Part shown: positions 1 to 64,000 of the stretch, piece after piece
How positions within the stretch are numbered: the stretch's first letter is position 1
Layout of the letters: the number at the start of each line of letters is the position of its first letter
DNA from: Anaerolineales bacterium
GTDB lineage: Bacteria > Chloroflexota > Anaerolineae > Anaerolineales > UBA4823
Length of the DNA stretch: 64,000 nt
NCBI GenBank assembly: GCA_020061105.1
Contig: JAGUYW010000030.1
Span: 20,549-84,548, forward strand
Direction of reading: 5' to 3'
Translations under genes and position numbers: made by a program
Notes under the pieces: generated by a model
The model's database searches: none
Seen by the model: only the letters and a program-made list of their open reading frames with translations
What the model was told of the DNA's origin: nothing

Positions 1-410
1 TGCCCGAAGGGCGGGTTTTGGACGACGTGGCGATCAACCTGGATTTCTTTTCCACCTTTCTCAAGCTGGCAGGCGCGCCGCTCCCGCAAGATCGCATTAT
101 TGATGGCAGAGATATCCTGCCGCTCTGGCAAGGTGCAGCCGGCGCCGGGCACGAAGCAATCTACTATTATAAAAGCAGCAACCTGCTTGGCTTGCGCTAC
201 CGCGATTGGAAATACCTGCGCCGCCATATGACCGATAATGGCGGTTATGCCAGCCTGAGGCAGGGGCCGTTTTTATTCAACCTGGCTTCCGACCCAGATG
301 AATCGTATAACCTGATCGAATCACGCCCTGAGGTCAGCGCCCAATTGAACGGCATGATGGACGAGTGGGATTCCGCCATTCACCAAAATGTGCGCGGCTG
401 GATTGAATAG
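1..410 (+). CDS. Sulfatase-family protein, C-terminal fragment (5' end outside window)
   Basis: The reading frame of ORF 18..410 stays open to the window edge. The patterns DFFSTFLKLAGAPLPQDRIIDGRDILPLW and FLFNLASDPDESYNL resemble arylsulfatase C-termini. Confidence 0.6.
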   Translation, partial: PEGRVLDDVAINLDFFSTFLKLAGAPLPQDRIIDGRDILPLWQGAAGAGHEAIYYYKSSNLLGLRYRDWKYLRRHMTDNGGYASLRQGPFLFNLASDPDESYNLIESRPEVSAQLNGMMDEWDSAIHQNVRGWIE

Positions 411-486
411 GCGATTGAGTGGTAGAATCTAAACATCATACCATTCCCTGCAGTTCATCTCAGACCTGCATGTAAAGGATATTAAC

Positions 487-1149
487 ATGACCCAAACAAG
501 AAAATTTGTCGCAGTTTTTGCGATTACTTTGAGCTTAGTTTTTATGGCAGCTTGTAGTTCACCCACTCCCACCAGCGCTCCTACTCCTGACCTCGATTTG
601 GTGCGCACAGAAGCAGCTGCCACAGTCTTTGCCCAGGTCACTCGCGACCTGGCGCTTACCCCTTCGCCCACACCCCTACCCAGCCCAACGCTTGCGCCCT
701 CGCCAACCCTTGAGCCAACTGAGGCGGTGGAACCCTCACCCGCAACCACGACAGTCGTAATCGCCCCTACCGGTGGTGAAAATCGCGCCGAATGGGTTTC
801 ACAATCCATCGCGGATGATACTGTCTTTGCCCCCGGCGAGATTTTCACGATGACCTGGCAGTTGCGTAATGTCGGCGCTTCCTCCTGGACGGTCGGATAC
901 CGGTTGCGCTTCTACAGCGGCGAGACCTTTGGAGCGCCGACTGAATTGCTACTTGGCCAGATCGTGCTTCCTGGCGATACGGTAGAGATCACCATTCAGA
1001 TGCGAGCTCCCAATAACCCGGGTACTTACCGCACCGATTGGGTGATGTCTACGGAGAGCCTGGCAAACTTCAACGAGCCAGTCTTCCTGCGCATTATCGT
1101 CGCTGTGCCATTGGCCACTTCTACAACCGCTCCTACTTCCACTCCATGA
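487..1149 (+). CDS. Secreted lipoprotein with Pro/Thr-rich linker and NBR1-like (Ig-like) domain
   Basis: Signal peptide with lipobox (VFMAAC), then an SPTPT-rich linker. Domain motif FAPGEIFTMTWQLRNVGASSWTVGYRLRFYSGE...PGDTVEITIQMRAPNNPGTYRTDWVM. Paralogous to the domain in 18125..19414. Confidence 0.6.
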   Translation: MTQTRKFVAVFAITLSLVFMAACSSPTPTSAPTPDLDLVRTEAAATVFAQVTRDLALTPSPTPLPSPTLAPSPTLEPTEAVEPSPATTTVVIAPTGGENRAEWVSQSIADDTVFAPGEIFTMTWQLRNVGASSWTVGYRLRFYSGETFGAPTELLLGQIVLPGDTVEITIQMRAPNNPGTYRTDWVMSTESLANFNEPVFLRIIVAVPLATSTTAPTSTP

Positions 1150-1180
1150 TCTGTGCATCTTCTGAGGCGAGGTCGCATCG

Positions 1181-4100
1181 ATGCGTAACTTTTTCCCGTG
1201 GTGGGTCCTTTTATGCCTGATTCCGACTCTGCTCTCTGGATGTGCGCCGCGCTCCACCGCCCTGCCGGTTAGCCAGGCCCCTCCTCTCGCCACGTCCGCC
1301 CCACAACTTCCGACTTCGGAAATTTCACCCAAGGCTTCTGCGCTGTTGGGCATCTTCGCCCGTAATTTACGCTTCGAGAGCCTTTCCTTAGAACAGGGCT
1401 TATCGCAAAGTGTGGTAGTGGATATCCTGCAAGACCAGCAAGGATTTCTTTGGTTTGCCACCCAGGATGGCCTTAACCGCTATGATGGCTACGAATTCCG
1501 CATCTTTAAATTCGATCGCGATGACCCGTTCAGCCTGAGCGACAACTTTATCACCTCTCTGGATATTGATTCGGCCGGGTGTTTATGGATCGGCACGAGC
1601 AATGGCCTGAATCGCTTTGATCCTGCCAAAGGTCAGTTTGAGCGTTTCTATCACGACCCTACACAACCGGCCAGTTTGAGCGATTCAAACATCACCAGCC
1701 TGGTGGTCGGCCGCGATGGGTTGGTTTGGGTGGGTACTACCCTGGGTGGTATTAACCAGATCAATCCCGAAACTGGCGCCATCACGCGCTATCGTTCAAT
1801 CGATGGCGATCCTGATAGTTTGAGCGCTAATAGCATTTTGAACTTGTTGGAAGATCAAAACGGCGATATCTGGGCGGCTATCAATGGCGGCGGTTTGGAT
1901 CGTCTGGATCGCCAAAGTGGCCGATTTGCCCATTACACCAATGATCTGCGCAATCCGCACAGCCTGAGCGACAATGCCATTTTGAGCATGTACCAGGATC
2001 GCCGGGGGCAATTGTGGTTTGGTTCTTACAGCGCCGGGCTTAATCGATATATTCCTGAAAGCGACAATTTTATCCGTTACCAGCATGACCCTGCTGACCC
2101 TGATAGCCTGAGCAATGATGTGATCCAGTCTATCTTTGAAGATGAACAAGGTCGTTTTTGGGTGGGCACCAATGGAGGCGGGCTCAATCTGCTTGACCGT
2201 GACAGCGATCAATTCACCCATTATCGCAGAGATCCCGTTGATCCGTATAGTTTATCTAATGATCAGGTTTTTGCAATCTATCAAGATCGTTCTGGCATAC
2301 TTTGGTTTGGCACCTTTGGGGGCGGTATTGCCATGCATGATCCACGCAAAGATAAATTCTTGCGTATTCAATCCGCCCCCAATCAAACTAACGGCCTATC
2401 CAGTAACCTGACCTGGGCGATTATCCAGGATGATCAAGGCCGGCTGTGGGTTGGTACGCATGGTGGGGGACTCAATCGCTTTGATCCATCTTCCGGCGGG
2501 TGGAAGAATTATCACTCTGGCAATAGCGGCTTGAACAATGATATTGTTTATTATATTTACATCGCTCAAGATGGCCAGTTTTGGTTAGGAACGAATAATG
2601 GGCTGGCGCGCTTCGATCCTGATCGTGAAGAGTTTGAGACGTACAGCCCGGGCTATGTGGTGCTGAATATCCTGGAAAACCCGCCAGGACAGATTTGGTT
2701 TACAGCCGCCGGTTTTGGCTTAGTACGATTGGATCACCAAACCCTGCAGGCGCAGTTTTTCCAAAATCAACCTGACAACCCCGATTCTTTAGCCAGCAAT
2801 TCGATCATGGCTCTGCATCAGGCGCCGCAAGGCAATTTTTGGGTTGGCAGTGTCGGCGGCGGGCTCAATCTTTTCGACCCAATCACAGGCAAGGTGACGC
2901 GCTACGAGGTTATTTCCAGCGATACGATTTTATGCATTCATCCGACCGTTGGCGGTAGTCTTTGGCTGGGGACAACCACCGGACTGAAATGGTTCGATCC
3001 TCAGACCGGTGATCTACAGGTCTGGGGCGAGAAGGATGGCTTGCCGAATAATACCGTTTACGGTATTCTGGAAGATGAAAGTGGGCGTTTGTGGCTTTCT
3101 ACCAACCGCGGCCTCTCGCGTTTCGATCCGTTGAATAAAATATTTCGAAATTATTCCCCATCTGATGGTTTACAAAGCGTAGAATTCAACCAGATGAGTT
3201 ATTATCAAAATGCTGATGGGGTGATGTTCTTTGGCGGTGTAAACGGCATCAATCTGTTTCACCCCACCCTGGTACAGGACAACCCTTTCATCTCGCCGGT
3301 GGTGATTACAGATTTTAAACTGTTTAATCAACCTGTTCCCGTGGCTCCAGACTCGCCCCTCAGGCAGCCAATCGAGGTCACTCAAGAAATTCATTTGGAT
3401 TATACGGACGATTTTTTCGAATTCGAATTTGCTGCCTTGCATTACTCATCGCCTTTGGTGAACCAATATGCCTACCGGATGGACAACCTGGATGAGAATT
3501 GGAATTACGTAGGCAATCGGCGCTTTGCCAGTTACACCAATGTTCCGCCCGGCGAGTATGTGTTTCGAGTCAAAGCCTCCAATAGCGACGGCGTCTGGAA
3601 TGAGCAAGGTGTTGCCTTACGCATCTTTATCCCCCCGCCTTTCTGGCAAACAACCTGGTTTCGCTTGTTAGCCATTGTTGGTTTGTTCAGTGCAGTCTTT
3701 GGGATTGCCTGGCTGCGCGTGCGCTCGATTGAGATTCAACGCCAACGCCTGGAAATGCTTGTGGATGAACGCACACAGCAGTTGCGCCAGGCAATCCTCG
3801 ATTTAGAGCAGTCCAAAGAGGCCGCCGAGTCTGCCAACCGCGCCAAAAGCGCCTTTCTTGCCAACATGAGCCATGAGTTTCGCACACCGCTCAACGCCAT
3901 CCTGGGCTTTACGCAAGTCATGAAACGCGACCAGGGTATTCAACCGGCCCAGCATGAAAGCCTCGCGATTATTCAGCGCAGCAGCGAACACTTGTTGGGG
4001 TTGATTAATGATGTGCTCGATATGTCCAAGATCGAGGCTGGCCGTGCTGGGCTTAAAAACATTAATTTCGACTTGTACCGGTTGTTGGATGGCCTGGAAG

Positions 4101-5296
4101 AGATGTTCGCGCTGCGCGCCGCGGATAAAGGACTGACATTGACGTTGCATTGTTCAAGAGATGTGCCTCCGCTCATCTGCGCCGATGAAGGCAAGCTGCG
4201 TCAGGTACTGATGAATCTGCTTGGCAATGCCGTCAAATTCACTCAACAAGGCCAGGTTATTTTGCGCGTCGACCGCGTTGCCCCTGGCCAACAATCTGAA
4301 AGTCTGGAACAGGCGCGCATATCTTTTGTTATCCAGGACACAGGTCCGGGCATCAGCCCTGACGAACTTCAAACTATATTCATCCCCTTCGTGCAAACTG
4401 CTGCTGGAAAAAAATCTCAAGAAGGTACAGGCCTGGGTTTGAGCATCAGCCAACAGTTCGTCAACTTGATGGGTGGCGAGATTGGCGTCGAAAGTGTAGT
4501 TGGACATGGCAGCACTTTCTCTTTCGACATCCCTGTTACAGTTGTCGACCCGGACGAATTGGAACTTCCCCAACCAACTCGCCAGGTAATTGGGCTCGCG
4601 CCTGGGCAGCCTACTTTCCGCCTGTTGGTTGTCGATGATCAGGAAGTGAACCGCCGCTTGCTGGTGCGCATTTTCACTCCGCTGGGCTTCGAAGTGCGCG
4701 AAGCCGCCAATGGTCAAGAAGCGATCGATATTTGGGAGAACTGGCAGCCTCATCTAATATGGATGGATATGCGGATGCCGGTATTGGATGGATATGAAGC
4801 CACCCGGCGGATTAAAGCCAGCACCCGCGGCCAGGCGACGATCATTGTGGCCCTAACTGCCAGCGGCCTGGAAGAAGAAAAGAGTGTCATCCTTTCGGAA
4901 GGTTGCGATGATTACATGCGCAAACCTTTTTTGGAACGAGATCTATTCGCAGTGCTCGAACGGCATCTGGGTGTGCGCTTTGTTTACCAATCGATCGACA
5001 GAGATGCGTCTGCTGTACTGGCGCATAGTTCGCCCGATGCCCGGTCGATCATCGAAGCAGATTTTCTGGATAAGTTGGCTTCTTCATCTCCAGGCTGGTT
5101 GGATGAATTGGAACGGGCAGCCACGCTCGGTGATGTCAAGGCCTTGGAGCATTTCGCTGCCCAGGCGTCTGCAAGCGATCCTGACCTGGCCAACGGCCTC
5201 GCCAGCCTGGCGCAACGCTTTGATTATGATGGTCTGCTCGATTTGATCAAGCGCTCTCGCAAGGATGAACACGATGAATCCCAATCAACTCACTGA
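1181..5296 (+). CDS. Hybrid sensor histidine kinase: extracytoplasmic two-component-regulator beta-propeller repeats + Y_Y_Y domain, TM, HisKA, HATPase_c, REC, C-terminal helical tail
   Basis: Lipobox-like LLSGC. More than 12 repeats of the type FLWFATQDGLNRYDG. TM segment WFRLLAIVGLFSAVFGIAWL. H-box MSHEFRTPLNAI and G2 box GTGLGLSISQ. Receiver LLVVDDQEVNRRLL...WMDMRMPVLDG. GAGG RBS 7 nt before the ATG. Confidence 0.9.
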   Translation: MRNFFPWWVLLCLIPTLLSGCAPRSTALPVSQAPPLATSAPQLPTSEISPKASALLGIFARNLRFESLSLEQGLSQSVVVDILQDQQGFLWFATQDGLNRYDGYEFRIFKFDRDDPFSLSDNFITSLDIDSAGCLWIGTSNGLNRFDPAKGQFERFYHDPTQPASLSDSNITSLVVGRDGLVWVGTTLGGINQINPETGAITRYRSIDGDPDSLSANSILNLLEDQNGDIWAAINGGGLDRLDRQSGRFAHYTNDLRNPHSLSDNAILSMYQDRRGQLWFGSYSAGLNRYIPESDNFIRYQHDPADPDSLSNDVIQSIFEDEQGRFWVGTNGGGLNLLDRDSDQFTHYRRDPVDPYSLSNDQVFAIYQDRSGILWFGTFGGGIAMHDPRKDKFLRIQSAPNQTNGLSSNLTWAIIQDDQGRLWVGTHGGGLNRFDPSSGGWKNYHSGNSGLNNDIVYYIYIAQDGQFWLGTNNGLARFDPDREEFETYSPGYVVLNILENPPGQIWFTAAGFGLVRLDHQTLQAQFFQNQPDNPDSLASNSIMALHQAPQGNFWVGSVGGGLNLFDPITGKVTRYEVISSDTILCIHPTVGGSLWLGTTTGLKWFDPQTGDLQVWGEKDGLPNNTVYGILEDESGRLWLSTNRGLSRFDPLNKIFRNYSPSDGLQSVEFNQMSYYQNADGVMFFGGVNGINLFHPTLVQDNPFISPVVITDFKLFNQPVPVAPDSPLRQPIEVTQEIHLDYTDDFFEFEFAALHYSSPLVNQYAYRMDNLDENWNYVGNRRFASYTNVPPGEYVFRVKASNSDGVWNEQGVALRIFIPPPFWQTTWFRLLAIVGLFSAVFGIAWLRVRSIEIQRQRLEMLVDERTQQLRQAILDLEQSKEAAESANRAKSAFLANMSHEFRTPLNAILGFTQVMKRDQGIQPAQHESLAIIQRSSEHLLGLINDVLDMSKIEAGRAGLKNINFDLYRLLDGLEEMFALRAADKGLTLTLHCSRDVPPLICADEGKLRQVLMNLLGNAVKFTQQGQVILRVDRVAPGQQSESLEQARISFVIQDTGPGISPDELQTIFIPFVQTAAGKKSQEGTGLGLSISQQFVNLMGGEIGVESVVGHGSTFSFDIPVTVVDPDELELPQPTRQVIGLAPGQPTFRLLVVDDQEVNRRLLVRIFTPLGFEVREAANGQEAIDIWENWQPHLIWMDMRMPVLDGYEATRRIKASTRGQATIIVALTASGLEEEKSVILSEGCDDYMRKPFLERDLFAVLERHLGVRFVYQSIDRDASAVLAHSSPDARSIIEADFLDKLASSSPGWLDELERAATLGDVKALEHFAAQASASDPDLANGLASLAQRFDYDGLLDLIKRSRKDEHDESQSTH

Positions 5297-6494
5297 AAAA
5301 CAGTCGGCTTCAGAGAGCATCCTGATTGTCGATGATACCCCCGCTAACCTGCGCCTGCTCTCCGAAATTTTACAACAGCGTGGCTACCAGGTGCGCGCGG
5401 CGGCCAATGGGCGCCGCGCCTTGGCTTCGGTCGCTGCTGAACCGCCTGATCTGATCTTGCTGGATATCCGCATGCCTGAGCTAGATGGTTACGAAGTCTG
5501 CTTGCAGTTAAAAGAACGCTCCCAGAGTCGCGATATCCCGGTCTTGTTCATCAGCGCCCTGGATGAAATTCAGGACAAAATGAAGGCTTTCGCTGTTGGC
5601 GGTTTGGATTATATTACCAAGCCCTTCCAGGTTGAAGAAGTGGTCGCCAGGGTCGATACCCACCTGGCGCTGCGTCGCCTACAGAAGAACCTGCTAGAAG
5701 CCAATCAGCGCATGCAGAACGAACTGGAACTGGCAGCCCAGGTGCAAGCCAGCATGATGCGCCGCCGGTTTCCCAATATCCCTGACTGGCAGCTGGCGGT
5801 GAAATTGATTCCCGCTAAGCAAACCTGCGGCGATTTCTTCGATGTACTGCGCTTGCCCGATAGACAGATCGGATTGATCATTGCCGATGTGGTTGACAAA
5901 GGTGTTGGCGCAGCGCTGTATATGTCGATGAGTTGCGCCTTGCTGCGCACCTATGTCATGGAATACCCTACCCAACCGGCGCAGGCTTTGGCTGCTGTCA
6001 ACCAGCGCATTTTGGAAGACACCACCAGCGACCAGTTCGTCACGGTTTTTCTCGGCGTTCTCGACCCGCAAACCGGTCGCCTGCTCTATAGCAACGCTGG
6101 TCATAACCCGCCAGTGCTAGCGCGCCCCCTGCCAAAACAACCCACCAATCCGGCTGGAGGGTCTTCGTCGATTACAGAACTTGCTCGAACCGGGATGGCC
6201 CTGGGAGTCATATCAGATTCTGAGTGGCAGCAAGCCGAGGCGCAACTGGCGCCAGGGGATGGATTAGTTTTATACACGGATGGCGTTACCGACGCCGAAA
6301 ATTCTCATGGCAAGGAGTATGACGTTGCTCGCTTGCACCGTGTGGTGCAGTCCAACCTGCATTTACCCGCCGAGGGGCTGCGCGATGCGATTATCGCAGA
6401 CATCGATCAATGGACCGGTGCAGAAGGCGCTACCGCCCCTTCTGGCGGTCAGTTCGATGACATTGCCCTGATGATTCTGAAGTATACCGGCTGA
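5265..6494 (+). CDS. Response regulator receiver fused to PP2C/SpoIIE-type Ser/Thr phosphatase (RsbU-like)
   Basis: REC motifs ILIVDDTPANL...LLDIRMPELDGYEV...KPF. PP2C/SpoIIE motifs GDFFDV...IADVVDKGVGAALYMS...YTDGVTDAEN. The start overlaps the kinase stop by 32 nt (23 nt if ATG 5274 is used). Confidence 0.85.
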   Translation: MNTMNPNQLTEKQSASESILIVDDTPANLRLLSEILQQRGYQVRAAANGRRALASVAAEPPDLILLDIRMPELDGYEVCLQLKERSQSRDIPVLFISALDEIQDKMKAFAVGGLDYITKPFQVEEVVARVDTHLALRRLQKNLLEANQRMQNELELAAQVQASMMRRRFPNIPDWQLAVKLIPAKQTCGDFFDVLRLPDRQIGLIIADVVDKGVGAALYMSMSCALLRTYVMEYPTQPAQALAAVNQRILEDTTSDQFVTVFLGVLDPQTGRLLYSNAGHNPPVLARPLPKQPTNPAGGSSSITELARTGMALGVISDSEWQQAEAQLAPGDGLVLYTDGVTDAENSHGKEYDVARLHRVVQSNLHLPAEGLRDAIIADIDQWTGAEGATAPSGGQFDDIALMILKYTG

Positions 6495-6528
6495 ACCCAA
6501 TCGTGGAATCGTCTTCTAGGAGGCTGGC

Positions 6529-6939
6529 ATGAATGCAACTTTTTATTTCAAGCTGTATCTGGCGACTTTTGCTGTCTTCATGGTTATTGACTTGATCTGG
6601 CTGGGTCTGGTAGCACGCGGCCTGTACAATCAATACCTGGGCTATCTGCTTGCGCCCAAGGTTAACTGGGCGGCGGCGATTTTGTTTTACCTGCTGTGGA
6701 TTGGCGGGTTACTGTTCTTCGCTCTGGTGCCCGGACTGCAGGCCGAATCCTTCGGAAAAGCGCTCTTGTATGGGGCATTGTTTGGTTTTATCACCTACGC
6801 CACCTACGACCTGACCAACCTGGCAACAGTCAAAGATTGGCCGGTAGCAATCACGATTATTGATATGATTTGGGGAACGTTTTTAGCCAGCGCCACCACC
6901 GCAGCCAGCTTTTTTATTGGGCGCTGGCTGCTCGGATAG
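6529..6939 (+). CDS. Small integral membrane protein (DUF2177-like)
   Basis: 136 aa with four hydrophobic segments. N-terminus FYFKLYLATFAVFMVIDLIWLGLVARGLY recalls DUF2177. Confidence 0.55.
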   Translation: MNATFYFKLYLATFAVFMVIDLIWLGLVARGLYNQYLGYLLAPKVNWAAAILFYLLWIGGLLFFALVPGLQAESFGKALLYGALFGFITYATYDLTNLATVKDWPVAITIIDMIWGTFLASATTAASFFIGRWLLG

Positions 6940-6984
6940 CTCAGGTCGGGAATTTTTCTCACATCAGGGATTATAGGGGCGTTT

Positions 6985-8163
6985 TTATTGCGGCACAGGC
7001 CGTCCACCCTGAATAAACACCCGTGCTACTCTTGGTAGCAGTCCGGTGGTTACTTCGTAGTTGATTGTGCCAGCCAGTTCAGCGACCTCTTCGGCCGAAA
7101 TATGCCCGGCGCCCTGGCGACCGATTAAAACCGCTTCATCGCCCAACTTTACTCCTGGAATATGGCTGATATCGATCACGATCTGGTCCATGCTCACCCG
7201 TCCGACTACCGGCGCGCGCTGCCCGCGTACCAGCACCACACCTTTGTTCGACAGGCTGCGATGGTATCCATCGCCATAACCGGCTGGCAATAAGGCCACT
7301 GTAGTAGCTTGTTGGGTAACATGAGTGCGCCCGTAGCCAATCCCTGCTCCCGCCGGCAACTGGCGCACCCGTGCCACCATGCTTTTGAGCGCCAACGCTG
7401 GACGAATTTCGAATGGCGGCGCCCACTCGTTAGATGGGCGCAGACCGTAGATGCCAATGCCCGGTCGCACAGCATCCAGGTGCGACTGCGGCAAAGTCAT
7501 CGCAGCTGCGCTATTTGCGGCGTGCACCAGCGGGATGCGGATACCAGCCTGTTCAACCGCTGTCCGAACTTCGTTGAAAACTTGCCATTGCGCCAGCGCC
7601 TGGGTTTGGTCAGCCCAATCGGCTGTGGCAAAATGCGTGAAAAGACCTTCTATTGCAATCCCACCAAATCCGCCTGCAGACTGCCGGGCGATGCCTTGCA
7701 GGGCGCGTAGAAATTCCACTACCTCATCCGGCAGTAAACCATAGCGTCCCATGCCGGTATCCACCTTGACATGCACTGGGATTACCCGCCCACGGGCGCT
7801 GGCTTGCGCCGCCAGTGCCTGGGCGAATTCCAGGGTCGTTACACTGGGAGTCAAACGCCACTCGGCTGCCAAGGCAGCTCCGCTGGGGGGAGTATAGCCC
7901 ATGACCAGCACCGGCGCGTCAACCCATGCCTGGCGCAGCGCCACACCCTCGCCTACCCGGTGTACTGCCAACATACTTGCCCCGGCAGCCACGGCTGCTT
8001 GAGCGACCGGCGCCGCCCCATGTCCATAGGCATTGGCCTTGACAACTCCAATCACCTGCGCCAGCGGGTCGATATGGCGCTTGAAAGCGCGCACATTGTA
8101 TTGAATTGCATCCAGGTCAATCTCAGCCCAGGTGACTGCGCCTTCTGGCGCTGCAGCAAACAT
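6985..8163 (-). CDS. alr: Alanine racemase
   Basis: PLP-lysine motif VVKANAYGHGA. Full-length 392 aa with the C-terminal MDQIVIDI and INYEV motifs. The start lies 5 nt after the livF stop, with a GGAGGG RBS inside the livF 3' end. Confidence 0.9.
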   Translation of the reverse strand: MFAAAPEGAVTWAEIDLDAIQYNVRAFKRHIDPLAQVIGVVKANAYGHGAAPVAQAAVAAGASMLAVHRVGEGVALRQAWVDAPVLVMGYTPPSGAALAAEWRLTPSVTTLEFAQALAAQASARGRVIPVHVKVDTGMGRYGLLPDEVVEFLRALQGIARQSAGGFGGIAIEGLFTHFATADWADQTQALAQWQVFNEVRTAVEQAGIRIPLVHAANSAAAMTLPQSHLDAVRPGIGIYGLRPSNEWAPPFEIRPALALKSMVARVRQLPAGAGIGYGRTHVTQQATTVALLPAGYGDGYHRSLSNKGVVLVRGQRAPVVGRVSMDQIVIDISHIPGVKLGDEAVLIGRQGAGHISAEEVAELAGTINYEVTTGLLPRVARVFIQGGRPVPQ

Positions 8164-8168
8164 CGTCG

Positions 8169-8924
8169 TTACCCTCCCAGGTAAGCCTCACGCACTCTCG
8201 GATCTTTCAATAGCTCCTCACCTGTGCCTGCCAGGGTGATGGTTCCTGTTTCGAGCACATAGGCGCGCGAAGCCACTCGCAAAGCCATATTGGCGTTTTG
8301 TTCCACCAGCAGCACTGTTGTGCCCTGGCGGTTAATCTCTTGCACCACCTGGAAGATATCTCGCACCAAAACCGGCGCCAGCCCCATCGAGGGTTCATCT
8401 AGCAGCATCATTTTCGCGCGGCTCATTAAAGCGCGTCCCACAGCCAGCATCTGCTGTTCGCCGCCTGAGAGCGTGCCGCTCAATTGGCTTTGGCGTTCTT
8501 GCAAGCGTGGAAAAATTTTAAACACACGCTCGTAATCATCAGCGATCGCCCCCTTGTCTTTGCGTTGCCAGGTGGCAAGCTTTAAGTTTTCAAGCACCGT
8601 CAGGTTGCCAAAAATACCGCGTCCCTCCGGCACCTGAGCTATTCCGCGCCCCACGATTTGGTCGGCTGGCACACGCCGTAAACTTTGCCCCTGGTACCAG
8701 ATATCTCCCGAATAGGGCACCAGACCGGAAATGCCGCGCAAGGTGGTGGACTTGCCTGCCCCGTTGGCGCCGATCAAGGTGACGATCTCTCCCTCATACA
8801 CATCGAAGGAGATGCCTTTCACCGCCAGGATATTCCCATAGGAGATGACCAGGTCCCGCACTGCCAGCAAGGGAATCTGATCGTCGCTGCGCGGGGATGA
8901 TGTTGGAAGAGAAGCAGCGCTCAT
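8169..8924 (-). CDS. livF: Branched-chain amino acid ABC transporter ATP-binding protein
   Basis: Walker A GANGAGKST, signature LSGGEQQML, Walker B MMLLDEPS. Overlaps livG by 4 nt. Confidence 0.85.
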   Translation of the reverse strand: MSAASLPTSSPRSDDQIPLLAVRDLVISYGNILAVKGISFDVYEGEIVTLIGANGAGKSTTLRGISGLVPYSGDIWYQGQSLRRVPADQIVGRGIAQVPEGRGIFGNLTVLENLKLATWQRKDKGAIADDYERVFKIFPRLQERQSQLSGTLSGGEQQMLAVGRALMSRAKMMLLDEPSMGLAPVLVRDIFQVVQEINRQGTTVLLVEQNANMALRVASRAYVLETGTITLAGTGEELLKDPRVREAYLGG

Positions 8925-9700
8925 AGATCATCTCCTTCGCCCAGGTAAGCTTCCAGTACCTCAGAATTATTTTGAATCTCAACCGGCAGCCCTTCTGCAA
9001 TCGTCTTGCCAAAATCCAACACCTTCAGGCGTTCGCAGATGTTCATCACCAAGCGCATCTGGTGTTCGATCAAGATGATCGTCAGATCGAACTCCTGGCG
9101 AATCCAGGCGATAAACTCCATCAGCCGGTCAATCTCCTTCGGGTTAATCCCTGCTGCTGGTTCATCCAGCAGCAGAATTTTGGGCCGGGTGGCCATCGCG
9201 CGGGCGATCTCCAGCCTGCGCTGCAAGCCATAGGGCAGGTTCATCGCTAATTCGCTGGCGTAATCGTGAAGTTTGAAAAATTCTAGCAGTTCCAGGGCGT
9301 AATTTTGAATGCGCGTTTCTTCGCTGCGAAAACGACCCAGGTGCAGCAAGGCTTCCCACGGGCTATACCCGACCTGGTTGAATGCGGCAATGCGCACATT
9401 ATCCAGTACGGTCAGTTCCCTGAAAAGGCGAATATTCTGAAAAGTACGCGCGATGCCCAGGGCGGTCACCTGGTTGGGGCGCAGACCAACCAGTTCCACC
9501 GCCTGCCCATTATTGAAAAACTGGATGCTTCCCTGGCTGGCTTTATAGACGCCGGTAATCAGGTTGAAGACGGTGGTTTTGCCAGCTCCATTCGGGCCGA
9601 TAATGCCCACCAGTTCGCCTGGTTGCAGATCTAGATTGAAATCCATCACTGCGCACAAACCGCCGAAGTAGTGGGTCAGGCTTTTAGTCTGCAGCAGCAT
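8921..9700 (-). CDS. livG: Branched-chain amino acid ABC transporter ATP-binding protein
   Basis: Walker [34 protein letters not shown]. Start moved to ATG 9700 (MLLQTKSL), which has a GGAGGTGG RBS. The ORF-track start at 9781 lies inside livM. Confidence 0.85.
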
Positions 9701-10784
9701 TGCCCACCTCCTTCTTCTTTCCAACCAGCAGTTCGCTATTTGGGACGAACCAGCGAAATTCACGCAGCCCCATAATGCCACGTGGGCGATACAACATCAG
9801 AAAAACCAATAGCAGAGGCATCAACACGAAGCGCCACACTTGCAGCGGGCGCAGCACCTCCAACAGAACGGTATAGATGGTGGCGCCTAAAACCGACCCA
9901 CCGATCGAACCGATTCCCCCCAGGTACACCATAATCAGGAAGTCGGTCGATTTGATGATGTCAAAGACGCGCGGGCTGATGAACTGCAGCAGGTGTGCAA
10001 ACAAAGCCCCGCCTATTCCGGCGAAGAACGACGAAAGGACAAAAGCCAGCAGCTTGACCTGGCGCGTATTGACGCTCATCAGGTCGCTGGCGATCTCATC
10101 TTCTCGCAGCGAGAGCACCCCGCGCCCAAAGTTGGAGTAGATGAAATTGCGGATCACCCACACCGCCAGTACAGTCCAGAAGAACACCCAGGGCATGGTA
10201 GTCAATTTATCGATCCCTGGGATGCCGCGCGGCCCGCCAATTGCTTCGATGTTCTCGATTACCGATTTGACGATCATATTGAAGGCCAGAGTAACAATTG
10301 CCAGGTAGTCGCCGCGCGTTCGGAAAGATGGCACCGCTACGAGTAAACCGACCAGTGCTGCTCCAGCCCCGCCTGCCAATACGATTAGCGGAAAGACAAT
10401 CATAACTAACGGACCTTCGAGCCAGGCGTAAGGGAGCACTTGCGTAGTCAGCAGCGCGCCGATATAAGCGCCCACTGCCATAAAGCCGGCGTGCCCGACC
10501 GAAAATTCGCCCATATAGCCGTTGATCAGGTTCAAGCTGATGGTCATGATGATATTGATGCCAACATACATCATGATCAACTGCACATATTCATTGACCA
10601 GCCGGAATTGTGGAATCAGGAACGAAAGCGCCAGGCCAATTACCAGCAATACAGGCAAGAGCCAGCGCCGGGCTAACAGGGCTTCCCAGGCTTGCGCAAT
10701 CCGCAGTAGCAGTGGGCTTTGAGCGAAGCGAGCGCTCCAGGAGAGTTTTGATTTCGATGAATCGTTAGATGGCTGCGTAGTCAT
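9684..10784 (-). CDS. livM: Branched-chain amino acid ABC transporter permease
   Basis: Polytopic membrane protein with LivM-like core GYMGEFSVGHAGFMAVGAY. Start set at ATG 10784 (MTTQPSN), immediately after the livH stop. Confidence 0.8.
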   Translation of the reverse strand: MTTQPSNDSSKSKLSWSARFAQSPLLLRIAQAWEALLARRWLLPVLLVIGLALSFLIPQFRLVNEYVQLIMMYVGINIIMTISLNLINGYMGEFSVGHAGFMAVGAYIGALLTTQVLPYAWLEGPLVMIVFPLIVLAGGAGAALVGLLVAVPSFRTRGDYLAIVTLAFNMIVKSVIENIEAIGGPRGIPGIDKLTTMPWVFFWTVLAVWVIRNFIYSNFGRGVLSLREDEIASDLMSVNTRQVKLLAFVLSSFFAGIGGALFAHLLQFISPRVFDIIKSTDFLIMVYLGGIGSIGGSVLGATIYTVLLEVLRPLQVWRFVLMPLLLVFLMLYRPRGIMGLREFRWFVPNSELLVGKKKEVGNAAAD

Positions 10785-10786
10785 GG

Positions 10787-11662
10787 CTACACCTTCTGTG
10801 GGCGCGGCTGGCCCAAGATGCCGTATGGTCGAAAGATGAGCAGCACAAGCAGCAGGGTAAAGGCCACAAAGTCCCGGTAAGTGGAAGGTAGAAAAGCCGC
10901 CACCATAATTTCCACTCCGCCCAAGATGAACCCGCCGATCATCGCCCCGCGGATATTTCCGATTCCGCCTACCACCGCTGAAATGAAGGCTTTCCAACCA
11001 ATCATGATGCCCATGTAGGGATCAATCACTGGAAAGGCCTGGCTGTACATTACCCCTGCTGCCCCGCCCAGGCTGGTGCCAATCGCAAAGGTAATCGAGA
11101 TCACCAGGTTGACCGGCACGCCCATCAACGGCACGATGGTTTTATCCCACGAGACCGCCCGCATGGCCATTCCTACCATGGTGCGGCGAACGATGAAATC
11201 GAGCAGCACCATCAAGCCCAGCGACATCAGGATGATGATGATTTGCAGCGAAGAAACAGTCACGCCGCCGATCGTCCAGGTAATATTTTGTAAAAGCTGC
11301 GGTACCGATTGTGGGTAAGGGTAGAAAACCAGTGTCAGGTTTTCAAGAAAGATGCCCACACCCAGGGCCGTGATAATGGCTGAGACGCGTGGCGCCTGGC
11401 GCAGCGGTTTGTAAGCCACGCGTTCAATCGCCACCCCCAGCAGTCCCACCCCAATCATCGAAATGAGCAAAGTGGGAATGAAAGGCAGTTTGAATGCCAA
11501 AGCCGCCATGAAGCCAAAGAAAGCGCCCACCATGAACAAATCACCATGGGCGAAGTTGATCATGGTCAGGATGCCATACACCATGGTGTACCCCAGGGCG
11601 ATTAAGGCGTAAATGCTGCCAAGCTGTAAAGCGTTCAGGGATTGCTGCAAAATATAGATCAT
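10787..11662 (-). CDS. livH: Branched-chain amino acid ABC transporter permease
   Basis: 291-aa polytopic protein. N-terminus LQQSLNALQLGSIYALIALGYTMVYGILTMINFAHGD is LivH-like. Confidence 0.85.
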   Translation of the reverse strand: MIYILQQSLNALQLGSIYALIALGYTMVYGILTMINFAHGDLFMVGAFFGFMAALAFKLPFIPTLLISMIGVGLLGVAIERVAYKPLRQAPRVSAIITALGVGIFLENLTLVFYPYPQSVPQLLQNITWTIGGVTVSSLQIIIILMSLGLMVLLDFIVRRTMVGMAMRAVSWDKTIVPLMGVPVNLVISITFAIGTSLGGAAGVMYSQAFPVIDPYMGIMIGWKAFISAVVGGIGNIRGAMIGGFILGGVEIMVAAFLPSTYRDFVAFTLLLVLLIFRPYGILGQPRPQKV

Positions 11663-11703
11663 AGAAAAATCCCCGGCAGAACCTGTTTGTGATCATTCCA
11701 GAA

Positions 11704-11735
11704 CTCCTGCAAGCGACAACTGCCGCTTGCAGGAG
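11704..11735 (-). other. Intra-operon stem-loop between binding-protein gene and permease genes
   Basis: Perfect 12-bp stem CTCCTGCAAGCG/CGCTTGCAGGAG with an 8-nt loop, read directly. No clear U-tract follows, so it is more likely an mRNA-stabilising or attenuating hairpin than a full terminator. Confidence 0.6.
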
Positions 11736-11754
11736 CCGAATAATCATTTATCGT

Positions 11755-12927
11755 CTAGGGATTGGCATTGGCAAAGAAGACAAATTTGCCATTGACAATT
11801 TGCAGGATTACGGCGCTCTTGATCGGGTCGCCAGAACCTTCTGCGAATTGCATGGTGCCCGTGACGCCTTCGAAGTTGGGGATCTTTGCCAGGGCGTCGC
11901 GCACTGCCTGACGGTCAATCTTGCCAGCCGCCTTCAGCGCCTGCCACAGCAAGCCGAAAGAGTCGTAGGTCAGGGCGGCTACATCGTCAGGAGTATTGCC
12001 ATATTTGGCGGTGTAGGCATCAATAAAGCCTTTCGCAACTGGGGTTGCATTATCGGCTGCATAGTGAGTGCTGAAGTAATAGCTCTCGCAGTCAGTCCCA
12101 CACAGAGTGATCAATTCAGCGCTGCCCCATGAGTCGCTGCCCAGGAAGGGCACTGTGATGCCCAGGCGCTTGGCCTGCTGGATCTGCAGCGGAACTTCGC
12201 TGTAGTAGTTGGGCAGGAAAACCACATCCGGGTTGGTGTCTTTGATCTTGGTCAGTTGGGCGGTGAAGTCCTTGTCGCCGGTGGTGTAGGTCTCGAAAGC
12301 CACTACCGTACCGCCGCTGCCTTCGAAGGTTGCCTTGAAGAACTCGGCAATGCCCTTGTTGTAATCAGAGGCCACATCGTATAACACTGCTGCTCGGGTC
12401 GCTTTCAGATTGTCCAGAGCAAAGCGGGCTATCACGCGCCCCTGGAACGGGTCGATGAAGGCCGCGCGGAAGACATACTTCTTCGAGGCGTCGGTCTTAG
12501 CGTCCAGGGTGGTCTTGGGGTTGGTAGACCACGGGCTGATCAACACCACCTTCGAGCTTTCAGCTATTTCAGAGGCTGGGATGGCATAGCGGCTGGCGTT
12601 CGGGCCGATAATCGCCACCACATTTTGTTGGGTGATCAGTTTCTGGGCTGCTGAAGCCGATTGGTCGGCTTTGCCGGCGTTGTCTTCAATAAAGAGCTCA
12701 ACTTTGTACTTTTTCCCGCCAATATCCAGGCCGCCGGCGTCGTTGATCTCAGCCACGGCCATTTCGGCTGCATTCTTGCACGAAGCGCCAACTGCGGGAA
12801 TATCCCCCGTTAATTCAGCAACCAGACCTACCCGGATGGTGTCGGCGCCACCGCCTGCTCCACCACAGCCCGATAGTACCAGGCTCAGGATGATCAAGAA
12901 GCTGACGAACAGCAATCCTTTCTTCAT
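11755..12927 (-). CDS. ABC transporter substrate-binding lipoprotein, Leu/Ile/Val-binding (type 1 periplasmic binding fold) family
   Basis: Lipobox LVLSGC. The pattern IRVGLVAELTGDIPAVGASCKNAAEMAVAEINDAGG is typical of LivJ/K-like binders. First gene of the liv operon. Confidence 0.85.
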   Translation of the reverse strand: MKKGLLFVSFLIILSLVLSGCGGAGGGADTIRVGLVAELTGDIPAVGASCKNAAEMAVAEINDAGGLDIGGKKYKVELFIEDNAGKADQSASAAQKLITQQNVVAIIGPNASRYAIPASEIAESSKVVLISPWSTNPKTTLDAKTDASKKYVFRAAFIDPFQGRVIARFALDNLKATRAAVLYDVASDYNKGIAEFFKATFEGSGGTVVAFETYTTGDKDFTAQLTKIKDTNPDVVFLPNYYSEVPLQIQQAKRLGITVPFLGSDSWGSAELITLCGTDCESYYFSTHYAADNATPVAKGFIDAYTAKYGNTPDDVAALTYDSFGLLWQALKAAGKIDRQAVRDALAKIPNFEGVTGTMQFAEGSGDPIKSAVILQIVNGKFVFFANANP

Positions 12928-13215
12928 AGCTCTCTCCTCGTGTGTGCTTAAAGTCAGAACGAACTGTTGTATGAAATTGTAATCAGGTTAGTTGTTGAGT
13001 TACAAGTTGTGATGCTTTTTTGCGCCGACCTCCTTTCTGGACAAGGTCTTGCCCGGCCGAAATCGCAGGCGCTGGGGCAATCAGGAGAATCGATACCCCA
13101 GGCAAATTAATTCTAAACTAATCTTATCACAAAACTATGTGTTTTTTGCCACTTATTATCGGGTCATGCTGGTGCAAAAGTGTTCACAAGCGTTACACCT
13201 GGTGTCGGGGATTCT

Positions 13216-13926
13216 CTACGGATGGTTCAGAGATTGTAGGACCAGTGACAGCGCCAATTCGACCCAGGCGGCATACATCTTGCCTGAAGGGTGTAGTCCA
13301 TCAGCGGCAATCCAATCAATCTCTTGCGCCGCCTTGCGTGAGATCTCTGTGATATCGATATAGATGGCGCCCATGCTCTGCACTTCCTGGCGGTTTACTT
13401 CGTTGAAGGCGTCAATTTGGGCTGCGATCTGCCATCTTTCGCGCCCGGCGGCGAAAGGCGTCACGCCCCAATCAGGAATCGAGAGCACAAATACCCGTCC
13501 GGTACGCCCACCGGCAAATTCGATGGCCTGGAGCAGCAAGCTCCTGAATTCGCTGCGATAAGCCTGCACATCCAGGCCGCGGTATTGGTTGTTCACCCCA
13601 ATCAGCAGCGAAACCAGGTCGAAAGGTCCTTGCGGTTTGGCTTGGGCGATTCCAACCGTTAACTCGCCAGTTGTCCAGCCGGTGCGAGCGATGATTTGTG
13701 GGTCTTGCATTGCCAGCCCCTGCGCCCGCAAAGCCGCCGCCAGCTGCATCGGCCAGCGTTCACCAACCTCAACTCCTTCTCCGATCGTGTACGAGTCGCC
13801 TAATGCCAGGTAATTCATTGTTTCGGATGGCGGTAAAGTCTCCACAGGCCCGTCCTTCTCTAATTCGCCCAGTGTGCTACAGGCTGCCAGGCTCAAGAGT
13901 ACCAAGATCAATAACCAGTCCATCAC
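13216..13926 (-). CDS. SGNH/GDSL-family hydrolase lipoprotein
   Basis: Lipobox LSLAAC, block I ALGDSYTIGEG, block III GVNNQY, C-terminal DGLHPS. Confidence 0.75.
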   Translation of the reverse strand: MMDWLLILVLLSLAACSTLGELEKDGPVETLPPSETMNYLALGDSYTIGEGVEVGERWPMQLAAALRAQGLAMQDPQIIARTGWTTGELTVGIAQAKPQGPFDLVSLLIGVNNQYRGLDVQAYRSEFRSLLLQAIEFAGGRTGRVFVLSIPDWGVTPFAAGRERWQIAAQIDAFNEVNRQEVQSMGAIYIDITEISRKAAQEIDWIAADGLHPSGKMYAAWVELALSLVLQSLNHP

Positions 13927-14034
13927 ATCTCTCTTTCGTAATTTGATTATAGGCGCAATTTCTGGCCTGTCAAATTTGCGAGCGGTTTACGAATTTCTTT
14001 TCCGTCCACAGGTATAATTGATTTAACCCAGAAA

Positions 14035-15573
14035 ATGGAGAAGCAATCGATGAAAGCGTTACTCGAAAAACTTCACCTGCAACCTTCCAACCCCGGCGCT
14101 TGCAGCGGGCCGGATGGTTGGGTGAGCGACCCTGCAGGCAAAGAATTGATATCCTATAATCCCACAACAGGCGAAGCGCTGGCTGGCGTTGTCCAGGCCA
14201 CCGCAGCGGCCTACCAGGCCATTGCGGACAACGCCCAACAAGCTTTCTTGAAATGGCGCCAGATACCAGCCCCTAAACGTGGTCTTGTGGTGCGCGACCT
14301 GGCAGACGCCTTGCGCCAGGCCAAAGAACCGCTTGGCGACCTGGTTTCGCTCGAGATGGGCAAGATCAAAGCGGAAGGTCAGGGCGAAGTGCAGGAAATG
14401 ATCGATATTTGCGATTTTGCTGTGGGTCTCTCGCGCCAGTTGTATGGGCTGACCATGCCTTCTGAGCGCCCTGGGCATCGCATGTTCGAGCAGTGGCACC
14501 CGCTGGGAGTGGTGGGGGTGATCACAGCATTCAATTTCCCCACCGCAGTCTGGTCGTGGAATGCGGCTATTGCTGCAGTATGCGGCGACCCGGTGCTTTG
14601 GAAGCCATCCTCTTCTACACCGCTGTGCGCCATTGCCGTGCAGCATATTGCCAACCAGGTGATGGCCGATCACGGCCTGCAAGGGATTTTTAACCTGGTT
14701 ATCGGCTCTGGACGCGAAGTTGGCGACCTGATGCTCAAAGATCCGCGCCTGCCGCTGATTTCATTTACGGGTTCTACCCACATCGGGCGGCGCGTTTCGA
14801 CGATGGTAGCCGAACGTTTCGGACGCGCCATCCTGGAATTGGGCGGCAATAACGCCATCATTGTCACCGAGCAGGCTAACCTGGACCTGGCTGTGCGCGC
14901 CATTTTATTCGGCGCGGTTGGCACTGCCGGGCAGCGCTGCACTACCACCCGGCGCATCATCATGCACAAGGACATCGCCCCGCAACTTACTACCCGTTTG
15001 GTGGATGCCTACCGCCAGGTGCGCCTGGGCGACCCGCTCGACCCCAATGTGATGATGGGGCCGCTGGTGGACGGCGATGCTGTGCAGGACATGTTCGCAG
15101 CCCTGGAAGAGGCCCAGCAGCAAGGTGGCCAAATTTTAGCAGGCGGCGAGCGACGCCCCGATTTAGGCGCCAATTTTGTCGAGCCTACCCTCGTCAAAAT
15201 GCCTGCTCAAACCGAGATTGTCAAACAAGAGACCTTTGCCCCGATCCTGTATTTGCTGGAATACAGCACCCTGGAGCAAGCCATTGAAATCCACAACGCT
15301 GTGCCGCAAGGTTTGTCAAGTGCCATCTTTACGGACAATTTGCGCCAGGCCGAAGCTTTTCTCTCGGCTGGCGGCTCGGATTGCGGCATCGCCAATGTCA
15401 ATATTGGCACCTCCGGGGCCGAGATTGGCGGCGCTTTTGGCGGCGAGAAAGAAACCGGCGGTGGGCGCGAGTCTGGTTCCGACGCCTGGAAGGCTTACAT
15501 GCGCCGCCAGACCAACACCATCAATTACTCAACGGAATTGCCCCTGGCGCAGGGGATAAAGTTTGGAGAATAA
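14035..15573 (+). CDS. Aldehyde dehydrogenase, ALDH7 / alpha-aminoadipic-semialdehyde (piperideine-6-carboxylate) dehydrogenase-like
   Basis: Catalytic Glu LELGGNNA and catalytic Cys GTAGQRCTT. N-terminus ...SYNPTTGEALAGVVQA is typical of the ALDH7 family. Confidence 0.8.
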   Translation: MEKQSMKALLEKLHLQPSNPGACSGPDGWVSDPAGKELISYNPTTGEALAGVVQATAAAYQAIADNAQQAFLKWRQIPAPKRGLVVRDLADALRQAKEPLGDLVSLEMGKIKAEGQGEVQEMIDICDFAVGLSRQLYGLTMPSERPGHRMFEQWHPLGVVGVITAFNFPTAVWSWNAAIAAVCGDPVLWKPSSSTPLCAIAVQHIANQVMADHGLQGIFNLVIGSGREVGDLMLKDPRLPLISFTGSTHIGRRVSTMVAERFGRAILELGGNNAIIVTEQANLDLAVRAILFGAVGTAGQRCTTTRRIIMHKDIAPQLTTRLVDAYRQVRLGDPLDPNVMMGPLVDGDAVQDMFAALEEAQQQGGQILAGGERRPDLGANFVEPTLVKMPAQTEIVKQETFAPILYLLEYSTLEQAIEIHNAVPQGLSSAIFTDNLRQAEAFLSAGGSDCGIANVNIGTSGAEIGGAFGGEKETGGGRESGSDAWKAYMRRQTNTINYSTELPLAQGIKFGE

Positions 15574-15579
15574 AAAGTC

Positions 15580-17586
15580 ATGCCTGGCAATAAAAAACGC
15601 TCTATCCAACCTGAAGACCTGTATCGCTTTCAACTGCTCAATGAAGTGCGCCTATCGCCTGATGGGTTGCACGTAATCTATACGGTCCAGCGCGTTGACC
15701 GTAAAACCGAAAAGAAATATTCCAACCTGTGGGTCGTCGACACCGGTACTGCCCAGGCACGCCAATTTACCTGGGGCGATCAGTCGGATAGCATGCCCCG
15801 TTGGTCTCCGGATGGGCAGCGCATCGCTTTTCTTTCCAACCGCCTGGACAAGGAAAAGCCTGCCCAAATCTTCATCATTCCCTTCACCGGCGGCGAAGCG
15901 CGGCCGCTGACCGATAATTTCGCTTCGATCGGCGCGTTTGCCTGGTCTCCAGACGGGAAGCGCCTGCTTTGCCAGGCGCGTAAAAAAGATGCCGAGGTTG
16001 TAGAACGCGAGAAGGATGAGCAAAAGAAAAAGCTCGGCGTGGTGGCGCGCCATTACGATCGCTTGTTCTACAAATTAGATGGCTATGGCTACCTGCCTGA
16101 TGAACGCTGGCACCTCTGGAAGGTGGAAGCTAACAGCGGCAAGGCGGTTCAACTCACTGGCCATCCGGTGTTTGATGAGCGCGATCCGGCGTGGTCGCCG
16201 GATGGCAAGTGGATTGCTTTCTTGTCGAACCGCAGCCCAGACCCCGATGCCAACCTGAACGCGGATGACTTATTTGTCATGCCAGCAAGCGGCGGCGAAA
16301 TTCAACTCATCCCCACCCCTCCAGCAGGTAAATCCTTACCCAGTTTCTCTCCAGATGGCAAATGGATTGCCTATTACGGCGGCGATAACGAAGACCACGG
16401 CTATCAAAATATTGGTCTGTTTGTTGTCCCGGTCGATGGCTCCGCCCAAGCCAAAAACCTGACTGCGGCTTATGATCTGAACGTCTCCTGCTGGACGATC
16501 AATGATCTGGGGCAGCCGGAATTGATGCCGCCCACCTGGTCGAATGACAGCCAGGTGATCTATTTTCCAGTCACATTACACGGTAACTCGCTGCTCAAAT
16601 TGATTTCCGTAAATAGCGATAGCCTTCAGGATGTCGTCCACCAAACTGGCGTGGTGGGCGGTTTCTCTTTTGACCAGGATCAACGACGACTGGCTTTTTT
16701 CTTCGGCGCCTTGGACGATCCCTGCCAGATTCATTTGATGGAAATGGGGAGCGGCAAGCAACGCCAGCTGACCCATATTAACCAGGAACTGCTGCGCACT
16801 TTTGATTTGGGTCAGATAGAAACTGTTTGGATCAAAGGACCAGCCGGCAACGATCTGCAGGGCTGGGTACTTAAACCACCCGGCTTCGACCCGCAGAAAA
16901 AATATCCTTCCATCCTGGAAATCCACGGCGGGCCGATGACCCAATATGGCAATTTCTTCATGCACGAGTTCTACTTCCTGGCGTCGCAAGGCTACGTAGT
17001 GCATTTTTGCAACCCGCGCGGCGGGCGCGGCTACGGTCAAGAACACACCAAAGCCATCTGGGGGGCATGGGGAAGCGCCGATTATGATGATTTAATGGCC
17101 TGGACGGATCATGTCGCTGCTCTGCCTTATATCGACCCCAGCCGCATGGGTGTTACCGGCGGTTCTTACGGCGGCTACATGACGGTGTGGATCATCGGTC
17201 ACACCCGGCGTTTCAAGGCTGCTGTAACTCAGCGCTGTGTCAGCAATTTCATCAGCATGTGGGGCTCCAGCGATTTTAACTGGTCTTTCCAGTTTGAACT
17301 GCAGACCGGGGCGCCCTTCGAGGATTTACAGAAATATTGGGACATGTCGCCGATCAAATATATTGGCAATGCTCGCACGCCTACTCTGGTAATTCATAAT
17401 GAGAATGATCAGCGTTGTCCCATCGAGCAAGGCGAGCAGGTCTTTGTTGCTCTCAAGCGCCTGGGCGTAGAAACAGAGTTTGTGCGCTTCCCCGAAGAGT
17501 TCCACGGGCTGTCGCGGTCGGGGCGCACAGATCGGCGTATCGTTCGCCTGAACCATATTGCGCGCTGGTTCAATCGATATTTATAG
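15580..17586 (+). CDS. S9-family serine peptidase (prolyl oligopeptidase/acylaminoacyl-peptidase type) with N-terminal TolB-like propeller
   Basis: Repeated SPDGK/SPDGQ propeller motifs. Nucleophile elbow GGSYGGYM. C-terminal ...HNENDQRCP...FPEEFHG (Asp/His). Confidence 0.85.
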   Translation: MPGNKKRSIQPEDLYRFQLLNEVRLSPDGLHVIYTVQRVDRKTEKKYSNLWVVDTGTAQARQFTWGDQSDSMPRWSPDGQRIAFLSNRLDKEKPAQIFIIPFTGGEARPLTDNFASIGAFAWSPDGKRLLCQARKKDAEVVEREKDEQKKKLGVVARHYDRLFYKLDGYGYLPDERWHLWKVEANSGKAVQLTGHPVFDERDPAWSPDGKWIAFLSNRSPDPDANLNADDLFVMPASGGEIQLIPTPPAGKSLPSFSPDGKWIAYYGGDNEDHGYQNIGLFVVPVDGSAQAKNLTAAYDLNVSCWTINDLGQPELMPPTWSNDSQVIYFPVTLHGNSLLKLISVNSDSLQDVVHQTGVVGGFSFDQDQRRLAFFFGALDDPCQIHLMEMGSGKQRQLTHINQELLRTFDLGQIETVWIKGPAGNDLQGWVLKPPGFDPQKKYPSILEIHGGPMTQYGNFFMHEFYFLASQGYVVHFCNPRGGRGYGQEHTKAIWGAWGSADYDDLMAWTDHVAALPYIDPSRMGVTGGSYGGYMTVWIIGHTRRFKAAVTQRCVSNFISMWGSSDFNWSFQFELQTGAPFEDLQKYWDMSPIKYIGNARTPTLVIHNENDQRCPIEQGEQVFVALKRLGVETEFVRFPEEFHGLSRSGRTDRRIVRLNHIARWFNRYL

Positions 17587-17603
17587 GCAGCTTGGAACTA
17601 ACG

Positions 17604-18041
17604 ATGAAGTGGTACAAAGACACTCTGCAAATTTCAACTTCCGGTAAGGGCTTGAATGACTTTACCCAGCAGGCGCAGGCGCGCCTCCAGCAGTGGGACG
17701 TCGGTCACGGGATGTGTTTTCTATATGTTCCACACACCAGCGCCTCCTTGGTAATCAGCGAAAGTTATGATTCGACCGCCAGGGTCGACCTGGAGGCTTT
17801 CATGGAGCGCCTGGCGCCTGAAAACCAGCCCTGGCATTATCACAGTTTGGAAGGCGGCGACGATTCTCCCTCCCATATGCGAGCGATGGTGACCAATACC
17901 AGCCTCGATATTCCAGTCGAGAATGGCAAACTTTGCTTGGGGAGATGGCAGGGCATTTACTTGTTTGAACACCGCCGCCGCGAGCATCGTCGCCAGGTCT
18001 TGATCCGTTGTTTGAGCGTCGATTCCTCTGAAGTGGCTTAA
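17604..18041 (+). CDS. YjbQ/UPF0047 family protein (secondary thiamine-phosphate synthase-like)
   Basis: Start moved to ATG 17604 (MKWYKDTLQISTSGKG). HTSASL and NGKLCLGRWQGIYLFEHR motifs. Confidence 0.8.
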   Translation: MKWYKDTLQISTSGKGLNDFTQQAQARLQQWDVGHGMCFLYVPHTSASLVISESYDSTARVDLEAFMERLAPENQPWHYHSLEGGDDSPSHMRAMVTNTSLDIPVENGKLCLGRWQGIYLFEHRRREHRRQVLIRCLSVDSSEVA

Positions 18042-18124
18042 GGAGCGACTTTTACGGAACTATTTTCACCTGGTTAGCGTCTTGCCAATGTACAGCCTCT
18101 TACCCCCTGTACAGGAGTAATTGC

Positions 18125-19414
18125 ATGGAAAAGCATATCCAACCTGGAACCAAGAATATGTTTCGGCACTTAATAATCCTCTTCCTCATAGCAGCCTTTG
18201 GGTTGAGCGCTTGCTTTCCCTTTCTGCCCAGCCGCCAGGACGATAGCGCCAATGCTATCTACACTGCTGCTGCTGAGACGGTTATGGCGCAGATGACCCT
18301 TTCGGCTGGCGGTACTGCCGTAGCCAGGCTGACGGAGATATCTCAGGCCACGGCTACCCCTGTTGCAGTAGACGCCCAGCCTACCAACACAGCGGTCTCG
18401 CCTAGCGACACAGCCTGGCCGACCCCAACCGAGACCTCCTGGCCAACCGCCACGTTTACAACCTGGCCCAGCCCGACTAACACGCTGCTGCCCACCGCTA
18501 CTGCCACTGTGCCGGTGGTCTACCCAACATACTTACCCACCGCTACGTCTGCACCCTGCAACTGGGCCCAATTTGTTAAAGATGTCACGATTCCAGATGG
18601 TACAGTTCTTGCCCCTGGGCAGGCCTTCACCAAAACCTGGCGGCTGCGCAATATTGGTTCTTGCACCTGGGCTGTGGGCTATTCGCTGGTGTTTCATAGC
18701 GGCGACCGGCTGCATACCCAAAGCACCGTAAAAATTAATCAAACTATCTATCCTGGGCAGACTGCTGATCTATCGCTGCAGTTGGTAGCGCCCATTCAAC
18801 CCGGACAATATCGCAGCTATTGGATGCTCAGCAACACCACCGGGCAATTGTTTGGCATTGGCGCTAAAGCCGACCGGCCCTTCTGGGTAGATATCAAGGT
18901 TGGCTCTGCCCCCTCACCTTACGCCCTGGACTTTGTTGAGCAAATGTGCGCGGCCAAATGGAGCAGCACACTCAGCAACAACCTGCCCTGCCCAGGTAAT
19001 TCCAGCAGCAAAGAAGGTTCAATTATCCGCCTGAACGAACCGTGGCTGGAAACCGGAAAACTGGAGAACGAACCTGCCTTGTGGACGCGCCCGGCGCGCT
19101 TGAACGATGGTTATATCGCCGGCTTGTATCCGGCCTATAAGGTGCAGATGGGCGACCGGTTTACCGCCGATATTGGCTGTTTGTTTGACAGCCCGGGTTG
19201 TGATGTGACCTTTTACCTGAGCTACGTGATCAGCGGGCAAAACCCACAGGATATTGCCTGGTGGCGTGAAGTGCAGGATGGAACCATCACCCGCGTCAAC
19301 CTGGATCTGTCTTTCCTGGCTGGTCAATCGGTGCAGTTTATCTTGCGGGTGGTCAACAACGGTGTCGCTGCCAACGCCAACGCTTTCTGGTTGGTGCCAT
19401 CCATCCGCAGGTAA
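18125..19414 (+). CDS. Secreted lipoprotein with Thr/Pro-rich linker, NBR1-like domain and unknown C-terminal domain
   Basis: Lipobox FGLSAC and a WPTPT-type linker. The stretch LAPGQAFTKTWRLRNIGSCTWAVGYSLVFHSGD...PGQTADLSLQLVAPIQPGQYRSYWML parallels 487..1149. AGGAG RBS. Confidence 0.6.
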   Translation: MEKHIQPGTKNMFRHLIILFLIAAFGLSACFPFLPSRQDDSANAIYTAAAETVMAQMTLSAGGTAVARLTEISQATATPVAVDAQPTNTAVSPSDTAWPTPTETSWPTATFTTWPSPTNTLLPTATATVPVVYPTYLPTATSAPCNWAQFVKDVTIPDGTVLAPGQAFTKTWRLRNIGSCTWAVGYSLVFHSGDRLHTQSTVKINQTIYPGQTADLSLQLVAPIQPGQYRSYWMLSNTTGQLFGIGAKADRPFWVDIKVGSAPSPYALDFVEQMCAAKWSSTLSNNLPCPGNSSSKEGSIIRLNEPWLETGKLENEPALWTRPARLNDGYIAGLYPAYKVQMGDRFTADIGCLFDSPGCDVTFYLSYVISGQNPQDIAWWREVQDGTITRVNLDLSFLAGQSVQFILRVVNNGVAANANAFWLVPSIRR

Positions 19415-19432
19415 TCGTTCTCGAGAATAAAA

Positions 19433-19475
19433 AAGAGTCAGAATCCATCATACAGATGCATTCTGACTCTTTTGC
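19433..19475. terminator. Bidirectional rho-independent terminator between convergent genes
   Basis: 12-bp stem AAGAGTCAGAAT/ATTCTGACTCTT with a 15-nt loop, an A-run before and TTTTG after. Confidence 0.7.
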
Positions 19476-19493
19476 GTATTTTAATGCGGTTGG

Positions 19494-19904
19494 TTATTTG
19501 GGTAGTTCGTAGAGCTCCACCATCACGCCGTTGGCGCTCTTGGGGTGAATAAAGGCGTATTTTCTGCCGTCCATCCCATCCACCGCAGTTTCGTTGATCA
19601 GCTGGATGCCCTTTTCTTTCAAGTGCGCCAGCATGCCCTCGATATCATCCACTTCCAGGCAGATATGGTGCATGCCCGGGCCGCGCTTTTCCAGGTAGCG
19701 CGCCAGTCCAGAGTCGTCCGTGGTCGGTTTTACCAGTTCGATTTCACTGCCGCCTACTGGCAAGAATGCCACCATCGATTTCTCTGCCGGCACATCTACA
19801 ATGTGAGCAAGCTGGATCCCCAGGGCATCTTGCCAGAAATCCACCGTTTTCTGTAAATCATCCACCAAAATTGCCACATGATCGATGCGAGTTACTTTTG
19901 CCAT
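19494..19904 (-). CDS. Methylmalonyl-CoA epimerase (VOC/glyoxalase fold)
   Basis: 136 aa. Motifs IDHVAILVDDL...GMHHICLEVDDI...FIHPKSANGVMVEL. Adjacent to an acyl-CoA mutase gene. Confidence 0.8.
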   Translation of the reverse strand: MAKVTRIDHVAILVDDLQKTVDFWQDALGIQLAHIVDVPAEKSMVAFLPVGGSEIELVKPTTDDSGLARYLEKRGPGMHHICLEVDDIEGMLAHLKEKGIQLINETAVDGMDGRKYAFIHPKSANGVMVELYELPK

Positions 19905-19935
19905 GTTTTCATCCTCTTTCCAGAATTTCGTGTGT

Positions 19936-21591
19936 TTATACCCAGGCCGGCGGTTGGTACTCGCCCCATGTCTGCCGCATTACGCCGCAAATCTCGCCCA
20001 GGGTGAGTTGCTGCTCGACACATTCGATAAATAAAGGCATCAGGTTTTCGCTGCTGCGCGCCGCGTTCTCCAGGCGTTCCAGCAGTTCATTTGTTCGCTG
20101 GGCGTCGCGCCGCTCCCGCAACTCGGCCAGCCGGGCGCGCTGGTTTTGCTCGATCATCGGATCCACGCGCAAACGTTCCAACTCCATGGTCTCGTCCACC
20201 TGGAAAGCGTTCACCCCTACCACCACCTCCTCGCCGCGTTCCAGGGCTTGCTGGAACTCGTAGGCAGCGTTTTGAATCTCTTCCTGGATATAGCCGCGTT
20301 CGATAGCTTGCAGGGCGCCGCCCATTTCGTCGATCTTTTGAATATAAGTTTCGGCGCGGCGCTCGATCTCATCGGTCAGGTATTCCACCAGGTAAGAGCC
20401 AGCCAGCGGGTCAACCGTGTCGGCTACGCTGGATTCGTGGGCGATGATTTGCTGGCTGCGCAGCGCCACTCGCACCGCTTTTTCGGTTGGCAGCCAAAGG
20501 GCCTCGTCCATGCTGTTGGTGTGCAGCGACTGCGTCCCACCCATCACGGCTGCCATCGCTTGCAAAGCTACCCGCACAACATTGTTTTCAGGCTGCTGAG
20601 CGGTCAGCGTGGAGCCGGCGGTTTGGGTGTGGAAGCGCAGCATCCAGGCACGCGGGTTCTGTGACTGGAATCGCTGACGCATGATTTTAGACCACATGCG
20701 CCGGGCGGCGCGGAATTTTGCCACTTCTTCCAGGAAGTTGTTATGGGCGTTGAAGAAGAACGATAATTGCTCGCCGAAGCCATCGACCTGCAAACCTGCC
20801 TCGATGGCTGCCTGCACATAGGCAATCCCATTCGCCAGGGTGAACGCCACCTCCTGCGCAGCAGTCGAACCGGCTTCGCGGATGTGGTATCCTGAAATGC
20901 TGATTGTGTTCCAGTGCGGCACATTGGCCTGGCAAAATTGGAAGATATTGGTAATCAGGCGCATCGATGGCACAGGTGGGAAGATGTAGGTGCCACGGGC
21001 GATATATTCTTTCAGGATATCGTTCTGGATGGTACCGCGTAGTTGACGAGTCTCCACCCCCTGGCGTCTGGCGACGGCGATGTACATCGCCAGCAAGATT
21101 GAAGCCGGGGCGTTAATCGTCATGCTGGTTGATACTTTATCCAGGGGGATTTCATGGAACAAGGTTTGCATATCTTCCAGCGATGAAATCGATACGCCCA
21201 CTTTGCCCACCTCGCCCATGGCGATCGGGTCATCGGCGTCGTAACCGATCTGCGTTGGCAGGTCAAAAGCCACCGACAGTCCGGTTTGCCCTTGTCCGAG
21301 CAGGTAGCGATAGCGTTGGTTCGATTCCTCAGCGCTGGCGTATCCGGCGTATTGGCGCATCGTCCAGAAACGCCCGCGATACATGTTGGGCTGTACCCCG
21401 CGGGTAAACGGGTACTCTCCCGGAAAGCCCAACTTTTCCATGTAATCCGGGTCATCATCCTGCGGTAATAAAAAATGGGGCAGTGGGATGCTGGAGGAGG
21501 TCTGGAAATTCTTCTTGCGCTCTGGAAAGCGCTTAATCATTGGATTGAGAGTTTTTTCTTGCCAGCGATCCCGTTCAGATTCGATGGTCAT
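19936..21591 (-). CDS. Methylmalonyl-CoA (acyl-CoA) mutase, catalytic large subunit/N-terminal domain
   Basis: Motifs [62 protein letters not shown]. Start moved to ATG 21591, which has an AGGAG RBS at 6 nt. No B12-binding domain is encoded here. Confidence 0.85.
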
Positions 21592-21946
21592 AAGGCGCTC
21601 CTGTTTTTTTGGGGGTTGAGAAGTCAAACAGTAATTGGTGGTCAGTCAATCAGTGATTCGTTGATCAGTCGATGCGGGGTCTGAGGACAATCGTCTGCTA
21701 TCATTTGTGTTCGAATATATTGAGTATACCTGATCTGTGCCGAAAAGGTAGAGTGTTTCGTCACCCTGTTTCGTGACAATTTTCACATTACAAAGGTTGG
21801 CGTTACCACCCTTGTAATCTGAAGCGCACTAAGAGGCTAAAAATCCTCGTAATCGTGGCCGTGTATGGTAAACTTTCATAATCAATATACTACCCACTCA
21901 TCACCATTCTCTACTCACTACTCACCAATCACATCCCATTCCCACC

Positions 21947-23101
21947 ATGAAAATCCTCACCATCGACATCGGTACCGGAACGCAAGATATTTATCTCTAT
22001 GACTCTCGCCAGGATTTAGAGAACGGTTTCAAACTGGTTGTCCCCTCGCCCACCATGATCATCCACCGGCGCTTGAAAGCTGCCACCCGCCGGGGCCAAC
22101 CCGTGCTGCTGGATGGCGTAATCATGGGCGGCGGACCAGGCGCCTGGGCGGCTGAAGCGCACGCCCGCGCCGGGATCCCGATCTACGCCACTCCCCAGGC
22201 GGCGCGCACTCTCAACGACGACCTGGAGCAAGTGGCGCAAGCTGGCATCCAAATCGTGAGCGAAGATGAAGCCCTTCGCTTGCCGGCTTCGGTGCAGCGC
22301 ATCTTGTTGCAAGACTTCGATTATGCCGCCATTGCTGGCGCTTTTGAGCAGTTCGGCGTGGCTTTGGACGACCTGGCGGCGATTGCCGTGGCGGTGTTCG
22401 ACCACGGCGATGCCCCGCCAGATGTTTCTGATCGCCAGTTTCGTTTCGATTATCTGGACGAACGCATCCGCGCCGAGAACCGCCTGAGCGCCTTTGCCTA
22501 TCAGGCCGAGGCTATCCCGGCGATCATGACGCGCTTGCAGGCAGTGGCGCAGTCGGTCCGTGCCAACCCGCAACTGCATGACCTACCCCTGGTGGTGATG
22601 GATACTGCCCCGGCGGCTGTCTTAGGCGCCAGCTTCGATGCTCGGGTGCGCGCCCAGTCGCGTGTGTTGGTTACCAATGTCGGCAATTTCCACACCCTGG
22701 CTTTCCGCCTCGGCCCTGGCGGGATCGAAGGCGTTTTTGAGCACCACACCGGTTTGCTTAACCTGCCAGCCCTGGAAACTTTACTGCGTGCCCTGGCCGA
22801 TAGCAGCCTGACCCATGCAGATGTTTTTGAGCATCATGGGCATGGCGCCCTGGTTTACGATCCTGAGCCGCTGCCTTTGACAGGTGAATTAGACGTGGTG
22901 GTTACAGGGCCGCGCCGTAATATGATGACCCCCTCAACGTTACATCCGTACTTTGCCGTTCCCTTTGGCGATATGATGATCGCCGGCTGCTTTGGCTTGC
23001 TGGCTGCCGTTGCGGATGTGCAGCCCGAACTGGGCGAGCCCATCCGCCTATCTCTGGCTGGCGCGGGCGGCAGTGGGACCCCGCCATGGGAAATCAACTA
23101 A
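21947..23101 (+). CDS. DUF1786-like protein (ASKHA/sugar-kinase-like N-terminus), function unknown
   Basis: N-terminal ILTIDIGTGTQDIYLYD phosphate-1-like motif. The family assignment is from memory only. Confidence 0.5.
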   Translation: MKILTIDIGTGTQDIYLYDSRQDLENGFKLVVPSPTMIIHRRLKAATRRGQPVLLDGVIMGGGPGAWAAEAHARAGIPIYATPQAARTLNDDLEQVAQAGIQIVSEDEALRLPASVQRILLQDFDYAAIAGAFEQFGVALDDLAAIAVAVFDHGDAPPDVSDRQFRFDYLDERIRAENRLSAFAYQAEAIPAIMTRLQAVAQSVRANPQLHDLPLVVMDTAPAAVLGASFDARVRAQSRVLVTNVGNFHTLAFRLGPGGIEGVFEHHTGLLNLPALETLLRALADSSLTHADVFEHHGHGALVYDPEPLPLTGELDVVVTGPRRNMMTPSTLHPYFAVPFGDMMIAGCFGLLAAVADVQPELGEPIRLSLAGAGGSGTPPWEIN

Positions 23102-23132
23102 AGAAATGAAATAAATTTCAGCTTTATATGGA

Positions 23133-23414
23133 TCAAACTACAGCGATTTGCACGCGCTTCCCCAGCGCCTGGGCTGCTTTTTCCAAAGTTTGTAATGTGA
23201 CGGACTGATTTTCGGGATCAAGCAACCGGTCAAGCGCGGCTCGGCTGGTCTTCATCCGTTTTGCCATTGCTGATTTACTCAGATTCTGCTCTTGCATCAA
23301 GCGATAAATCTGAAACGCAATAACACGCTTCACAGCCACACTCTCCGCCTCTCCCAGCAGACCTTCTTCCGCTAGGAAATCATCAAAGTTACTACCGAGA
23401 TATTGTTTCTTCAT
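23133..23414 (-). CDS. higA: HigA-like antitoxin (XRE-type HTH)
   Basis: Start moved to ATG 23414 (MKKQYLGSNFDDFL). HTH segment NLSKSAMAKRMKTSRAALDRLL. 4-nt ATGA overlap with the upstream toxin gene. Confidence 0.75.
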   Translation of the reverse strand: MKKQYLGSNFDDFLAEEGLLGEAESVAVKRVIAFQIYRLMQEQNLSKSAMAKRMKTSRAALDRLLDPENQSVTLQTLEKAAQALGKRVQIAVV

Positions 23415-23761
23415 TTGCCGCCTCGCAACTGCGCGAATCGTTTTCGCGCCAGTTCTAGATCTTCTGTAGGTGTCCGTTGGGATTTCTTGATAAACCCATG
23501 TAGAAGGATCATCACACCTTCTTCTTCTGTAAAAAGTACTCGAGCTATGCCATCCCGCAGCCTGGACCGCACTTCCCATAATCCAGGCTCTAGCTTGCGT
23601 ACGACGGGCATTCCCAATGGCCAACCAAATTGGACTGTCTTGATATCCGCTCCGATAATCTTTTTGTCTTCTATGGGTAAGGATTTAAGCCAGTCCCGCA
23701 CAGGCTCATTTCCCATTGTTGTTCGGAAAAATACCACGCTCAGACGAAAATCATCGCTCAC
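23411..23761 (-). CDS. higB: HigB/RelE-superfamily toxin (Gp49/DUF891-like)
   Basis: 116 aa. Motifs EPVRDWLKSL...KLEPGLWEVRSRL.DGIARVLF....MILLHGFIKKSQRTP are typical of Gp49-like killer proteins. Toxin-first gene order. Confidence 0.75.
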   Translation of the reverse strand: MSDDFRLSVVFFRTTMGNEPVRDWLKSLPIEDKKIIGADIKTVQFGWPLGMPVVRKLEPGLWEVRSRLRDGIARVLFTEEEGVMILLHGFIKKSQRTPTEDLELARKRFAQLRGGK

Positions 23762-23770
23762 ATACTAAAG

Positions 23771-23788
23771 TGTATCAATAATGATACA
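23771..23788. promoter_or_regulatory. Perfect 18-bp palindrome, putative HigA operator
   Basis: TGTATCA-ATAA-TGATACA begins 10 nt upstream of the higB start codon. Confidence 0.5.
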
Positions 23789-23953
23789 AACTGTCAATAG
23801 AGAATGTCAGCCTCGCATGTAGTTCTTACGTTATTTTTATAAATTTGCGGTATAACAATACTACGCGCTGGAACCGCAACCATTTGCAGTTTCCATAGAT
23901 GTTCTGTTTGACAATTATCTAATACCGAATCAACTTTTTTCTAGGAGGTGAGC

Positions 23954-25843
23954 ATGGCAAAAAAAGCAACAGGTCCAGCTCAGGACGCTCAATCAACCCC
24001 GCAAAGTAAAGAACACAACTTTAAGGCCGAAACCCGCCAGCTTTTGGATATTTTAATCCATTCGCTTTATACCGAGCGCGAGATTTTCTTGCGCGAATTG
24101 ATCTCCAACGCTTCCGACGCATTGACGCGCCTGGATTTTGAACTGCTGACCAACCGTGATGTGCTTGACCCCGACGCCGAGCTCTCCATTCGCATCTTGC
24201 CGGACGAAGCCGAAGGCACTCTGACGATCCTGGATACAGGCATCGGTATGACTGCCCAGGAGCTTGAGCGCAACCTCGGCACAATCGCCCAATCGGGGGC
24301 GCGCGAGTTCCTGGCCGCCGCCCAGCAAAACGGCCAGCGCCTGTCCGACTTGATCGGTCAATTTGGGGTCGGTTTTTACTCGGCCTTCATGGTGGCTGAG
24401 TGGATCCGTGTGACCTCTCGCTCTTACCAGAAAGACGCCCAGGCGGCAGCCTGGTTCTGCACGGGCGCCGACACCTTCACGATCGAACCCGCCGACAAGG
24501 CCGAGCGCGGCACAGCAGTGGTGATCAAACTCAAAGAAGACGCCAGGGAATTCTTGCAAGAACACCGCCTGCGAGAAATCCTTCGCAAGCATTCCGACTT
24601 CGTGCCTTTCCCGATTTCGATTGGCGAATCGACCGAACAGGCTAATCGCCAGACGGCTATCTGGCGCCAACAGCCGCGCGAGGTCGAACAAAAAGATTAC
24701 CACGATTTTTACCAGCAGCTCACCCTGGATTTCGAAGAGCCGCTCACCTACGCCCACATGGCGGTCGATGCGCCGGTGCAGATGTACGCCATCCTGTACA
24801 TTCCGACCAAGCCGGAGCGCAGCATCTTCTCGCCGCGTAAGGAAGAAGGCCTCAAACTTTACGCTCGCAAAATCCTGATCCAGGAATACAACAAAGACCT
24901 GCTGCCCGAATATTTGAACTTTGTGCAAGGTGTGGTTGACTCGGAAGATATCCCGCTCAATGTCTCGCGCGAGGCCGTGCAATCAAGTCGCCTCATGGCC
25001 CAGCTCAAGAAGCTGGTTACCGGCAAAGTGCTCGATATGATCAAAAAGCTCGCCGCCGAAGACGCCGAGAAATACGCCGCTTTTTGGAAGAACTATGCCC
25101 GCTATATCAAGCAGGGCGTAGCGATTGAGCCCGAGGAACCCGAAGCGCTGTATCCCTTGCTGCGCTTCCATACCACCGATCAGCCGGAAACCTGGTCTTC
25201 GTTGGACGATTATATCGCCCGCATGAAGCCCGACCAGAAGGGCATCTATTACATCATCGGCGACGATGACCGTTCCGTGCTTTACAGCCCACACCTGGAT
25301 GTGGTTCGCCATTATGGTTACCCGGTTTTGATGATGACTGACCCGCTGGATGCCTTCATGCTGGTGCGCCTGACCAGATACAAGGAAATTCCAGTTAGCA
25401 ACGTAGCGACAGCCAGCCTGGCTCTGCCCGAGGGCGGCGAAGACAAGCCATCTGAAGACGGGGAAACCCCGGCGCCCGACCATGCCGGCCTGATCGAACG
25501 CTTCAAGAATATCCTGGGTGAGCGCATCAGCGATGTGCGCATTACCACCCGCCTGGTCGATTCACCTGCCCGTCTGGTCGACCCTGAAGGCGCCATGAAC
25601 CAGGAGATGCAGCGCGTCTATCGCATGCTCAACCGCGAATACGAGGTTCCCAAGAAAGTATTGGAACTGAACCCGCGCCATATCCTGCTTACTCGCTTGC
25701 AGGCTTTGCAGGTGGATGACCCGTTGAACGAACTGGTGGTTGAACAAATTTACGAGGATGCCTTGCTGATCGAGGGGCTGCACCCCGATCCTGCCAGCAT
25801 GATCGCCCGCATCCAGAAATTGATCGAAGCAGCTTTAGTATAA
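23954..25843 (+). CDS. htpG: Molecular chaperone HtpG (Hsp90)
   Basis: Motifs FKAETRQLLDILIHSLYTEREIFLRELISNASDAL, IGQFGVGFYSAF, full length. ATG 23954 is preferred over GTG 23948 because an AGGAGG RBS lies 5 nt upstream. Confidence 0.9.
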   Translation: MAKKATGPAQDAQSTPQSKEHNFKAETRQLLDILIHSLYTEREIFLRELISNASDALTRLDFELLTNRDVLDPDAELSIRILPDEAEGTLTILDTGIGMTAQELERNLGTIAQSGAREFLAAAQQNGQRLSDLIGQFGVGFYSAFMVAEWIRVTSRSYQKDAQAAAWFCTGADTFTIEPADKAERGTAVVIKLKEDAREFLQEHRLREILRKHSDFVPFPISIGESTEQANRQTAIWRQQPREVEQKDYHDFYQQLTLDFEEPLTYAHMAVDAPVQMYAILYIPTKPERSIFSPRKEEGLKLYARKILIQEYNKDLLPEYLNFVQGVVDSEDIPLNVSREAVQSSRLMAQLKKLVTGKVLDMIKKLAAEDAEKYAAFWKNYARYIKQGVAIEPEEPEALYPLLRFHTTDQPETWSSLDDYIARMKPDQKGIYYIIGDDDRSVLYSPHLDVVRHYGYPVLMMTDPLDAFMLVRLTRYKEIPVSNVATASLALPEGGEDKPSEDGETPAPDHAGLIERFKNILGERISDVRITTRLVDSPARLVDPEGAMNQEMQRVYRMLNREYEVPKKVLELNPRHILLTRLQALQVDDPLNELVVEQIYEDALLIEGLHPDPASMIARIQKLIEAALV

Positions 25844-25847
25844 TACA

Positions 25848-25920
25848 GGCAGCACAGGCGGGTATTCTCTGAGGGTATCCTGGCCTGTTTGGTTAGGCAC
25901 CCTCTTGCGCCTGTGCTGCC
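25848..25920 (+). other. Nested long stem-loop downstream of htpG
   Basis: The outer 13-bp stem GGCAGCACAGGCG/CGCCTGTGCTGCC encloses an inner 6-bp stem GAGGGT/ACCCTC. It overlaps the over-extended ORF-track start at 25889. Confidence 0.6.
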
Positions 25921-25969
25921 ACATGGCTTTTCTTCCTTTTTCGCCCGGCCCGAGGAGGGCGCATCGCTG

Positions 25970-28678
25970 ATGGAAACCGAGGGCGTATCGCTATTTCAGT
26001 CTGGGGTGTGGCTGATCCCCTTGTTTCTGGTTGTCATGCTGGCGTTGCTCTTCTGGCTGGTGCGGCGTTGGCGAGACCGCATCCAGGCCGATCTGAAAGC
26101 TGTGCGCAGTGAACTGCGCCAGATGCGCAACACACGCCGCGAACTTGACCAGGCCTTGCAGGGCTACGCTCCTGACGATCCAGAGCCCTACGGGCAGCTT
26201 ACGATCTCCTTGCAACAGCAGCTGCAGCGCATTGATACCCAAATTCATGACCTCGAACTGGAGTTGGTCAGGCTGCACGAACGCGCCAGCGCTGCAGCGC
26301 CAAAAGGTTTCCCGCAAGCGCTCAACGCCCCCAAAAGCTGGTACCAGTTACGCAGCGACGCTTTGGCCTTCTCGGAGCGCGCCGGGCAGACCTGGCAATC
26401 CATTGATGCCGCCGCGCAACAAACTCACTTGCTGGAGCGCCTGAGCTGGCAGGTGGCGCAGAAGGCCCGCCAGGTTTCCGCCTTGCAAGAGCAGGCCCAC
26501 CAACTCATAGATCAGCTGCGCCAGCGCGGCCTGCATGGCGCAGCCCTCGAAGATGCTGCCCAGGTTGTGCAGCAAACTCACGCCGAAATCCAGCAAATCC
26601 CCATCTTTTTCCTGAGCGGCGATCAGAACAGCCTGCTGCAGCAAGCCGATAAAGCCAGCGCCAGCGCAGTGCACGGATTGGCGACCCGCGTTGAGCAAAC
26701 GCTCCAGCCTGTGGTGGCGCAGGCCAGTGAATGGCAGCAGCAGTTCAGCCATCTCACCCGCCTTGCCGGCGGCTTGCAGCGCGCCTTGCAAACGCTCGAG
26801 CGCCTGCTTACCCAGCCGCCGCCAGTATTAAACGTTGTTGCCGCTCAGACTGCGTTCCAAGAGCTGCAAACCCAGGCCAACCAGGCGCACAGCCGCGTCC
26901 AGCAGCCTGCCGTCGAGCAACTCGAAACGTTGGCGCAGCAAGCTGGACATATTACCGAGAGCGCCCAAAAACTCGCTAATCAGTTAGCCCAGGCTTACGA
27001 TGCCCTGCCCAGGCTGGCAACCGAGCTGGCGGATTTACAGAGCGGCCTGAAGAAAATGTCCCTCTCTCTCACTGCCTTGAGTTCGAAAAGCGCTTACCCG
27101 GTCGCCTGGTCAAAAAGCTCTGCCAGTATGAACGAACTCAACCAGCGCGCCGCAGTTATCGGCGCGGCCGGTAACACGCGCACCCCTGAACAGGCGCTCA
27201 ATGACTTGCAGCGCGCTGCCCAGCTCAATGAGCAGCTGCGCGACCACCTGAGCCGGCTTCAACAACTCGAAATCCATTATGGCGAACTGCACCAGATCCT
27301 GACCAACCCGGAAATCAGCAACTTGCCGGCCTGGCTGGCGCAAATTGGGCGCCTGTCCGGTAAAGTTGGCCATTATGCTCCCGAAAACTGGCCTCGCCAG
27401 GACGCAGTGCGAGACCTGCCTGCTGAGGTGCAAGCGCTGGGTGAGATGATGCAACAGGCCATGCCCGCGGGCGCCATTCCTGAAGACCTGGTACCCCAAC
27501 GGCTGGAAGACTCCCGCCGCCTGGCGCAGGCCTACCACAACCTGCAAAAGCGCGTCGAAAGCATCCACAACCGCCTGACCGACTTAGAAAAGCAAGAAAA
27601 CCAGGTTCAAGAACGCCTGCGCGAGGCCCAAACGACAGTCAACCAGGTGGCGCTGCTGGTGGGCAGCAATCCCTTCCTTTCCCAACTCGCCGCCCAGGAG
27701 CTCGAACGCTTCAAGGTCGACTTGCAAAACGCCCTCCAGGAGCTTGAGCAGCGCCAGCGCGGCAGCCTTGAAAAGAAGGCCCGCTCTGGCGAAGCGCTGA
27801 TTGAGAAAATCGAGCAAAGCGCCAACCGTTGGCTCGATCAACTCAACCAGGAAATCCAGACCCAGGCCCAAGCGTTGGCAGCGCGCTTGAAGGCACTCGA
27901 TGAGATCGCCACACTTGAAGACCAGCCCGTTTACGAGGCACGGCGCGTGCTGTCCGCCAGGCCGACGGGCAGCGCCGGTCGCACCAGTAAAGCGAAATTT
28001 CGAATGCCAGAACTTACTCCGGAGTTCAAACGCCGCAGCGATTACTGGCAATCTTGCACCGGCGCCAGCAAGGGCCTGGAAGATATTGCGATGCCGGTGA
28101 TTGACTCGTTCGATAAAGCCGCCGCCTATCGCCAGCAAAGCCGCGACCAGCTCAGCCAGGCGGCAAAATGGCTGCACGAAGTGCGCCAATGGCCTCCCAC
28201 CGCCGTCTCGCTCGATGGCGAGCGCCAGGAACTGGACAACCTGGATAAGCAGTGGCAGGTTATGAAGGATGAACAAAAGCGCGGCATTCACCTTGTGCAG
28301 CAGTTAGAGCAGCTTGCCGCCCGTTATTATGACCTGGGCGTCAAGATCGATTCCGCCGTCCAACGCGCCGAGCAAGAGATGACCGCCATCGAACAGCTAG
28401 AAGCGCAGATTCACGATCTTTACGGGCTCTGGCAAGAAAATATGAACGCTTACCGCGACGATGCGCGAGTCGTGGGCGATATCCGCGCCCTCTTGGAAGC
28501 GGTTGAGCGTGAAAACGCCGCCATCAAGCGCCAATACAGGCAACAGGGACGCGACTCCAGCTATGGTCAGGTGATGCAAAACCTGAAAGCCTTGGAGCGC
28601 AAAGTGCGCTATTTCCTGGTTGACCTGGACGCCGACCACGCCCTGGATGTGCAAGGCAATGTCAGCCGCCGGCGCTAG
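25970..28678 (+). CDS. Membrane-anchored ~900-aa coiled-coil protein (EzrA-like topology), function unknown
   Basis: Start placed at METEGV. One N-terminal TM (VWLIPLFLVVMLALLFWLV) followed by ~870 aa of Q/L/A/E-rich heptad-like sequence with no recognisable enzymatic motif. Confidence 0.6.
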   Translation: METEGVSLFQSGVWLIPLFLVVMLALLFWLVRRWRDRIQADLKAVRSELRQMRNTRRELDQALQGYAPDDPEPYGQLTISLQQQLQRIDTQIHDLELELVRLHERASAAAPKGFPQALNAPKSWYQLRSDALAFSERAGQTWQSIDAAAQQTHLLERLSWQVAQKARQVSALQEQAHQLIDQLRQRGLHGAALEDAAQVVQQTHAEIQQIPIFFLSGDQNSLLQQADKASASAVHGLATRVEQTLQPVVAQASEWQQQFSHLTRLAGGLQRALQTLERLLTQPPPVLNVVAAQTAFQELQTQANQAHSRVQQPAVEQLETLAQQAGHITESAQKLANQLAQAYDALPRLATELADLQSGLKKMSLSLTALSSKSAYPVAWSKSSASMNELNQRAAVIGAAGNTRTPEQALNDLQRAAQLNEQLRDHLSRLQQLEIHYGELHQILTNPEISNLPAWLAQIGRLSGKVGHYAPENWPRQDAVRDLPAEVQALGEMMQQAMPAGAIPEDLVPQRLEDSRRLAQAYHNLQKRVESIHNRLTDLEKQENQVQERLREAQTTVNQVALLVGSNPFLSQLAAQELERFKVDLQNALQELEQRQRGSLEKKARSGEALIEKIEQSANRWLDQLNQEIQTQAQALAARLKALDEIATLEDQPVYEARRVLSARPTGSAGRTSKAKFRMPELTPEFKRRSDYWQSCTGASKGLEDIAMPVIDSFDKAAAYRQQSRDQLSQAAKWLHEVRQWPPTAVSLDGERQELDNLDKQWQVMKDEQKRGIHLVQQLEQLAARYYDLGVKIDSAVQRAEQEMTAIEQLEAQIHDLYGLWQENMNAYRDDARVVGDIRALLEAVERENAAIKRQYRQQGRDSSYGQVMQNLKALERKVRYFLVDLDADHALDVQGNVSRRR

Positions 28679-28739
28679 TTTGAAATTTTGACCTTGATTA
28701 AAGGCAAGAAAGTGGTACAATGGCTTTCGCTTAAAGACT

Positions 28740-28813
28740 GCCCTCGTAGCTCAGTGGATTAGAGCATTTGCTTGCGGAGCAAAGGGTCGCGTGTTCGAGT
28801 CGCGCCGAGGGCG
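28740..28813 (+). tRNA. tRNA-Arg (anticodon GCG)
   Basis: Hand-folded cloverleaf. Acceptor GCCCTCG/CGAGGGC, D arm GCTC-AGTGGATTA-GAGC with A20, anticodon stem TTTGC/GCAAA, loop TT-GCG-GA, T arm GCGTG-TTCGAGT-CGCGC, discriminator G. CCA is not encoded. Confidence 0.8.
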
Positions 28814-28832
28814 CCTGATAGCACCATCAAGA

Positions 28833-28863
28833 CAATTGCCTGGCAAAATTCGCCAGGCAATTG
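28833..28863 (+). terminator. Stem-loop after tRNA-Arg
   Basis: 12-bp stem CAATTGCCTGGC/GCCAGGCAATTG with a 7-nt loop. Only a weak T-tract follows. Confidence 0.5.
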
Positions 28864-28934
28864 CTATTAATTATGATCTTGCAAAGCAATCCATGGCATG
28901 TTAGAGTTAAGCCAGGAGTTCTTTTCGAAAAATC

Positions 28935-29762
28935 ATGCCTGTGAAAAAACCTCAAATCTTACTCACTAACGATGATGGCATCGATTCGCCGGGCTTGTGG
29001 GCGGCTGCCAGGGTGCTTTCCAGCCTGGGCTATGTGAATGTGATTGCCCCGCGCGAGCAGTTTTCTGGCGCCGGGCGCAGCCTGCCCAGTACCTCGGATG
29101 GCATCATCAAGCCCCAACAAATGACTGTCAACGGCCAGACCTGGGAAGTGTATTCAGTGGGCGGCGCGCCGGCCCAAACCGTGCTGCACGCCGTCCTGGA
29201 AGTATTGCCCGAGCTGCCCGATCTGCTTGTTTCGGGTATTAATTTTGGAGAGAACGTGGGCAGCGGCGTAACTATCTCGGGCACGGTGGGGGCGGCTCTG
29301 GAAGGCGCTTCGATGGGCATTCCCTCGCTGGCTGTCTCCCTGGAAACCGAACCAGAACACCATTACAGCCACTCCGAAGAGGTGGATTTTTCAGTCGCCG
29401 CCTATTTCACTCACTATTTCGCGCAGTTGGTTTTGGAAAAAGGCCTGCCCGAGGATGTCGATGTGTTGAAGATCGATGTGCCTTGCAACGCCTCTCCCAA
29501 AACCCCCTGGGTGATGACGCGCTTATCCCGCCAGCGCTACTTCGAAGCCACCCGCCCTGAACGCCATTCCTGGGATGTACCCGGACGGGTCGGCTACCGC
29601 CGCATGCCGGATTTCGAGAAAGAGCAACCCGATACGGATGTCTATGCCTTACAGGTGCAGCGCTTGGTCTCGGTGACGCCGCTTAGCCTGGATTTAACTT
29701 CCCGCATCGATCTGCAAACCTACGAGCAGCGTTTGCGCCAGGCGCAAGGTCCAATAACTTAG
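28935..29762 (+). CDS. surE: 5'/3'-nucleotidase SurE
   Basis: N-terminal ILLTNDDGIDSPGL and GINFGENVGSGVTISGTVGAA motifs. Confidence 0.85.
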   Translation: MPVKKPQILLTNDDGIDSPGLWAAARVLSSLGYVNVIAPREQFSGAGRSLPSTSDGIIKPQQMTVNGQTWEVYSVGGAPAQTVLHAVLEVLPELPDLLVSGINFGENVGSGVTISGTVGAALEGASMGIPSLAVSLETEPEHHYSHSEEVDFSVAAYFTHYFAQLVLEKGLPEDVDVLKIDVPCNASPKTPWVMTRLSRQRYFEATRPERHSWDVPGRVGYRRMPDFEKEQPDTDVYALQVQRLVSVTPLSLDLTSRIDLQTYEQRLRQAQGPIT

Positions 29763-29778
29763 GGTTGCTGAGTGTAGC

Positions 29779-30579
29779 TTAGCGCAGCCGGCCGGCCACC
29801 GGCGGTCTTTGTTGTAATAGCGCCAACATTTGGGAATGCACTGCCTGGTTGGCAGCCAGGATCGAACAGGGCAAGGCCAGGTAGTTCGCAGCGCCGGTTA
29901 TTTTGGTGACCACCGCGCCGGCTTCGCTGGCGATCAGGCCTGCGGCGGCGACATCCCATGGCTGCACCCCGGTCTCCCAATAGCCATCGAAGCGCCCGGC
30001 TGCCACGTAACACAAATCGAGCGCCGCCGACCCTAACCGCCGCACCCCCAGGGAACGCAGCGCAAAGCGGGCGTAATGCCCCAGGTTGTTTTCTGGGTTG
30101 CTGCGCACGTCGTAAGGAAAACCGGTCGCCAGCAGACTTTGGTCTAACAAGTCGGCTGACCCAACATGCAAGCGCGCCCCATTGACGTAAGCGCCCTCCC
30201 CGCGTTCGGCGCTGAACAACTCGTCGTGCACAGGATCGTAAACCACCCCCAGCTGTACAATCTTTTCTTCCTCATAGGCAATCGAAACGCAATAAAACGG
30301 GATGCCATGCGCGTAATTGACCGTGCCATCCAATGGATCGATATACCAGCGGCAGCACGACCTTCCTGACAGGTTGCCGGTCTCCTCCGTAACGATTTCA
30401 TCTTCGGGGTAGCGGGCGCGGATTCCATCAATCAGAAAACGTTCTGAACGGTGATCCACTTCCGTCACCAGGTCGATCACGCCTTTATGTTGTACATGCA
30501 AAGCCTGGCCTCGCCCGGCGCGCAAAATTTCTCCGGCCTGGCGCGCCAGCATTTCAAGATCGTTGATTGTCGGTGGCAT
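29779..30579 (-). CDS. Inositol monophosphatase family protein (SuhB-like)
   Basis: Motifs WYIDPLDGTVNY and WDVAAAGLI. Confidence 0.85.
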   Translation of the reverse strand: MPPTINDLEMLARQAGEILRAGRGQALHVQHKGVIDLVTEVDHRSERFLIDGIRARYPEDEIVTEETGNLSGRSCCRWYIDPLDGTVNYAHGIPFYCVSIAYEEEKIVQLGVVYDPVHDELFSAERGEGAYVNGARLHVGSADLLDQSLLATGFPYDVRSNPENNLGHYARFALRSLGVRRLGSAALDLCYVAAGRFDGYWETGVQPWDVAAAGLIASEAGAVVTKITGAANYLALPCSILAANQAVHSQMLALLQQRPPVAGRLR

Positions 30580-30588
30580 ATTTTTGGG

Positions 30589-31212
30589 TTACTCTGTGTA
30601 TTGTTTGATCAGCTGATAAAGGTCATCCAACTCACGTTGGATTTCCTCGCGATGGGCGCGTGACTCTTCTAACAATGTTATAAAAGCCGCTTTCTGGTCC
30701 TCCGGCAAGGATTCGAGCAAACGCTCTGTGCGTTGAATCTGGTTGATTTTATGACGCAGTTTGCTCTCCAACCGCTCGCGATAGCCCTTGTAAAAAGCCT
30801 GTTCTTCCAAAGGCTTGGGAACCGTTGCTGGGCCGGCGGTCAGCACCTCTGCCACGGTGAGCAGCAGCTCCTCCGTGTCGACCGGCTTTTCAAGAAAGCG
30901 GACAGCCCCCAGCTTTAAAGCAAACTGTTTATCTTCCGGCGTCACATAGGTGGCCGACAGGAAGATAATCGGAATGCGGTTGGTCTTTGGATCGGTGCGC
31001 AGGCGGTGAACCAGGGCAAAGCCATCTAATTTTGGCATGAGAATGTCGGTGATGATCAGCGCCGGATGTTCGATCTGAATCTTTTCCAACGCTTCTTGCC
31101 CATTGCGGGCTGTTACCACCGGGTAGCCCTTGAAGCGCAGCGTGACTTCGAGCAGTTGCAGAATGTGGGCTATGTCTTCGACGACAAGCAGGGGGCCGTA
31201 GGGAATGCTCAT
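30589..31212 (-). CDS. Response regulator receiver protein with C-terminal coiled-coil tail (no DNA-binding domain)
   Basis: REC motifs LLVVEDIAHIL...ITDILMPKLDGF...LEKP, then ~80 aa of helical sequence. Confidence 0.8.
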   Translation of the reverse strand: MSIPYGPLLVVEDIAHILQLLEVTLRFKGYPVVTARNGQEALEKIQIEHPALIITDILMPKLDGFALVHRLRTDPKTNRIPIIFLSATYVTPEDKQFALKLGAVRFLEKPVDTEELLLTVAEVLTAGPATVPKPLEEQAFYKGYRERLESKLRHKINQIQRTERLLESLPEDQKAAFITLLEESRAHREEIQRELDDLYQLIKQYTE

Positions 31213-31274
31213 GAGTGTATTGTATCTCTTTCAATCTGGGTTTCAAATCACAAAACTGTAAGGCCAATTTCTCT

Positions 31275-31928
31275 TCACGCCAGGCCGAGGTTTTCCTGTT
31301 CCAGCCGGACAAAGAATTCGGCCATCGCCAGGCAGCGGCTTTCCGCGATGTGTTGCGCAGAAGGGGTGTACAGGCGCTCCTGGATTTTTCGCAACTTAAA
31401 CAGGAATTCATGATAGGCGCTATGCGCCTCGCCGGGCTGCCGGAGCCCGTACTCAAGAAATTCGCTGGAAATCGGCGCGTAGGCTGGTTGTCCAGCCTGG
31501 GCAGCATATGCCACCGCCCGCGCCGCGCCAATGGTTCCGATGGCATCCAGTTTATCGGCGTCGAATAAGACACGTGCTTCTAGGGTGTTTGGCGGTTCGT
31601 TGCGATCGCGGAAGCGATGCGCTCGGATACAATGTTGCACAGCGGCGATGCGCTCCGGCGCCCAACCCTGGGCAGTCAGAATTTGTCCTGCAAAAGCGGC
31701 CGAAATATGTTGGTGGGCGGCGCGTGCTTCACTCAATTCCAGACCGGCGTCTTCGGGTGGCGTTGCATCGTGCAATAAAGCCGCCGCGCCGACAATTTCC
31801 AGATCTGCGCCTTCTGCAGCGGCAATTTTTTCCGCCATCGCGTAGACTCGCAGCACATGATCGAAACCATGCACCGCGTCATTTTCAGGGTACCATGACC
31901 GCGCCAGGTTAATATCGAGCATATTCAA
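31275..31928 (-). CDS. HD-domain phosphohydrolase
   Basis: Motifs HGFDHVLRV...LLHD...H...DKLD. Confidence 0.7.
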   Translation of the reverse strand: MNMLDINLARSWYPENDAVHGFDHVLRVYAMAEKIAAAEGADLEIVGAAALLHDATPPEDAGLELSEARAAHQHISAAFAGQILTAQGWAPERIAAVQHCIRAHRFRDRNEPPNTLEARVLFDADKLDAIGTIGAARAVAYAAQAGQPAYAPISSEFLEYGLRQPGEAHSAYHEFLFKLRKIQERLYTPSAQHIAESRCLAMAEFFVRLEQENLGLA

Positions 31929-31953
31929 ATCAGCCAGCTTTCAGGAATCCAGG

Positions 31954-33204
31954 TTAGACCGGATAAATGTGACCTTTCTTAATCACTGTTTGCACCAGGT
32001 TGCTGCCAAAGCGATAGCCCAGGTGGCGGTAATCGTCAACCGATAGGATCAGCAGGTCGGCCTGCTTACCGGGTTCCAACGATCCCAGGCGGTCGGCGCG
32101 CTGGATGGCCGCTGCAGCGTTGATGGTCGCCGCGGCAATCGCCTGGGCTGGCGTCAGTCGCATATAGCGGCAAGCCAGGGCCAGGGGAAATTGCATACTT
32201 TCGCACCAGGCCGTTCCAGGATTGCAATCGGTGGCGATAGCCAACAAGCCATCCGCTTCCAGGATGGCCTGGGCAGGCGTATACTCGGCCTCCCCCAGGC
32301 CAAAGGGTGTACAGGGCAGCGCCACAGCCACGGTGTCGCTGCGCCCCAGGGCGGCGATATCCTCCGCCGAAGTCTTTACAAGGTGGTCCGCTGATGCTGC
32401 TTCCAACTCTGCGGCCAGGCTTGCTCCGCCCAGGTTGTCAAATTCATCGGCGTGAATCTTCAAGGGAAAACCCATTTCCCGGGCTGTTGTCAGGATGCGC
32501 CGTGATTGTTCTAAGGTAAATGCGCCGGTTTCGCAGAAAACATCCACGAATGGCATTGCGTGATATGGTGCATTGTGCGGCCACCACTGCTGCAAAACTG
32601 TCAGCATTGTGTTACAGATCAGGTCTGTATATACATCCGGCTGTCCTTCGTATTCGGGCGCAATGGCATGCGCTCCCAAAAAAGTGGGCACAATTTCCAA
32701 CGGGCCTTCTTTATCCAGAGCTAACAAGGCCTGTAACATGCGTAGCTCTGTGGCTGTGCTTAGCCCATAGCCGGTTTTGATTTCTGCTGTAGTTGTGCCG
32801 TAGTTGAACATATTCCACAACCGCACGCGTGTTTGCCGCACGATACTTTCCAGCGAACTTGTGCGTGTCGCCCGCACAGTTGAGAAAATTCCCCCGCCAG
32901 CCGCCATAATCTCCATATAGCTCTTGCCTTGCAAGCGCATTTCGAACTCAGCCGAGCGGTCCCCAGCCCAAATGGCATGGGTATGCGGGTCGACAAACCC
33001 GGGCATCACCACCTTGCCGCCGGCGTCCATTTGTGGTTCGTCTGGGAAGGCGTGGCGCAACGCTTCGCTCTCTCCCACTGCGACGATCTGTTCGTCTTGC
33101 CACACCACAGCCCCATTTGGGATAATTCCCAGGTTGCCCAAGGCGCGACCGCGCTGCGGGCCGCCCGAAAGAGTGAGTAATTGAGAAGCAGAATGGATCA
33201 GCAT
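31954..33204 (-). CDS. hutI: Imidazolonepropionase
   Basis: Start moved to ATG 33204 (MLIHSASQLLTL). Amidohydrolase motifs GFVDPHTH, KIHADE and ATDCNPG. Confidence 0.8.
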   Translation of the reverse strand: MLIHSASQLLTLSGGPQRGRALGNLGIIPNGAVVWQDEQIVAVGESEALRHAFPDEPQMDAGGKVVMPGFVDPHTHAIWAGDRSAEFEMRLQGKSYMEIMAAGGGIFSTVRATRTSSLESIVRQTRVRLWNMFNYGTTTAEIKTGYGLSTATELRMLQALLALDKEGPLEIVPTFLGAHAIAPEYEGQPDVYTDLICNTMLTVLQQWWPHNAPYHAMPFVDVFCETGAFTLEQSRRILTTAREMGFPLKIHADEFDNLGGASLAAELEAASADHLVKTSAEDIAALGRSDTVAVALPCTPFGLGEAEYTPAQAILEADGLLAIATDCNPGTAWCESMQFPLALACRYMRLTPAQAIAAATINAAAAIQRADRLGSLEPGKQADLLILSVDDYRHLGYRFGSNLVQTVIKKGHIYPV

Positions 33205-33356
33205 AGCAAAGGCAGTTATCAACCAGGCTTTTATGGATGAATTTATTTTACCACCGACAGCCTCAACCTTGACCGAATTCCTTAATCCCAATATCCGCCA
33301 ACACTCAGTTGCTATTAAGACAGATCCGGTATAATTTACCGCAGGAGAATGATGCC

Positions 33357-34811
33357 ATGTCACAGGATCATCGTATCGAACGCGATTCACTCGGAGAACT
33401 ACAAGTGCCCGCCCAGGCGCTGTATGGCGTGCAAACCCAGCGCGCTGTCCTGAACTTCCCCATCAGCGGCTTAAAGCCCTGGCAAGCTTTTATCTGGTCT
33501 GTGGCCTGCATCAAACGCGCCGCCGCCGAAGTGCACCTTGAACTCGGCTTGCTTGACGAGCAGCGTGCCCGCGCCATTGCCCAGGCTGCTCAGGAAGTCA
33601 TGGATGGCCAATGGGAGGATCAGTTTGTTGTTGATCCTTTTCAAGCCGGAGCTGGCACCAGCCACCATATGAACGCCAATGAGGTGATAGCCAATCGCGC
33701 CACCCAACTGCTGGGCGGCGCCCTGGGCGAATATCTGGTCAATCCCAACGATCACGTCAACATGGCCCAGTCAACTAATGATGTTATCCCCACTGCCATC
33801 CGCCTGGGCGCTTTATGGCGCCTTTCCGAACTGCAAACAGCCGTTGATAGCCTGGCCCAGGCGCTCAACCAAAAAGCTCGCCAGTTCGACCCCATCCTGA
33901 AGTCTGGTCGCACGCACCTGCAAGACGCCGTGCCCGTGCGTCTGGGGCAAGAATTTGGCGCCTATGCTCGCGCCATCGAGCGTGACCTGGATCGTTTGCA
34001 GCGTTCTGCCCAAGGGTTGCGCCGCCTGGGGATTGGCGGAACAGCAACTGGCAGCGGGTTGAACGCCCATCCTGAATATCACACTCGCATGGTAAGTAAA
34101 CTGGCAGAAATAACCGGTTTTGAACTGTATCCGTCGGACAATCTCTTCGAAAGTATGCAATCGATGGCCGACGCGGCTGATTTCTCTGCCGCCATGCGCA
34201 CCCTTGCCATCACGCTTACCCGCATCGCCAATGACCTGCGCCTGCTGGCTTCTGGACCTGCCACTGGCCTGGATGAGATCCGCCTCCCCGCTGTCCAGCC
34301 TGGCTCCAGCATCATGCCTGGCAAAGTCAATCCTGTTCTGGCTGAAATGCTCAACATGGCCATGTTCCATGTGCAGGGCTGTGACCTGGTTATCTCGCTT
34401 GCTGCGCAGGCCGGGCAGTTGGAGCTGAACGTCATGATGCCCATTATTGCTCACAACCTCTTCGAAAGCATGCAGGTCATGATCGGCGCCGTCAATGCTT
34501 TTACAGAAAAAGCTGTGCGCGGCCTGCAAGCCAACCCGGAAAAGGCGCAAGGCTGGTTGGAGCAAAATGCCATCATTGTCACGGCGCTCAATCCTCTGAT
34601 CGGATACGCGGCTGGCGCCCAACTGGTCAAAGAAGCCCTCAGCAGCCAGCGCACTGTCCGCCAGGTAGCCCTGGAAAAGGCTGCCGCCGGTGAACTGCGT
34701 TCTGCTTCAAACTGGCGTTCCCTTAGCCCAGCCGAAATCGAGCGTGCCCTGGGCGATCTCTACCAATTGACAGAAGGCGGCCTGATCAACAGTTCAGCCG
34801 CCGGTGGGTAA
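33357..34811 (+). CDS. Class II aspartase/fumarase-family lyase (aspartate ammonia-lyase-like)
   Basis: Start moved to ATG 33357 (AGGAGA RBS). Motifs RIERDSLGELQVPAQALYGVQTQRA and signature GSSIMPGKVNPV. Aspartase versus fumarase cannot be settled by eye. Confidence 0.8.
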   Translation: MSQDHRIERDSLGELQVPAQALYGVQTQRAVLNFPISGLKPWQAFIWSVACIKRAAAEVHLELGLLDEQRARAIAQAAQEVMDGQWEDQFVVDPFQAGAGTSHHMNANEVIANRATQLLGGALGEYLVNPNDHVNMAQSTNDVIPTAIRLGALWRLSELQTAVDSLAQALNQKARQFDPILKSGRTHLQDAVPVRLGQEFGAYARAIERDLDRLQRSAQGLRRLGIGGTATGSGLNAHPEYHTRMVSKLAEITGFELYPSDNLFESMQSMADAADFSAAMRTLAITLTRIANDLRLLASGPATGLDEIRLPAVQPGSSIMPGKVNPVLAEMLNMAMFHVQGCDLVISLAAQAGQLELNVMMPIIAHNLFESMQVMIGAVNAFTEKAVRGLQANPEKAQGWLEQNAIIVTALNPLIGYAAGAQLVKEALSSQRTVRQVALEKAAAGELRSASNWRSLSPAEIERALGDLYQLTEGGLINSSAAGG

Positions 34812-34907
34812 AAACCCCTCTGATTGGTGCGGCGCTGCTTTTACAAAGAGTTTATGGCAAATTTACCCTGGCGCGCGTATGATTTCGCATGAAAGGAATT
34901 AAAGGGC

Positions 34908-35672
34908 ATGCAGCCAGCTCATATCCTGGTCATTGAAGATGATGATATTGTCGCTCGCACCATCGAGCGCAGCTTGCGTGGCCAGGAGTTTCGCGTCACG
35001 CTTGCCAACAGCGGCGTCGAAGGCCTAAAAATTGCCCGTCGCCGGCCACCTGATCTGGTGATTCTAGATATTATTATGCCAGGCATGGATGGTTACACCG
35101 TCTGCCGGGAGATGCGCGCCGATCCCCTGCTTGCCCAGACGCCCATCCTATTCCTGACCGCCAAAATCAAAGACGAGGACAAAATAACCGGGTTTACTGC
35201 CGGCGCCGATGATTATCTTTGTAAGCCGTTCAACATTGACGAACTGATCCTGCGCTTGCGCGCAGTCTTGCGCCGCGCCCAAGGTCAGCGGGGACAAGCC
35301 GCGGCCGAGAGTTCATTCTCTCCCACAACTGAGACTATCAACGGACAGGATAACTCATCCCACCTCATCAGCGTTGGTGAATATGTTCTCGATACCCGTT
35401 CCTATGAGCTGCACACCCCCCATCACGGCAAAATCCGCCTGACCCCGGTTCAATACGAGCTGTTGCACCATCTCATGCGCCATCCCGGTGAAATTTTCGC
35501 CCCCAACCATTTGCTCGACGAAGTCTGGGACTACCCTTCGGACACCGGCAGCCCTGACCTGGTCAGGGTCCACATCAAAAACTTGCGCGAACGCATCGAA
35601 AAAGACCCTCGCCAACCACAGTTCATCCGCACCATCCCCGGCTACGGCTATACCGTCAATCAAGATTTGTAA
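34908..35672 (+). CDS. OmpR/PhoB-family response regulator (REC + winged-helix)
   Basis: REC motifs ILVIEDDDIV...LDIIMPGMDGY...KPF. C-terminal LTPVQYELLHHLMRHPGEIF...IRTIPGYGY. No cognate kinase is adjacent. Confidence 0.85.
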   Translation: MQPAHILVIEDDDIVARTIERSLRGQEFRVTLANSGVEGLKIARRRPPDLVILDIIMPGMDGYTVCREMRADPLLAQTPILFLTAKIKDEDKITGFTAGADDYLCKPFNIDELILRLRAVLRRAQGQRGQAAAESSFSPTTETINGQDNSSHLISVGEYVLDTRSYELHTPHHGKIRLTPVQYELLHHLMRHPGEIFAPNHLLDEVWDYPSDTGSPDLVRVHIKNLRERIEKDPRQPQFIRTIPGYGYTVNQDL

Positions 35673-35705
35673 GACGAACTGTTTCTTCCTTACGGTTTTC
35701 TTACC

Positions 35706-35733
35706 AGCTCCTGAGTTTTCCTGGCCAGGAGCT
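35706..35733 (+). terminator. Putative terminator after response regulator gene
   Basis: 8-bp stem AGCTCCTG/CAGGAGCT with a 12-nt loop, followed by a T-rich stretch. Confidence 0.4.
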
Positions 35734-35868
35734 TTACTTTCAATTTACTCCGCTTTCACAGCCAATTTATACCCAGTCCTTACGCAATATGTTAAATTAA
35801 AAAAACCAGACAGGCACATATTGTTGCATGCACTGCGCACCATAAGTCCTGGATATAGCCCAATAGAC

Positions 35869-36543
35869 ATGAAGAAAATCTGTGATTTGCACGTTTTTCT
35901 ACTAAGTTCGTTGGTCGCAGAGTTCCGCGCTTGCCAGGCGCTCTACGCCCAATTGATCAACCTGCGAACGGCTCTGTTGTTCGAAGAAGCTGCGCAGATT
36001 GTTTATTTAGCTGCGACTATTGAGAGCGGGTTAAAACAAGTACGCCAGCTCGGTGCGGCCAGGCAGCGCCTGCTTGCTCAACACCCCATCCCAGTTGATC
36101 AGACCCTAACTACCGTGCAGACCAATTTGTTGGATGGTGTGGAAGTAATGAATGCGCAAATTGACCAGCTCTTGCGCTGCAATAACGATCTGGCGCGCAA
36201 TGCCTTGGAACATTCGAATCGTAGCCAAACACACCTGGCGGAGCTGTTTGATCCCTCGAGCGCCATTGTCCCCTTTCCTGCGCCGGCTGAATCTCATAAA
36301 TCTTTGCCAGCCATGCTTTCTGCTATCTTATCTGCTCGCGATGCGTTATACCTGGGTGACATAGAAGCAGTAACGGCTGCCTTGGGCGACTTGCAAACCA
36401 ACCTGCATGCCCTCGCTCAGACTCTCCATCCCGAGTTACCGGCTGACGCTGAAACCTCCGTTATCGAGAAAATTGCAAATTTATACCGCCGCAGCAACGC
36501 CTATCGGGTTGTCTTACAATCTAATTCATCCCTCCAGGTATGA
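35869..36543 (+). CDS. Hypothetical helical protein (weak FlgN-like pattern)
   Basis: The ORF-track start 35488 overlaps the previous gene in another frame, so the start is moved to ATG 35869 (MKKICDL). Sequence is all-helical and Leu/Ala/Gln-rich. No confident family assignment. Confidence 0.4.
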   Translation: MKKICDLHVFLLSSLVAEFRACQALYAQLINLRTALLFEEAAQIVYLAATIESGLKQVRQLGAARQRLLAQHPIPVDQTLTTVQTNLLDGVEVMNAQIDQLLRCNNDLARNALEHSNRSQTHLAELFDPSSAIVPFPAPAESHKSLPAMLSAILSARDALYLGDIEAVTAALGDLQTNLHALAQTLHPELPADAETSVIEKIANLYRRSNAYRVVLQSNSSLQV

Positions 36544-36567
36544 CGACTGTTTTAAACACAAAAAAAA

Positions 36568-36599
36568 TCTGGCAAGCATAACCTGCCAGAAATTTTTTT
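36568..36599. terminator. Bidirectional rho-independent terminator
   Basis: 7-bp stem TCTGGCA/TGCCAGA with a 9-nt loop, an A7 run upstream and a T7 run downstream. It lies between a plus-strand CDS and the minus-strand tRNA operon. Confidence 0.7.
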
Positions 36600-36604
36600 A
36601 CCAG

Positions 36605-36675
36605 AGGCGACGACGGGATTTGAACCCGTGATCAGGGTTTTGCAGACCCTTGCCTTACCACTTGGCCACGTCGCC
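36605..36675 (-). tRNA. tRNA-Cys (GCA)
   Basis: Hand-folded. Acceptor GGCGACG/CGTCGCC, anticodon stem AGGGT/ACCCT, loop CT-GCA-AA, T loop TTCAAAT, discriminator U73. Confidence 0.9.
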
Positions 36676-36693
36676 GCGTCGATTAAAGAAAAG

Positions 36694-36766
36694 AGCGGGC
36701 AACGGGACTCGAACCCGTGACCTTCTCCTTGGCAAGGAGGTGTTCTACCAACTGAACTATGCCCGC
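36694..36766 (-). tRNA. tRNA-Gly (GCC)
   Basis: Hand-folded. Acceptor GCGGGCA/TGCCCGC, D arm GTTC-AGTTGGTA-GAAC, loop TT-GCC-AA, T arm ACGGG-TTCGAGT-CCCGT, 73 nt. Confidence 0.9.
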
Positions 36767-36792
36767 AGACTCGCCTGTGATCAGGCCGAGAG

Positions 36793-36865
36793 TGCCGAGA
36801 GCCAGAATCGAACTGGCGACACCATGATTTTCAGTCATGTGCTCTACCAACTGAGCTATCTCGGC
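36793..36865 (-). tRNA. tRNA-Phe (GAA)
   Basis: Hand-folded. Acceptor GCCGAGA/TCTCGGC, D arm GCTC-AGTTGGTA-GAGC, anticodon stem CATGA/TCATG, loop CT-GAA-AA, discriminator A, 73 nt. Confidence 0.9.
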
Positions 36866-36904
36866 CTAATATTTGTTAAACTGCTCACGCGCCAAAGCCC
36901 CACT

Positions 36905-36933
36905 ATTTTACTCACTTGTGGGGGGCTTGTCAA
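36905..36933 (-). promoter_or_regulatory. Sigma-70-type promoter of the tRNA Phe-Gly-Cys operon
   Basis: On the minus strand, TTGACA-N17-TAAAAT ends ~40 nt upstream of tRNA-Phe. Confidence 0.6.
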
Positions 36934-37271
36934 GCGAATATTTTCACAGCTTTTAGAGAATTTTCTCATCCTGATCTTGCCAATTACCATATTTCGTTTT
37001 AGAATCAAATCTGTCTGTTGGAGAAACCACCCATGTGCACTCATGTTATTGCTTGCTCCTGTATGAGGCGGGGACTGTAGCAACCGCCCGGCCTCCTTTG
37101 CCCTGAACAGGCGTCTCTCCGCTGTACTTCTAAGCCTTCTCTTCTTGGTAAACGCTGCTGGCGGACACCAGCCACCCCGCAAATTTCCCTGCTCGTTTTG
37201 CCAATCTACTCTCAATTTCCTGCTATTGCATTTTCTTAATGTGTTCATTTTACAATTTGGAGAAATATTCA

Positions 37272-38204
37272 ATGAAAATCGCCAACGACGTTACCGAATT
37301 AATTGGCAATACCCCCCTCGTGCGCCTGCGCCGCCTGGCCGACGGAATGCCTGCTCAGGTGGTCGCCAAGCTCGAATTTTTCAACCCCGCTCATAGCGTC
37401 AAGGATCGCATTGGGCTGTCGATGATCGAGGCCGCCGAAAAAGCCGGCCAAATCAAGTCTGATACTATCATTGTTGAGCCCACGAGTGGCAATACCGGCA
37501 TCGCCCTGGCTTTTGTTTGCGCCGCCCGCGGCTATCAATGTGTCCTCACCATGCCCGAGACGATGAGCAAAGAGCGCCGCATGTTGCTGCGCGCTTACGG
37601 CGCCGATCTGATCTTGACTCCCGGCAGCGAAGGTATGAATGGCGCCATCCGCAGAGCAGAAGAACTTGTCGCCTCCGATCCGCGCTACTTTATGCCCATG
37701 CAGTTCAACAACCCTGCCAACCCGGAAGTGCACCGCCGCACCACTGCCCAGGAGATCTGGCGTGATACCGATGGGCAGATCGATATCCTGGTGGCAGGGA
37801 TTGGCACCGGCGGCACCATCACCGGCGCTGGCGAGGCTTTGAAAGACCTTAAACCATCTTTGCAGGTGGTGGCTGTCGAACCAGACGCCTCGCCCGTGCT
37901 CTCCGGTGGTCAGAAAGGTCCTCATCCCATCCAGGGCATCGGGGCTGGTTTTGTGCCTCAGGTGCTCAACACCCAGATCTATGATGAAATCGTGCGCGTC
38001 CCTGGTGAAATGGCCTTTGAATTTGCCCGGCGCATGGCTGCTGAAGAAGGACTGCTGGTAGGCATCTCCTCCGGCGCAGCCGTCTGGGCTGCTTTACAGG
38101 TCGCCCAGCGTTCCGAAAACAGTGGCAAGCTGCTGGTGGTGATCATTCCCTCCTTTGGCGAGCGCTACCTCAGCACGCCCTTATACGCCCACCTGGCAGA
38201 TTGA
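37272..38204 (+). CDS. cysK: Cysteine synthase A (O-acetylserine sulfhydrylase)
   Basis: Start moved to ATG 37272 ([25 protein letters not shown]). PLP lysine SVKDRIG, plus GTGGTITG. Confidence 0.9.
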
Positions 38205-38215
38205 GAGGGTGACCG

Positions 38216-38920
38216 ATGTTCAACACTCTTCGGGAAGATATCCAGTCCGTCTTTCAGCGCGACCCTGCGGCGCGTAGCGCCCTGGAAGTAATTTTTTGTT
38301 ACCCTGGCTTACACGCTGTCTGGGGGCATCGCTTTTCTAGCTGGTTGTGGCGGCGCGACCTGAAGTTGTTGGCGCGCTGGGTCTCTCAACTGATGCGCGG
38401 CCTGACCGGAATCGAAATCCACCCCGGCGCGGCGATTGGCAAGCATTTCTTCATCGATCATGGGATGGGCGTGGTGATTGGCGAAACCGCCGAGGTCGGT
38501 GATTGCGTTACGCTCTATCACGGCGTCACCCTCGGCGGCGTCAGCCTCAATAAAGGCAAGCGCCATCCTACTCTGGGCGACAATGTCGTCGTCGGCGCCG
38601 GGGCAAAAATTCTTGGCGCCATCACTGTTGGTGAAAACAGTCGCATCGGCGCCAATGCTGTGGTTGTCAAACCGGTGCCCTCTAACTCCGTTGTAGTAGG
38701 GGTCCCTGGACAAGTTGTGCAGCGCAGCCAACCGCAACTTGCTGGCAGTTTACCTGATTTGGAGCATGGCCGTCTGCCTGATACGATTGGTGAAACCCTG
38801 CAAGTCTTGATCGAGCATGTCCAGCGCCTCGAAATGCGCTTGAACGGGCATACCGAGCACGAACCTGCTTTGCACGTTCCCGACCATGGGGTATGGGCGG
38901 GGCAGGATTTTTCGATCTGA
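38216..38920 (+). CDS. cysE: Serine O-acetyltransferase
   Basis: N-terminal [19 protein letters not shown], hexapeptide repeats, IHPGAAIG...[14 protein letters not shown]. Confidence 0.85.
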
Positions 38921-38948
38921 TTCGTTACGACTGCTCGCACAGCGCCGG

Positions 38949-39803
38949 TCAGCCAAGTTCTAAAATATCAAACTCGATCCAGGCAGGGGTAGGGTTTGGC
39001 AAGGTACCCAGGCGCACCCTGCCGTCGGGCGGGATAGCCATAAACTGATTATCGATCCAGATTACCAGACCCAACCGGCCGCATGGCGCAACCGGCGTCT
39101 GTAGGATGATTTTCCCATCGACCTGCAGTATCGCTTCTCCAGAGCGCCATTCCAGGCGGTATTCGCGCCACTCGCTCGGCTCGCCAGAAATGGCTGCGCT
39201 CTCCTGTTGCACAACCCGGCGTCCCAGCCGCCGCAGCCAGCGCGCCATGGGAGGGAAGAACAATAACGGCAGCGCCGGCGCCCCCAGCGCCAGGAGCGCT
39301 GCTGGGAGGCGCGGCGAGCAAAAGGTGGCTGCCAGCCCGCCGTGCGCCGCCTGGTCATCGCGCAAAGACAGGTAGTTGGCGGACGATGCAAAGAAAAACC
39401 AGGCCGCGTTGGGCAAAGCCGGCAGGCGCAAGAGTTCTACGCCGCCAATCAGTCCCAGGCCAAAAGGGTCGTTCCATAAGCCAAACCCCCACGTGCCAGG
39501 CAGGTCGGCGGCGCTGGCTCGCCCACGCAAAGTCAACAACATGGGCGCTTGCCAGCGGAACGCCCGCCGCTCCAGCCCGCTGTAATCATCGATCTGCGCC
39601 AAGCGGTAACGTCCGGCTGGGCCGGTAGGAATTTCTAAGCGCCAGGAGGCTGGCCCGGTTTTTAGAACCTGGCTGCCTTCCGTCAGGCGCGGGCGCAGCC
39701 CAACCAGGCTGCTTGCCATGTTCTCGGGCGCCTCGCCTCCTGATTCGTCGAAGTTCGCTTTGCTCTTGTCCATCAATTGCCAGCCAGTCGCTTCAGGTCT
39801 CAA
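38949..39803 (-). CDS. Hypothetical protein (probable beta-sandwich), function unknown
   Basis: The ORF has coding-like composition but no recognised motif. The start is uncertain (ATG 39803 or 39773). Confidence 0.45.
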   Translation of the reverse strand: MRPEATGWQLMDKSKANFDESGGEAPENMASSLVGLRPRLTEGSQVLKTGPASWRLEIPTGPAGRYRLAQIDDYSGLERRAFRWQAPMLLTLRGRASAADLPGTWGFGLWNDPFGLGLIGGVELLRLPALPNAAWFFFASSANYLSLRDDQAAHGGLAATFCSPRLPAALLALGAPALPLLFFPPMARWLRRLGRRVVQQESAAISGEPSEWREYRLEWRSGEAILQVDGKIILQTPVAPCGRLGLVIWIDNQFMAIPPDGRVRLGTLPNPTPAWIEFDILELG

Positions 39804-39917
39804 TACTCAAAATAAGTATACTCTGCATTCATTTTTGCGCCAACCTTACAGGATGATGTATAATCACACTCAACCATCATGAAATTACGGCTGGTCTCCA
39901 GCCGTCCGAGGAGTTTT

Positions 39918-40562
39918 ATGGAAATTACCTGGTATGGACTTTCTTGCTTCCGGCTTACTGAACGCAGCATGGCAACTGTCGTCACTGATCCTTACGATCA
40001 CCGCGTGGCTGGTTATGAAGCGCTCAAACTGCGCGGCGACATCGTCACCATCAGCCACGATGCTCCGGGGCATAATTTTGAATCGGCTGTCAAAGGAAAA
40101 AATCACACCATCACCGGGCCGGGTGAGTTCGAAATTGGCGGCGTATTTATTACGGGTGTGCAAACCAATGGCATCAAACGTCCCGCCGATGAATTGCTAA
40201 ATACGCTGTATGTTTTTGACTATGACGGCGTTACAGTTGCCCACCTGGGCGATTTGCGCCGCGTCCCCAGCCAGGCAGAAGTTGAAGCGTTGGGCAATGT
40301 CCATGTCGCCCTGGTTCCTGTGGGCGGAGGCGGCGGCCTGAGCCCCGCCAAAGCAGTTGAAGTGATCAGCCTGATTGAACCGGGCATTGTCATTCCTATG
40401 CACTTCCATACTCCTGGCGCTCAGCTCAAGCTTGCTCCGGTTAGCAAGTTTCTCAAGGAAATGGGCCTGGGCAATATCGAAGCGCAGCCCTCGCTCAAAA
40501 TCCAGCGTAGTAGCATTCCCGAAGAGACGCGCGTGGTTGTGCTCTCTCCGGCGCGTTCATAG
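39918..40562 (+). CDS. MBL-fold metal-dependent hydrolase (UPF0173-like)
   Basis: Start moved to MEITWYGLSCFRL. The motifs ...DIVTISHDAPGH... are typical of UPF0173. Confidence 0.75.
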   Translation: MEITWYGLSCFRLTERSMATVVTDPYDHRVAGYEALKLRGDIVTISHDAPGHNFESAVKGKNHTITGPGEFEIGGVFITGVQTNGIKRPADELLNTLYVFDYDGVTVAHLGDLRRVPSQAEVEALGNVHVALVPVGGGGGLSPAKAVEVISLIEPGIVIPMHFHTPGAQLKLAPVSKFLKEMGLGNIEAQPSLKIQRSSIPEETRVVVLSPARS

Positions 40563-40584
40563 GCGAATCGATAGGAGTAAGGCC

Positions 40585-40887
40585 ATGGCGATCAAATTGT
40601 TAATGACCTGGGATATCCTGCCCGGACGCGAGCAAGAGTATTTTGAATTTGTGGTTCGAGATTTTATCCCTGGTATCCAGAGCATTGGTATGGAACCCAG
40701 CGATGCCTGGTTTACCATGTATGGCAGCCAACCCCAGATTATGGCCGCCATCATGATGCCCAGCTACCAGGCGCTGCAAAAAGTGCTGCAATCTGATGAG
40801 TGGGAAAGCCTCAAAGTGCGCCTTTTAGATTACGTCGAGAATCTTGATTTCAAGGTCGTCCAGGCGCGCAACGGATTCCAACTGTGA
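40585..40887 (+). CDS. Small hypothetical protein (100 aa)
   Basis: Start moved to ATG 40585 (MAIKLLMTWDILPG). The stop overlaps the mutY GTG start (GTGA). Confidence 0.5.
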   Translation: MAIKLLMTWDILPGREQEYFEFVVRDFIPGIQSIGMEPSDAWFTMYGSQPQIMAAIMMPSYQALQKVLQSDEWESLKVRLLDYVENLDFKVVQARNGFQL

Positions 40888-42011
40888 CCCAAGTTGATCT
40901 GGCTGCTCCATTGCTGGAGTGGTACGCCCGGCAGGCGCGCCAACTTCCCTGGCGTGACCACCCAGATCCCTATGCTGTCTGGGTTTCGGAAATCATGCTC
41001 CAGCAAACCCGCGTCGAAACAGTACAACCCTATTTTGCCAATTGGATGGCGCAGTTTCCCGATATCGAGAGTCTGGCAAAGGCCGATTTACAGCAGGTCT
41101 TATCTGCCTGGCAAGGTCTTGGCTATTACAGCCGCGCTCGCAACCTGCACCGCGCTGCCCAGATCGTTGTCGAAAAGTGGGGGGGCAAGCTGCCGCCAGA
41201 CCCACATGCCTTGCGCAGCCTGCCTGGGGTTGGGCGTTATACTGCCGCCGCCATCGCTTCCATTGCCTTTGGCCTGGATGAAGCCACGTTGGACGGCAAT
41301 ATCCAGCGTGTGTTCTCGCGCTTGTTCAATTTCACCGAAGTTGCCCGCAGCCCAGCTGCCGAGAAACGCCTGTGGCAGCTTGTATCGGCGCATTTGCCGC
41401 CTGGAAAAGCCAGCCAGTATAACCAGGCCTTGATGGATCTCGGGGCGCTGATTTGTACGCCGCGCGCCCCTGCTTGCGACATTTGCCCACTGGCCCACGT
41501 TTGCCAGGCGCGGGCCCTGGGTGTTCAAGAGCAGCGCCCAATCCAAAAGATCAAACCTCCCATCCCACACTACCTGGTGACTGCGGCAGTTATCCAGCAA
41601 GCCGGCAAAGTGCTCATCACCCAACGTCCCCAGGATGGTTTGTTGGGGGGTATGTGGGAATTTCCCGGCGGTAAACAGGGTGCAGGGGAAGACCTGGCCC
41701 AGTGTTTGCAGCGCGAAATTTGTGAAGAGTTGGGCGCTGAAATTGCCGTACATACTCAATTGGGCATTTACCGGCATGCCTATACTCATTTCCGCGTCAC
41801 CCTGCATGCCTTCCATTGCACCCTTCTTCCAGGCGCTCAGCCGCGCCCGCTGCAAGTCGCAGATCTGCTTTGGGTTGATCTGGGTGAATTGCAGAACTAT
41901 CCGATGGGCAAAATCGACCGCCTGATTGCTGCAGATTTACAACCCCCTGCCTCTCACCGCCCGCCAGTCCAGGCAAGCTTACCCATCCCTACACAGGTGT
42001 TCCCATGTTAA
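40884..42011 (+). CDS. mutY: A/G-specific adenine DNA glycosylase
   Basis: Motifs LPWRDHPDPYAVWVSEIMLQQTRV, the HhH-GPD element LPGVGRYTAAAI, a 4Fe-4S loop C..RAPAC..C......C, and a NUDIX-like C-terminus GMWEFPGGK. Confidence 0.85.
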   Translation: MTQVDLAAPLLEWYARQARQLPWRDHPDPYAVWVSEIMLQQTRVETVQPYFANWMAQFPDIESLAKADLQQVLSAWQGLGYYSRARNLHRAAQIVVEKWGGKLPPDPHALRSLPGVGRYTAAAIASIAFGLDEATLDGNIQRVFSRLFNFTEVARSPAAEKRLWQLVSAHLPPGKASQYNQALMDLGALICTPRAPACDICPLAHVCQARALGVQEQRPIQKIKPPIPHYLVTAAVIQQAGKVLITQRPQDGLLGGMWEFPGGKQGAGEDLAQCLQREICEELGAEIAVHTQLGIYRHAYTHFRVTLHAFHCTLLPGAQPRPLQVADLLWVDLGELQNYPMGKIDRLIAADLQPPASHRPPVQASLPIPTQVFPC

Positions 42012-43105
42012 TCGTCGACGCTCACCAGGATTTGGCATGGAATATGCTCACCTTTGGACGCGATTACACCCGCTCTGCTGTCCAAACTCGCCAGATCGAA
42101 ACTGGTAGCCAGGCTGTTCAAGAAAACCAGGACACTTTGCTGGGCTGGTCGGATTACCAGGCCGGGCAAGTGGCGTTGATTTTTGCCACACTCTTTGTTG
42201 CGCCCCAGCGACGTTGTTCAGGCGCTTCCGATCGCCTGTGCTACAGCACCTACGAGCAGGCGCACCAGTTATACAGCGCTCAGGTTGACGCCTATGAACG
42301 CTTAGTTGATCAAAACCCACGCAAGTTTCGCCTGGTGTCCGACCAACAAACCCTGGACGAACTGCTGGCTGCCTGGCGCAAGGCAGATGAGGATGGCAAG
42401 CTGCCGGAACATGGCTTGCCTGTTGGCCTGGCGCTGCTGATGGAAGGCGCCGAAGGCGTCCGCCAGCCGGATGAACTGGAATGGTGGCGCCAGCGCGGCG
42501 TGTGCATCATCGGTCCGGCCTGGGCTGGCACGCGCTACTGCGGTGGCACACGCGAGCCCGGCCCACTGACCGCCGATGGTTACGCGCTGCTCGAAGGCAT
42601 GGCGCACAATCATTTCATCCTTGATCTCAGCCATATGGATGAAAAGGCCGTCTTGCAGGCTTTGGATAGCTACCCTGGCCCAATCATCGCTTCTCACAGC
42701 AACCCCGGAGTGGTGTGGAACCGGCAAGACTTCAACAACCGCTTCTTGTCGGATCGCATGATCCACGGCCTGCTGGAGCGCGACGGGGTGATCGGGATTG
42801 TATTGTGTAATGATTTTTTGAAATCAGGCTGGCGCAAAGGGCAGGCGCGCGATCTGGTTACCTTGCACGATATCGTGGCGTATATCGATTATGTCTGCCA
42901 GCTTGCCGGAGATGCCAGTCATGTCGGACTGGGCAGCGATTTCGATGGAGGTTTCGGCTTGCAATCTGTGCCGCCCGAAATCGATACCATCGCCGACCTG
43001 CAAAAGCTCATTCCCTTGCTAGAATCCAAAGGATATTCCCAGGAAGATATTGCCCGCATCATGGGAGAAAACTGGCTTGCCAAACTACGCCAGGTTCTCT
43101 TGTGA
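42005..43105 (+). CDS. Membrane (M19-family) dipeptidase
   Basis: Motifs MLIVDAHQDL, LLMEGAEG, ILDLSHM and IASHSN. Overlaps the mutY stop by 7 nt. Confidence 0.8.
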   Translation: MLIVDAHQDLAWNMLTFGRDYTRSAVQTRQIETGSQAVQENQDTLLGWSDYQAGQVALIFATLFVAPQRRCSGASDRLCYSTYEQAHQLYSAQVDAYERLVDQNPRKFRLVSDQQTLDELLAAWRKADEDGKLPEHGLPVGLALLMEGAEGVRQPDELEWWRQRGVCIIGPAWAGTRYCGGTREPGPLTADGYALLEGMAHNHFILDLSHMDEKAVLQALDSYPGPIIASHSNPGVVWNRQDFNNRFLSDRMIHGLLERDGVIGIVLCNDFLKSGWRKGQARDLVTLHDIVAYIDYVCQLAGDASHVGLGSDFDGGFGLQSVPPEIDTIADLQKLIPLLESKGYSQEDIARIMGENWLAKLRQVLL

Positions 43106-43162
43106 AACGATACCGATTGGCATGATCCTTGTATCTCGAAATAATACAAATTTTTTGAAGCC

Positions 43163-43612
43163 ATGATGAACGAAAAGCCGTCCTATAAAAGTTACCAGCG
43201 TTTGCGCGTCCGCCTCGGCCTGGGTTTCACCCTGATCGGGCTGGCGATTTTTATCCTCGGCGTCCGCCCAGACCTGTTTGGTTTGGATCGCAGTCCCGTG
43301 ATGGGCTTTGTCCAAATTTCTGTTTTCCTGATTGGATTGGCTTTCGTCTGCCTGGGCGGTTTCATCGCCATCAATGTTTTCTGGAATGGGTATGGGAAAT
43401 CGATCCTCGCTGATATCGGCTTCCGCCTGGTAGCCACTGGCTACGTCATTTGCCTGATGACCGGCCTGGCAGATGTCTTCGGTTTTGGCAACCAGCCCAT
43501 GCCGCTGATCCCTTATTTTGGTCCCTGGCAAGCCTTGGGGGTCATGGCGGGGACGGTTGTGATTGGCGTCGGTTTCCTGCTTTTCATTCCCTGGAAGCAG
43601 AACCCCTCTTAA
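43163..43612 (+). CDS. Hypothetical integral membrane protein
   Basis: 149 aa with four hydrophobic segments. No motif recognised. Confidence 0.5.
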   Translation: MMNEKPSYKSYQRLRVRLGLGFTLIGLAIFILGVRPDLFGLDRSPVMGFVQISVFLIGLAFVCLGGFIAINVFWNGYGKSILADIGFRLVATGYVICLMTGLADVFGFGNQPMPLIPYFGPWQALGVMAGTVVIGVGFLLFIPWKQNPS

Positions 43613-43650
43613 AAAGAAACTGGGCGGCTGTTGCCAACCGCCCAGGCTTT

Positions 43651-45006
43651 CTATATTCTCATCGCCTGTAACATTTCTTGGTTTGTTTTGAGCTTATACT
43701 CCGGTTCGCCCAACCGGGCAGCTTCGGTCTGTTCAAACGCTTCGAGCCTGGAAATTTCTTCTTTTGATACGGGTCGTATGCCAGCCTGGCTCAAGCTTTG
43801 CTGAACCTTGGTAATCACCGCCAGCGCTTCATCTTCCGAAGCCAATGATTGGGTCTGTTTTTGCAAATATTCCAGCATCGCCTGCGCCCCGTTTTCGCCA
43901 TCTTTGCGGGCAATCCCCACCAGCCCGCTGCTAGCCTCGCGCGACCAACCGGCAACAAACACGCCTTCGAGGGGTCTTTTTGCTTCTGGGTCGTAAGCCT
44001 CGTAAGAAAGTCCGTCAACTGGGTAGAGTGGCTCGGGATTCTTGACAAACTCGTTCCACTCCACTGGTAAACCGAAAGCGTCATCCACCCGGTCGCCGAT
44101 ACAAAAGATCACCGTATCTACATCCAGTACACGCTTGGTTCCCAGGCTGCGAGCTTTGGTGTCGCCGTCTTTCAACACCAGGTGGGTATCCTCAACTTCC
44201 AACCCACACACCTGGCCCAGGTGGTCGCCCAGCATCCTGGTTGGCGAAGCCAGAAAATCGAAACGGAAACGCGTCTCTGAAACTGCTGGCTCTGCTTTCG
44301 GCATCCCAGCTAGAATGTATTCTTTGGCTGCCTCTACGTCCTGTTCTACAGCCTTCATAGCCGGCGCGCAGCGTTCTAATTCAGCATCCAATGCCAGTAC
44401 ATCCAGGTTGGCGGCTACCGACTCGATCTCTTTCTTCGAGAACTTCACCTCCGCCGGGCCGCGTCGCGCCACTGCAACTACTTCATCTGCTTTCAAATCC
44501 CGAATCACCCAGCGGGCAATATCCATCATCACATTGCCAACCCCCACCAGGGCCACCCGCCGGCCGATCTTAAACTCCTGGGTGCTGAAAGGCGGCAGCT
44601 TGTTGTAATGGTAAACTAGATCCTTGGCGTGATACACCCCTTGCAGGTCTTCGCCCGGCAACCCCAGCCATTTCGTGCCCTGGGCGCCGACAGTCGCCAG
44701 GATGGCCTGAAAGCCCATCTTTCGCAGGTCATCCAGCGTCAACACCCCTTGCTTGCCAATCGGGACATTACCGAAATATTGAATTTCCGACATCCCCATA
44801 ATCATTCGGAATTGTTTCCGCAAGCCATCTTTCATTTTGTATTTTTCGTAATAAATTCCATATTCGGCCAACCCGCCTGGCTTGATGTCACGGTTGAACA
44901 ATGCCACTGTTGCCCCGCCGCAAGCCAACTGCCTGGCCGCGTAAATCCCCGCCGGCCCTGCTCCGACCACTGCAACCACATATCGATTGGTGTTTTGCTC
45001 AGCCAT
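43651..45006 (-). CDS. FAD/NAD(P)-binding oxidoreductase (adrenodoxin-reductase / GltD-like)
   Basis: Start moved to ATG 45006 (GGAGG RBS). Dinucleotide fold VAVVGAGPAGIYAA and a second fold VALVGVGNVMMD. Confidence 0.7.
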   Translation of the reverse strand: MAEQNTNRYVVAVVGAGPAGIYAARQLACGGATVALFNRDIKPGGLAEYGIYYEKYKMKDGLRKQFRMIMGMSEIQYFGNVPIGKQGVLTLDDLRKMGFQAILATVGAQGTKWLGLPGEDLQGVYHAKDLVYHYNKLPPFSTQEFKIGRRVALVGVGNVMMDIARWVIRDLKADEVVAVARRGPAEVKFSKKEIESVAANLDVLALDAELERCAPAMKAVEQDVEAAKEYILAGMPKAEPAVSETRFRFDFLASPTRMLGDHLGQVCGLEVEDTHLVLKDGDTKARSLGTKRVLDVDTVIFCIGDRVDDAFGLPVEWNEFVKNPEPLYPVDGLSYEAYDPEAKRPLEGVFVAGWSREASSGLVGIARKDGENGAQAMLEYLQKQTQSLASEDEALAVITKVQQSLSQAGIRPVSKEEISRLEAFEQTEAARLGEPEYKLKTNQEMLQAMRI

Positions 45007-45233
45007 TCTGCCTCCCGGTTTTTTGGTATCGTTGATTAGCCACACAATCATTATAGTCATGGTAATAAAAAATCACAAGTTAATTTCCCCATTTAGGGCA
45101 TGCAGATTGCACTCAATAACCTGGTTGCAAATATGTAAAGTCCATTTTGATAAGTTTATGCTATATTTACGGCAAGATATTTCTGAGCGGTATCCACATA
45201 CAATTTCTAAATGGTTACCTGCCTGAAGGTGAA

Positions 45234-45950
45234 ATGAATCGAAAGGATCGTCGCATGAAAACTCCATCCAGACCCCCAGCAACTTCGCAAAGCAAATCCC
45301 CGGGCTTTGTTATCCCACAGCGCTACCTGTGGCAGGGGAAAATAGCCCCTGCTTTCTGGAGCATCGCCAGCGTGTTCTCCCTGATCGTCAACCTGATCTT
45401 GATTATCGTCTTGATCATTATGGGGCGTGAACTATTCGCCATCAAAGGGCTGGTATCTGGACTGATCGACGGATTACATAGCAACTTCCTTGCCATGGAT
45501 CAGGCGCATATCCGCACTATGATCACCGTCCAGGATACGATTGAGGTCAATGATACCATTGCGGTGGTTTTCACCCTGCCGTTGCAGCAAAACACCGAAG
45601 TTATCTTGACCCAGGATACGCCGGTGCGCAACGCCACGGTATTCCTGAACGGTTCGCCGGTGCGCACGGACATTATCCTGCGCCAGGGTACGCCGCTCAA
45701 TATCGCCCTCAACCTGGAAGTTCCCGTCAACCAAACTGTGCCGGTCACCCTGAAAGTTCCTATCAACTTGCAGGTGCCGGTCGATATCCCCTTGAATCAA
45801 ACCGAACTTCATGCGCCGTTCGTCGGCTTAAAAAATGTTGTCCAACCATACAAGTTCCTGCTGGATCGCCTGCCGGGTTCCTGGTATGAAACGCCAATCT
45901 GCGGCGTGTGGACGGAGTGGTTTTGCGGTATAATCCTGGGCGCCAGGTAA
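45234..45950 (+). CDS. Hypothetical single-pass membrane protein with beta-rich ectodomain
   Basis: TM segment FWSIASVFSLIVNLILIIVLIIM. The start is uncertain (45234 or 45255). The stop lies 3 nt before the M16 peptidase gene. Confidence 0.45.
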   Translation: MNRKDRRMKTPSRPPATSQSKSPGFVIPQRYLWQGKIAPAFWSIASVFSLIVNLILIIVLIIMGRELFAIKGLVSGLIDGLHSNFLAMDQAHIRTMITVQDTIEVNDTIAVVFTLPLQQNTEVILTQDTPVRNATVFLNGSPVRTDIILRQGTPLNIALNLEVPVNQTVPVTLKVPINLQVPVDIPLNQTELHAPFVGLKNVVQPYKFLLDRLPGSWYETPICGVWTEWFCGIILGAR

Positions 45951-45953
45951 ACC

Positions 45954-47294
45954 ATGCCGCTAAATCCCCTGACTCGCCTCACGCTCTCAAACGGTTTGCT
46001 AGTTTTACTTAAAGAAATTCATACTGCGCCCCTGATCAGCCATTGGGTGTGGTATCGCGTTGGCTCGCGTGATGAAAGGCCCGGCAATACCGGCGCTTCG
46101 CACTGGGTAGAGCACATGCAATTCAAAGGCACTCCTCGCTACCCTGGCGGCGTGCTGGACAAAGAAATCGCCCGCCTGGGGGGAGTCTGGAACGCCTTCA
46201 CCTACCTGGATTGGACAACCTACTTCGAAACGCTGCCATCCGACAAGATCGAACTGGCCCTCGATCTCGAAGCAGACCGCATGATGAACAGCCTCTTTGA
46301 CCTTAAAGACTTCGAGTCCGAGCGCAGCGTGATTATCGCTGAACGCCAGGGCAACGAAAATGAACCGCTCTTCCGCCTCGGAGAAGAAATTCAGGCTGCT
46401 GCCTTCCGCGTTCATTCCTACCATCACGAAGTGATTGGCGAAATGGTCGACTTAGAAAGGATGCAGCGCGATGACCTGTACCACCATTATCGCACCTACT
46501 ACACTCCCAGTAATGCCATTCTGGCGATCGCCGGTGATTTTGACACCCCCGAGATGATCGAAAAGGTGCGCCGGTTTTATGAGGATTTGCCAGCCGCGCC
46601 TGCCCCGCTGCATTCCACCCGGCCTGAGCCGCCCCAGGTTGGCGAACACCACATCGATCTGGCAGGACCGGGTGAGACCACTTATATCGAACTGAGCTAC
46701 CACGTTCCAGCCGCTAACGACCCGGATTTTTTGCCTTTCGTGATTCTTGACAGCCTGCTCACCGGCCCCAGCAGCCTGAACCTGTTCGGCGGCGGCATTT
46801 CCAACAAAACCTCCCGCCTTTACCGCGCCCTGGTGGAAAGCGAATTGGCTGTCAGCGTTTACGGCGGGCTGCAAGCCACCATCGACCCGTTTATCTACAC
46901 CATCGTTGCCATCCTGCACCCCAACAGCGCCCCTGAGCAACTGATCGCTGCCATCGACGCGGAAATTGCTCTCTTGCAAAATACCCCGCCAGACCATACC
47001 GAACTGGCGCGGGCTGTCAAGCAGGCCCGCGCCACTTTTGCTTATGGCAGCGAAAGTATTACCAACCAGGCCTATTGGTTGGGGTTGGCTGAAATGCTCG
47101 CCAGCCCCACAGATGAAAATCCCGGCCAGTGGTTGGAGCAATACTTGCCCGGTCTGGCGCGCGTGACCCCTGAAGATGTCCAGCGCCTGGCCAAAAATTA
47201 CCTGCGCCAGAGCAATCGCATCCTGGGCGTTTACCGACCTCAAGCAGGTAATGCTTCGAACAGCCAGCCAATCCCTCCGCAAGGCGCAGTGTGA
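45954..47294 (+). CDS. M16-family zinc peptidase (pitrilysin/insulinase type), catalytic subunit
   Basis: Inverted zinc motif HWVEH followed by MQFKGT. Confidence 0.85.
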   Translation: MPLNPLTRLTLSNGLLVLLKEIHTAPLISHWVWYRVGSRDERPGNTGASHWVEHMQFKGTPRYPGGVLDKEIARLGGVWNAFTYLDWTTYFETLPSDKIELALDLEADRMMNSLFDLKDFESERSVIIAERQGNENEPLFRLGEEIQAAAFRVHSYHHEVIGEMVDLERMQRDDLYHHYRTYYTPSNAILAIAGDFDTPEMIEKVRRFYEDLPAAPAPLHSTRPEPPQVGEHHIDLAGPGETTYIELSYHVPAANDPDFLPFVILDSLLTGPSSLNLFGGGISNKTSRLYRALVESELAVSVYGGLQATIDPFIYTIVAILHPNSAPEQLIAAIDAEIALLQNTPPDHTELARAVKQARATFAYGSESITNQAYWLGLAEMLASPTDENPGQWLEQYLPGLARVTPEDVQRLAKNYLRQSNRILGVYRPQAGNASNSQPIPPQGAV

Positions 47295-47298
47295 CAGA

Positions 47299-48582
47299 AT
47301 GTCTCTCCACGCCCTTCCTGGCCCGCAGGATATCCACCGTTCCCAACTGCCCAATGGCGTCACAATCCTGGCGCGCCCCAATTTGAACAGCCCCTCGGTC
47401 GTGATTCACGGCTACCTCGAAGCGGGCAGCCTGTTCGACCCGTCCGAAAAACTTGGCCTGGCGCAGTTTACTTCCCTGGCCTTGATGCGCGGCTCGCAAC
47501 GCCACTCCTTCCAGCAAATTTACGACCTGCTCGAATCTACTGGCGCCAGCCTGGGCGTGAGCGGCGCCACCCACACCACCGGCTTCAGTGGGCGCTCCTT
47601 GGCAGAAGACCTGCCGCTGCTGCTCGATCTGCTCAAACAGGTCTTACGTTTTCCCACATTCCCAGCCGAGCATGTTGAACGCCTGCGGGCGCAGATTCTT
47701 ACCGGCCTGGCAATTCGCGCTCAGGATACAGGCGACATGGCCTCCCTGACCTTTGATGAAATCGTCTATCAAGGCCACCCCTACAGCCGTCCGGATGATG
47801 GCTTTCCTGAAACCGTTCAGGCCATCCAGCGTGACGACCTGCTGGCTTTTCACCACAAACACTACGGGCCGCAAGGCATGCTGATCAGCATTGTTGGCGC
47901 TGTGCCGCCCGAGACGGCTATCGAGCAGGTTGCCGCCCTGTTTGGCGATTGGAGCAACCCCTCCCAGTCGCCACAGGTCGACCTGCCTGCCCTGGAGCCG
48001 CTGCCTCATACCGTCTCCCGCCGCCTGTATATTCCCCAGAAAGCCCAGGCCGACCTGGTGATCGGCGCCGCCGGCCCGCCGCGCCGCTCGCCCGACTTTC
48101 TGCCTGCTTTGTTGGGCAATAATATCCTCGGCCAATTCGGCATGATGGGACGCATTGGCGAGCGCTTACGTGAACAGGCCGGCTTGTCTTATTACGCCAG
48201 TAGCAGCCTGGGCGGCGGCCCCGGCCCGGGTCCCTGGGATGTTTCTGCCGGCGTCAACCCTGCCGATCTGGACCAGGCGATCGATTTGATCCTGGATGAA
48301 ATTCGCCGCTTCACCAGCCAGCCGGTCAGCGAGCAAGAGCTATCCGATTGCCAGTCCAATTTCACCGGCAGCCTGCCGCTTTCGATGGAATCGAACGCCG
48401 GCGTGGCCTATGCCTTGCTCAACATGGAACGCTACCAGCTTGGGATGGATTATTACCTGACCTACGCCGATCGCATCAACGCCATCACCCGCCAGCAGAT
48501 TTTAGACGCTGCACAGCGCTATTTGGATGTCGACCGCCTGGCAATCGTTGCGGCTGGAGAACTGGAAGAATCACATGAGTAA
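47299..48582 (+). CDS. M16-family peptidase, non-catalytic partner subunit
   Basis: Start moved to ATG 47299 (MSLHALPGP). M16 fold pattern but no HxxEH motif. Immediately follows the catalytic paralogue. Confidence 0.8.
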   Translation: MSLHALPGPQDIHRSQLPNGVTILARPNLNSPSVVIHGYLEAGSLFDPSEKLGLAQFTSLALMRGSQRHSFQQIYDLLESTGASLGVSGATHTTGFSGRSLAEDLPLLLDLLKQVLRFPTFPAEHVERLRAQILTGLAIRAQDTGDMASLTFDEIVYQGHPYSRPDDGFPETVQAIQRDDLLAFHHKHYGPQGMLISIVGAVPPETAIEQVAALFGDWSNPSQSPQVDLPALEPLPHTVSRRLYIPQKAQADLVIGAAGPPRRSPDFLPALLGNNILGQFGMMGRIGERLREQAGLSYYASSSLGGGPGPGPWDVSAGVNPADLDQAIDLILDEIRRFTSQPVSEQELSDCQSNFTGSLPLSMESNAGVAYALLNMERYQLGMDYYLTYADRINAITRQQILDAAQRYLDVDRLAIVAAGELEESHE

Positions 48583-48958
48583 CCTGACCAGTGGGATTGA
48601 TCTGTTTGAAATTGAACGCATGCAGCAAGCCATCCAGCGCTATGGCGAGCGCTTTCTCCGGCGCGTCTTTACCCCGCGTGAGCTTGCCGAAGTGGGGGAT
48701 AACCCGGCTTCCTTGGCGGCTCGCTTTGCCGCCAAAGAAGCGGTCGCCAAGGCATTGGGTTGCGGGATTGGGGTGGTCTCCTGGCAAGAGATCGAGATCC
48801 AGCGCGGCGAGCGGCGCCAGCCTGTTCTGCATTTACACGGCGCGGCCGCCAACCTTGCTGCTGAGCTTGGGCTGGATGCCTGGTCGGTCAGCCTCAGCCA
48901 TACCCAAACCCACGCCGTTGCCATGGTTGTCGCGACCGGTCAGAACGTGATAGAATAG
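48575..48958 (+). CDS. acpS: Holo-[acyl-carrier-protein] synthase
   Basis: Start moved to ATG 48575 (MSNLTSGIDLFEIERM). FAAKEAVAKAL and SLSHT motifs. 8-nt overlap with the upstream gene. Confidence 0.85.
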   Translation: MSNLTSGIDLFEIERMQQAIQRYGERFLRRVFTPRELAEVGDNPASLAARFAAKEAVAKALGCGIGVVSWQEIEIQRGERRQPVLHLHGAAANLAAELGLDAWSVSLSHTQTHAVAMVVATGQNVIE

Positions 48959-49018
48959 GCGCTTGGGTCGCTCCAAAGCTGCCCATATCTTGCGTTCGGA
49001 CACAGGACTGGTTTCCAA

Positions 49019-49972
49019 ATGATCAATCGTACATCCACCCCAAACGCGCAAATGCCAACCAGATCCCCGCTCTGGTTGTTTTTATGTGGATTTTTGATGG
49101 GCGCCGCCGATGTCGTACCAGGCGTTTCGGGCGGTACGATGGCGTTTATCCTCGGCATTTACGAAAATTTACTCGACGCCATTAACAGCGCTGGATCGGC
49201 GCTGGTAAAACTCGTCAAACGGCAGTTTCGAGACGCCGTCACCTCCATCCCCTGGAGTTTTCTCGTCCCGCTCGTCCTGGGCATTGCCACGGCCCTGTTC
49301 ACCCTGGCGCGCGGGATCAGTTGGTTGTTGCATGAATACCCGCTTTTCATCTGGGCCTTTTTCTTCGGGCTTGTCTTGGGTTCCACCTTCACAGTCAGAA
49401 AGCGCGTCCAGCATTGGAGCGTATTTCATATCGCAATTTCGATCCTGTTTGCCCTGGGCGCCTATTGGCTGGTTGGTATGGTGCCTCTGGAAACCCCCAA
49501 CGCCGCCTGGTTCTTTGTGCTCAGCGGCGCGCTGGCAATTTGCGCCATGATCTTGCCCGGCATCTCCGGCGCTTTCATCCTGGTTCTATTGGGGAAATAT
49601 GCGACCATCTTACAGGCGGTTGTCAACTTCGATTTTCTGACCCTCGGCCTGGTGGTCTTAGGGGCGCTGATCGGCTTGCTCAGCCTGGCGCGCATCCTGC
49701 GCTGGCTGTTCAACACCTATCGCAGCTATACCATCGCCGCCCTGATCGGGCTGATGATCGGCTCTTTGCGCAAGATTTGGCCCTGGAAAGAGCTGCAGAC
49801 CATCGACACCGGTATCAGCGGCGCTGAACCTTTTTTCAAGGAAATCAATATCCTGCCAACTGCTTTCAGCGTGGAGATCGTGTACGTGATTCTTTTGGGC
49901 GTGGCGGGTTTTTGCCTGGTTCTACTCCTGGAATTCGTCGCCTCTCGTCGCAGCGCTCCCGCTGCCAGCTGA
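49019..49972 (+). CDS. DUF368-family integral membrane protein
   Basis: Motif GAADVVPGVSGGTMAFILGIYE and its duplicated half PGISGAFILVLLGKY. Confidence 0.75.
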   Translation: MINRTSTPNAQMPTRSPLWLFLCGFLMGAADVVPGVSGGTMAFILGIYENLLDAINSAGSALVKLVKRQFRDAVTSIPWSFLVPLVLGIATALFTLARGISWLLHEYPLFIWAFFFGLVLGSTFTVRKRVQHWSVFHIAISILFALGAYWLVGMVPLETPNAAWFFVLSGALAICAMILPGISGAFILVLLGKYATILQAVVNFDFLTLGLVVLGALIGLLSLARILRWLFNTYRSYTIAALIGLMIGSLRKIWPWKELQTIDTGISGAEPFFKEINILPTAFSVEIVYVILLGVAGFCLVLLLEFVASRRSAPAAS

Positions 49973-49995
49973 TTCCCAGGCCTGGTTTTTAGTGG

Positions 49996-50040
49996 CGGGG
50001 GCAATGCGTCGGATATTGGCGGATTGCCCCCGGTTTTTTT
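49996..50040 (+). terminator. Rho-independent terminator
   Basis: 10-bp stem CGGGGGCAAT/ATTGCCCCCG with a 17-nt loop, then a T7 run. It abuts the stop codon of the convergent gene. Confidence 0.7.
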
Positions 50041-51289
50041 ATTTGCCGGTCTTTTCTTCGATCACAACGCTCAGAATCTTATCTCCAAGTGGCAGCGCCA
50101 TCGATTTCGATGGGTCGCGCGCCGTCAGCTTGAGCACCACATCCATCCCCTCGATCACTTTGCCAAAGATGGTGTAGCCGCCGTTCAAATTGGGGGTGGC
50201 GGCATAGGTGATGAAAAACTGGCTGCCGTTTGAGCCTGGCCCGGCGTTGGCCATGGCCACAATGCCTGCCCCATCGAAAACCAGGCTGGGGTCGATCTCG
50301 TTATCGAAGGCATAACCTGGGCCGCCAAAACCGGTGCCGCTCGGATCGCCGGCCTGGGCGACAAAGCCGGGAATCACCCGGTGGAAGGTCACCCCATCGA
50401 ACCAACCCTGCTGCGCCAGGAAAATAAAGTTGTTGACCGCCAGGGGCGCTTTGTCGGCAAACAATTCGATCACCACTGCCCCTTTCTCGGTGTTCAACGT
50501 GGCAATATAGGTTTTATTTGGATCGATCGTCATCGGTGGGCAGTCTGAAAACATACGTTTTTCCAGCAGCGTGACCTGGATAATGGCGTCCAGGCTTTCG
50601 TAGTTCAATCGCCCGCCGTAGGGCGCGCCGTTAATCAACAGGAAGGGGGTGCCGGGCATGCCGATGGCCGAGTTGCGCTCCCAGGCGTCTTTGGCCAGTT
50701 TCTCCAGGGCCTGGCTTTCCATATCGCGTCGGAAGCGCGCCGTATCCAATCCCAGGGCGGTGGCTTGCTGGGTCGCCCAATCGGGAAATTCCTCCGGCAG
50801 CAATTCGTTCCATTCTTTGACCTGCTCAAATAAAAGATCGTGCATTTCCCAAAACTTGCCTTGCAACCCAGCTGCTTCAGCGGCCTGGACAGCCAGGGCG
50901 GCTTTATCATGCCCGTCTAATGGAAAATGGCGGAACACGAGTCGCAGGTCATCAGGATATTCCTGCAGCAGTTCCTCTAAAACGTCCGTCAGCATATTGC
51001 AATATGGGCACTGAAAGTCGCTATACTCAATGAAAGTAATCGATGCGTCTTGCGCGCCTCGGATCCAATCCTTCTCGCCGGGCGGCGGCAGCAGCGCTTC
51101 CTCGGTCGGGCCGGAGGTTGGCTTGCGACTCACCATCGTGCAGCCTGGCTGGCGGGTGGCTACTACAGCCGGTTGCGCTTCCGACGGGTTGGTTGGTGCC
51201 GGGCTGGCGTTGGGCTGGCCTCCCGAACAAGCAGTCAATAGCATTACCAGCAAAATCGAAAAAGAAACGACGCGTATGCGGTTCATCAT
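50039..51289 (-). CDS. Lipoprotein fusing a DsbA-like thioredoxin domain to a cyclophilin-type peptidyl-prolyl isomerase
   Basis: Lipobox LLTAC. DsbA-like FIEYSDFQCPYC. C-terminal cyclophilin motifs FHRVIPGFVAQAGDP...GGPGY.F.NE...MANAGPGSNGSQFFI. Confidence 0.8.
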   Translation of the reverse strand: MMNRIRVVSFSILLVMLLTACSGGQPNASPAPTNPSEAQPAVVATRQPGCTMVSRKPTSGPTEEALLPPPGEKDWIRGAQDASITFIEYSDFQCPYCNMLTDVLEELLQEYPDDLRLVFRHFPLDGHDKAALAVQAAEAAGLQGKFWEMHDLLFEQVKEWNELLPEEFPDWATQQATALGLDTARFRRDMESQALEKLAKDAWERNSAIGMPGTPFLLINGAPYGGRLNYESLDAIIQVTLLEKRMFSDCPPMTIDPNKTYIATLNTEKGAVVIELFADKAPLAVNNFIFLAQQGWFDGVTFHRVIPGFVAQAGDPSGTGFGGPGYAFDNEIDPSLVFDGAGIVAMANAGPGSNGSQFFITYAATPNLNGGYTIFGKVIEGMDVVLKLTARDPSKSMALPLGDKILSVVIEEKTGK

Positions 51290-51497
51290 TGTGTTTCTCC
51301 GAACTCAAGTAGTTAGTATTTCTTACCGCCTAATTTTACCAGCCATCCAGCAGATATCTATCTGAAGCCCTTAGATTAAGATTTTGACTGAAGAGCGAAA
51401 TAAGCTTTACCAGAACAAAAATTCGGTTTATAATATCGGCTAATCGGTGTAATTTAGTCCGATTTACATTGAAAAGACGCCAATTTGAGGAGCAACT

Positions 51498-51974
51498 GTG
51501 GTGCAAAAGATAACCCCTAATCTGTGGTTCGACAACCAGGCGCAAGAAGCCGTCCAGTTCTACACCAGCCTGTTCAAGAATTCTCGGGTGTTGAATGTCA
51601 CCCATTATGGCGAGAACATGCCCTTGCCTGCCGGAACCGTGCTGACGATCACTTTCCAGTTGGATGGACAGGAATTCGTCGCCCTGAACGGCGGCCCGCA
51701 ATTCAAGTTCACAGAAGCCATCTCGCTGTGCGTCAACTGCGAGACCCAGGAAGAAGTCGATGAACTGTGGGATAAGTTCACCGCAGAAGGCGAAGAAAGC
51801 ATGTGTGGCTGGTTGAAGGACAAATATGGCCTATCGTGGCAAATTGTCCCTGCCAGTCTTGACGAACTGCTCTTTAGCCCGGACGCAGAACGCTCTGCCT
51901 GCGCCATGCAGTGCATGCTCACGATGAAGAAACTCGACCTGGCCAAAATCCGCCAGGCTTACGATCAAGAATAA
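51498..51974 (+). CDS. VOC-superfamily protein (PhnB / 3-demethylubiquinone-9 methyltransferase-domain-like)
   Basis: GTG start with a GAGGAG RBS. Motifs ITPNLWFDNQAQEAVQFYTSLF and DKYGLSWQIVP. Confidence 0.7.
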   Translation: MVQKITPNLWFDNQAQEAVQFYTSLFKNSRVLNVTHYGENMPLPAGTVLTITFQLDGQEFVALNGGPQFKFTEAISLCVNCETQEEVDELWDKFTAEGEESMCGWLKDKYGLSWQIVPASLDELLFSPDAERSACAMQCMLTMKKLDLAKIRQAYDQE

Positions 51975-52058
51975 AAAAGCTGCGGGGGCGCCAGGCATCT
52001 GGGTTCGATGCCTTGCACCTGCCATGCAAAGTAATCATAGATCCAAAAGGAGACGAAC

Positions 52059-53174
52059 ATGAGCGGTGTACGCGTGTTGGTTGGCACAAGGAAAGGCGCA
52101 TTCATCCTGACCTCCGATGCGGGGCGCAAGAAATGGGAGGTCAGCGGCCCGCATTTTGCGGGTTGGGAAATTTACCATATCAACGGTTCGCCCGTCGACC
52201 CAGATCGCATCTATGCCTCGCAGTCCTCCGGTTGGTTCGGACAGTTGATCCAACGCTCCGACAATGGCGGCAAGACCTGGAACCCGGTCGGCAACAAGTT
52301 CGAGTACGAAGGGCCGACCGGCACGCACCAGTGGTTCGATGGCAGCCAGCACCCCTGGGAATTCAAGCGCATCTGGCAGCTGGTTGCCTCCCCCAACGAT
52401 CCAGATTTGCTGTACGCTGGCGCCGAAGACGCGGCCTTGTTCCGCTCCGCCGATGGCGGGCAGAGCTGGCAGGAGCTCGCCGGACTGCGCAACGCCAAGG
52501 GGCATCTCTGGCAGCCCGGGGCCGGGGGAATGTGCCTGCACACCATTTTGCTCGACCCGGCCAACCCGCAGCGCATCTTCATCGCCATCTCGGCGGCCGG
52601 CGCTTTTCGCACGGACGACGGCGGGCAGACTTGGCTGCCGATCAATCACGGCCTGCACTCGCCCTACGAGCTTCCCGACCCCAGCGCCGAAGTCGGCCAC
52701 TGCGTTCACAACCTGGCCATGCACCCCGCCCGCCCGGATGTGCTCTTCATGCAAAAGCACTGGGACGTGATGCGCAGCGATGACGCCGGCTATATGTGGC
52801 GCGAGGTCAGCGGCGACCTGCCGAGCGATTTCGGCTTTCCTATCGCCGTGCATGCCCACGAACCCGAAACGATCTATGTGGTTCCCATCAAAAGCGACTC
52901 TGAGCACTTCCCGCCCGATGGCAAGCTGCGCGTCTACCGCAGCCGCTCCGGCGGAAACGAGTGGCAGGCGCTGACCAACGGCTTGCCGCAAAGCAACTGT
53001 TATGTCAATATCCTGCGCAGCGCCCTGGCGGTCGATCATCTCGACTCGTGCGGCGTCTACTTCGGCACCACCGGCGGACAGGTCTACGCCTCCCCCGATT
53101 CCGGCGACCATTGGGCGCCCATCGTACACGATTTGCCGGCCGTGTTATCGGTCGAGGTGCAAACCCTGCCATGA
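52059..53174 (+). CDS. Cytoplasmic BNR/Asp-box repeat beta-propeller protein (sialidase-like fold), function unknown
   Basis: Six Asp-boxes: [48 protein letters not shown]. No signal peptide. The long antisense and alternate-frame ORFs here are GC shadows. Confidence 0.75.
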
Positions 53175-53467
53175 TCCGCGTCTTGCTGCCCACCCATCTG
53201 CAGCGGCTGGCCAACGTTGGCCGTGAAGTTCAAATTGAGGTGGATGGCCCGGTAACCCAGCGCGCCATCCTGGATGCGCTGGAAGCGCGTTACCCGGCGC
53301 TGCGCGGTACGATCCGCGACCAGCTCACCTACAAGCGCCGAGATTTCATCCGTTTTTTTGCCTGCGGAGAAGATTTCTCGCTCGCAGACCCCGATGCGCC
53401 CCTGCCAGAAACGATTGCAACTGGCGCAGAAAGGTTCATGATCGTGGGCGCAATGGCAGGAGGATAG
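53171..53467 (+). CDS. MoaD/ThiS-family ubiquitin-like beta-grasp protein ending in Gly-Gly
   Basis: 98 aa starting [10 protein letters not shown], ending ...[10 protein letters not shown]-stop. The ATG overlaps the upstream TGA (ATGA). The ORF-track start 52961 is an out-of-frame overlap with the BNR gene. Confidence 0.75.
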
Positions 53468-53625
53468 CAGTCGCCTTATGAAAAATTCGCAGAAGGACAA
53501 TCCCAATAACGATATTCTCGCCAGCCTGGCGCAGCCAGCCCAACGCGCCCTGGCCCCTCCACTCGCCTTGTGCAGAACTATTGAATTCTAGTCAGCGTTA
53601 AATTGACTTTGGAATTCTATCGGAA

Positions 53626-56600
53626 TTAGTTGTCGTTCTTCCACCAGTTTTGACGCAGGGTAAAGAGGCTGGCATTGGCACGCGCCTCGAGCGTCTTTGC
53701 ACCCTGCTGGATGGCAAACTGGCGGGCAGTATCCAAACACTGTTCAGCCTGGTTGAAAATTGCCTGGCTTTGACCGGTTTGCAGCAATAGTTCGCCCTTG
53801 AGCCGGTAGGCTTCGGCCTCGAACCAGCGTTCGCGGGTTTGCACTCCCACAGCGATTGCTTCTTCCAGCGCTGCCAGGCCGCGCTCAAGCTGCCCGGCCA
53901 GCGCGCAGACCTGGGCGAACAGGATCAAAAAAGTGGTGCGGTTAAGGATTGTGCCCAGGCTTTGGTACTCTTGCATTACCTGATACATCCTCTCGACCTG
54001 TGCAAGGGCAGAAGCGCCGGACTGTGCGTAACCCCATGCCAGTAAAAAGTGCCCCCCCAACTCGTAATTGCGAAACTCATGCTGCTGGGCGATGTGCAGT
54101 AGCTTCTGCGCATGGAGACAAGTAGCTTCGATTTGACCGGTGAAGGCATGTTGCCAGCTGGCTCTGCCTAAAGCATAACAGGATGTCATGGGAACAGAAA
54201 CTTTTTCTGCCAGATCCAGGGCCTCTTGGCTCGCTCGCACGGCTTGTTCTTCATCTCCCATCAACCATTCGCAGTGGCTCAGGTAAGCCAGGGCTACCAC
54301 AGAAGGTGACATACCATATTGATACGCCAGGGAACGTTGTTGCGCGACATCGCGCGGCTGGCTGGCGCGCATGAGTATCTGGCGAGCTTCGATTAACCTA
54401 CCCTGATACAGCGGGCTGACTTGCAGGTTTGCCAGGCATTGCAGGTTAGGGTCGCCAATTTTCTGCGCCAGGTTGTAGAAACGTTTGACCAACCTGTCTA
54501 CTGCAATATGGTTGGCCCGCCCCAAATGGTACACAGAAAGCAGCCACAAGGCGGGGACCAACCGGGCGTCATCAGCCAGTTTGTGGCAAAGCGCTTCTGC
54601 ATCCTGGTAATTTTGTTCAAGGTCGGGTGCTGCCCATCCACGAGCGGCAGTAATCGGTGGCCCCAGACTGAGATGAAGGTCCAGCGCCTGCCAGTCACGA
54701 TTCTCGGATTCGGGCAAAGACCGGAGGTGACGGAGAGCTTGTTGGAAATGGTCGATGGCGGCGCGGCTGGCACTTAACTGGAGGGAGTATTTACCTGCCA
54801 TGGTGTAAAACTGGACAGTTTTTTCGATCTGCCCAGCGGACTCAAAATGGCGTGCCAATACATGGGCAACCTTGGCTAGTTTATCTTTATCGTGGATATT
54901 GTACTGCTCGAGTATTGCACCTACCTTACCATGCAGCCGTGATTTTTCCACCATATCCAGGTGGTTGTACAGGTAGATCTGAAACAGCGAGTGGCGAAAG
55001 CGATAGTGAGACAGGTTTTGTCCGCCTACCTGCTGCAGGCTTTGGGCAGTCACTAGCTGGTGTTGTTTGCTGACCTCCCTGCTTAACAGGTCACACACTC
55101 GCTGTACATCTTTCCCCGCTACACCTGCGATAACCTCAGCAGTGAATTGTTCTCCTTCCACGCAGGCGATATTCAAAAGCTCCTGACATTCCTCTGAAAG
55201 GTGGGCGATGCGCCGTGCGATCACTGCCTCTACCCGGCCTGGCAGCTTCTCCCAATTTAGATGCTGACTGGTGATCCATTTCCCCCGGTTGTTCTTGATA
55301 ATTTCATCGCGCAACTGCATGCCGCGCAAGAGCTCGATCGCAAACAGGGGGTTCCCCGAAGTATGGTGATAAAGGGAGTCTCGAAAGTGCTGGTCGAGCT
55401 CGTTCGGCTCGCTCTGGATCAGCTCTTTCACAAATAGAACGCCCTCGCTTTGCATCAGGTCGACCTGGATGTCGCCGTACACCGCACTCAGCTCCTGGAC
55501 GATCTCCAGCAAGGGGTGGGCTTCGGGGCTTCGCTTAACGATTACTTCTTCGGGACGATAGGCTCCCAAGATGAGAATTTTACTGCCGACGATCTGGCGT
55601 GCCAGGTGGAAGAGCAGGTTCACTGACCCGGGGTCGATCCACTGTAAATCGTCGAGCACCAAAATTAAGGGATGACGTCGCGCCAATTGGCAGTAAACCT
55701 GCGTTAGCTGGTCGAACAAGACAGCCTGTGATACTCGAGTCCGGAGCAGGGGATCAGACGCGCCCTTGATACGTACCTGCAAACGTCTCAGGGATTCTGG
55801 GGAGATGCCGGTATTCAGGCGCGCCAGCGATAGCAAATCTTTTCCCGAGAGGAAGCGGTCGAACAGGTCTGGTCCATGTTCCATTAAGACATCCAGTGTA
55901 TGGGGCAGGAACTTCCACAGCCGCCGCGCATGTTCTGTCGTGATGACGCCGGAGGACACCGGGATTTCCACCTCGCCGGCAAGCATATGTAGGGTGCTCA
56001 GAAAAGGATAATAAGGATCCCCTTGGCCGGTAAATGCGCTGCACTGCCCCCAGGCAACCAGTAGATCGGGGTAGGTAAGCATGGCACGGCGGGAAAATTC
56101 TGCCAGCAAAGCTGTCTTGCCGCTGCCCGGTTCACCAGTCACAAAATAAACCCTGCCATGCCCTTGGTTGGCTTCCTCCAAGGCTTTCTCAAGCAGTCCA
56201 AGCTCAAGCTGGCGCGCAAAGAAGAGCGGGAATCTATCTTTAGAAAGACGACCCTCCACCAGAAATTCAGGGATGTGCTTTTGAGGAAGCATCTCATTCC
56301 CTGTCCATGCAGGTGGCTGAGGCATACTGCCCAGAGATATCCCAGGTTTACCATCTCGGAGCTGTTCGTAAAGCCGGACGGTTTCTGGCTCAGGCTTGAT
56401 GCCCAGGTCACGAGCGAGGTGAGAGCAGCATTCGTCGTACAATACCAGTGCGGTAGAGCGCCGGTTCAGAGCAGACAGGAGTTGCATCTGGTAACGGTAG
56501 GCGGCCTCATCCCATGGTTCCAATTCAAGATAATGCCGGGTGTACTCAGCCGCGGCTTCCAGTTCGCCCCATTGCTCTTGCGCCAGCGCCAGCCGTCTTA

Positions 56601-57117
56601 GGATCTGCAGCAGCCTCTGGTGAGCCTGTTCGCGGGTCGCTAATATCCATTCCTCCAAAGGTGCGCTGTCAACCGAGAAACCTTCCAGGAATTCCCCCCG
56701 ATAGAGAGCCAGAGCAGCTTCCAGTTGGTGGATGCTGATTTCGCCTGGCAATATCTCTTTCCGGGTGTCGGTTTGTGCTGGTCGATCCAGAAATGCCCAC
56801 AAATCGAGCCAACAGTCGCTGTCACGATTGAACTGGAGGGTGGTTTCTGAAAGGAGGAAAAATGAGGGCTCTGACCCTGCGTCTCCAAGTATATGGCGCA
56901 GGTTGGAGAGTGCGTTGCGCAGGTTGCTTTGAGCCGATATTTCGGGCAGGTCGGGCCACAACAGGCCGGCTAATGTAGCGCGTGACCAGGGACGGCGACA
57001 TTCGACCATCAAATAAGCCAGCAGAGCTCGTACTTTGTTGGAGCGGAATCCACTCAGGTGGTGACCTTCCAACTCAGCGGCAAAAGGGCCTAAGAGTCTG
57101 ACCAAGAGGCGCGACAT
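53626..57117 (-). CDS. SARP/BTAD-family transcriptional regulator fused to AAA/NB-ARC-like ATPase and TPR array (STAND architecture)
   Basis: N-terminal winged helix plus BTAD (LLGPF....G........K.RALLAYL; ALALYRGEFLEG; YRYQMQLL). Walker A GEPGSGKTAL and Walker B ILVLDDLQWID. The C-terminal ~500 aa are TPR-like repeats. Confidence 0.85.
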   Translation of the reverse strand: MSRLLVRLLGPFAAELEGHHLSGFRSNKVRALLAYLMVECRRPWSRATLAGLLWPDLPEISAQSNLRNALSNLRHILGDAGSEPSFFLLSETTLQFNRDSDCWLDLWAFLDRPAQTDTRKEILPGEISIHQLEAALALYRGEFLEGFSVDSAPLEEWILATREQAHQRLLQILRRLALAQEQWGELEAAAEYTRHYLELEPWDEAAYRYQMQLLSALNRRSTALVLYDECCSHLARDLGIKPEPETVRLYEQLRDGKPGISLGSMPQPPAWTGNEMLPQKHIPEFLVEGRLSKDRFPLFFARQLELGLLEKALEEANQGHGRVYFVTGEPGSGKTALLAEFSRRAMLTYPDLLVAWGQCSAFTGQGDPYYPFLSTLHMLAGEVEIPVSSGVITTEHARRLWKFLPHTLDVLMEHGPDLFDRFLSGKDLLSLARLNTGISPESLRRLQVRIKGASDPLLRTRVSQAVLFDQLTQVYCQLARRHPLILVLDDLQWIDPGSVNLLFHLARQIVGSKILILGAYRPEEVIVKRSPEAHPLLEIVQELSAVYGDIQVDLMQSEGVLFVKELIQSEPNELDQHFRDSLYHHTSGNPLFAIELLRGMQLRDEIIKNNRGKWITSQHLNWEKLPGRVEAVIARRIAHLSEECQELLNIACVEGEQFTAEVIAGVAGKDVQRVCDLLSREVSKQHQLVTAQSLQQVGGQNLSHYRFRHSLFQIYLYNHLDMVEKSRLHGKVGAILEQYNIHDKDKLAKVAHVLARHFESAGQIEKTVQFYTMAGKYSLQLSASRAAIDHFQQALRHLRSLPESENRDWQALDLHLSLGPPITAARGWAAPDLEQNYQDAEALCHKLADDARLVPALWLLSVYHLGRANHIAVDRLVKRFYNLAQKIGDPNLQCLANLQVSPLYQGRLIEARQILMRASQPRDVAQQRSLAYQYGMSPSVVALAYLSHCEWLMGDEEQAVRASQEALDLAEKVSVPMTSCYALGRASWQHAFTGQIEATCLHAQKLLHIAQQHEFRNYELGGHFLLAWGYAQSGASALAQVERMYQVMQEYQSLGTILNRTTFLILFAQVCALAGQLERGLAALEEAIAVGVQTRERWFEAEAYRLKGELLLQTGQSQAIFNQAEQCLDTARQFAIQQGAKTLEARANASLFTLRQNWWKNDN

Positions 57118-57349
57118 GGAACTTTCTCCTGTTGTTGCAAGCGGACCGATGCTTTAATTACATTATACAGGAATAAACGCTAATAAATGTGTTTTTCGAG
57201 GCAACAGGGTGATTGCCTGTTGGGATTTACGCCCCTCAAAACAAAATATTCTCCTCCACGTTTTCTCCACGCGCCCGAAATGATGAAAGTGTATGCTAAG
57301 ACAAGAATATATTGAATAGGGTCTTTATGAGATATAAGGAGATGAGCCA

Positions 57350-58072
57350 ATGATCACTGGCGAACAACTGCTAGAGGTCTTTGCTGCTTATAACCCGCAA
57401 ATATGGCCGATGCAGTTTGTGGCTTACCTGCTGGGTGTGACGGCAGTTTATCTTGCGCTACGAAAGACAGCCTTTTCAGCGCGTGGCATTCCTGCCATCC
57501 TGGCGTTTTTCTGGCTGTGGGTGGCGCTGTTGTTTTGGCTGCCCAGCGTGTTGCAAGGTTTTATGCCCGGGTATTTCTTTGTAGCCATTTTCTTGATCCA
57601 GGGTTTGTTTTTTGTGATTTATACCATCAGACCCCGGCTGCATTTTGGATCCCCGCCAGATTTGAAGACCTGGATGGGGCTGGGAATGATGCTGTATGCC
57701 CTGCTTGGCTACCCTCTGGTCGGCGCGCTGGTGGGACACACCTACCCGCGCATGTCCCCATTTGGTTTGACCCCCTGCCCGGTGGTGACATTCACTTTTG
57801 GTTTATTATTGTTGAGCGAACAAAAAGTGCCCAAGGGTCTGTTGATCTTACCCTTCCTTTACGCCCTTACTGGCTTTGTGTGGGTATCCATCGGCATGTG
57901 GGAGGATATCGGCATGATCCTCAGCGGATTGGTGGGAACAGGATTTATCTTGTACCGTGATTCCAGGGTTCCAACTGAGAATCAGGTAAATGGTGGTTGG
58001 AGCCTGAATATTCCAGATAAAAAACCGCCGGTTAAGATGAGCCATGAAATCAACCGGTCATCGAGCAGCTGA
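57350..58072 (+). CDS. Integral membrane protein (DUF6064-like)
   Basis: N-terminus EQLLEVFAAYNPQIWPMQFVAYLLGV and ~7 hydrophobic segments. Family assignment from memory only. Confidence 0.55.
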   Translation: MITGEQLLEVFAAYNPQIWPMQFVAYLLGVTAVYLALRKTAFSARGIPAILAFFWLWVALLFWLPSVLQGFMPGYFFVAIFLIQGLFFVIYTIRPRLHFGSPPDLKTWMGLGMMLYALLGYPLVGALVGHTYPRMSPFGLTPCPVVTFTFGLLLLSEQKVPKGLLILPFLYALTGFVWVSIGMWEDIGMILSGLVGTGFILYRDSRVPTENQVNGGWSLNIPDKKPPVKMSHEINRSSSS

Positions 58073-58200
58073 ATGCCCCATATTACCCCGTGATAGAAAC
58101 CAGTTATTAGAAATGAAAGGAGGTCAAGACGAGCAAAACAACCAACCAAAAAAACCGAGAAAAATCCGAATATTTTGAAATAACCATTTCTGGAGGAAAC

Positions 58201-58764
58201 ATGAAAACCAATCACTTGTGTGTCAGTCGTATCTTAGCAGCTGCTGTCATAATCGCCGCGATCTCGATGATCCTGATCGTTCATCCAGCTGCAGCAGAAG
58301 CCACTCGGCTTGACTTCGAAAACTACAATATTGCTTGCTCAATCGTTTCTCAAAAGCTGTGGGTTAGCGATGGTGGGGTTGTGCACATCAGGGACCGTGA
58401 GCTTAACTCGGTGGTGACTTCCAACAGCGAATATTTTGCAGGCCCAGGACATATCTTTGCCAACGCAAACTTATTCAACCCCGCCATGGGTATTGGCACA
58501 TACTTTGGCACCTTGGACATCTACCCAACAGCTTATCCTGAAGGATACTGGTTTGGTCATTGGAGCATGCAGATCACTGAGAATGGCTACCAGGGCCTCG
58601 CTCGCTTAAAAGGTTATGGCAGTCTGCAAGGCATGTTGGCTTTTAGCACCTTGACTCCGCTTCCACCGACAGTATTGGCTAATTATAAGGACCTGTGTGG
58701 TGGAAATCAGCCGATTGCCGGAACATATGTCGAAGGCTATTACCTGGTTCCAGGAGGTGAATGA
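58201..58764 (+). CDS. Secreted hypothetical protein
   Basis: Signal peptide ending AAAEA. GGAGGAAAC RBS. No recognised motif. Confidence 0.5.
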   Translation: MKTNHLCVSRILAAAVIIAAISMILIVHPAAAEATRLDFENYNIACSIVSQKLWVSDGGVVHIRDRELNSVVTSNSEYFAGPGHIFANANLFNPAMGIGTYFGTLDIYPTAYPEGYWFGHWSMQITENGYQGLARLKGYGSLQGMLAFSTLTPLPPTVLANYKDLCGGNQPIAGTYVEGYYLVPGGE

Positions 58765-58796
58765 GCCAGTTGTCCATCTGTAGCGAAGAGGATTAT

Positions 58797-58830
58797 GGGG
58801 ATTTGGGCTGGATATTCTGCCCAAATCCCC
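58797..58830 (+). terminator. Stem-loop after secreted-protein gene
   Basis: 12-bp stem GGGGATTTGGGC/GCCCAAATCCCC with a 10-nt loop and a weak T-tract. Confidence 0.5.
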
Positions 58831-58876
58831 GAGGGTAACCTTGTTTTCACTGATGTAATTTTATTCGAGGTAGATT

Positions 58877-59260
58877 ATGAAGGTTAACACCTTGATCGTG
58901 ATTATGGCGTTACTCTCTCTGATCTGGGGGGCCGGTTTTATCCTGATACCTACCTTCTTCTGGTCGCTTTATGGACTGGCTCTGGACGCGGGAGGGGAGT
59001 ATATGTCACGCCAGTTAGGTGTGGTTTTCTTTATGCTGGGCTTGATCCTATGGTTAGCCAGAAAGGAACAAAGCCCGGTGGCATTGCGAGCGATGACGAT
59101 CGGTCTTTTTTACGGCAATGTGCTGGGCTTTGTGGTGGCGCTAATTGGTCAATTCGGCGCCGAGATCAGCATGTTAGGCTGGGTTGGGATCGTTTCGTAC
59201 TTCTTGCTGGCATTAGGTTTTGGTTATTATCTGGTGAGACCGGTAGATTCGCACATCTAA
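58877..59260 (+). CDS. Small 4-TM membrane protein, function unknown
   Basis: 127 aa with four hydrophobic helices and a GAGG RBS. Confidence 0.5.
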   Translation: MKVNTLIVIMALLSLIWGAGFILIPTFFWSLYGLALDAGGEYMSRQLGVVFFMLGLILWLARKEQSPVALRAMTIGLFYGNVLGFVVALIGQFGAEISMLGWVGIVSYFLLALGFGYYLVRPVDSHI

Positions 59261-59494
59261 GCTCTTCAAGTGCAATGATACAGGATGCGGAAGATTTGGA
59301 GGAAGCTTCAAACATACGAGAAAGCCTGAGCGGAGACATTAGCCAGAACCCCTGCCCCGCTAGTCTCCTGTATGATCGTGGGCGCTATGGCGGGAGGGTA
59401 AGGAACGACTGTCTTAGCCGGATAACGTAACCCGAATAGACAAATACCACTGCAACAAAGGTTCAAAAACCCATTGGTGAATTTCTCAAGAAAA

Positions 59495-59521
59495 TTGAAA
59501 ACCATGTGAGTCTGGTATAAT
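59495..59521 (+). promoter_or_regulatory. Putative promoter with extended -10 for the Prx-like gene
   Basis: TTGAAA-N15-(TGg)TATAAT lies ~70 nt upstream of ATG 59589. Confidence 0.5.
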
Positions 59522-59588
59522 GACAACATAGAGATCGGGTGGGGGGAATGGGCATCTACAAAATAACTAATCTTTCGAGGTTCGAAAA

Positions 59589-60065
59589 ATGAGTCGTTTA
59601 TCGCTGGGCGATACAGCCCCAAATTTTGCGCTACCCAACCATGAAGGCGCAGTGTTCAAATTATCGGATGTCTATCGTACTCAGAATGTGCTGCTGGTTT
59701 TTAACCTTGGTTTTGTCTGACCGCATTGCACCAATCATATGGCGCAGTTGCGCCAGGACTATGCAAAGTTTCAAGACTTGAACAGCGAAGTGCTGGTGAT
59801 CTTGCCGAATGGGCCTAAGATGATCGAGCGGTATGCTCGCCGCACTGCTACACCTTACCCGATCTTGAGCGACAAGGGCGCCCGGGTTGCAGAACAGTAT
59901 GGCATCAAAACCAGGCGCCTGGTGCAGGTCGCCGCGTTCACGCCCAGCGTGTTCCTGGTCGATCGAACGGGAACGATCCGTTACACCAACTATTCGACTT
60001 CGTATATCAAGGAGCCGGATAATGGCGAGCCGCTGGCGGTATTGGCGTCAGGCAAATCACAATAA
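59589..60065 (+). CDS. Peroxiredoxin-like (AhpC/TSA, PRX_like2-type) thiol-disulfide oxidoreductase with in-frame TGA at the redox site: candidate selenoprotein (U-P-H-C)
   Basis: ATG 59589 is in frame with ORF 59739..60065. The only interruption is TGA 59718-59720 (codon 44). Conceptual product: MSRLSLGDTAPNFALPNHEGAVFKLSDVYRTQNVLLVFNLGFV-U-PHCTNHMAQLRQDYAKFQDLNSEVLVI... The TGA sits where this family carries the first Cys of CxxC. A SECIS-like hairpin lies downstream. Confidence 0.6.
59736..59763 (+). promoter_or_regulatory. SECIS-like hairpin 15 nt downstream of TGA 59718
   Basis: Lower stem CATA/TATG, a 4-nt 3' bulge, upper 6-bp stem TGGCGC/GCGCCA, apical loop AGUU (contains GU). Confidence 0.45.
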
Positions 60066-60118
60066 TTACCCTGTGGGTTTTGAAATTGATCGATGGGGGG
60101 TCATGTTGACCCTGGTGA

Positions 60119-60491
60119 GTGCTGGAATGGTCAGCGGCAGCGTGCAATATCTGTACGATCTGATTGGTGGAGATGGCTTACCAGCGCGCGCCGTGGTTCC
60201 GGTTAGTGTGTGAGCCGCTCAAGGTGAAGCTTCAAGCGACTCAAGTGCGCGTTTTCTTGATCGGCGACGGGGTGCAATGCGCTGTCAAAGGCCAGTAGAC
60301 TCCACAGGAATATTACAATATCGAGCGGATGATTATGCCTGTCCTGCACGCCGGGGAAGTAGCAACTTGAGGAACATGCCAAAAAGCCCGAGGTCTCGGG
60401 CAAGACGTGCTGGATCGCTAAGCTCCAATTCGGGACGAAGGAACTGCTTACAGATTGGACCATGGAAGCCGACAAAGGATTGGTTTTTTGA
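60119..60491 (+). pseudogene. YchN/DsrE-family gene remnant with TGA at the C-x-x-C cysteine (ancestral selenoprotein?), plus TAG, another TGA and a +1 frameshift
   Basis: Frame A reads ...AYQRAPWFRLVCEPL...VRVFLIGDGVQCAVKGQ-TAG(60296)-TPQEYYNIERMI...GEVAT-TGA(60368)-GTCQKARGLGQDVL. After a 1-nt shift near 60410-60416 it reads IAKLQFGTKELLTDWTMEADKGLVF-stop(60489). This matches the family blocks GQK..GYYN, C-x-T-C..RG and W....ADKVL.F. A further TGA lies at 60161 in the N-terminal strand. Confidence 0.5.
60386..60401 (+). promoter_or_regulatory. SECIS-like hairpin 15 nt downstream of TGA 60368
   Basis: 6-bp stem GCCCGA/TCGGGC with apical loop GGUC. Confidence 0.4.
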
Positions 60492-60514
60492 GGCCTCGGG
60501 ATTGGAATTTAAAG

Positions 60515-60554
60515 CAGTTTTGGAAGTGACCTGCCACGTTCACTTCCAAAACTG
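60515..60554. repeat. Perfect 15-bp inverted repeat with 10-nt spacer
   Basis: CAGTTTTGGAAGTGA-(CCTGCCACGT)-TCACTTCCAAAACTG, read directly. No U-tract follows. Confidence 0.8.
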
Positions 60555-60744
60555 TTGAAGAGAATGCAAGGGGCGCGAATGCCACCCCCATCCATCATTT
60601 TACACTTTGAAATCATCTCAGGTAAGTGACACCTGTCCATAAAAAAATAGGGGCGATTGACCCTAACCAAAAATGGGGGCATTTACTATGATTAAGCTCG
60701 GAAGATTAAGCCAGGATGAGATATTGTTTCCGAGGAGAATGCAT

Positions 60745-61995
60745 ATGAAAAGTAAATGGTTGATCTTAGTTGTTCTGACGCTGGCGGCCTTGCTGATAGC
60801 AGGTTGCGCCGGCGCGCAAGGTCCTGCAGGACCCGCCGGCCCGGCAGGACCGGCAGGTCTGAAAGGCGACCCCGGCCCAGCAGGTCCGGCAGGCCCAAAG
60901 GGCGATCCTGGCCCGGCGGGTGAAGCCGCCTCCGCCTTCCGCACCTATGCAGGCGACGAAGCTTGCGCCGGGTGCCACACGGATCTTTACGACAAATACA
61001 AGATGTCAGGTCATCCCTGGAAATTAACCAAAGTTGAAGGTGGACAAGCCCCAAATTATCCGTTCACCAAGCTCACTGAGTTGCCACAAGGCTATACCTG
61101 GGACGATATTTTGTATGTAATTGGCGGTTACGCCTGGAAGGCCCGTTTTGTAAACAAGGAAGGCTATATCATCACAGATGAACCAGGTAAGACTGGCAAT
61201 GCAGATTACTTGAACCAGTGGAACTTTGCGAATACTATTGTTGGTAAGCAAGCTGGTTGGGTCAAGTACAATTCCGGTAAAGAGAAGCTGCCATATAATT
61301 GTGGCTCTTGCCACACCACTGCATATAGTCCACGGGGCAATCAGGATGATTTGCCCGGTTTGGTAGGCACCTGGAAACAAGAAGGGATTCGCTGTGAAGA
61401 ATGCCATGGCTTTGGCGGTTTGCACATTCAGGATCCACAAGGCGCCCCGATGGATGTTGTGCGCGATTCCGAGATGTGCGGTAAATGCCATCGCCGCGAC
61501 GATGTAGAAAATGTCAACGCCAAGGGCGGCTTCATTGAGCATCACGAACAGTATGAAGAACTATATCAAAGCAAGCATATCACAATCAACTGTGTAGTCT
61601 GCCATGACCCGCACACTGGCGTAGTTCAATTGCGCCAGATGGGTATGCAGACCACTCGCACTACTTGCGCGAATTGTCACTATAAACAGGCCCAGGTACA
61701 AAACAATGAAATCCATGCTGCAATGAGAGTAGATTGCGTGGAGTGTCATATGCCTAGGCTGGTCAAAACTGCCTGGGGTGATATCGATAAGTTTACTGGC
61801 GATATTCGCACCCACCTGATGGCCATTGACTCGCAGCAGCTTACCACTTTTGGCGAAGATGGCAGTCTGGTTAGCGGTCAAATCGGTTTGGATTGGGCTT
61901 GTCGGCACTGTCACGTGGAAGGCGGCAGCGCAACTGCAAAAACCGATGAAGAATTACTGAATGGAGCGTCTGATTATCACACACCCAATCCATAA
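60745..61995 (+). CDS. Octaheme c-type cytochrome lipoprotein with N-terminal collagen-like (G-X-Y)12 tether
   Basis: Start at ATG 60745 (GGAGA RBS) and lipobox LIAGC. Eight CxxCH motifs: CAGCH, CGSCH, CEECH, CGKCH, CVVCH, CANCH, CVECH, CRHCH. Confidence 0.85.
60820..60927 (+). repeat. Collagen-like triplet repeat coding region
   Basis: Encodes [36 protein letters not shown]. The GC-rich repeat also creates spurious antisense ORFs (60663..61054). Confidence 0.85.
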
Positions 61996-62023
61996 CCATC
62001 TCTGGGCTTAATCTTTCACCTAC

Positions 62024-62060
62024 GAGTTCCCCTATTGGCCGGTGTAATCACGCCGGCCAA
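62024..62060. terminator. Bidirectional terminator between cytochrome gene and response regulator gene
   Basis: 9-bp stem ATTGGCCGG/CCGGCCAAT with a 10-nt loop, followed by TTTTATTT. Confidence 0.6.
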
Positions 62061-62065
62061 TGCTT

Positions 62066-62749
62066 TTATTTCGGAAGCTCAGGGCCATCTTGCTTATTCA
62101 ACCGATCCAATAGATTGTTTTGAATAGCATAAACAGCAAGCTCGATGCGGTTGTTTAAATTCAGCTTTTCAAGAATAGTGCTGATGTAGTTGCGAACGGT
62201 TTTTTCCTGTAAATTTAATGTCTGGCCAATTTCAAGGTTGGTTTTTCCATGCACGACTTCTGCAAGCACATCCAATTCGCGCTCTGATAGATTATAGAAA
62301 GCCTGGTCATATAGTTTTTGTTCCACGCGGCGCACATGCGCCAATAAATGAGCGGCCGCGGCGGGGTCGAGTAACGCCTCGCCATGCGCTGCCGCTTTGA
62401 TGGCGCGCAATAGTTCATGGTTACCTACCTGCTTAAGAACATAGCCAGTTGCTCCAGCCCGGATGGCTTGCACAACAAGGTTGTCATCCTGATAGGATGT
62501 CAGGATGATGATTTTACTTTGTGGGAATTTTTGGCTTATCTGGCGGGTAGCCTCAATCCCGCTGGTGCCGGGCAAGCGGATATCCATTAACACCACATCG
62601 GGACGCAACCTTTCCACGCCAGCCAGAGCCTCGGATGCGTTACCCGCCTCGCCTACCACTTGCATGTCTTCCTGATCATTGATTAACGTCATCAGACCAA
62701 GACGGACGATTTCATGATCATCCACCAGTAAAATACGAATTTTTTCCAT
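62066..62749 (-). CDS. NarL/LuxR-family response regulator
   Basis: REC motifs ILLVDDHEIVR...LMDIRLPGTSG. C-terminal LuxR HTH LSERELDVLAEVVHGKTNLEIGQTLNLQEKTVRNYIS. Confidence 0.9.
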   Translation of the reverse strand: MEKIRILLVDDHEIVRLGLMTLINDQEDMQVVGEAGNASEALAGVERLRPDVVLMDIRLPGTSGIEATRQISQKFPQSKIIILTSYQDDNLVVQAIRAGATGYVLKQVGNHELLRAIKAAAHGEALLDPAAAAHLLAHVRRVEQKLYDQAFYNLSERELDVLAEVVHGKTNLEIGQTLNLQEKTVRNYISTILEKLNLNNRIELAVYAIQNNLLDRLNKQDGPELPK

Positions 62750-63963
62750 CAGCTTTCTTCTTCCCAGGGAAAATAGAGGTGCAAGGTAACGCCCTTACCC
62801 GGCTGGTTGGAGATATTCAATTTTCCTCCTAGCAAGCGCGCTCGGTCGCTCATGTTACGCAGCCCATAACCTGGTTTGGCGTCTGCCAACATTCCTCTAC
62901 CATTATCACGGATCGAGATGAAGATGAGGTGATCAGTGGGGGCAAGAGATATATCAACCTGGCTGGCATGTGCATGGCGAAATACATTAACCAGCGCATC
63001 GCGCACGATTGCCAAGATGTGCGCCAATCTGGCGGCTGACAAGGTGCAGTCTTCAGGTAGTTCGGAAATCAGCCGGATTTGTACACCTCCCACTATTTGC
63101 ATTTCCTGGATAAACTGTTCCAGCGTTTTTGTCAGCGGCTGGTTTTCCAGCGCTACCGTCATTTCGCTCAGGTTGCGTCGCATATCTTGGACGGCGCCAT
63201 CCAAGGCGCTAATGGCGCTATTTAAACGATCAGCCACTGGGCTTCCGGGTGTTGCCAACCTGGCGGCCGATTCGACCAGTAGCCCGGCCGTGTAAACAGA
63301 TTGCAGCGCCCCATCATGCAATTCACGCGCCAGGCGTTCGCGCTCGATGGCCAGGATTTGTTTTTGCTCCATATCTTCTAACCGCCTGGCGTATTCTAAG
63401 TCGAACACCTCCAGTCCTCGGATCACGGAAACAGCCAGCATCAATCCCACAATCGAGCGGAAAATGCGCACCGGAATCTGGATCATATGAACAAATGCTT
63501 GCGTATTAAACCAATTTGCCGGAAAGAAAGGCGCGGGAGGAGGTACTAATCCACTGAGCAGAGCATACACAAAAAGCACATAGCTGACCATATGCAAACT
63601 GCGGGTAATATGCGGCGCATTGAGCTCAGCGATCTTTTTACGGGCGTAATAGCGCAAGGCAAAGCCTGATAACAATCCTGCTGGTAGGGAGATGAAATAA
63701 CGCGCCAAAGCATTCCCCGTGTTACGCCACGTCTCGCGATCCGGCAAGGTGAGTAAGAGAAAGCCAAAAACAACGATAATCCAGATTGTCAAAATGACAG
63801 CCGGGATCGCGTAAAACCAGCCTTGGTTTCGGTCTTTGGGGAGCAGAGATATGCCAAACTGGAAAAGAGCCGTAAACGAGGTTGCCAGAACCAATAGTTG
63901 TACACCTGTCCAGAAGAAGATCGACTCGACGCTGAGATTGGGGGATTGTAATGGAATCAACAA
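62749..63963 (-). CDS. Membrane sensor histidine kinase, HisKA_3 (NarX/LiaS/DesK-like) class
   Basis: ~6 N-terminal TM segments. H-box RELHDGALQSVY. HATPase motifs FRHAHA...IRDNGRGM...GYGLRNM. The stop overlaps the response regulator start by 1 nt. Confidence 0.85.
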   Translation of the reverse strand: MLIPLQSPNLSVESIFFWTGVQLLVLATSFTALFQFGISLLPKDRNQGWFYAIPAVILTIWIIVVFGFLLLTLPDRETWRNTGNALARYFISLPAGLLSGFALRYYARKKIAELNAPHITRSLHMVSYVLFVYALLSGLVPPPAPFFPANWFNTQAFVHMIQIPVRIFRSIVGLMLAVSVIRGLEVFDLEYARRLEDMEQKQILAIERERLARELHDGALQSVYTAGLLVESAARLATPGSPVADRLNSAISALDGAVQDMRRNLSEMTVALENQPLTKTLEQFIQEMQIVGGVQIRLISELPEDCTLSAARLAHILAIVRDALVNVFRHAHASQVDISLAPTDHLIFISIRDNGRGMLADAKPGYGLRNMSDRARLLGGKLNISNQPGKGVTLHLYFPWEEES

Positions 63964-64000
63964 TTCGCCCCATTCATAGAGACCATGAACCAGCCCGAAC

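Follow-up and report, generated by a model that had tools for sequence, protein, structure and literature searches.

Introduction

Selenocysteine (Sec, U)-containing thiol:disulfide oxidoreductases of the Prx-like type, in which a PF00578 domain is combined with a UxxC or UxxU motif, were predicted by Kryukov and Gladyshev (2004) and are listed in PMC13188914 (Table 1), PMC9312934, PMC1794560 and PMC1088965. Among UxxC redox proteins, Sec forms are usually scattered among widespread Cys forms (PMC1088965). PrxU (NF040737) is likewise a selenoprotein built on the peroxiredoxin fold; in this thioredoxin-dependent enzyme, Sec replaces the peroxidatic cysteine (TxxU). The proteins of the ResA/TlpA/CcmG group, together with the SelL-related proteins, share a CxxC-type motif located at the N-terminal end of helix α1 in a thioredoxin fold with Prx-like insertions, and have a proline at the position where peroxiredoxins have an arginine.

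The SECIS elements of E. coli fdhF and of Moorella thermoacetica are SelB-binding, GC-rich hairpins that lie in the coding sequence soon after the UGA codon and have a small apical loop with a G-U. In fdhF, the spacing is about 18 nt.

Here we describe a gene from an Anaerolineales (Chloroflexota) bacterium that is very probably genuine, although mis-annotated, and that would encode a small redox enzyme containing selenium. It is located in a 64-kb stretch of DNA, referred to as the window. Judged by its PF00578 domain and its motif, the window protein would fit the catalogued Prx-like thiol:disulfide oxidoreductase (UxxC) selenoproteins, as both features of that family are present, namely the domain itself and a Sec residue that would stand first in UxxC rather than last in TxxU. 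The published UxxC members come mostly from Deltaproteobacteria, Clostridia and marine metagenomes, whereas the clade described here belongs to the Anaerolineales/Chloroflexota.

A single reading frame with one internal TGA

The complete coding sequence occupies positions 59589..60065 of the window (all features of this gene lie on the + strand) and comprises 158 codons and a stop in a single frame that contains one internal TGA. Read directly from the sequence, the frame opens with ATG at 59589, continues through TGA at 59718-59720 and the ATG of Met51 at 59739, and closes with TAA at 60063-60065, in agreement with the preliminary description, in which the two parts of the gene were said to share one frame interrupted only by this TGA. 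The conceptual product is MSRLSLGDTAPNFALPNHEGAVFKLSDVYRTQNVLLVFNLGFV-U-PHCTNHMAQLR...SGKSQ. When U is entered as C in the 158-aa protein, the Pfam AhpC-TSA domain (PF00578) covers residues 7-132 (94.6 bits, E = 5.5e-27, with a cutoff of 26) and Redoxin covers residues 7-139; as the AhpC-TSA match spans the TGA, homology runs through this codon.

The assignment of ATG 59589 as the true start is supported by the orthologues, which begin at the same column (MNRLSLGD, MKRLSVGD, MANLTAGD, MNRLAVGD and MDQLKFGD). A candidate ribosome-binding site, GAGG, can be read at 59577..59580, 8 nt 5' of the ATG, and a possible extended -10 promoter spans 59495..59521, where TTGAAA (59495-59500) is followed after 15 nt by TGgTATAAT (TATAAT, 59516-59521). 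Both elements had been pointed out before and are present as described. The promoter was, however, not reported by a sigma-70 consensus scan because the scan requires a spacer of 16-18 nt, and it is therefore best regarded as a resemblance in sequence.

Gene callers use a false start further downstream. Only the C-terminal part of the gene appears in the list of open reading frames of the window, as a 108-aa ORF that begins at Met51 (ATG, 59739..59741), a codon that lies within the 5' arm of the hairpin discussed below. That callers would truncate the gene had been anticipated and is borne out by the databases: about 117 of the 120 nearest database proteins start late, at Met51, with a coverage of 54-71%, and all 20 of the truncated homologues that were aligned begin at this residue, as do the truncated matches of the exhaustive search described below. 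The remaining three (P0002-P0004) are full-length and have W at codon 44. In P0002 and P0003, which were checked on DNA, this W is a TGA translated with the TGA=Trp code, and in P0003 the same reading also crosses an upstream TGA, giving a spurious N-terminal extension of 64 residues. Public annotation thus presents the gene as a 43-aa ORF and a "peroxiredoxin" of 104-115 aa. No Shine-Dalgarno-like sequence could be read 5' of Met51, whose codon, at a distance of 18 nt from the TGA, is ATG in every close orthologue and TTG (Leu), within the same hairpin, in the distant subfamily member L030.

The TGA codon is conserved and translated through

The proposed Sec codon, the in-frame UGA at codon 44 (59718..59720), stands for the first residue of a U-P-H-C redox motif. 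Each of the 10 distinct family sequences that were read on DNA (12 when near-identical variants are counted) carries TGA at this codon, the ten being the window, L001, L002, L003, L004, L009, L012, L019, L023 and L026; the protein identity of the TGA-form family sequences to the window is about 54-67%. L029 and L030, which are distant subfamily members with about 31-35% identity, have the same TGA. TGA-bearing subfamilies outside the family itself, as represented by P0126 and P0137, are 31-35% identical. These TGA-form orthologues come from independent assemblies (NCBI, JGI, ENA and Logan).

The halves of the gene on both sides of the TGA are conserved at the amino-acid level and show abundant synonymous variation. 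Codons 45-50, which directly follow the TGA, keep P-H-C-T-N-H but vary synonymously (CCG/CCA, CAT/CAC, AAT/AAC and ACC/ACG), and translation therefore continues through the TGA. They include the codon of Cys47, the second redox residue of UxxC (TGC, 59727..59729), which is invariant in all orthologues and is aligned with the peroxidatic Cys of BCP/PrxQ.

In 27 further aligned homologues, most of them full-length, the Sec column is occupied by Cys in about 14, by Thr or Ser in classical Prx-like members and by W in three; the W of P0126 and P0137 is TGA on DNA. Examples of C-x-x-C at this column are GFLCPFC, GFTCSHC and GDWCPFC, and CQHC and CPLC also occur. The expectation that homologues would have a conserved Cys or Sec in the column of the TGA is thus confirmed, as the TGA-form relatives share the codon and the nearest full-length relatives mostly have C-x-x-C. 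An exhaustive search of 1.84 billion representatives returned no Cys-form orthologue above about 43% identity; all of its matches above this value are truncated forms, and its full-length matches are 25-40% identical. In this absence of closer Cys-form orthologues, the clade differs from the Prx-like UxxC family.

A scan of the window for other TGA-bridged ORFs brought up natural stops with non-coding sequence behind them, or out-of-frame noise, but nothing that convincingly represents a second selenoprotein. Elsewhere in the window, a 321-aa ORF at 37239-38204, which appears cysteine synthase-like by eye, ends in TGA.

Predicted fold and active site

The sequences in the PDB that best match the window protein are those of BCP/PrxQ and AhpE, namely Aeropyrum pernix BCP (2cx3), Sulfolobus Bcp1 (3drn) and M. 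tuberculosis AhpE (1xxu), with E = 7e-13 to 1e-8, and these proteins are of the same size (~155 aa). The AlphaFold model (pLDDT 84.6) leads to the same proteins, as the best folds retrieved by Foldseek are BCP, PrxQ and AhpE (TM 0.81-0.85, probability 1.00). In the model, helix α1 begins at residue 45 and Sec44 is located at its N-cap, at the position of the Thr/Ser in the PxxxTxxC motif of peroxiredoxins. The phmmer alignment to 2cx3_A pairs C47 with C49, the peroxidatic Cys, and U44 with S46. The TGA had initially been placed at the first Cys of a redox CxxC motif, which agrees with the UxxC arrangement and with the Cys in the relatives' column, and the alignment refines this assignment in that Sec replaces the Thr/Ser of peroxiredoxins and not their peroxidatic Cys.

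The canonical peroxiredoxin tetrad (Pro-x3-Thr/Ser-x2-Cys plus Arg) is largely lost in the window protein, as three of its four positions differ from BCP/PrxQ: Pro(-7) is Leu40, Thr/Ser(-3) is Sec44 and the Arg is an invariant proline, Pro119, so that only C47 is kept. The position of Pro119 is presumably the one at which thioredoxin-like proteins carry their cis-Pro. The protein also scores 62.6 bits against the NCBIfam BCP equivalog (NF006960), which has a cutoff of 140, and taken together with the altered tetrad this means that a canonical Prx mechanism is not expected. Comparison with PrxU shows a different displacement, as the Sec of the window protein lies three residues upstream of the peroxidatic position, where the Cys is kept (UxxC), and the score against NF040737 is 25.7 bits with a cutoff of 270. 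The proline in place of the Prx arginine is shared with ResA/TlpA/CcmG and the SelL-related proteins. Sequence matches to ResA are weak, however (1e-7 to 5e-4), and the window protein scores 59.1 bits against SelL_rel_redox (NF040769; cutoff 120), with a second score of 50.4 for this group (cutoff 170). Unlike the ResA/TlpA/CcmG-type proteins, it lacks a signal peptide as well as a membrane anchor, beginning directly with strand β1, and its fold is nearer to BCP/AhpE than to ResA. No NCBIfam model was matched by the window protein above its cutoff. As modeled, the protein is a thioredoxin-style UxxC center on a BCP/PrxQ-like peroxiredoxin fold.

A SECIS-like hairpin downstream of the UGA codon

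The core of the bSECIS-like hairpin spans 59740..59755 and consists of a 6-bp stem (UGGCGC/GCGCCA) and the apical loop AGUU (59746-59749), which begins at a spacing of 25 nt from the UGA; orthologues that have His or Arg at residue 56 form a longer stem of 8 bp (59738-59757 in window coordinates). The preliminary description had drawn this hairpin at 59736-59763. Its loop, spacing and core stand, whereas its outer limits do not, as the lower-stem extension of the window MFE fold (UUGCA/UGCAA) is not kept in orthologues. The published bSECIS model specifies a loop of 3-9 nt, an upper stem of 4-16 bp, a G in the first two loop positions, a distance of 16-37 nt from the UGA and an MFE of at most -7.5 kcal/mol (PMC13188914, Fig. 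2). All of these limits accommodate the window hairpin, including the distance of its loop, for which such a fit had been proposed: the loop has 4 nt with G in the second position followed by U, the stem has 6-8 bp, the distance is 25 nt and the MFE of the minimal hairpin is -10.8 kcal/mol (z = -3.7, or z = -2.4 in a 66-nt context). In two relatives, the 24-nt minimal hairpin taken alone falls just short of the energy threshold, at -6.9 (L019) and -7.3 kcal/mol. The likeness to the fdhF and Moorella elements agrees with the consensus in PMC13188914. The window hairpin differs from fdhF in its spacing of 25 nt and from these elements in the lack of a bulged U in the upper stem and in its unrelated sequence, and it has no Rfam model match: no SECIS family of Rfam was found in the whole window at the gathering threshold or in 59650-59850 at a permissive one, where only a chance miRNA match (E = 1.8) appeared.

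The hairpin is nearly invariant and sits in the M-A-Q-L-R segment at the start of helix α1. Across the 12 sequences, 94.8% of cells are paired, the stem of L002 contains a G-G mismatch, and three pairs have changed on both sides, although this covariation amounts to very few independent events, two of the three compensated pairs being given essentially by L029. In this distant relative, the hairpin has the same offset and the same loop, and its two compensatory pairs (G-C to A-U and C-G to U-A) are coupled to the replacement of Ala52 by Met and of Arg55 by His. Constraint at the RNA level is also seen in codon usage. Among the degenerate columns with an invariant amino acid, 6 of 10 in codons 46-57 use a single codon in all 9 orthologues, as compared with 0 of 46 elsewhere (Fisher p = 6.5e-6). 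Ala52 is GCG and Leu54 is TTG in 9 of 9, while other invariant Leu columns use 3-6 codons, and the synonymous positions of Gln53 and Asp57 are fixed in the same way. Arg55 is always CGN and never AGR; its third base is C (5) or U (3), which keep the pairing with G, or G (1), which breaks the pair. The claim that the hairpin is kept in TGA-carrying orthologues is thus supported both by frozen synonymous sites and by compensatory changes in a distant relative. A long hairpin that starts from the UGA (structure B) is 86.9% paired and is preferred by RNAfold in 5 of the 12 sequences; it was rejected, as it shows no compensatory change and six of its pairs only break.

Alternative explanations for the interrupted frame

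The gene could be a pseudogene, or the product of an assembly or sequencing error, in which a former Cys codon (TGC/TGT) was mutated or miscalled as TGA. Callers and public annotation do treat it as interrupted, and the Sec machinery was not found in the window, but this explanation is effectively refuted by the conservation of the TGA and its probability is close to nil: every orthologue examined has the same TGA, in independent assemblies and down to about 31-35% identity, amino-acid conservation with abundant synonymous variation extends over both halves, and no TGC or TGT form occurs among close relatives. It is also very improbable that the gene yields two products, a 43-aa peptide that ends at UGA44 and a 108-aa part initiated at Met51, which would form a split enzyme with the hairpin perhaps modulating re-initiation. 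Codons 45-50, including that of the redox residue Cys47, would then be untranslated, yet P-H-C-T-N-H is conserved with synonymous changes only. The Met51 ATG is present 18 nt past the TGA in all close orthologues, and the hairpin that overlaps it could in principle regulate its accessibility; however, base-pairing of the ATG in the stem would hinder initiation, a Shine-Dalgarno-like motif is lacking before it, L030 has TTG/Leu at this position within the same hairpin, and the modeled fold requires strands 14-38 from the N-terminal part.

Other explanations accept translation through UGA44 and differ in what they take to be decoded or required. The codon might be read without selenium: a near-cognate or suppressor tRNA could insert Trp, Cys or Gly, or the code could be reassigned, and the hairpin would then stimulate read-through in a generic way. 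This is compatible with the Trp given by some callers (P0002-P0004) and with the finding that selA, selB, selD and tRNA-Sec are present neither in the 64-kb window nor in about 150 kb of distinct orthologous flanks (Pfam tables and ARAGORN, the latter giving no tRNA-Sec in the window or 10 loci). We nevertheless consider it highly unlikely. TGA has not been reassigned, as it serves as an ordinary stop and closes 19 of the window's 54 long ORFs; the TGA=Trp reading of P0003 brings the spurious 64-residue extension with it; and the homologues' column is Cys, not Trp or Gly. Moreover, the hairpin fits the SelB-type model, both in the G-U of its small apical loop and in its distance from the UGA (PMC13188914), and Sec users are documented among the Chloroflexota, one example being the single-cell genome of a member of the Anaerolineae that encodes a Sec-containing FdhA (PMC5736913, PMC13326102, PMC1794560). 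Alternatively, the hairpin could merely follow from conservation of the M-A-Q-L-R peptide with which helix α1 begins, and Sec insertion, if any, would depend on something else. AQLR is found in the relatives P0149 and P0137 as well, and as P0149, which has AAQLRQDY, is a Cys-form protein, the conservation of the sequence can be ascribed in part to the protein; no Rfam family matches and structure B competes in 5 of 12 sequences. This possibility is still very unlikely, as the synonymous sites of Ala52, Gln53, Leu54 and Asp57 are fixed in 9 of 9 when all 46 comparable columns elsewhere vary, Arg55 retains CGN with third bases that, in all but one case, preserve pairing, L029 changes two amino acids and yet preserves both base pairs, and the six pairs of structure B that depart do so without compensation.

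Discussion

We conclude with considerable confidence that 59589-60065 is one gene, that it encodes a 158-residue cytoplasmic selenoprotein and that UGA44 is read as Sec, selenocysteine being the most likely meaning of the internal TGA. If decoding follows the pattern of E. coli and Moorella, the UGA at codon 44 would be read as selenocysteine during translation in a SelB-dependent manner. The selenolate of Sec44 could then attack an oxidized substrate (a disulfide, sulfenic acid or peroxide), the intermediate would be resolved by Cys47 to give a selenenylsulfide, and the enzyme may be recycled by a reductant of the thioredoxin type. The layout of the active site is a hybrid, with Sec at the position of the Prx Thr, Cys at the peroxidatic position and Pro at that of the Prx Arg, and its chemistry may therefore depart from that of canonical peroxiredoxins as well as from that of simple CxxC oxidoreductases.

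Genome surveys have recorded this type of enzyme since 2004. Both Prx-like selenoproteins of the UxxC type and SECIS hairpins within coding regions are firmly established, and current concepts are unchanged by this gene. A tentative suggestion, which we regard as somewhat doubtful, is that it belongs to a distinct, uncatalogued subfamily of obligately Sec-containing Prx-fold selenoproteins that extends across the Anaerolineales/Chloroflexota. The absence of Cys-form orthologues from the clade suggests strong selection for Sec, an uncommon situation among redox proteins of the UxxC type. The main practical weight of the finding lies in annotation. With the exception of the false-Trp full-length calls, all public records examined give a "peroxiredoxin" or "redoxin domain protein" of 104-115 aa that is devoid of its active site (e.g. 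MBN1665769.1), so that inventories of metabolism and redox functions compiled from Anaerolineales MAGs overlook a selenoenzyme, along with the selenium requirement that it implies. The gene also offers a convenient way of recognizing Sec decoding in this lineage, which is abundant but poorly cultured.

Results

A peroxiredoxin-like reading frame is interrupted only by TGA

The gene runs on the forward strand from an ATG at 59589 to a TAA at 60063-60065 in one frame of 158 codons, whose sole interruption is the TGA at 59718-59720 (codon 44), as the preliminary description had stated. The candidate ribosome binding site that it proposed, GAGG, lies 8 nt 5' of the ATG. Its suggested promoter, TTGAAA-N15-TGgTATAAT, is present in the sequence at 59495-59521 (+) and went unreported by a consensus promoter scan, because its spacer is 15 nt whereas the scan needs 16-18; we therefore call it promoter-like by resemblance only. 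When the TGA is read as cysteine, residues 7-132 of the conceptual 158-residue product score 94.6 bits (E = 5.5e-27) against Pfam AhpC-TSA, and residues 7-139 match Redoxin, in line with the AhpC/TSA-redoxin identity assigned earlier; since both matches span codon 44, homology is continuous across the TGA. At 59589-60065 the ORF list shows two fragments only, one of 43 aa and one of 108 aa that begins at Met51, in agreement with the earlier remark that only the C-terminal part appears in an ORF track.

TGA is an ordinary stop codon in the source genome and the code is not reassigned; it terminates 19 of the 54 long ORFs of the window, e.g. a 321-aa ORF at 37239-38204 that by eye reads like a cysteine synthase. 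Between the TGA and Met51 (codons 45-50), the residues P-H-C-T-N-H are kept across orthologues, with codons that vary synonymously (CCG/CCA, CAT/CAC, AAT/AAC, ACC/ACG). Such a pattern is one of selection at the amino-acid level, and ribosomes must therefore cross the TGA in frame.

The TGA is conserved among relatives

Among 5.8 billion proteins searched, 128 relatives were found. Query coverage is only 54-71% in 117 of the 120 that were listed, and all 20 truncated relatives that were aligned begin exactly at Met51 (“MAQLR”). Three proteins (P0002-P0004) are full-length and contain the motif GF[VI]-W-PHC, with tryptophan at the Sec position. In P0002 and P0003 this W is TGA on DNA, and in P0003 the reading of TGA as Trp also crosses a second, upstream TGA, producing a spurious 64-residue N-terminal extension; the tryptophan is therefore a gene-calling artefact. 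Codon 44 was read on DNA in the window and in the orthologous loci L001 (a Chloroflexia MAG), L002, L003, L004 (GCA_040768445.1), L009, L012, L019/L020/L022 (GCA_013572295.1), L023 and L026 (GCA_964435475.1), and is TGA in all of them, within the motif GF[VAIS]-U-[PI]-H-C-T-N-H-M-A-Q-L-R.

P0002 was also used as the query of an exhaustive HMMER search against 1.84 billion cluster representatives; above ~43% identity this yielded only truncated forms, and its full-length matches are 25-40% identical. Among 27 further, mostly full-length homologues that were aligned, the Sec column contains Cys in ~14 and “W” in three, and Thr/Ser in the classical Prx-like members; the codon is TGA in the two of the three “W” homologues that were checked on DNA (P0126, locus L029, and P0137, locus L030). 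The conserved Cys/Sec column that the preliminary description had set as a test is thus present, and the cysteine of the distant relatives supplies the Sec/Cys pair. Within the gene's own clade TGA appears to be the sole form, with no Cys form. P0146 has W at the Sec position, as read from its protein sequence alone.

L029 (ENA ERZ3430519) and L030 (GCA_044240405.1) represent subfamilies with only 31-35% identity to the window protein; their motifs are NRGFV-U-PFC and NRGLY-U-KHC, respectively, with TGA at the same codon and an AGUU-loop hairpin offset as in the window gene. The presence of both features at this distance suggests that the Sec/SECIS arrangement is older than the Anaerolineales clade.

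A SECIS-like hairpin is conserved at the RNA level

The core hairpin, UGGCGC-AGUU-GCGCCA, spans 59740-59755 (+), with its loop at 59746-59749 starting 25 nt past the UGA, and on its own folds with a computed energy of -10.8 kcal/mol (z = -3.7). The bacterial SECIS model has an apical loop of 3-9 nt, an upper stem of 4-16 bp and an MFE <= -7.5 kcal/mol (PMC13188914, Fig. 2 legend), with a G at loop position 1 or 2, in most cases preceding a G or U, and a UGA-to-loop distance of 16-37 nt (PMC13188914). The window hairpin agrees with this model in every respect, and its loop begins where the preliminary description had placed it. No matching Rfam family was found by the window scan or by a permissive scan of the hairpin region.

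Synonymous sites were compared among nine orthologues, using columns with an invariant, degenerate amino acid. A single codon is common to all nine in 6 of 10 such columns in codons 46-57, but in none of the 46 that lie elsewhere (Fisher p = 6.5e-6). Ala52 (GCG), Gln53 (CAG) and Leu54 (TTG) are each encoded identically in 9/9, whereas the other invariant leucine columns use 3-6 different codons each. Arg55 is always CGN, where a third-base C (5 sequences) or U (3) pairs with the opposing G and the lone G (1) breaks the pair. L029 retains the offset and loop and has the stem GAUGC/GCAUC as compared to GGCGC/GCGCC, two pairs being changed on both sides through the coupled substitutions of Met for Ala52 and His for Arg55. 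The 8-pair helix reaches 94.8% pairing across 12 aligned sequences and has three doubly changed pairs, a covariation that represents very few independent events; slid controls are all <=54% paired. The stem of L002 contains one G-G mismatch, and the minimal hairpins of two relatives are slightly weaker than -7.5 kcal/mol. The hairpin is thus kept in TGA-carrying orthologues, as the preliminary description had required, and the comparison supports its conservation at the RNA level, beyond that of the protein.

A longer hairpin that includes the UGA (59718-59755 and the orthologous span) competes with this fold: the UGA and the Cys47 codon pair with the SECIS 3' arm, excluding the core hairpin. 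It is 86.9% paired, and RNAfold prefers it in 5 of 12 sequences; it is favoured where Arg55 is CGU. In the 12-sequence alignment none of its pairs has a compensatory change, and six deviate by breaking alone; for these reasons we set it second to the core hairpin as a conserved element. It may be an alternative, competing conformer, perhaps regulatory, or may be a mere consequence of the GC-rich repeat.

Predicted fold and active site

In sequence alignment to solved structures, Cys47 falls on the peroxidatic C49 of Aeropyrum pernix BCP and Sec44 on its Ser46, the Thr/Ser position of the PxxxT/SxxC motif; Leu40 falls on the Pro of this motif and Pro119, invariant across the family, on the catalytic Arg122. 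Because 3 of 4 catalytic positions differ, the protein is not a canonical peroxiredoxin, and by this alignment its active site is a thioredoxin-style U-x-x-C on a peroxiredoxin scaffold. Pro119 occupies what we take to be the cis-Pro position of thioredoxin-like proteins. The orthologue P0002 was modelled with AlphaFold (pLDDT 84.6, pTM 0.83); in the model, loop 43-46 has low confidence because Trp replaces Sec, and helix alpha-1 begins at residue 45, making residue 44 its N-cap. Structurally the model is closest to BCP/PrxQ and AhpE (TM 0.81-0.85), with ResA-type oxidoreductases lower. The 158-aa protein stays below the cutoff of every curated NCBIfam model (BCP equivalog, 62.6 bits, cutoff 140; SelL-related, 59.1, cutoff 120; ResA, 50.4, cutoff 170; PrxU, 25.7, cutoff 270), and it is not PrxU. 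The protein is probably cytoplasmic, as it has no signal peptide or anchor and opens with the first strand. In the proposed mechanism, the Sec44 selenolate would attack the substrate, Cys47 would resolve the intermediate to a selenenylsulfide, and a thioredoxin-type system would recycle the enzyme.

Genomic context

The neighbouring genes have no relation to selenium. Upstream lie a 1163-aa BTAD-AAA_16-TPR regulator of the SARP/LuxR-like “STAND” type (53626-57117, -), a membrane protein with DUF6064 (57350-58072) and a pair of small ORFs for membrane or secreted proteins that match no family (58201-58764 and 58877-59260); a LuxR-type two-component pair is also a neighbour. Immediately 3' is a 440-aa ORF (60673-61995, +) with an unusual combination of domains: it has an N-terminal hydrophobic segment, a triple-helix repeat of collagen type, G-P-A/G-D-P (residues 44-84, Pfam Collagen), and a region of multihaem cytochrome c (Cytochrome_C7, c3, paired CXXCH, C554). 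No terminator-like site was found between it and the selenoprotein gene, whose 3' end, together with the intergenic region, is overlapped in another frame by a probably spurious 108-aa ORF (59887-60213, +) that matches no family. Synteny is not conserved in the fetched orthologue flanks, hence the gene stands alone.

Neither the 64-kb window nor those flanks contain selA, selB, selD or tRNA-Sec; the window's tRNAs include a Phe(GAA)-Gly(GCC)-Cys(GCA) cluster (36604-36865, -) without tRNA-Sec and a single tRNA-Arg(GCG) (28740-28815, +). On the 259-kb contig of L023 (JGI 3300076801), FdhD, an FdhB-type subunit similar to NuoF, and a Fer2/Fer4 protein of 235 aa that resembles the N-terminal part of the NAD-dependent formate dehydrogenase alpha subunit (12853-17085) lie ~2.5-7 kb from the orthologue; beside them neither a molybdopterin domain nor a TGA-interrupted FdhA was found. 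The nearest named relatives of the window's acyl-CoA mutase are from Anaerolineales/Chloroflexota MAGs.

Discussion

The frame, the conserved TGA and the hairpin tests support both the earlier observation and its selenoprotein interpretation: 59589-60065 is a real selenoprotein gene that has been mis-annotated, its kind is already known, and Sec is very likely incorporated at codon 44. Chloroflexota are documented users of Sec: three selenoproteins had been counted in them by 2006 (PMC1794560), Dehalococcoidia genomes have 46-49 in BSepDB (PMC13326102), and an Anaerolineae single-cell genome encodes a Sec-containing FdhA (PMC5736913). “Prx-like” selenoproteins have formed a catalogued family since 2004-2005, and a “Redoxin family protein, PF08534, UxxC” is listed too; the window gene is likened to the former by its features, namely a PF00578 domain, a UxxC motif with Sec first and a bSECIS. 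It is notable in three ways: Cys forms are absent throughout its clade, the SECIS inside the MAQLR codons is unusually invariant, and public annotation truncates the gene systematically, as had been foreseen for standard gene callers.

On the short contigs of L002 (154-615), L003 (884-1540), L029 (512-973) and L030 (113-571), gene callers switched to a TGA=Trp code, and the resulting “full-length” proteins have W in place of Sec. A tryptophan aligned to the Cys column of a redox motif is thus a cheap marker of hidden selenoproteins in protein databases. The gene will not surprise selenoprotein specialists; its value is as a note for annotators and for researchers of Anaerolineae physiology.

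Follow-up and report, generated by a model that had tools for sequence, protein, structure and literature searches.

The question raised by this locus is whether a short plus-strand sequence that resembles a DsrE/YchN-like redox gene, and that carries an in-frame TGA at the site of a motif cysteine, is a working selenoprotein gene, the fossil of one, or a product of faulty assembly. It lies at positions 60119-60491 (+) of a 64,000-nt stretch of DNA from an Anaerolineales bacterium; this whole stretch, which was analysed throughout, is referred to as the window. The locus is very probably a non-functional chimeric pseudogene, in which the 5' fragment of an unnamed, Cys-rich upstream gene (here called geneX) is joined to what is left of a DsrE-like selenoprotein gene. 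Judged from its sequence, the DsrE-like part appears to be recently inactivated and 5'-deleted, with both the UGA and a SECIS-type hairpin still intact. Its features are as follows.

60119-60224 (+): 5' fragment of geneX (CNIC...CYGC family); homology spans 60137/60143-60224, about codons 14-42 of about 130
60161-60163 (+): in-frame TGA in the geneX fragment; Arg (CGC) in relatives; a nonsense lesion, neither a Sec codon nor part of DsrE
60222-60247 (+): deletion junction; geneX codon ~42 joined in frame to DsrE-like codon ~30-35
60224-60491 (+): DsrE-like selenoprotein gene remnant; family positions ~29-116 of 116, with the native stop TGA at 60489-60491 once the frameshift is allowed for
60296-60298 (+): premature TAG at a site that is Glu/Asp in the clade; simplest change GAG to TAG, with no indel nearby
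60368-60370 (+): ancestral Sec codon TGA of the U-G-T-C motif; the column is TGA or Cys in relatives
60386-60401 (+): SECIS-type hairpin GCCCGA-GGTC-TCGGGC; stem 60386-60391 / 60396-60401, loop 60392-60395
60412-60413 (+): 1-nt insertion, CTGGATC against CTGATC in relatives; +1 frame for the last 26 codons

When 60060-60560 is read in three frames, the mod 3 = 2 frame (by coordinate) reads ...VRVFLIGDGVQCAVKGQ(stop)TPQEYYNIERMIMPVLHAGEVAT(stop)GTCQKARGLGQDVL, with its stops at TGA 60161, TAG 60296 and TGA 60368; the C-terminal part lies in an adjoining frame and reads IAKLQFGTKELLTDWTMEADKGLVF(stop). A preliminary description of this DNA had recognised a DsrE/YchN-family protein here, and in profile searches the similarity of 60224-60490 (+) is significant. 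The conceptual product matches Pfam DsrE (PF02635) with an E-value of 1.6e-8 and 35.2 bits (cut-off 22.7), over profile positions 30-116 only. The family protein HMM scores 83.6 bits for positions 29-91 in the mod 3 = 2 frame, and positions 91-116 are found in the mod 3 = 0 frame. In nhmmer, a DNA profile built from seven close relatives aligns 60224-60490 with family positions 100-365 of 366 (E 2e-64), with exactly one indel. The closest relatives are intact Sec forms from Anaerolineae and other Chloroflexota, with 72-76% amino acid identity; a metagenome scan for nearer relatives yielded none above 77%.

The N-terminus is a different matter. Positions 1-28 of the protein HMM are without a match in any frame, and about 28-33 N-terminal positions are absent. 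An HMM of the N-terminus alone, run on every frame of 60066-60245, scores the real sequence below many of 300 shuffles; the string 'RLVCEPL', previously taken for the DsrE N-terminus, thus has to be reassigned, and its DNA is that of the upstream gene. At the DNA level, similarity to the 5' ends of relatives does not rise above chance, the gene's first ~99 nt being absent, and the DsrE 5' part was not found anywhere in the 64-kb window. The same HMM, DNA and window tests rule out the mod 3 = 1 frame ('YLYDLIGGDG') as a frameshifted DsrE N-terminus, and blastn rules out 60066-60223 as a duplicate of the remnant.

The origin of the upstream part emerges from comparison with relatives (loci fetched for this purpose carry L-numbers, database proteins P-numbers). 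When 60066-60223 is compared with all fetched loci by short-word blastn, it matches L088, L101 and L103 at 83% identity over 59 nt, and the match falls in each case in a separate gene of ~125-145 aa directly upstream of the DsrE-like gene. The product of this gene reads ...RKNAVCNICTVRLVEMAYRRAPWFRLVREPLKAGMRLMAL...CYGC..., and the window's AACNICTI(stop)LVEMAYQRAPWFRLVCEPLK matches it in tblastn with 76% identity over 33 aa (E 1.8e-12). Among in-frame start candidates of the fragment, GTG 60119 comes first. Aligned translations read CNICT[V/I]RLVEM in L088, L101 and L103 and CNICTI(stop)LVEM in the window, so that TGA 60161, which had been placed in the first DsrE beta-strand, replaces an Arg codon of geneX instead. 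Neither Pfam nor NCBIfam contains a match to the geneX family, which has more than 130 relatives in databases, some labelled 'nitroreductase'. Its Cys-rich members of ~125-145 aa include the following.

L088, 116-508: geneX
L103, 796-1221: geneX
L107, 3001-3366: geneX
L106, 3001-3381: geneX

How the two parts came to be joined is best seen against L088, to which the window aligns by blastn in two collinear blocks (60143-60224 to 161-242, 78%, E 1.6e-15; 60248-60491 to 618-860). This arrangement indicates that ~350 nt have been deleted and the leftovers fused in frame. Compared with L088, geneX lacks its 3' three-quarters, the intergenic spacer is gone, and DsrE has lost its first ~30-35 codons.

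Further lesions lie within the DsrE-like part itself. TAG 60296 is, as had been described, an in-frame stop inside the DsrE-homologous region, but it does not stand for a conserved Lys; the 13 close relatives have Glu or Asp codons at this site (GAG in five, GAA in three, GAT in three and GAC in two). The change of frame near 60410-60416 holds, and is wholly explained by the single inserted nucleotide at 60412-60413, the sole indel of the remnant in the nhmmer and MAFFT alignments. With the start codon and N-terminal motif missing, an additional TAG and a frameshift, the copy is very probably a pseudogene derived from a known selenoprotein family and no longer a functional member of it. The locus thus combines homology to a functional gene with disabling lesions at the ancestral position, and the suggestion of a selenoprotein gene fossil stands: the family is large and contains Sec and Cys forms, TGA and hairpin are as in intact Sec orthologues, and the copy is inactivated.

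The family in question was predicted by Zhang, Fomenko and Gladyshev in 2005 (PMC1088965), and 'DsrE-like protein, PF02635, UxxC' is listed among selenoprotein families (PMC1088965; PMC1794560; PMC13188914; PMC9312934); the remnant is an ordinary gene fossil of this "UxxC" family, already described since that time. A scan of one genome per species returned at least 592 DsrE-like loci, and 80 were retrieved for alignment. All 80 read on in frame to ...LVF(stop). The first position of their [U/C]-x-x-C motif, with which TGA 60368 had correctly been aligned, is TGA in 39 and TGC or TGT in 41, which also supplies the intact Sec and Cys orthologues that the preliminary description had proposed to seek in related genomes. 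Sec forms come mostly from Anaerolineae and other Chloroflexota, and Cys forms mostly from Acidobacteriota, Betaproteobacteria and Spirochaetes.

In protein databases the same family looks quite different. The 94 clusters found by protein search comprise five of full length (112-121 aa) and 89 short ones (75-88 aa); the latter end just before the Sec/Cys position, most of them at ...GEVAT, a signature of gene callers halting at the Sec codon. Four of the five full-length clusters have Cys at this position (for example P0001, ...GEVATCGTCQKARGLG) and one has Trp. This last protein, P0003 (...GEIGTWEACAKARG), is a curiosity in its own right; the Trp would abolish the redox motif, and it is probably due to a TGA-to-TGG change or a base-call error. 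Another oddity is L031 (~6310-6330; Anaerolineae bacterium UTCFX1), an otherwise intact Sec gene with TAG for Glu eight codons before the normal stop (DWTL(stop)VDQVIVY), which is either a tolerated truncation or early decay.

The hairpin had been reported 15 nt downstream of the TGA, and it is found there: it begins 15 nt after TGA 60368-60370, with 21 nt between TGA and loop. Bacterial SECIS elements are stem-loops directly 3' of the UGA with a G in the apical loop (PMC10778597, PMC1088965), and 16-37 nt separate the UGA from that loop (PMC10778597), a range that includes the 21 nt of the remnant. The element is identical to that of L005, L006, L008, L009 and other intact Sec orthologues. 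All 48 other Sec forms examined have a hairpin, either with the remnant's sequence or of the type GGCYCG-CGGGCT-CGRGCC. In an alignment of 49 distinct Sec sequences (48 relatives and the window), the five core pairs form in at least 98% of the sequences, and pair 21-32 shows compensatory changes (CG 35, UA 10, UG 3, AU 1). Pairing is seen in 86% of the cells of the Sec forms against 10-49% with slid partners, and their covariation score was reached by none of 500 shuffles, with the caveat that the hairpin overlaps the conserved A-R-G-L-G codons. In 40 Cys forms only 39% of cells in the same columns pair, as in the slid controls, and the hairpin is absent. This contrast between Sec and Cys forms, together with the coupled GCC/GCT...GGG/GAG changes, argues for selection at the RNA level despite the codon overlap. 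The remnant's 6-bp stem, GGTC loop, distance from the UGA and covariation in Sec forms only are thus those of a putative bacterial SECIS. Rfam reports only tRNAs for the whole window at gathering thresholds, and only noise for 59500-60700 at E-values up to 10, so no curated SECIS model applies.

The preservation of these elements has to be seen in the light of the age of the decay. Of the differences between remnant and relatives, 65% fall at third codon positions, while positions 1 and 2 together take a share of 0.35, compared with 0.33 +/- 0.04 between intact pairs. Such an intact-like share implies that most of the divergence arose under purifying selection and that inactivation was recent; from this codon-position pattern we infer a recent decay, and the Sec codon and hairpin would be unchanged only for that reason. 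Signs of relaxation can nevertheless be seen in five remnant residues that occur in none of 85 relatives, where intact members have on average 1.7 such residues each; among the five are a Lys at a site otherwise restricted to I, L or M and a Gly at an I/L/T/V site (K73 and G86). The perfect TGA and hairpin could be taken as weak evidence for residual constraint. More speculatively, a surviving UGA and SECIS on the 3' part of the Prx-like mRNA might still bind SelB and thereby affect Sec decoding of that upstream gene, or yield a 30-aa Sec peptide.

The Prx-like gene just mentioned is the immediate upstream neighbour.

59589-60065 (+): Prx-like (AhpC/TSA) selenoprotein gene, intact; Pfam AhpC-TSA E 2.8e-25, profile positions 2-123 of 124

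'Prx-like protein, UxxC' has likewise been among the listed selenoprotein families since 2005 (PMC1088965, PMC1794560, PMC13188914, PMC9312934). The gene's TGA (59718-59720) lies in V-U-P-H-C, and a hairpin, TGGCGC-AGTT-GCGCCA, occupies 59740-59755; both are conserved in L104 (89% nucleotide identity) and L105. Use of Sec by the lineage is supported indirectly by this intact UxxC gene with its conserved TGA and hairpin, and by the dozens of Chloroflexota genomes that carry DsrE-like Sec forms; within the window, ARAGORN, Rfam and the Pfam scan of 30 other ORFs did not find selA, selB, selD or tRNA-Sec. Database homologues of the Prx-like protein are mostly (about 115 of 120) C-terminal fragments of 104-115 aa, that is, Sec genes mis-called after the UGA.

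That two neighbouring redox genes both carry a TGA with a downstream hairpin had been put forward as an argument for selenocysteine. Both genes do so, and the Prx-like one is intact; the pairing, however, is not conserved, and the spacings, thought to be equal at 15 nt, are 15 nt in the DsrE-like remnant and 19 nt in the Prx-like gene. In L104, which holds the closest Prx orthologue, homology stops at the borders of the coding sequence, and the flanks differ and contain neither geneX nor DsrE DNA; the two Sec genes are therefore adjacent by rearrangement rather than as a conserved pair. A conserved Prx-DsrE operon is also ruled out by the absence of Prx beside any of ~100 DsrE-like loci, unrelated weak matches aside. 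Conversely, the window is collinear over 60224-63999 with L046 (an Anaerolineales MAG), with the shared order DsrE-like gene, multihaem cytochrome, response regulator and histidine kinase, but not upstream of 60224, and L046, syntenic downstream, has no Prx gene. Since the collinearity begins inside the gene, the remnant occupies an old position of the DsrE-like gene.

Several observations concern the surroundings. The cytochrome gene at 60673-61995 is predicted to encode a lipoprotein-type multihaem protein with eight CxxCH motifs and an N-terminal collagen-like Gly-X-Y repeat; its L046 homologue (55% identity) aligns only from residue 92 onwards, so the repeat is variable or lineage-specific. 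Just past the remnant's stop, 60515-60554 contains a perfect 15-nt inverted repeat with a 10-nt spacer and a 16-bp stem (CAGTTTTGGAAGTGA / TCACTTCCAAAACTG). The folding energy of 60492-60575 is about -35 kcal/mol and no T-run follows the hairpin, which may be a terminator or a regulatory element before the cytochrome gene. A 17-nt inverted repeat, 88% complementary (60083-60099 and 60585-60601; AAATTGATCGATGGGGG / CCCCCATCCATCATTTT), flanks the whole remnant and may be due to chance or be a trace of rearrangement. Further away, 53626-57117 (-) is an intact ORF of 1163 aa that, from its sequence, looks like a large transcriptional regulator; a relative with 27% identity occurs in L048, near that locus's own DsrE-like gene.

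In other genomes, geneX is followed by an intact DsrE(U) gene in L088 and L107-109, and gene clusters in relatives comprise PadR, TauE, sometimes a SAM methyltransferase, geneX and DsrE(U). Parallel losses are also found: L101-103 retain only the last ~18 DsrE-like codons, ...SMDLLTDWTMEADQVLVY(stop), after geneX (L101 ~380-450, L103 ~1225-1293), and L106 has geneX but no DsrE-like DNA (3381-4200), with IS1 transposase genes nearby. A doubtful but conceivable extension is that the remnant marks a conserved, uncharacterised module of Anaerolineae and other Chloroflexota (PadR, a TauE-family transporter, with or without the SAM methyltransferase, geneX and the DsrE-like selenoprotein), possibly for handling sulfur, selenium or metalloids, from which the selenoprotein has been lost repeatedly and independently (window, L101-103, L106).

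This picture has to be weighed against other explanations, of which assembly error, raised at the outset as an alternative, deserves the most attention. On this view the organism would possess an undamaged, working gene; base-call errors would account for the TAG and the extra G, and a collapsed or chimeric assembly for the missing 5' part. The extra G does lengthen a G run (CTG-G-ATC), a typical site of indel errors, and the retained part is conserved like a living gene, with a perfect Sec codon and hairpin. Four independent lesions would, however, have to be crowded into 370 nt of a 64-kb stretch in which 30 other scanned ORFs are undisrupted. These ORFs have either a good Pfam match or none; none looks split or truncated, and many match end to end (MM_CoA_mutase 2-512 of 512, Aldedh 1-460 of 461), which makes a general problem of assembly quality unlikely. 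The main lesion, moreover, is the ~350-nt deletion of the gene's 5' third, and its junction unites two genes that also adjoin each other in relatives, with order and strand unchanged, as expected of a genuine internal deletion and not of a random chimeric join. K73 and G86 are radical changes at otherwise invariant hydrophobic sites and suggest relaxed constraint, and remnants or losses have arisen independently in L101-103 and L106. We therefore regard an artefact as improbable.

It is less credible still that the locus continues to be translated, whether by read-through or pyrrolysine at the TAG with a programmed +1 frameshift, or as a micro-peptide of ~30 aa with Sec from ATG 60329 (MIMPVLHAGEVAT-U-GTCQKARGLGQDVLDR) that uses the surviving SECIS. 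The intact UGA and SECIS-type hairpin at the correct spacing and the in-frame ATG 13 codons upstream of the TGA would suit such recoding, as would the probable presence of the remnant on the Prx transcript, there being no plus-strand terminator-like site between the two. Yet at these sites the 13 close relatives all show Glu/Asp codons and an unshifted frame, and hence no conserved recoding signal (pyrrolysine at TAG 60296 was dismissed on the same grounds); a protein that lacks the N-terminal third cannot adopt the DsrE fold; and ATG 60329 lacks a clear ribosome-binding site, just as the micro-peptide lacks comparative support. Hardly worth entertaining is the last candidate, the 90-aa minus-strand ORF at 60203-60475 as the true gene, with the plus-strand similarity incidental. 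Although no other uninterrupted ORF in the region is as long, a search for homologues in Pfam gave no match, in keeping with its earlier dismissal as spurious, and the plus-strand DNA profile (E 2e-64) and third-position-biased divergence in the plus-strand frame both speak against it. G+C-rich coding DNA often has long ORFs on its antisense strand.

For the chimeric pseudogene, a coherent history can be proposed. The ancestral state, to judge by relatives, would have been geneX, a gap of ~5-150 nt, and a DsrE/YchN-like selenoprotein gene of ~116-121 codons, in which the UGA of the U-G-T-C motif would have been decoded as selenocysteine by SelB with Sec-tRNA(Sec), bound to a 5-7-bp hairpin beginning 15-17 nt after the UGA. 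In the window's lineage, as the alignment shows, a deletion of ~350 nt took away the greater part of geneX, the spacer and, from the DsrE-like gene, the first ~30-35 codons with the start codon and the INDxPYGxERxYNALR motif, and it joined the leftovers in frame. Three further lesions are seen: in the geneX part TGA 60161 replaces Arg, and in the DsrE-like part TAG 60296 replaces Glu/Asp and one nucleotide is inserted at 60412-60413. As a consequence, no DsrE-like protein should be produced from the locus, and transcription of the remnant DNA would at most be passive, the intact Prx-like Sec gene lying upstream.

By itself the remnant matters little, being a decaying copy of a selenoprotein family known since 2005. 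Its value lies in offering a clean, datable snapshot of selenoprotein gene loss in which UGA and SECIS-type hairpin are still perfect. It also illustrates how an in-frame gene fusion can mislead a reading from sequence only, as the apparent N-terminus belongs to another gene. Beyond the locus, public protein databases list most of the DsrE-like and Prx-like Sec genes of Chloroflexota in a form cut at the UGA, and the DsrE-like gene often travels with geneX, an unannotated Cys-rich partner.

In comparison with known systems, the remnant shares with the DsrE-like selenoprotein family its domain, the TGA at the first position of [U/C]-x-x-C and an in-ORF hairpin with a G-rich apical loop at a bacterial SECIS distance; it differs in lacking the start codon and first ~30-35 codons and in carrying a nonsense codon and a frameshift. 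Among solved structures, the nearest is that of E. coli YchN (PDB 1JX7), to which the intact relative L001 aligns over 112 residues (E 1.1e-20). In YchN, the remnant's Sec column is occupied by the first Cys of LCKTC; YchN has Cys instead of Sec, contains no SECIS, and is of full length. The likeness to the E. coli fdhF SECIS, pointed out in the preliminary description for the GGUC loop, is borne out by the fdhF sequence (TGA...GGTTGCA-GGTC-TGCACC, in 5419 of 5426 genomes under fdhF annotation): both are in-ORF stem-loops just 3' of the UGA, with a GGUC apical loop closed by A-U. In contrast to fdhF, however, the remnant has no evident bulged U, its stem is a short, perfect 6-bp helix, and the UGA-to-loop distance is 21 nt rather than 18 nt; in many members of the DsrE-like family, a 6-nt CGGGCU loop replaces GGUC. 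As for gene loss, Zhang et al. (2006) described a balance between the loss of selenoproteins and the origin of Sec from Cys (PMC1794560). Against that background, the window's gene has been lost in a lineage that otherwise keeps Sec genes, and it has been caught at an intermediate stage, with UGA and SECIS-type hairpin intact and the remnant fused to a fragment of its neighbour.

Follow-up and report, generated by a model that had tools for sequence, protein, structure and literature searches.

Few bacteria are as abundant as the Anaerolineae in sediments and the subsurface, or in wastewater sludge and digesters, and the way in which these single-membrane filaments move respiratory electrons beyond their membrane is essentially unexplained. 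The window analysed here, a 64,000-nucleotide stretch of the genome of one such bacterium, raises this question in an unusual form: what is the role of a collagen-like repeat placed between the lipid anchor and the multihaem domain of a c-type cytochrome? A preliminary description of the locus knew of no earlier account of this architecture, and our search of the literature on collagen with cytochromes, on multihaem proteins and on Chloroflexi likewise found no description of a lipid anchor, a collagen-like stalk and a multihaem head combined in one protein. The explanation that, taken as a whole, has in our opinion a little more than an even chance of being correct is that of a lipid-anchored, collagen-stalked octahaem cytochrome whose stalk would act as a trimeric spacer in the service of electron transfer.

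Organisation of the gene and its product

The gene occupies positions 60745-61995 of the plus strand, from ATG 60745 to the stop codon at 61993-61995, and the ORF listing and the sequence give it a product of 416 aa, a lipoprotein octahaem c-type cytochrome with a collagen-like stalk. The ATG at 60745 is favoured over an upstream ATG at 60673, since a putative Shine-Dalgarno sequence, GAGGAG (60732-60737, plus strand), lies 7 nt ahead of it and the homologues begin at the equivalent MK.. position. This product is an extracytoplasmic cytochrome of an Anaerolineae (Chloroflexota) bacterium, and four parts can be distinguished in it: a signal peptide with a lipobox, 13 G-X-Y triplets, a 12-residue linker and a 355-aa octahaem domain.

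The signal peptide (60745-60807, plus strand) combines within the first 21 residues a positively charged n-region (MKSK), a hydrophobic core and a lipobox, L-I-A-G-C, which agrees with the pattern [LVI][ASTVI][GAS]C. Cleavage between LIAG and Cys21 (codon 60805-60807) would remove 20 residues and leave this cysteine, the predicted site of lipid modification, at the start of the mature protein. Cys21 does not vary in the family alignment of 105 sequences, and most full-length homologues have a recognisable lipobox cysteine in the corresponding place, the others having missed the strict pattern only. A single alanine separates Cys21 from the 39 residues of the collagen-like tract (60811-60927, plus strand), 13 uninterrupted G-X-Y triplets that begin one residue past the lipobox cysteine. 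The 12 triplets initially counted at 60820-60927 are all present, and the preceding GAQ is in phase with them, which brings the number to 13. The tract had also been called rich in Pro, Ala, Lys and Asp; this holds for proline (10 residues, 26%) and alanine (9 residues), not for lysine and aspartate, of which there are just two each, besides one glutamate.

The linker (60928-60963, plus strand) leads over 12 residues from the stalk to haem site 1 and carries an (A/G)xEYVG-like family motif (alignment consensus GAEYVGxxTCxGCH); across the family, 6 to 25 residues separate the end of the tract from the first CxxCH. The octahaem domain (60928-61992, plus strand, residues 62-416) measures 355 aa instead of the approximately 380 aa first estimated. 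Its eight canonical CxxCH sites, whose number had been given correctly, were located by pattern search on the plus strand between 60964 and 61914 (60964-60978, 61300-61314, 61393-61407, 61477-61491, 61591-61605, 61666-61680, 61735-61749 and 61900-61914). Over the whole window, for which 6.1 occurrences of this pattern would be expected, 16 were counted, and eight of them fall within the cytochrome gene. Profile searches recognise both halves of the protein: the tract scores 29.7 bits with Pfam Collagen (PF01391), whose gathering cut-off is 27.2, and Cytochrome_C7, Cytochrom_c3_2, Paired_CXXCH_1 and Cytochrome_C554 all match above their cut-offs. The architecture of lipobox, collagen-like tract and octahaem domain put forward in the preliminary description is thus real.

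Conservation of the collagen-like tract

A six-frame scan of all 64 kb of the window found this tract as the sole real G-X-Y run, next to one chance run of 5 triplets. The antisense ORFs that cover it (e.g. 60663-60944, minus strand) are mirror images of its Gly and Pro codons and were discarded as genes. Tandem Repeats Finder detects repetition in the stalk DNA with periods of 9, 27 and 36 bp and 73-80% matches; an origin of the tract as a tandem-repeat artefact of the DNA was rejected, the copies being only 73-80% alike and the divergence of the stalk DNA from that of a relative mostly synonymous. When the stalk codons are compared with those of the related locus L001, 5 are identical, 19 differ synonymously and 12 non-synonymously, and this preponderance of synonymous change implies a pattern kept at the protein level over drifting DNA.

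The homologue search returned 2491 matches at E<=1e-3; of the candidate stretches from species-level genomes, 352 proved to hold a relative. For the counts on the stalk, a set of 116 usable close homologues (57-80% identity) was retained. Every one of them has an unbroken G-X-Y run, of 9-17 triplets with a mode at 12-13 (11-15 in 109 of the 116), the length of which changes by whole triplets only, and in 91 the run begins one residue past the cysteine. The glycines 29, 32, 35, 38, 41 and 44 of the in-phase stalk (window numbering) are invariant in the 105-sequence alignment. Proline fills 70% of the X positions of the 116 sequences versus 18% of the Y positions, where Ala, Pro, Glu or Gln are found, a bias of X over Y that is typical of triple helices. 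K-G-D salt-bridge pairs, which occur twice in the window protein, were considered as a stabiliser common to the family and abandoned, only 12 of the 116 homologues having them. On the larger scale, a stalk is present in 72 of 80 species-level genome loci, with 5 to 22 triplets, and tracts of 18-41 triplets are carried by the relatives P0131, P0139 and P0178. The preliminary description had reasoned that non-periodic linkers in homologues would speak against a trimerising stalk; among the close homologues (57-80% identity) there is no such linker, the periodicity is strict and the range of lengths narrow, and the idea withstands this comparison. Nor is the tract a general property of its surroundings: G-X-Y repeats occur in only three of the 161 other multihaem ORFs of the same clusters, two of these three being paralogues of the stalked family, and the loci fetched, about 1 Mb in all, contain no unrelated gene with such a tract. 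The G-X-Y tract has been kept by selection and is not noise.

Collagen-like repeats are best known in bacteria from surface proteins such as BclA (Bacillus anthracis exosporium), Scl1/Scl2 (Streptococcus pyogenes) and Lcl (Legionella), which follow the same plan of an anchor, an uninterrupted G-X-Y stalk that matches PF01391 and a globular domain and to which the tract gives weak PDB and NCBIfam matches. The window region could accordingly be read as an adhesin or as a slippage-prone variable surface repeat, a reading with which the Tandem Repeats Finder periods, the spread of triplet number between species and the weak partial NCBIfam matches to Lcl and Scl adhesin models (residues 20-65) would agree. 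These matches, however, reach about 28 bits, far under cut-offs of 325-500; repeat copies so divergent are a poor substrate for slippage, the lengths in close homologues keep to a narrow range, and a tract lying between the membrane anchor and the head is the least exposed part of the protein. Moreover, BclA, Scl and Lcl are adhesins or surface fibres with LPXTG or exosporium anchoring, with tracts of far greater length and with heads specialised for trimerisation (C1q-like or V domain), whereas the window protein has a lipobox cysteine near its tract, a redox head and 13 triplets. We regard an adhesin or variable repeat as highly improbable.

A second reading accepts the tract as a spacer and takes it to be monomeric, an extended polyproline-II-like segment serving as a simple tether for a cytochrome that works as a monomer or dimer. 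The tract is indeed short, with its 13 triplets and no hydroxylation system known, and the AF2 monomer model shows no structure for it (pLDDT 47-68), although such a model is uninformative on the stalk either way; OcwA, the closest solved relative by sequence, exists as a mixture of monomer and dimer. In distant homologues (35-50% identity), the place of the stalk is taken by non-periodic acidic or Pro-rich linkers, by Ig-like or dockerin-like modules, or by nothing, from which it follows that the stalk is one of several interchangeable tethers. A non-periodic linker also replaces G-X-Y in a 10-haem lipoprotein of the same clusters (locus L072), so that for these related proteins a plain spacer is enough. 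Yet a monomeric spacer needs no glycine at every third residue, and it is precisely this phase that is unbroken in all 116 close homologues through changes of length by whole triplets and through a mostly synonymous divergence of the DNA; the asymmetry of proline between X and Y and the long tracts of certain relatives (27-41 triplets) also count against it. On this evidence a monomeric tether seems to us rather unlikely, and a triple-helical stalk is retained as the preferred reading. The window encodes one other lipoprotein of 416 aa (50039-51289, minus strand), whose linker is non-periodic; examined as a possible paralogue of the cytochrome, it turned out to be a DsbA/thioredoxin-cyclophilin fusion lipoprotein.

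The octahaem head

The AF2 monomer model of the head has a pLDDT of 82. When it was compared with the PDB by Foldseek, it matched MccA (4rkm; E 1.4e-11, TM 0.50 on the query), OcwA (6i5b; E 4.8e-10) and OmhA (6qvm; E 4.6e-8), and no fold beyond these three below E 0.4. The best sequence match among solved structures, by phmmer, is OcwA (6i5b; E 6.5e-15), over residues 55-254, which comprise haem sites 1-4. The head is a compact relative of the OcwA/OmhA/MccA cytochromes, and both sequence and fold place it in the OcwA/OmhA/MccA/cytochrome c554 clade of the NrfA-HAO superfamily (clade 3 of PMC9250108), the clade to which the same study assigns MccA. The C-terminal part of the model has only two short helices, at residues 382-387 and 401-408; it lacks the long helices at the C-terminus with which NrfA, HAO and OcwA form interfaces.

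OcwA (PDB 6I5B), a cell-surface nonahaem cytochrome by which the Gram-positive Thermincola potens performs extracellular electron transfer, resembles the window family as an extracytoplasmic multihaem cytochrome of a single-membrane host; two of its haems, numbers 2 and 5, are penta-coordinate (open), and it is the monomer/dimer mixture mentioned above (PMC6703420). It has nine haems, 525 aa, a C-terminal three-helix bundle and a plain signal peptide without lipobox or collagen tract, whereas the window protein has eight haems in a 355-aa domain, no long C-terminal helices in its model, and both lipobox and tract. Orthology with OcwA was rejected on the number of CxxCH sites, eight and not nine, and on the absence of the three-helix bundle from the model.

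MccA, the octahaem haem-copper sulfite reductase of Wolinella succinogenes (PDB 4RKM), shares the number of haems and gives the best fold match; it is a soluble periplasmic protein of about 660 aa from a diderm host, compared with which the window protein is about half as long and 18-19% identical. Haem 8 of MccA is reportedly bound at a CX15CH site, and its active site is said to hold a Cys-bound Cu(I). CX15CH is absent from the window protein, all eight sites of which are canonical CxxCH, and this, together with the length and the low identity, led us to reject a sulfite reductase of the MccA type. A nitrite reductase of the NrfA/ONR type was rejected as well, CxxCK, the motif of the catalytic haem in NrfA and ONR, being absent from the protein sequence; the matches to octahaem nitrite reductase are confined to residues 265-316. 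OmhA of Carboxydothermus ferrireducens (PDB 6QVM), an S-layer-associated undecahaem surface cytochrome of a monoderm, has, like the window protein, an additional module that places it in the envelope; it has eleven haems versus eight, and S-layer-homology-type domains, not a lipid anchor with a collagen stalk, position it.

In the family alignment, all eight CxxCH motifs and eight further histidines outside the motifs are invariant. As judged from sequence, the latter would suffice as distal ligands for eight bis-His haems and would allow an all-bis-His ligation of the head.

Distribution and gene clusters of the family

The family is found almost entirely in genomes of Anaerolineae/Chloroflexota, and the stalked-head design is conserved in hundreds of Anaerolineae genomes. 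An exact look-up of the window protein gave no record, and its host was placed through homologues at 75-80% identity. The Anaerolineae are described as monoderm by published genome analyses (PMC5481317, PMC6013643), which supports the initial guess of a cell without a conventional periplasm. The stalk is absent from all four Spirochaetota-labelled loci, the single Planctomycetota-labelled locus and three Chloroflexota loci, and present in both loci labelled as Acidimicrobiia, although such labels may be in error where they belong to metagenome bins.

In most homologues the gene heads a cluster of multihaem cytochromes: of the 69 loci whose sequence extends far enough downstream, 56 have a cytochrome with 4-14 haems encoded by the following gene on the same strand. 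The clusters include genes for cytochrome b561, Fer4_11 iron-sulfur, NrfD and NapC/NirT-like proteins as well as Ccm genes, the cytochrome b, FeS and NrfD neighbours being known from four loci read in detail. The partner proteins stay below every curated family cut-off; they gave partial, sub-threshold NCBIfam matches to the DmsE, NrfH and HmcA models, and an assignment to these named families was rejected for that reason. So large a family, usually with a multihaem cytochrome gene directly downstream, is a good entry point to the pathway of electrons beyond the membrane.

A model for the stalked cytochrome

In the model that we propose, the protein would be exported, cut at the lipobox and lipid-modified at Cys21, which would fix it on the outer face of the cytoplasmic membrane. 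We consider it fairly probable, from the periodicity and the proline bias of the tract, that the 13 triplets of three copies associate into a collagen triple helix, which would serve as a spacer of set length; the result would be a stiff rod of about 11 nm (39 residues x 0.286 nm). A free collagen peptide of such composition (26% Pro, no hydroxyproline, 13 triplets) is probably unstable at ambient temperature. Because the tract is short and without known hydroxylation, the head or the membrane anchor would be needed to nucleate the helix, and nucleation may come from three neighbouring lipid anchors, from contacts among the three haem heads, or from both. MccA, in the same clade, is reportedly a homotrimer. 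The HAO family is described as homotrimeric (PMC8042395). The known relatives do not compel a trimer, OcwA being a mixture of monomer and dimer and the head having none of the interface-building C-terminal helices. The stalk would lift three eight-haem heads, that is 24 haems, off the membrane and into the wall zone of a cell without outer membrane, and it probably keeps each head at a height of some 10 nm over this membrane. There the head would, with a likelihood that we put slightly on the favourable side, relay electrons, linking multihaem/cytochrome b modules in the membrane, presumed quinol oxidisers, with cytochromes further out or with acceptors that are soluble or external, a role that would suit the position of most homologues at the start of such clusters.

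A more elaborate version of the model, which we offer tentatively and think less probable, sees the protein as a lipid-anchored homotrimeric pylon, a new class of membrane-anchored bacterial collagen in which the rigid stalk of about 10 nm sets the height of the 24-haem head and makes of it a tethered shuttle. The stalk ending 6-12 residues from haem 1, the three haem-1 groups would be brought together at the trimer axis; with the lipid anchor as a pivot, the head could swing to membrane donors and to distal acceptors in turn; and the length of the stalk might act as a molecular ruler for the envelope.

Arrangements that recall parts of this model are known elsewhere. Lpp, the lipoprotein of Braun in E. 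coli, also passes from an N-terminal Cys lipid anchor to a trimeric rod, whose length sets a distance in the envelope, length mutants of Lpp changing the width of the periplasm; the analogy is functional only, Lpp being an alpha-helical coiled coil that has its anchor in the outer membrane and a link to peptidoglycan, with no functional head domain. In C1q, the collectins, the class A scavenger receptor and ColQ-tailed acetylcholinesterase, a short collagen helix trimerises and spaces globular domains, and ColQ tethers an enzyme at a fixed site; these proteins are eukaryotic and hydroxylated, unrelated in sequence outside G-X-Y, and are not known to contain redox cofactors.

If the model is true, a collagen triple helix used as a lipid-anchored redox spacer would be a new answer to the crossing of the wall, a problem that Thermincola (OcwA) and Carboxydothermus (OmhA) solve differently, and the roles of bacterial collagen, known in adhesins and spore fibres, would be extended to respiration. 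The pylon version would represent the first collagen-based redox device and would give a mechanistic handle on the exchange of electrons between Chloroflexota and their surroundings. A short, hydroxyproline-free trimerising stalk joined to a haem wire module may also serve in bioelectronic constructs. The hypothesis is directly testable with a small recombinant protein.

The window copy and its probable regulation

Unlike most of its relatives, the window copy is a solitary paralogue that stands beside a HisKA_3/NarL two-component system; no other multihaem gene lies within the 64-kb window. The long upstream spacer (60066-60744) contains no known RNA family, and no Rfam match was obtained in the whole region 58000-64000. 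Downstream, a terminator-like hairpin of 13 pairs followed by a T-run (62033-62072, plus strand), a pattern match from a consensus scan, lies between the cytochrome gene and the response-regulator gene convergent with it. The latter encodes a NarL/GerE-type response regulator (62066-62749, minus strand; Pfam Response_reg and GerE) and is preceded by the gene for a HisKA_3 histidine kinase (62749-63963, minus strand; Pfam HisKA_3 and HATPase_c) whose N-terminus spans the membrane several times and in which no sensor domain was recognised.

This setting gives some weight to a third reading, which is compatible with the stalk hypothesis: instead of relaying electrons, the head would be an enzyme that reduces a soluble compound such as nitrite, hydroxylamine, sulfite or tetrathionate, as its relatives do, and the stalk would merely retain the enzyme at the surface. 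The window gene is indeed without cytochrome partners and adjoins a NarL-family system, a family that includes nitrate/nitrite regulators. The nearest folds, MccA and OcwA, are also catalytically active (PMC6703420, PMC9250108). Against a reductase stand the eight plain CxxCH sites, with neither CxxCK nor CX15CH, the eight invariant histidines outside the motifs as possible distal ligands, by which an open haem site is not required, and the multihaem cytochrome gene that comes next in the great majority of the family loci. We judge a reductase unlikely and keep to electron transfer by the stalked cytochrome as the preferred reading.

The association with regulators is not particular to the window: the arrangement of cytochrome and response-regulator genes recurs at the loci L001-L003, L009, L033 and L042, with regulators 60-72% identical, and 16 of the 80 species-level loci encode a histidine kinase homologue no more than 2 kb away from the cytochrome gene. 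The expression of the window copy is probably controlled by its adjacent two-component system.

Gene and protein layout

The gene for the stalked octahaem cytochrome (60745-61995, plus strand) is an intact reading frame of 416 codons. An alternative upstream ATG at 60673 would give a longer protein; we prefer the start at 60745 because GAGGAG, a Shine-Dalgarno sequence (60732-60737, plus strand), lies 7 nt 5' of it and the homologues start at equivalent MK.. residues. A textbook signal peptide ends at the lipobox Cys21 (60805-60807), and one Ala later begin 13 in-phase G-X-Y triplets (60811-60927), which a linker of 12 residues joins to the first canonical CxxCH motif; there are eight of these (starts 60964, 61300, 61393, 61477, 61591, 61666, 61735 and 61900, all on the plus strand). 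The 12 triplets of the preliminary description are real but are the last 12 of the full run; its tract "rich in Pro/Ala/Lys/Asp" is indeed dominated by Pro (10) and Ala (9), but Lys and Asp occur only twice each and Glu once; and its haem domain of about 380 aa is present with all eight canonical sites but measures 355 aa.

Scanning all six frames of the 64-kb window for runs of at least 5 triplets returned this tract and one trivial five-triplet run only. The window holds no second multihaem gene, and eight further CxxCH-pattern matches lie singly and scattered. Profiles, the check that the first reading had proposed, recognize both stalk and head: Pfam Collagen (PF01391) reaches 29.7 bits, its gathering cut-off being 27.2, and Cytochrome_C7, Cytochrom_c3_2, Paired_CXXCH_1 and Cytochrome_C554, all multihaem families, exceed their own cut-offs.

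Conservation of the stalk

The search of 5.8 billion proteins with the window protein gave 2491 matches at E<=1e-3, the best 120 of which are 57-80% identical to it, bar one tandem-duplicated protein at 44%. The repeat proved strictly periodic across these homologues: in all 116 sequences with an N-terminus (115 of the best 120 and the window protein), a single unbroken G-X-Y run lies between the lipobox Cys and haem 1, with 9-17 triplets (11-15 in 109/116; mode 12-13), and in 91 of the 116 it begins one residue after the Cys. Pro fills the X position in 70% of the triplets, while Ala (32%), Pro (18%), Glu (17%) and Gln (15%) share the Y position. Cys21 is invariant across an alignment of 105 sequences, as is the Gly at stalk positions 29, 32, 35, 38, 41 and 44.

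The tract DNA is not a clean repeat (73-80% matches in Tandem Repeats Finder), and comparison of the stalk codons with those of L001, the locus of a 79%-identical homologue, gave 5 identical, 19 synonymous and 12 non-synonymous codons, with similar counts at four more loci. Since the repeat is unclean at the DNA level and the codon differences are mostly synonymous, selection acts on the protein pattern. Set against this pattern, an adhesin or a variable repeat, for which the range of lengths might speak, would be a far-fetched reading of the tract. By established principles of collagen structure, the X/Y asymmetry, the invariant Gly phase and the length steps of whole triplets read from the stalk sequences are just what a triple helix needs, and a merely flexible linker needs none of them. 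We consider it rather likely that the stalk forms a triple helix and a trimer. Against this count the shortness of the tract, which is presumably unhydroxylated, and its K-G-D pairs, which are not conserved across homologues. A monomeric PPII spacer we hold to be unlikely.

One in-phase Gly-to-Ser (…GDPGPQ-S-PPGPAG…; ~6887-7000 of L009, where the homologue is 75% identical) is the only stalk interruption seen among the best 80 of at least 352 relatives; it may be real, like natural collagen interruptions, or a sequencing error.

Taxonomic range

One genome per GTDB species was scanned, and at least 352 relatives were confirmed in the candidate stretches. The best 80 of these loci include 71 labelled Chloroflexota, mostly Anaerolineae, with Anaerolineales, Promineifilaceae, Ardenticatenaceae, Caldilineae and Litorilinea among the named lineages; the nearest locus among the matches listed is 75% identical. 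These matches, together with shared synteny, suggest that the host is an Anaerolineales bacterium; an exact look-up of the window protein gave no database record. Taking at least 5 triplets as a stalk, and counting in L045 and L067, two loci where the N-terminus is a separate ORF, the stalk is present in 72 of these best 80 loci: 68/71 Chloroflexota, 2/2 Acidimicrobiia, 2/2 with other labels (Sulfomarinibacteraceae; uncultured bacterium), 0/4 Spirochaetota and 0/1 Planctomycetota, the labels being the submitters' own for metagenome bins, which may be wrong, and the non-Chloroflexota sample being small. The host had been supposed to lack a conventional periplasm, which agrees with a family found mostly in Anaerolineae, since published genome analyses describe Anaerolineae as monoderm, outer-membrane genes being absent (PMC5481317, PMC6013643). 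With fallible labels and few non-Chloroflexota, the distribution fits a stalk that is needed where the anchor is the cytoplasmic membrane facing the wall.

The octahaem head

The best sequence match of solved structure is 6I5B (E 6.5e-15, residues 55-254 of the window protein), which is OcwA, with which the Gram-positive Thermincola potens carries out terminal reduction at its cell surface (PMC6703420). AlphaFold2 modelling from the 105-sequence alignment reached a mean pLDDT of 82 and a pTM of 0.75, the stalk being without structure and of low confidence, as expected from monomer modelling. Foldseek against the PDB matched the head to MccA (E 1.4e-11, TM 0.50; reportedly a trimer), OcwA (4.8e-10) and OmhA (4.6e-8), and beyond these to no fold at E<0.4. 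Together with cytochrome c554, these three make up "clade 3" of the NrfA/HAO superfamily (PMC9250108); PMC8042395 describes the HAO family as homotrimeric, whereas OcwA is a monomer/dimer mixture (PMC6703420), which we count against a trimer. To none of MccA, OcwA and OmhA is the window protein orthologous: OcwA has nine haems and long C-terminal helices, the window protein eight haems and no such helices; MccA is about twice its size; and neither the CxxCK nor the CX15CH motif occurs in it.

Eight non-motif His (H90, H227, H266, H267, H278, H290, H357 and H412) are invariant in the 105-sequence alignment, and H324 is nearly so. The eight suffice to give eight haems bis-His ligation, an arrangement that would suit electron transfer, and we lean slightly towards the head serving as an electron relay. 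A catalytic reductase, as its relative OcwA is, would be compatible with the stalk but, beside such a set of His, seems to us quite improbable.

The haem domain alone gave 1272 matches among 1.84 billion cluster representatives, 259 of them at E<1e-30. At least 5 triplets are found in 27 of the best 150 (35-68% identity), the longest tracts having 41 (P0131), 27 (P0139) and 20 (P0178) triplets; the stalk is thus dispensable in distant relatives, a further point against the proposal. Other N-termini among the best 150 are plain signal peptides, short or acidic non-periodic linkers and Ig/FN3-like or dockerin-like modules. Since the N-terminus varies in this way, the octahaem module is a conserved cassette with exchangeable tethers, and the tether that has become fixed in Anaerolineae is the collagen stalk. 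Tandem duplications of the module, also among the best 150, yield 16- to 32-haem proteins (P0121-P0124, P0128, P0129, P0134, P0135 and others; 16 haems in ~720 aa, 32 in 1398 aa with four copies), none of which has a collagen stalk. In a distant subgroup (P0162, P0167, P0172, P0195, P0215, P0216, P0222), the G-X-Y tract leads into Cys-framed acidic repeats, from one to several per protein (CWDL-x-x-DG-x-CD…ED-x-N-x-DG…DC), that resemble calcium-binding thrombospondin-type-3 or dockerin-like loops; the Cys pairs right after the tract could serve as an inter-chain knot.

Gene neighbourhood

The cytochrome gene of the window is solitary. Downstream lie a convergent NarL/GerE response regulator (62066-62749, minus strand) and a HisKA_3 kinase (62749-63963, minus strand), both assigned by Pfam, and the pattern scan found a strong terminator-like hairpin with a T-run between cytochrome and regulator (62033-62072). 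This layout recurs at six loci (L001-L003, L009, L033, L042) with regulators 60-72% identical, and a HisKA_3 kinase homologue within 2 kb of the cytochrome gene in 16 of the best 80 (of at least 352) points to dedicated regulation.

Among the 69 of these 80 loci with enough downstream sequence, 56 have a next same-strand gene with 4-14 CxxCH motifs, most often 14, 9 or 8. Multihaem proteins encoded in representative clusters are one with 14 haems and a membrane helix at its C-terminus, a lipoprotein with 10 haems, a membrane-anchored protein with 8 and NapC/NirT-like cytochromes; cytochrome b561, NrfD, a 4Fe-4S protein exported by Tat and Ccm maturation genes are found there too. We take these modules to resemble the CbcL-, ImcH- and Cbc-type quinol oxidases of the Geobacter inner membrane, a resemblance only, since no partner protein passes a curated NCBIfam cut-off. 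Two genomes, DATEDC01 (L009, L014) and DYGV01 (L001, L012), carry both a solitary and a cluster copy, which places the window gene in a lineage of solitary paralogues.

Upstream, an AhpC/TSA (peroxiredoxin-like) gene (59589-60065, plus strand; Pfam) has an in-frame TGA (59718-59720) exactly at the redox-active position (…GFV-[TGA]-PHC…) and a GC-rich hairpin (GGCGCA-GUUG-CGCC… region) ~23 nt 3' of it. It is a candidate selenocysteine (U-x-x-C) selenoprotein or else a pseudogene; the 64-kb window contains no tRNA-Sec. The unusually long non-coding spacer that follows (60066-60744, ~680 bp) has no Rfam match and carries two terminator-like hairpins on the minus strand; it may contain the regulatory region of the neighbouring response regulator. 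A few kb upstream lies a 1163-aa BTAD-AAA ATPase-TPR regulator (53626-57117, minus strand; SARP/LuxR-like "STAND" type), after which come, on the opposite strand, DUF6064 and two ORFs without a family match.

Proposed model

The model we propose builds on the established architecture, conservation, taxonomic range, gene context and fold class of the stalked cytochrome. The protein would be exported by Sec, lipidated on Cys21 and loaded with haem outside the cell, and three chains would then wind into a collagen triple helix starting at the membrane surface, where the clustering of the three lipid anchors and/or contacts from head to head would nucleate it. At the standard collagen parameter of 0.286 nm per residue, its 39 residues would span ~11 nm. 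Because the G-X-Y phase reaches within six residues of the haem-1 cysteine in many homologues, the three heads would have to pack tightly round the axis, forming an assembly of 24 haems whose height within the wall zone is fixed. It would pass electrons between the cytochrome modules anchored in the membrane and cytochromes or acceptors at a more distal position. The absence of any partner for the window copy in the 64 kb counts against this proposal.

Each part taken alone is of a known kind, be it the bacterial lipoprotein, the collagen-like repeat of bacteria or the multihaem cytochrome of the OcwA/MccA clade. Their combination had been thought undescribed, and full-text literature searches found no paper on it. 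Public records name the family "hypothetical protein", "cytochrome c family protein" or "multiheme c-type cytochrome", and since precomputed Pfam annotations already pair Collagen with cytochrome domains, the databases hold the architecture uncommented. The nearest functional analogy is Braun's lipoprotein, a lipid-anchored trimeric rod that fixes an envelope distance, together with the collagen-stalked heads of BclA, C1q and ColQ-tailed acetylcholinesterase. The family is widespread and heads respiratory cytochrome clusters of an abundant, poorly understood group, and the model is directly testable.

Specificity of the stalk

In the best 80 of the at least 352 loci (~1 Mb in all), a G-X-Y run occurs in only 3 of 161 other multihaem ORFs, and two of these three are paralogues of the family; the remaining ORFs with at least 7 triplets are antisense images, frameshifted N-terminal pieces of the family or a stalked cytochrome cut by a contig end. 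Other lipoproteins have ordinary tethers: the 10-haem lipoprotein of cluster L072 has a non-periodic linker rich in Pro/Glu/Val, and the DsbA/thioredoxin-like and cyclophilin-type peptidyl-prolyl isomerase fusion lipoprotein of the window (416 aa; 50039-51289, minus strand) has a non-periodic one of Pro/Ala/Ser (SGGQPNASPAPTNPSEAQ...). The extracytoplasmic prolyl isomerase of the latter could in principle help to fold a Pro-rich collagen stalk. An Anaerolineae cluster, L028, encodes three distinct collagen-stalked lipoprotein cytochromes with 13, 9 and 10 triplets and 8, 6 and 8 haems: the family member at ~7878-9254 and two more at 12439-13470 (plus strand) and 15509-16822 (minus strand). With such a trio, one pathway might use heterotrimers or stalks of several heights.
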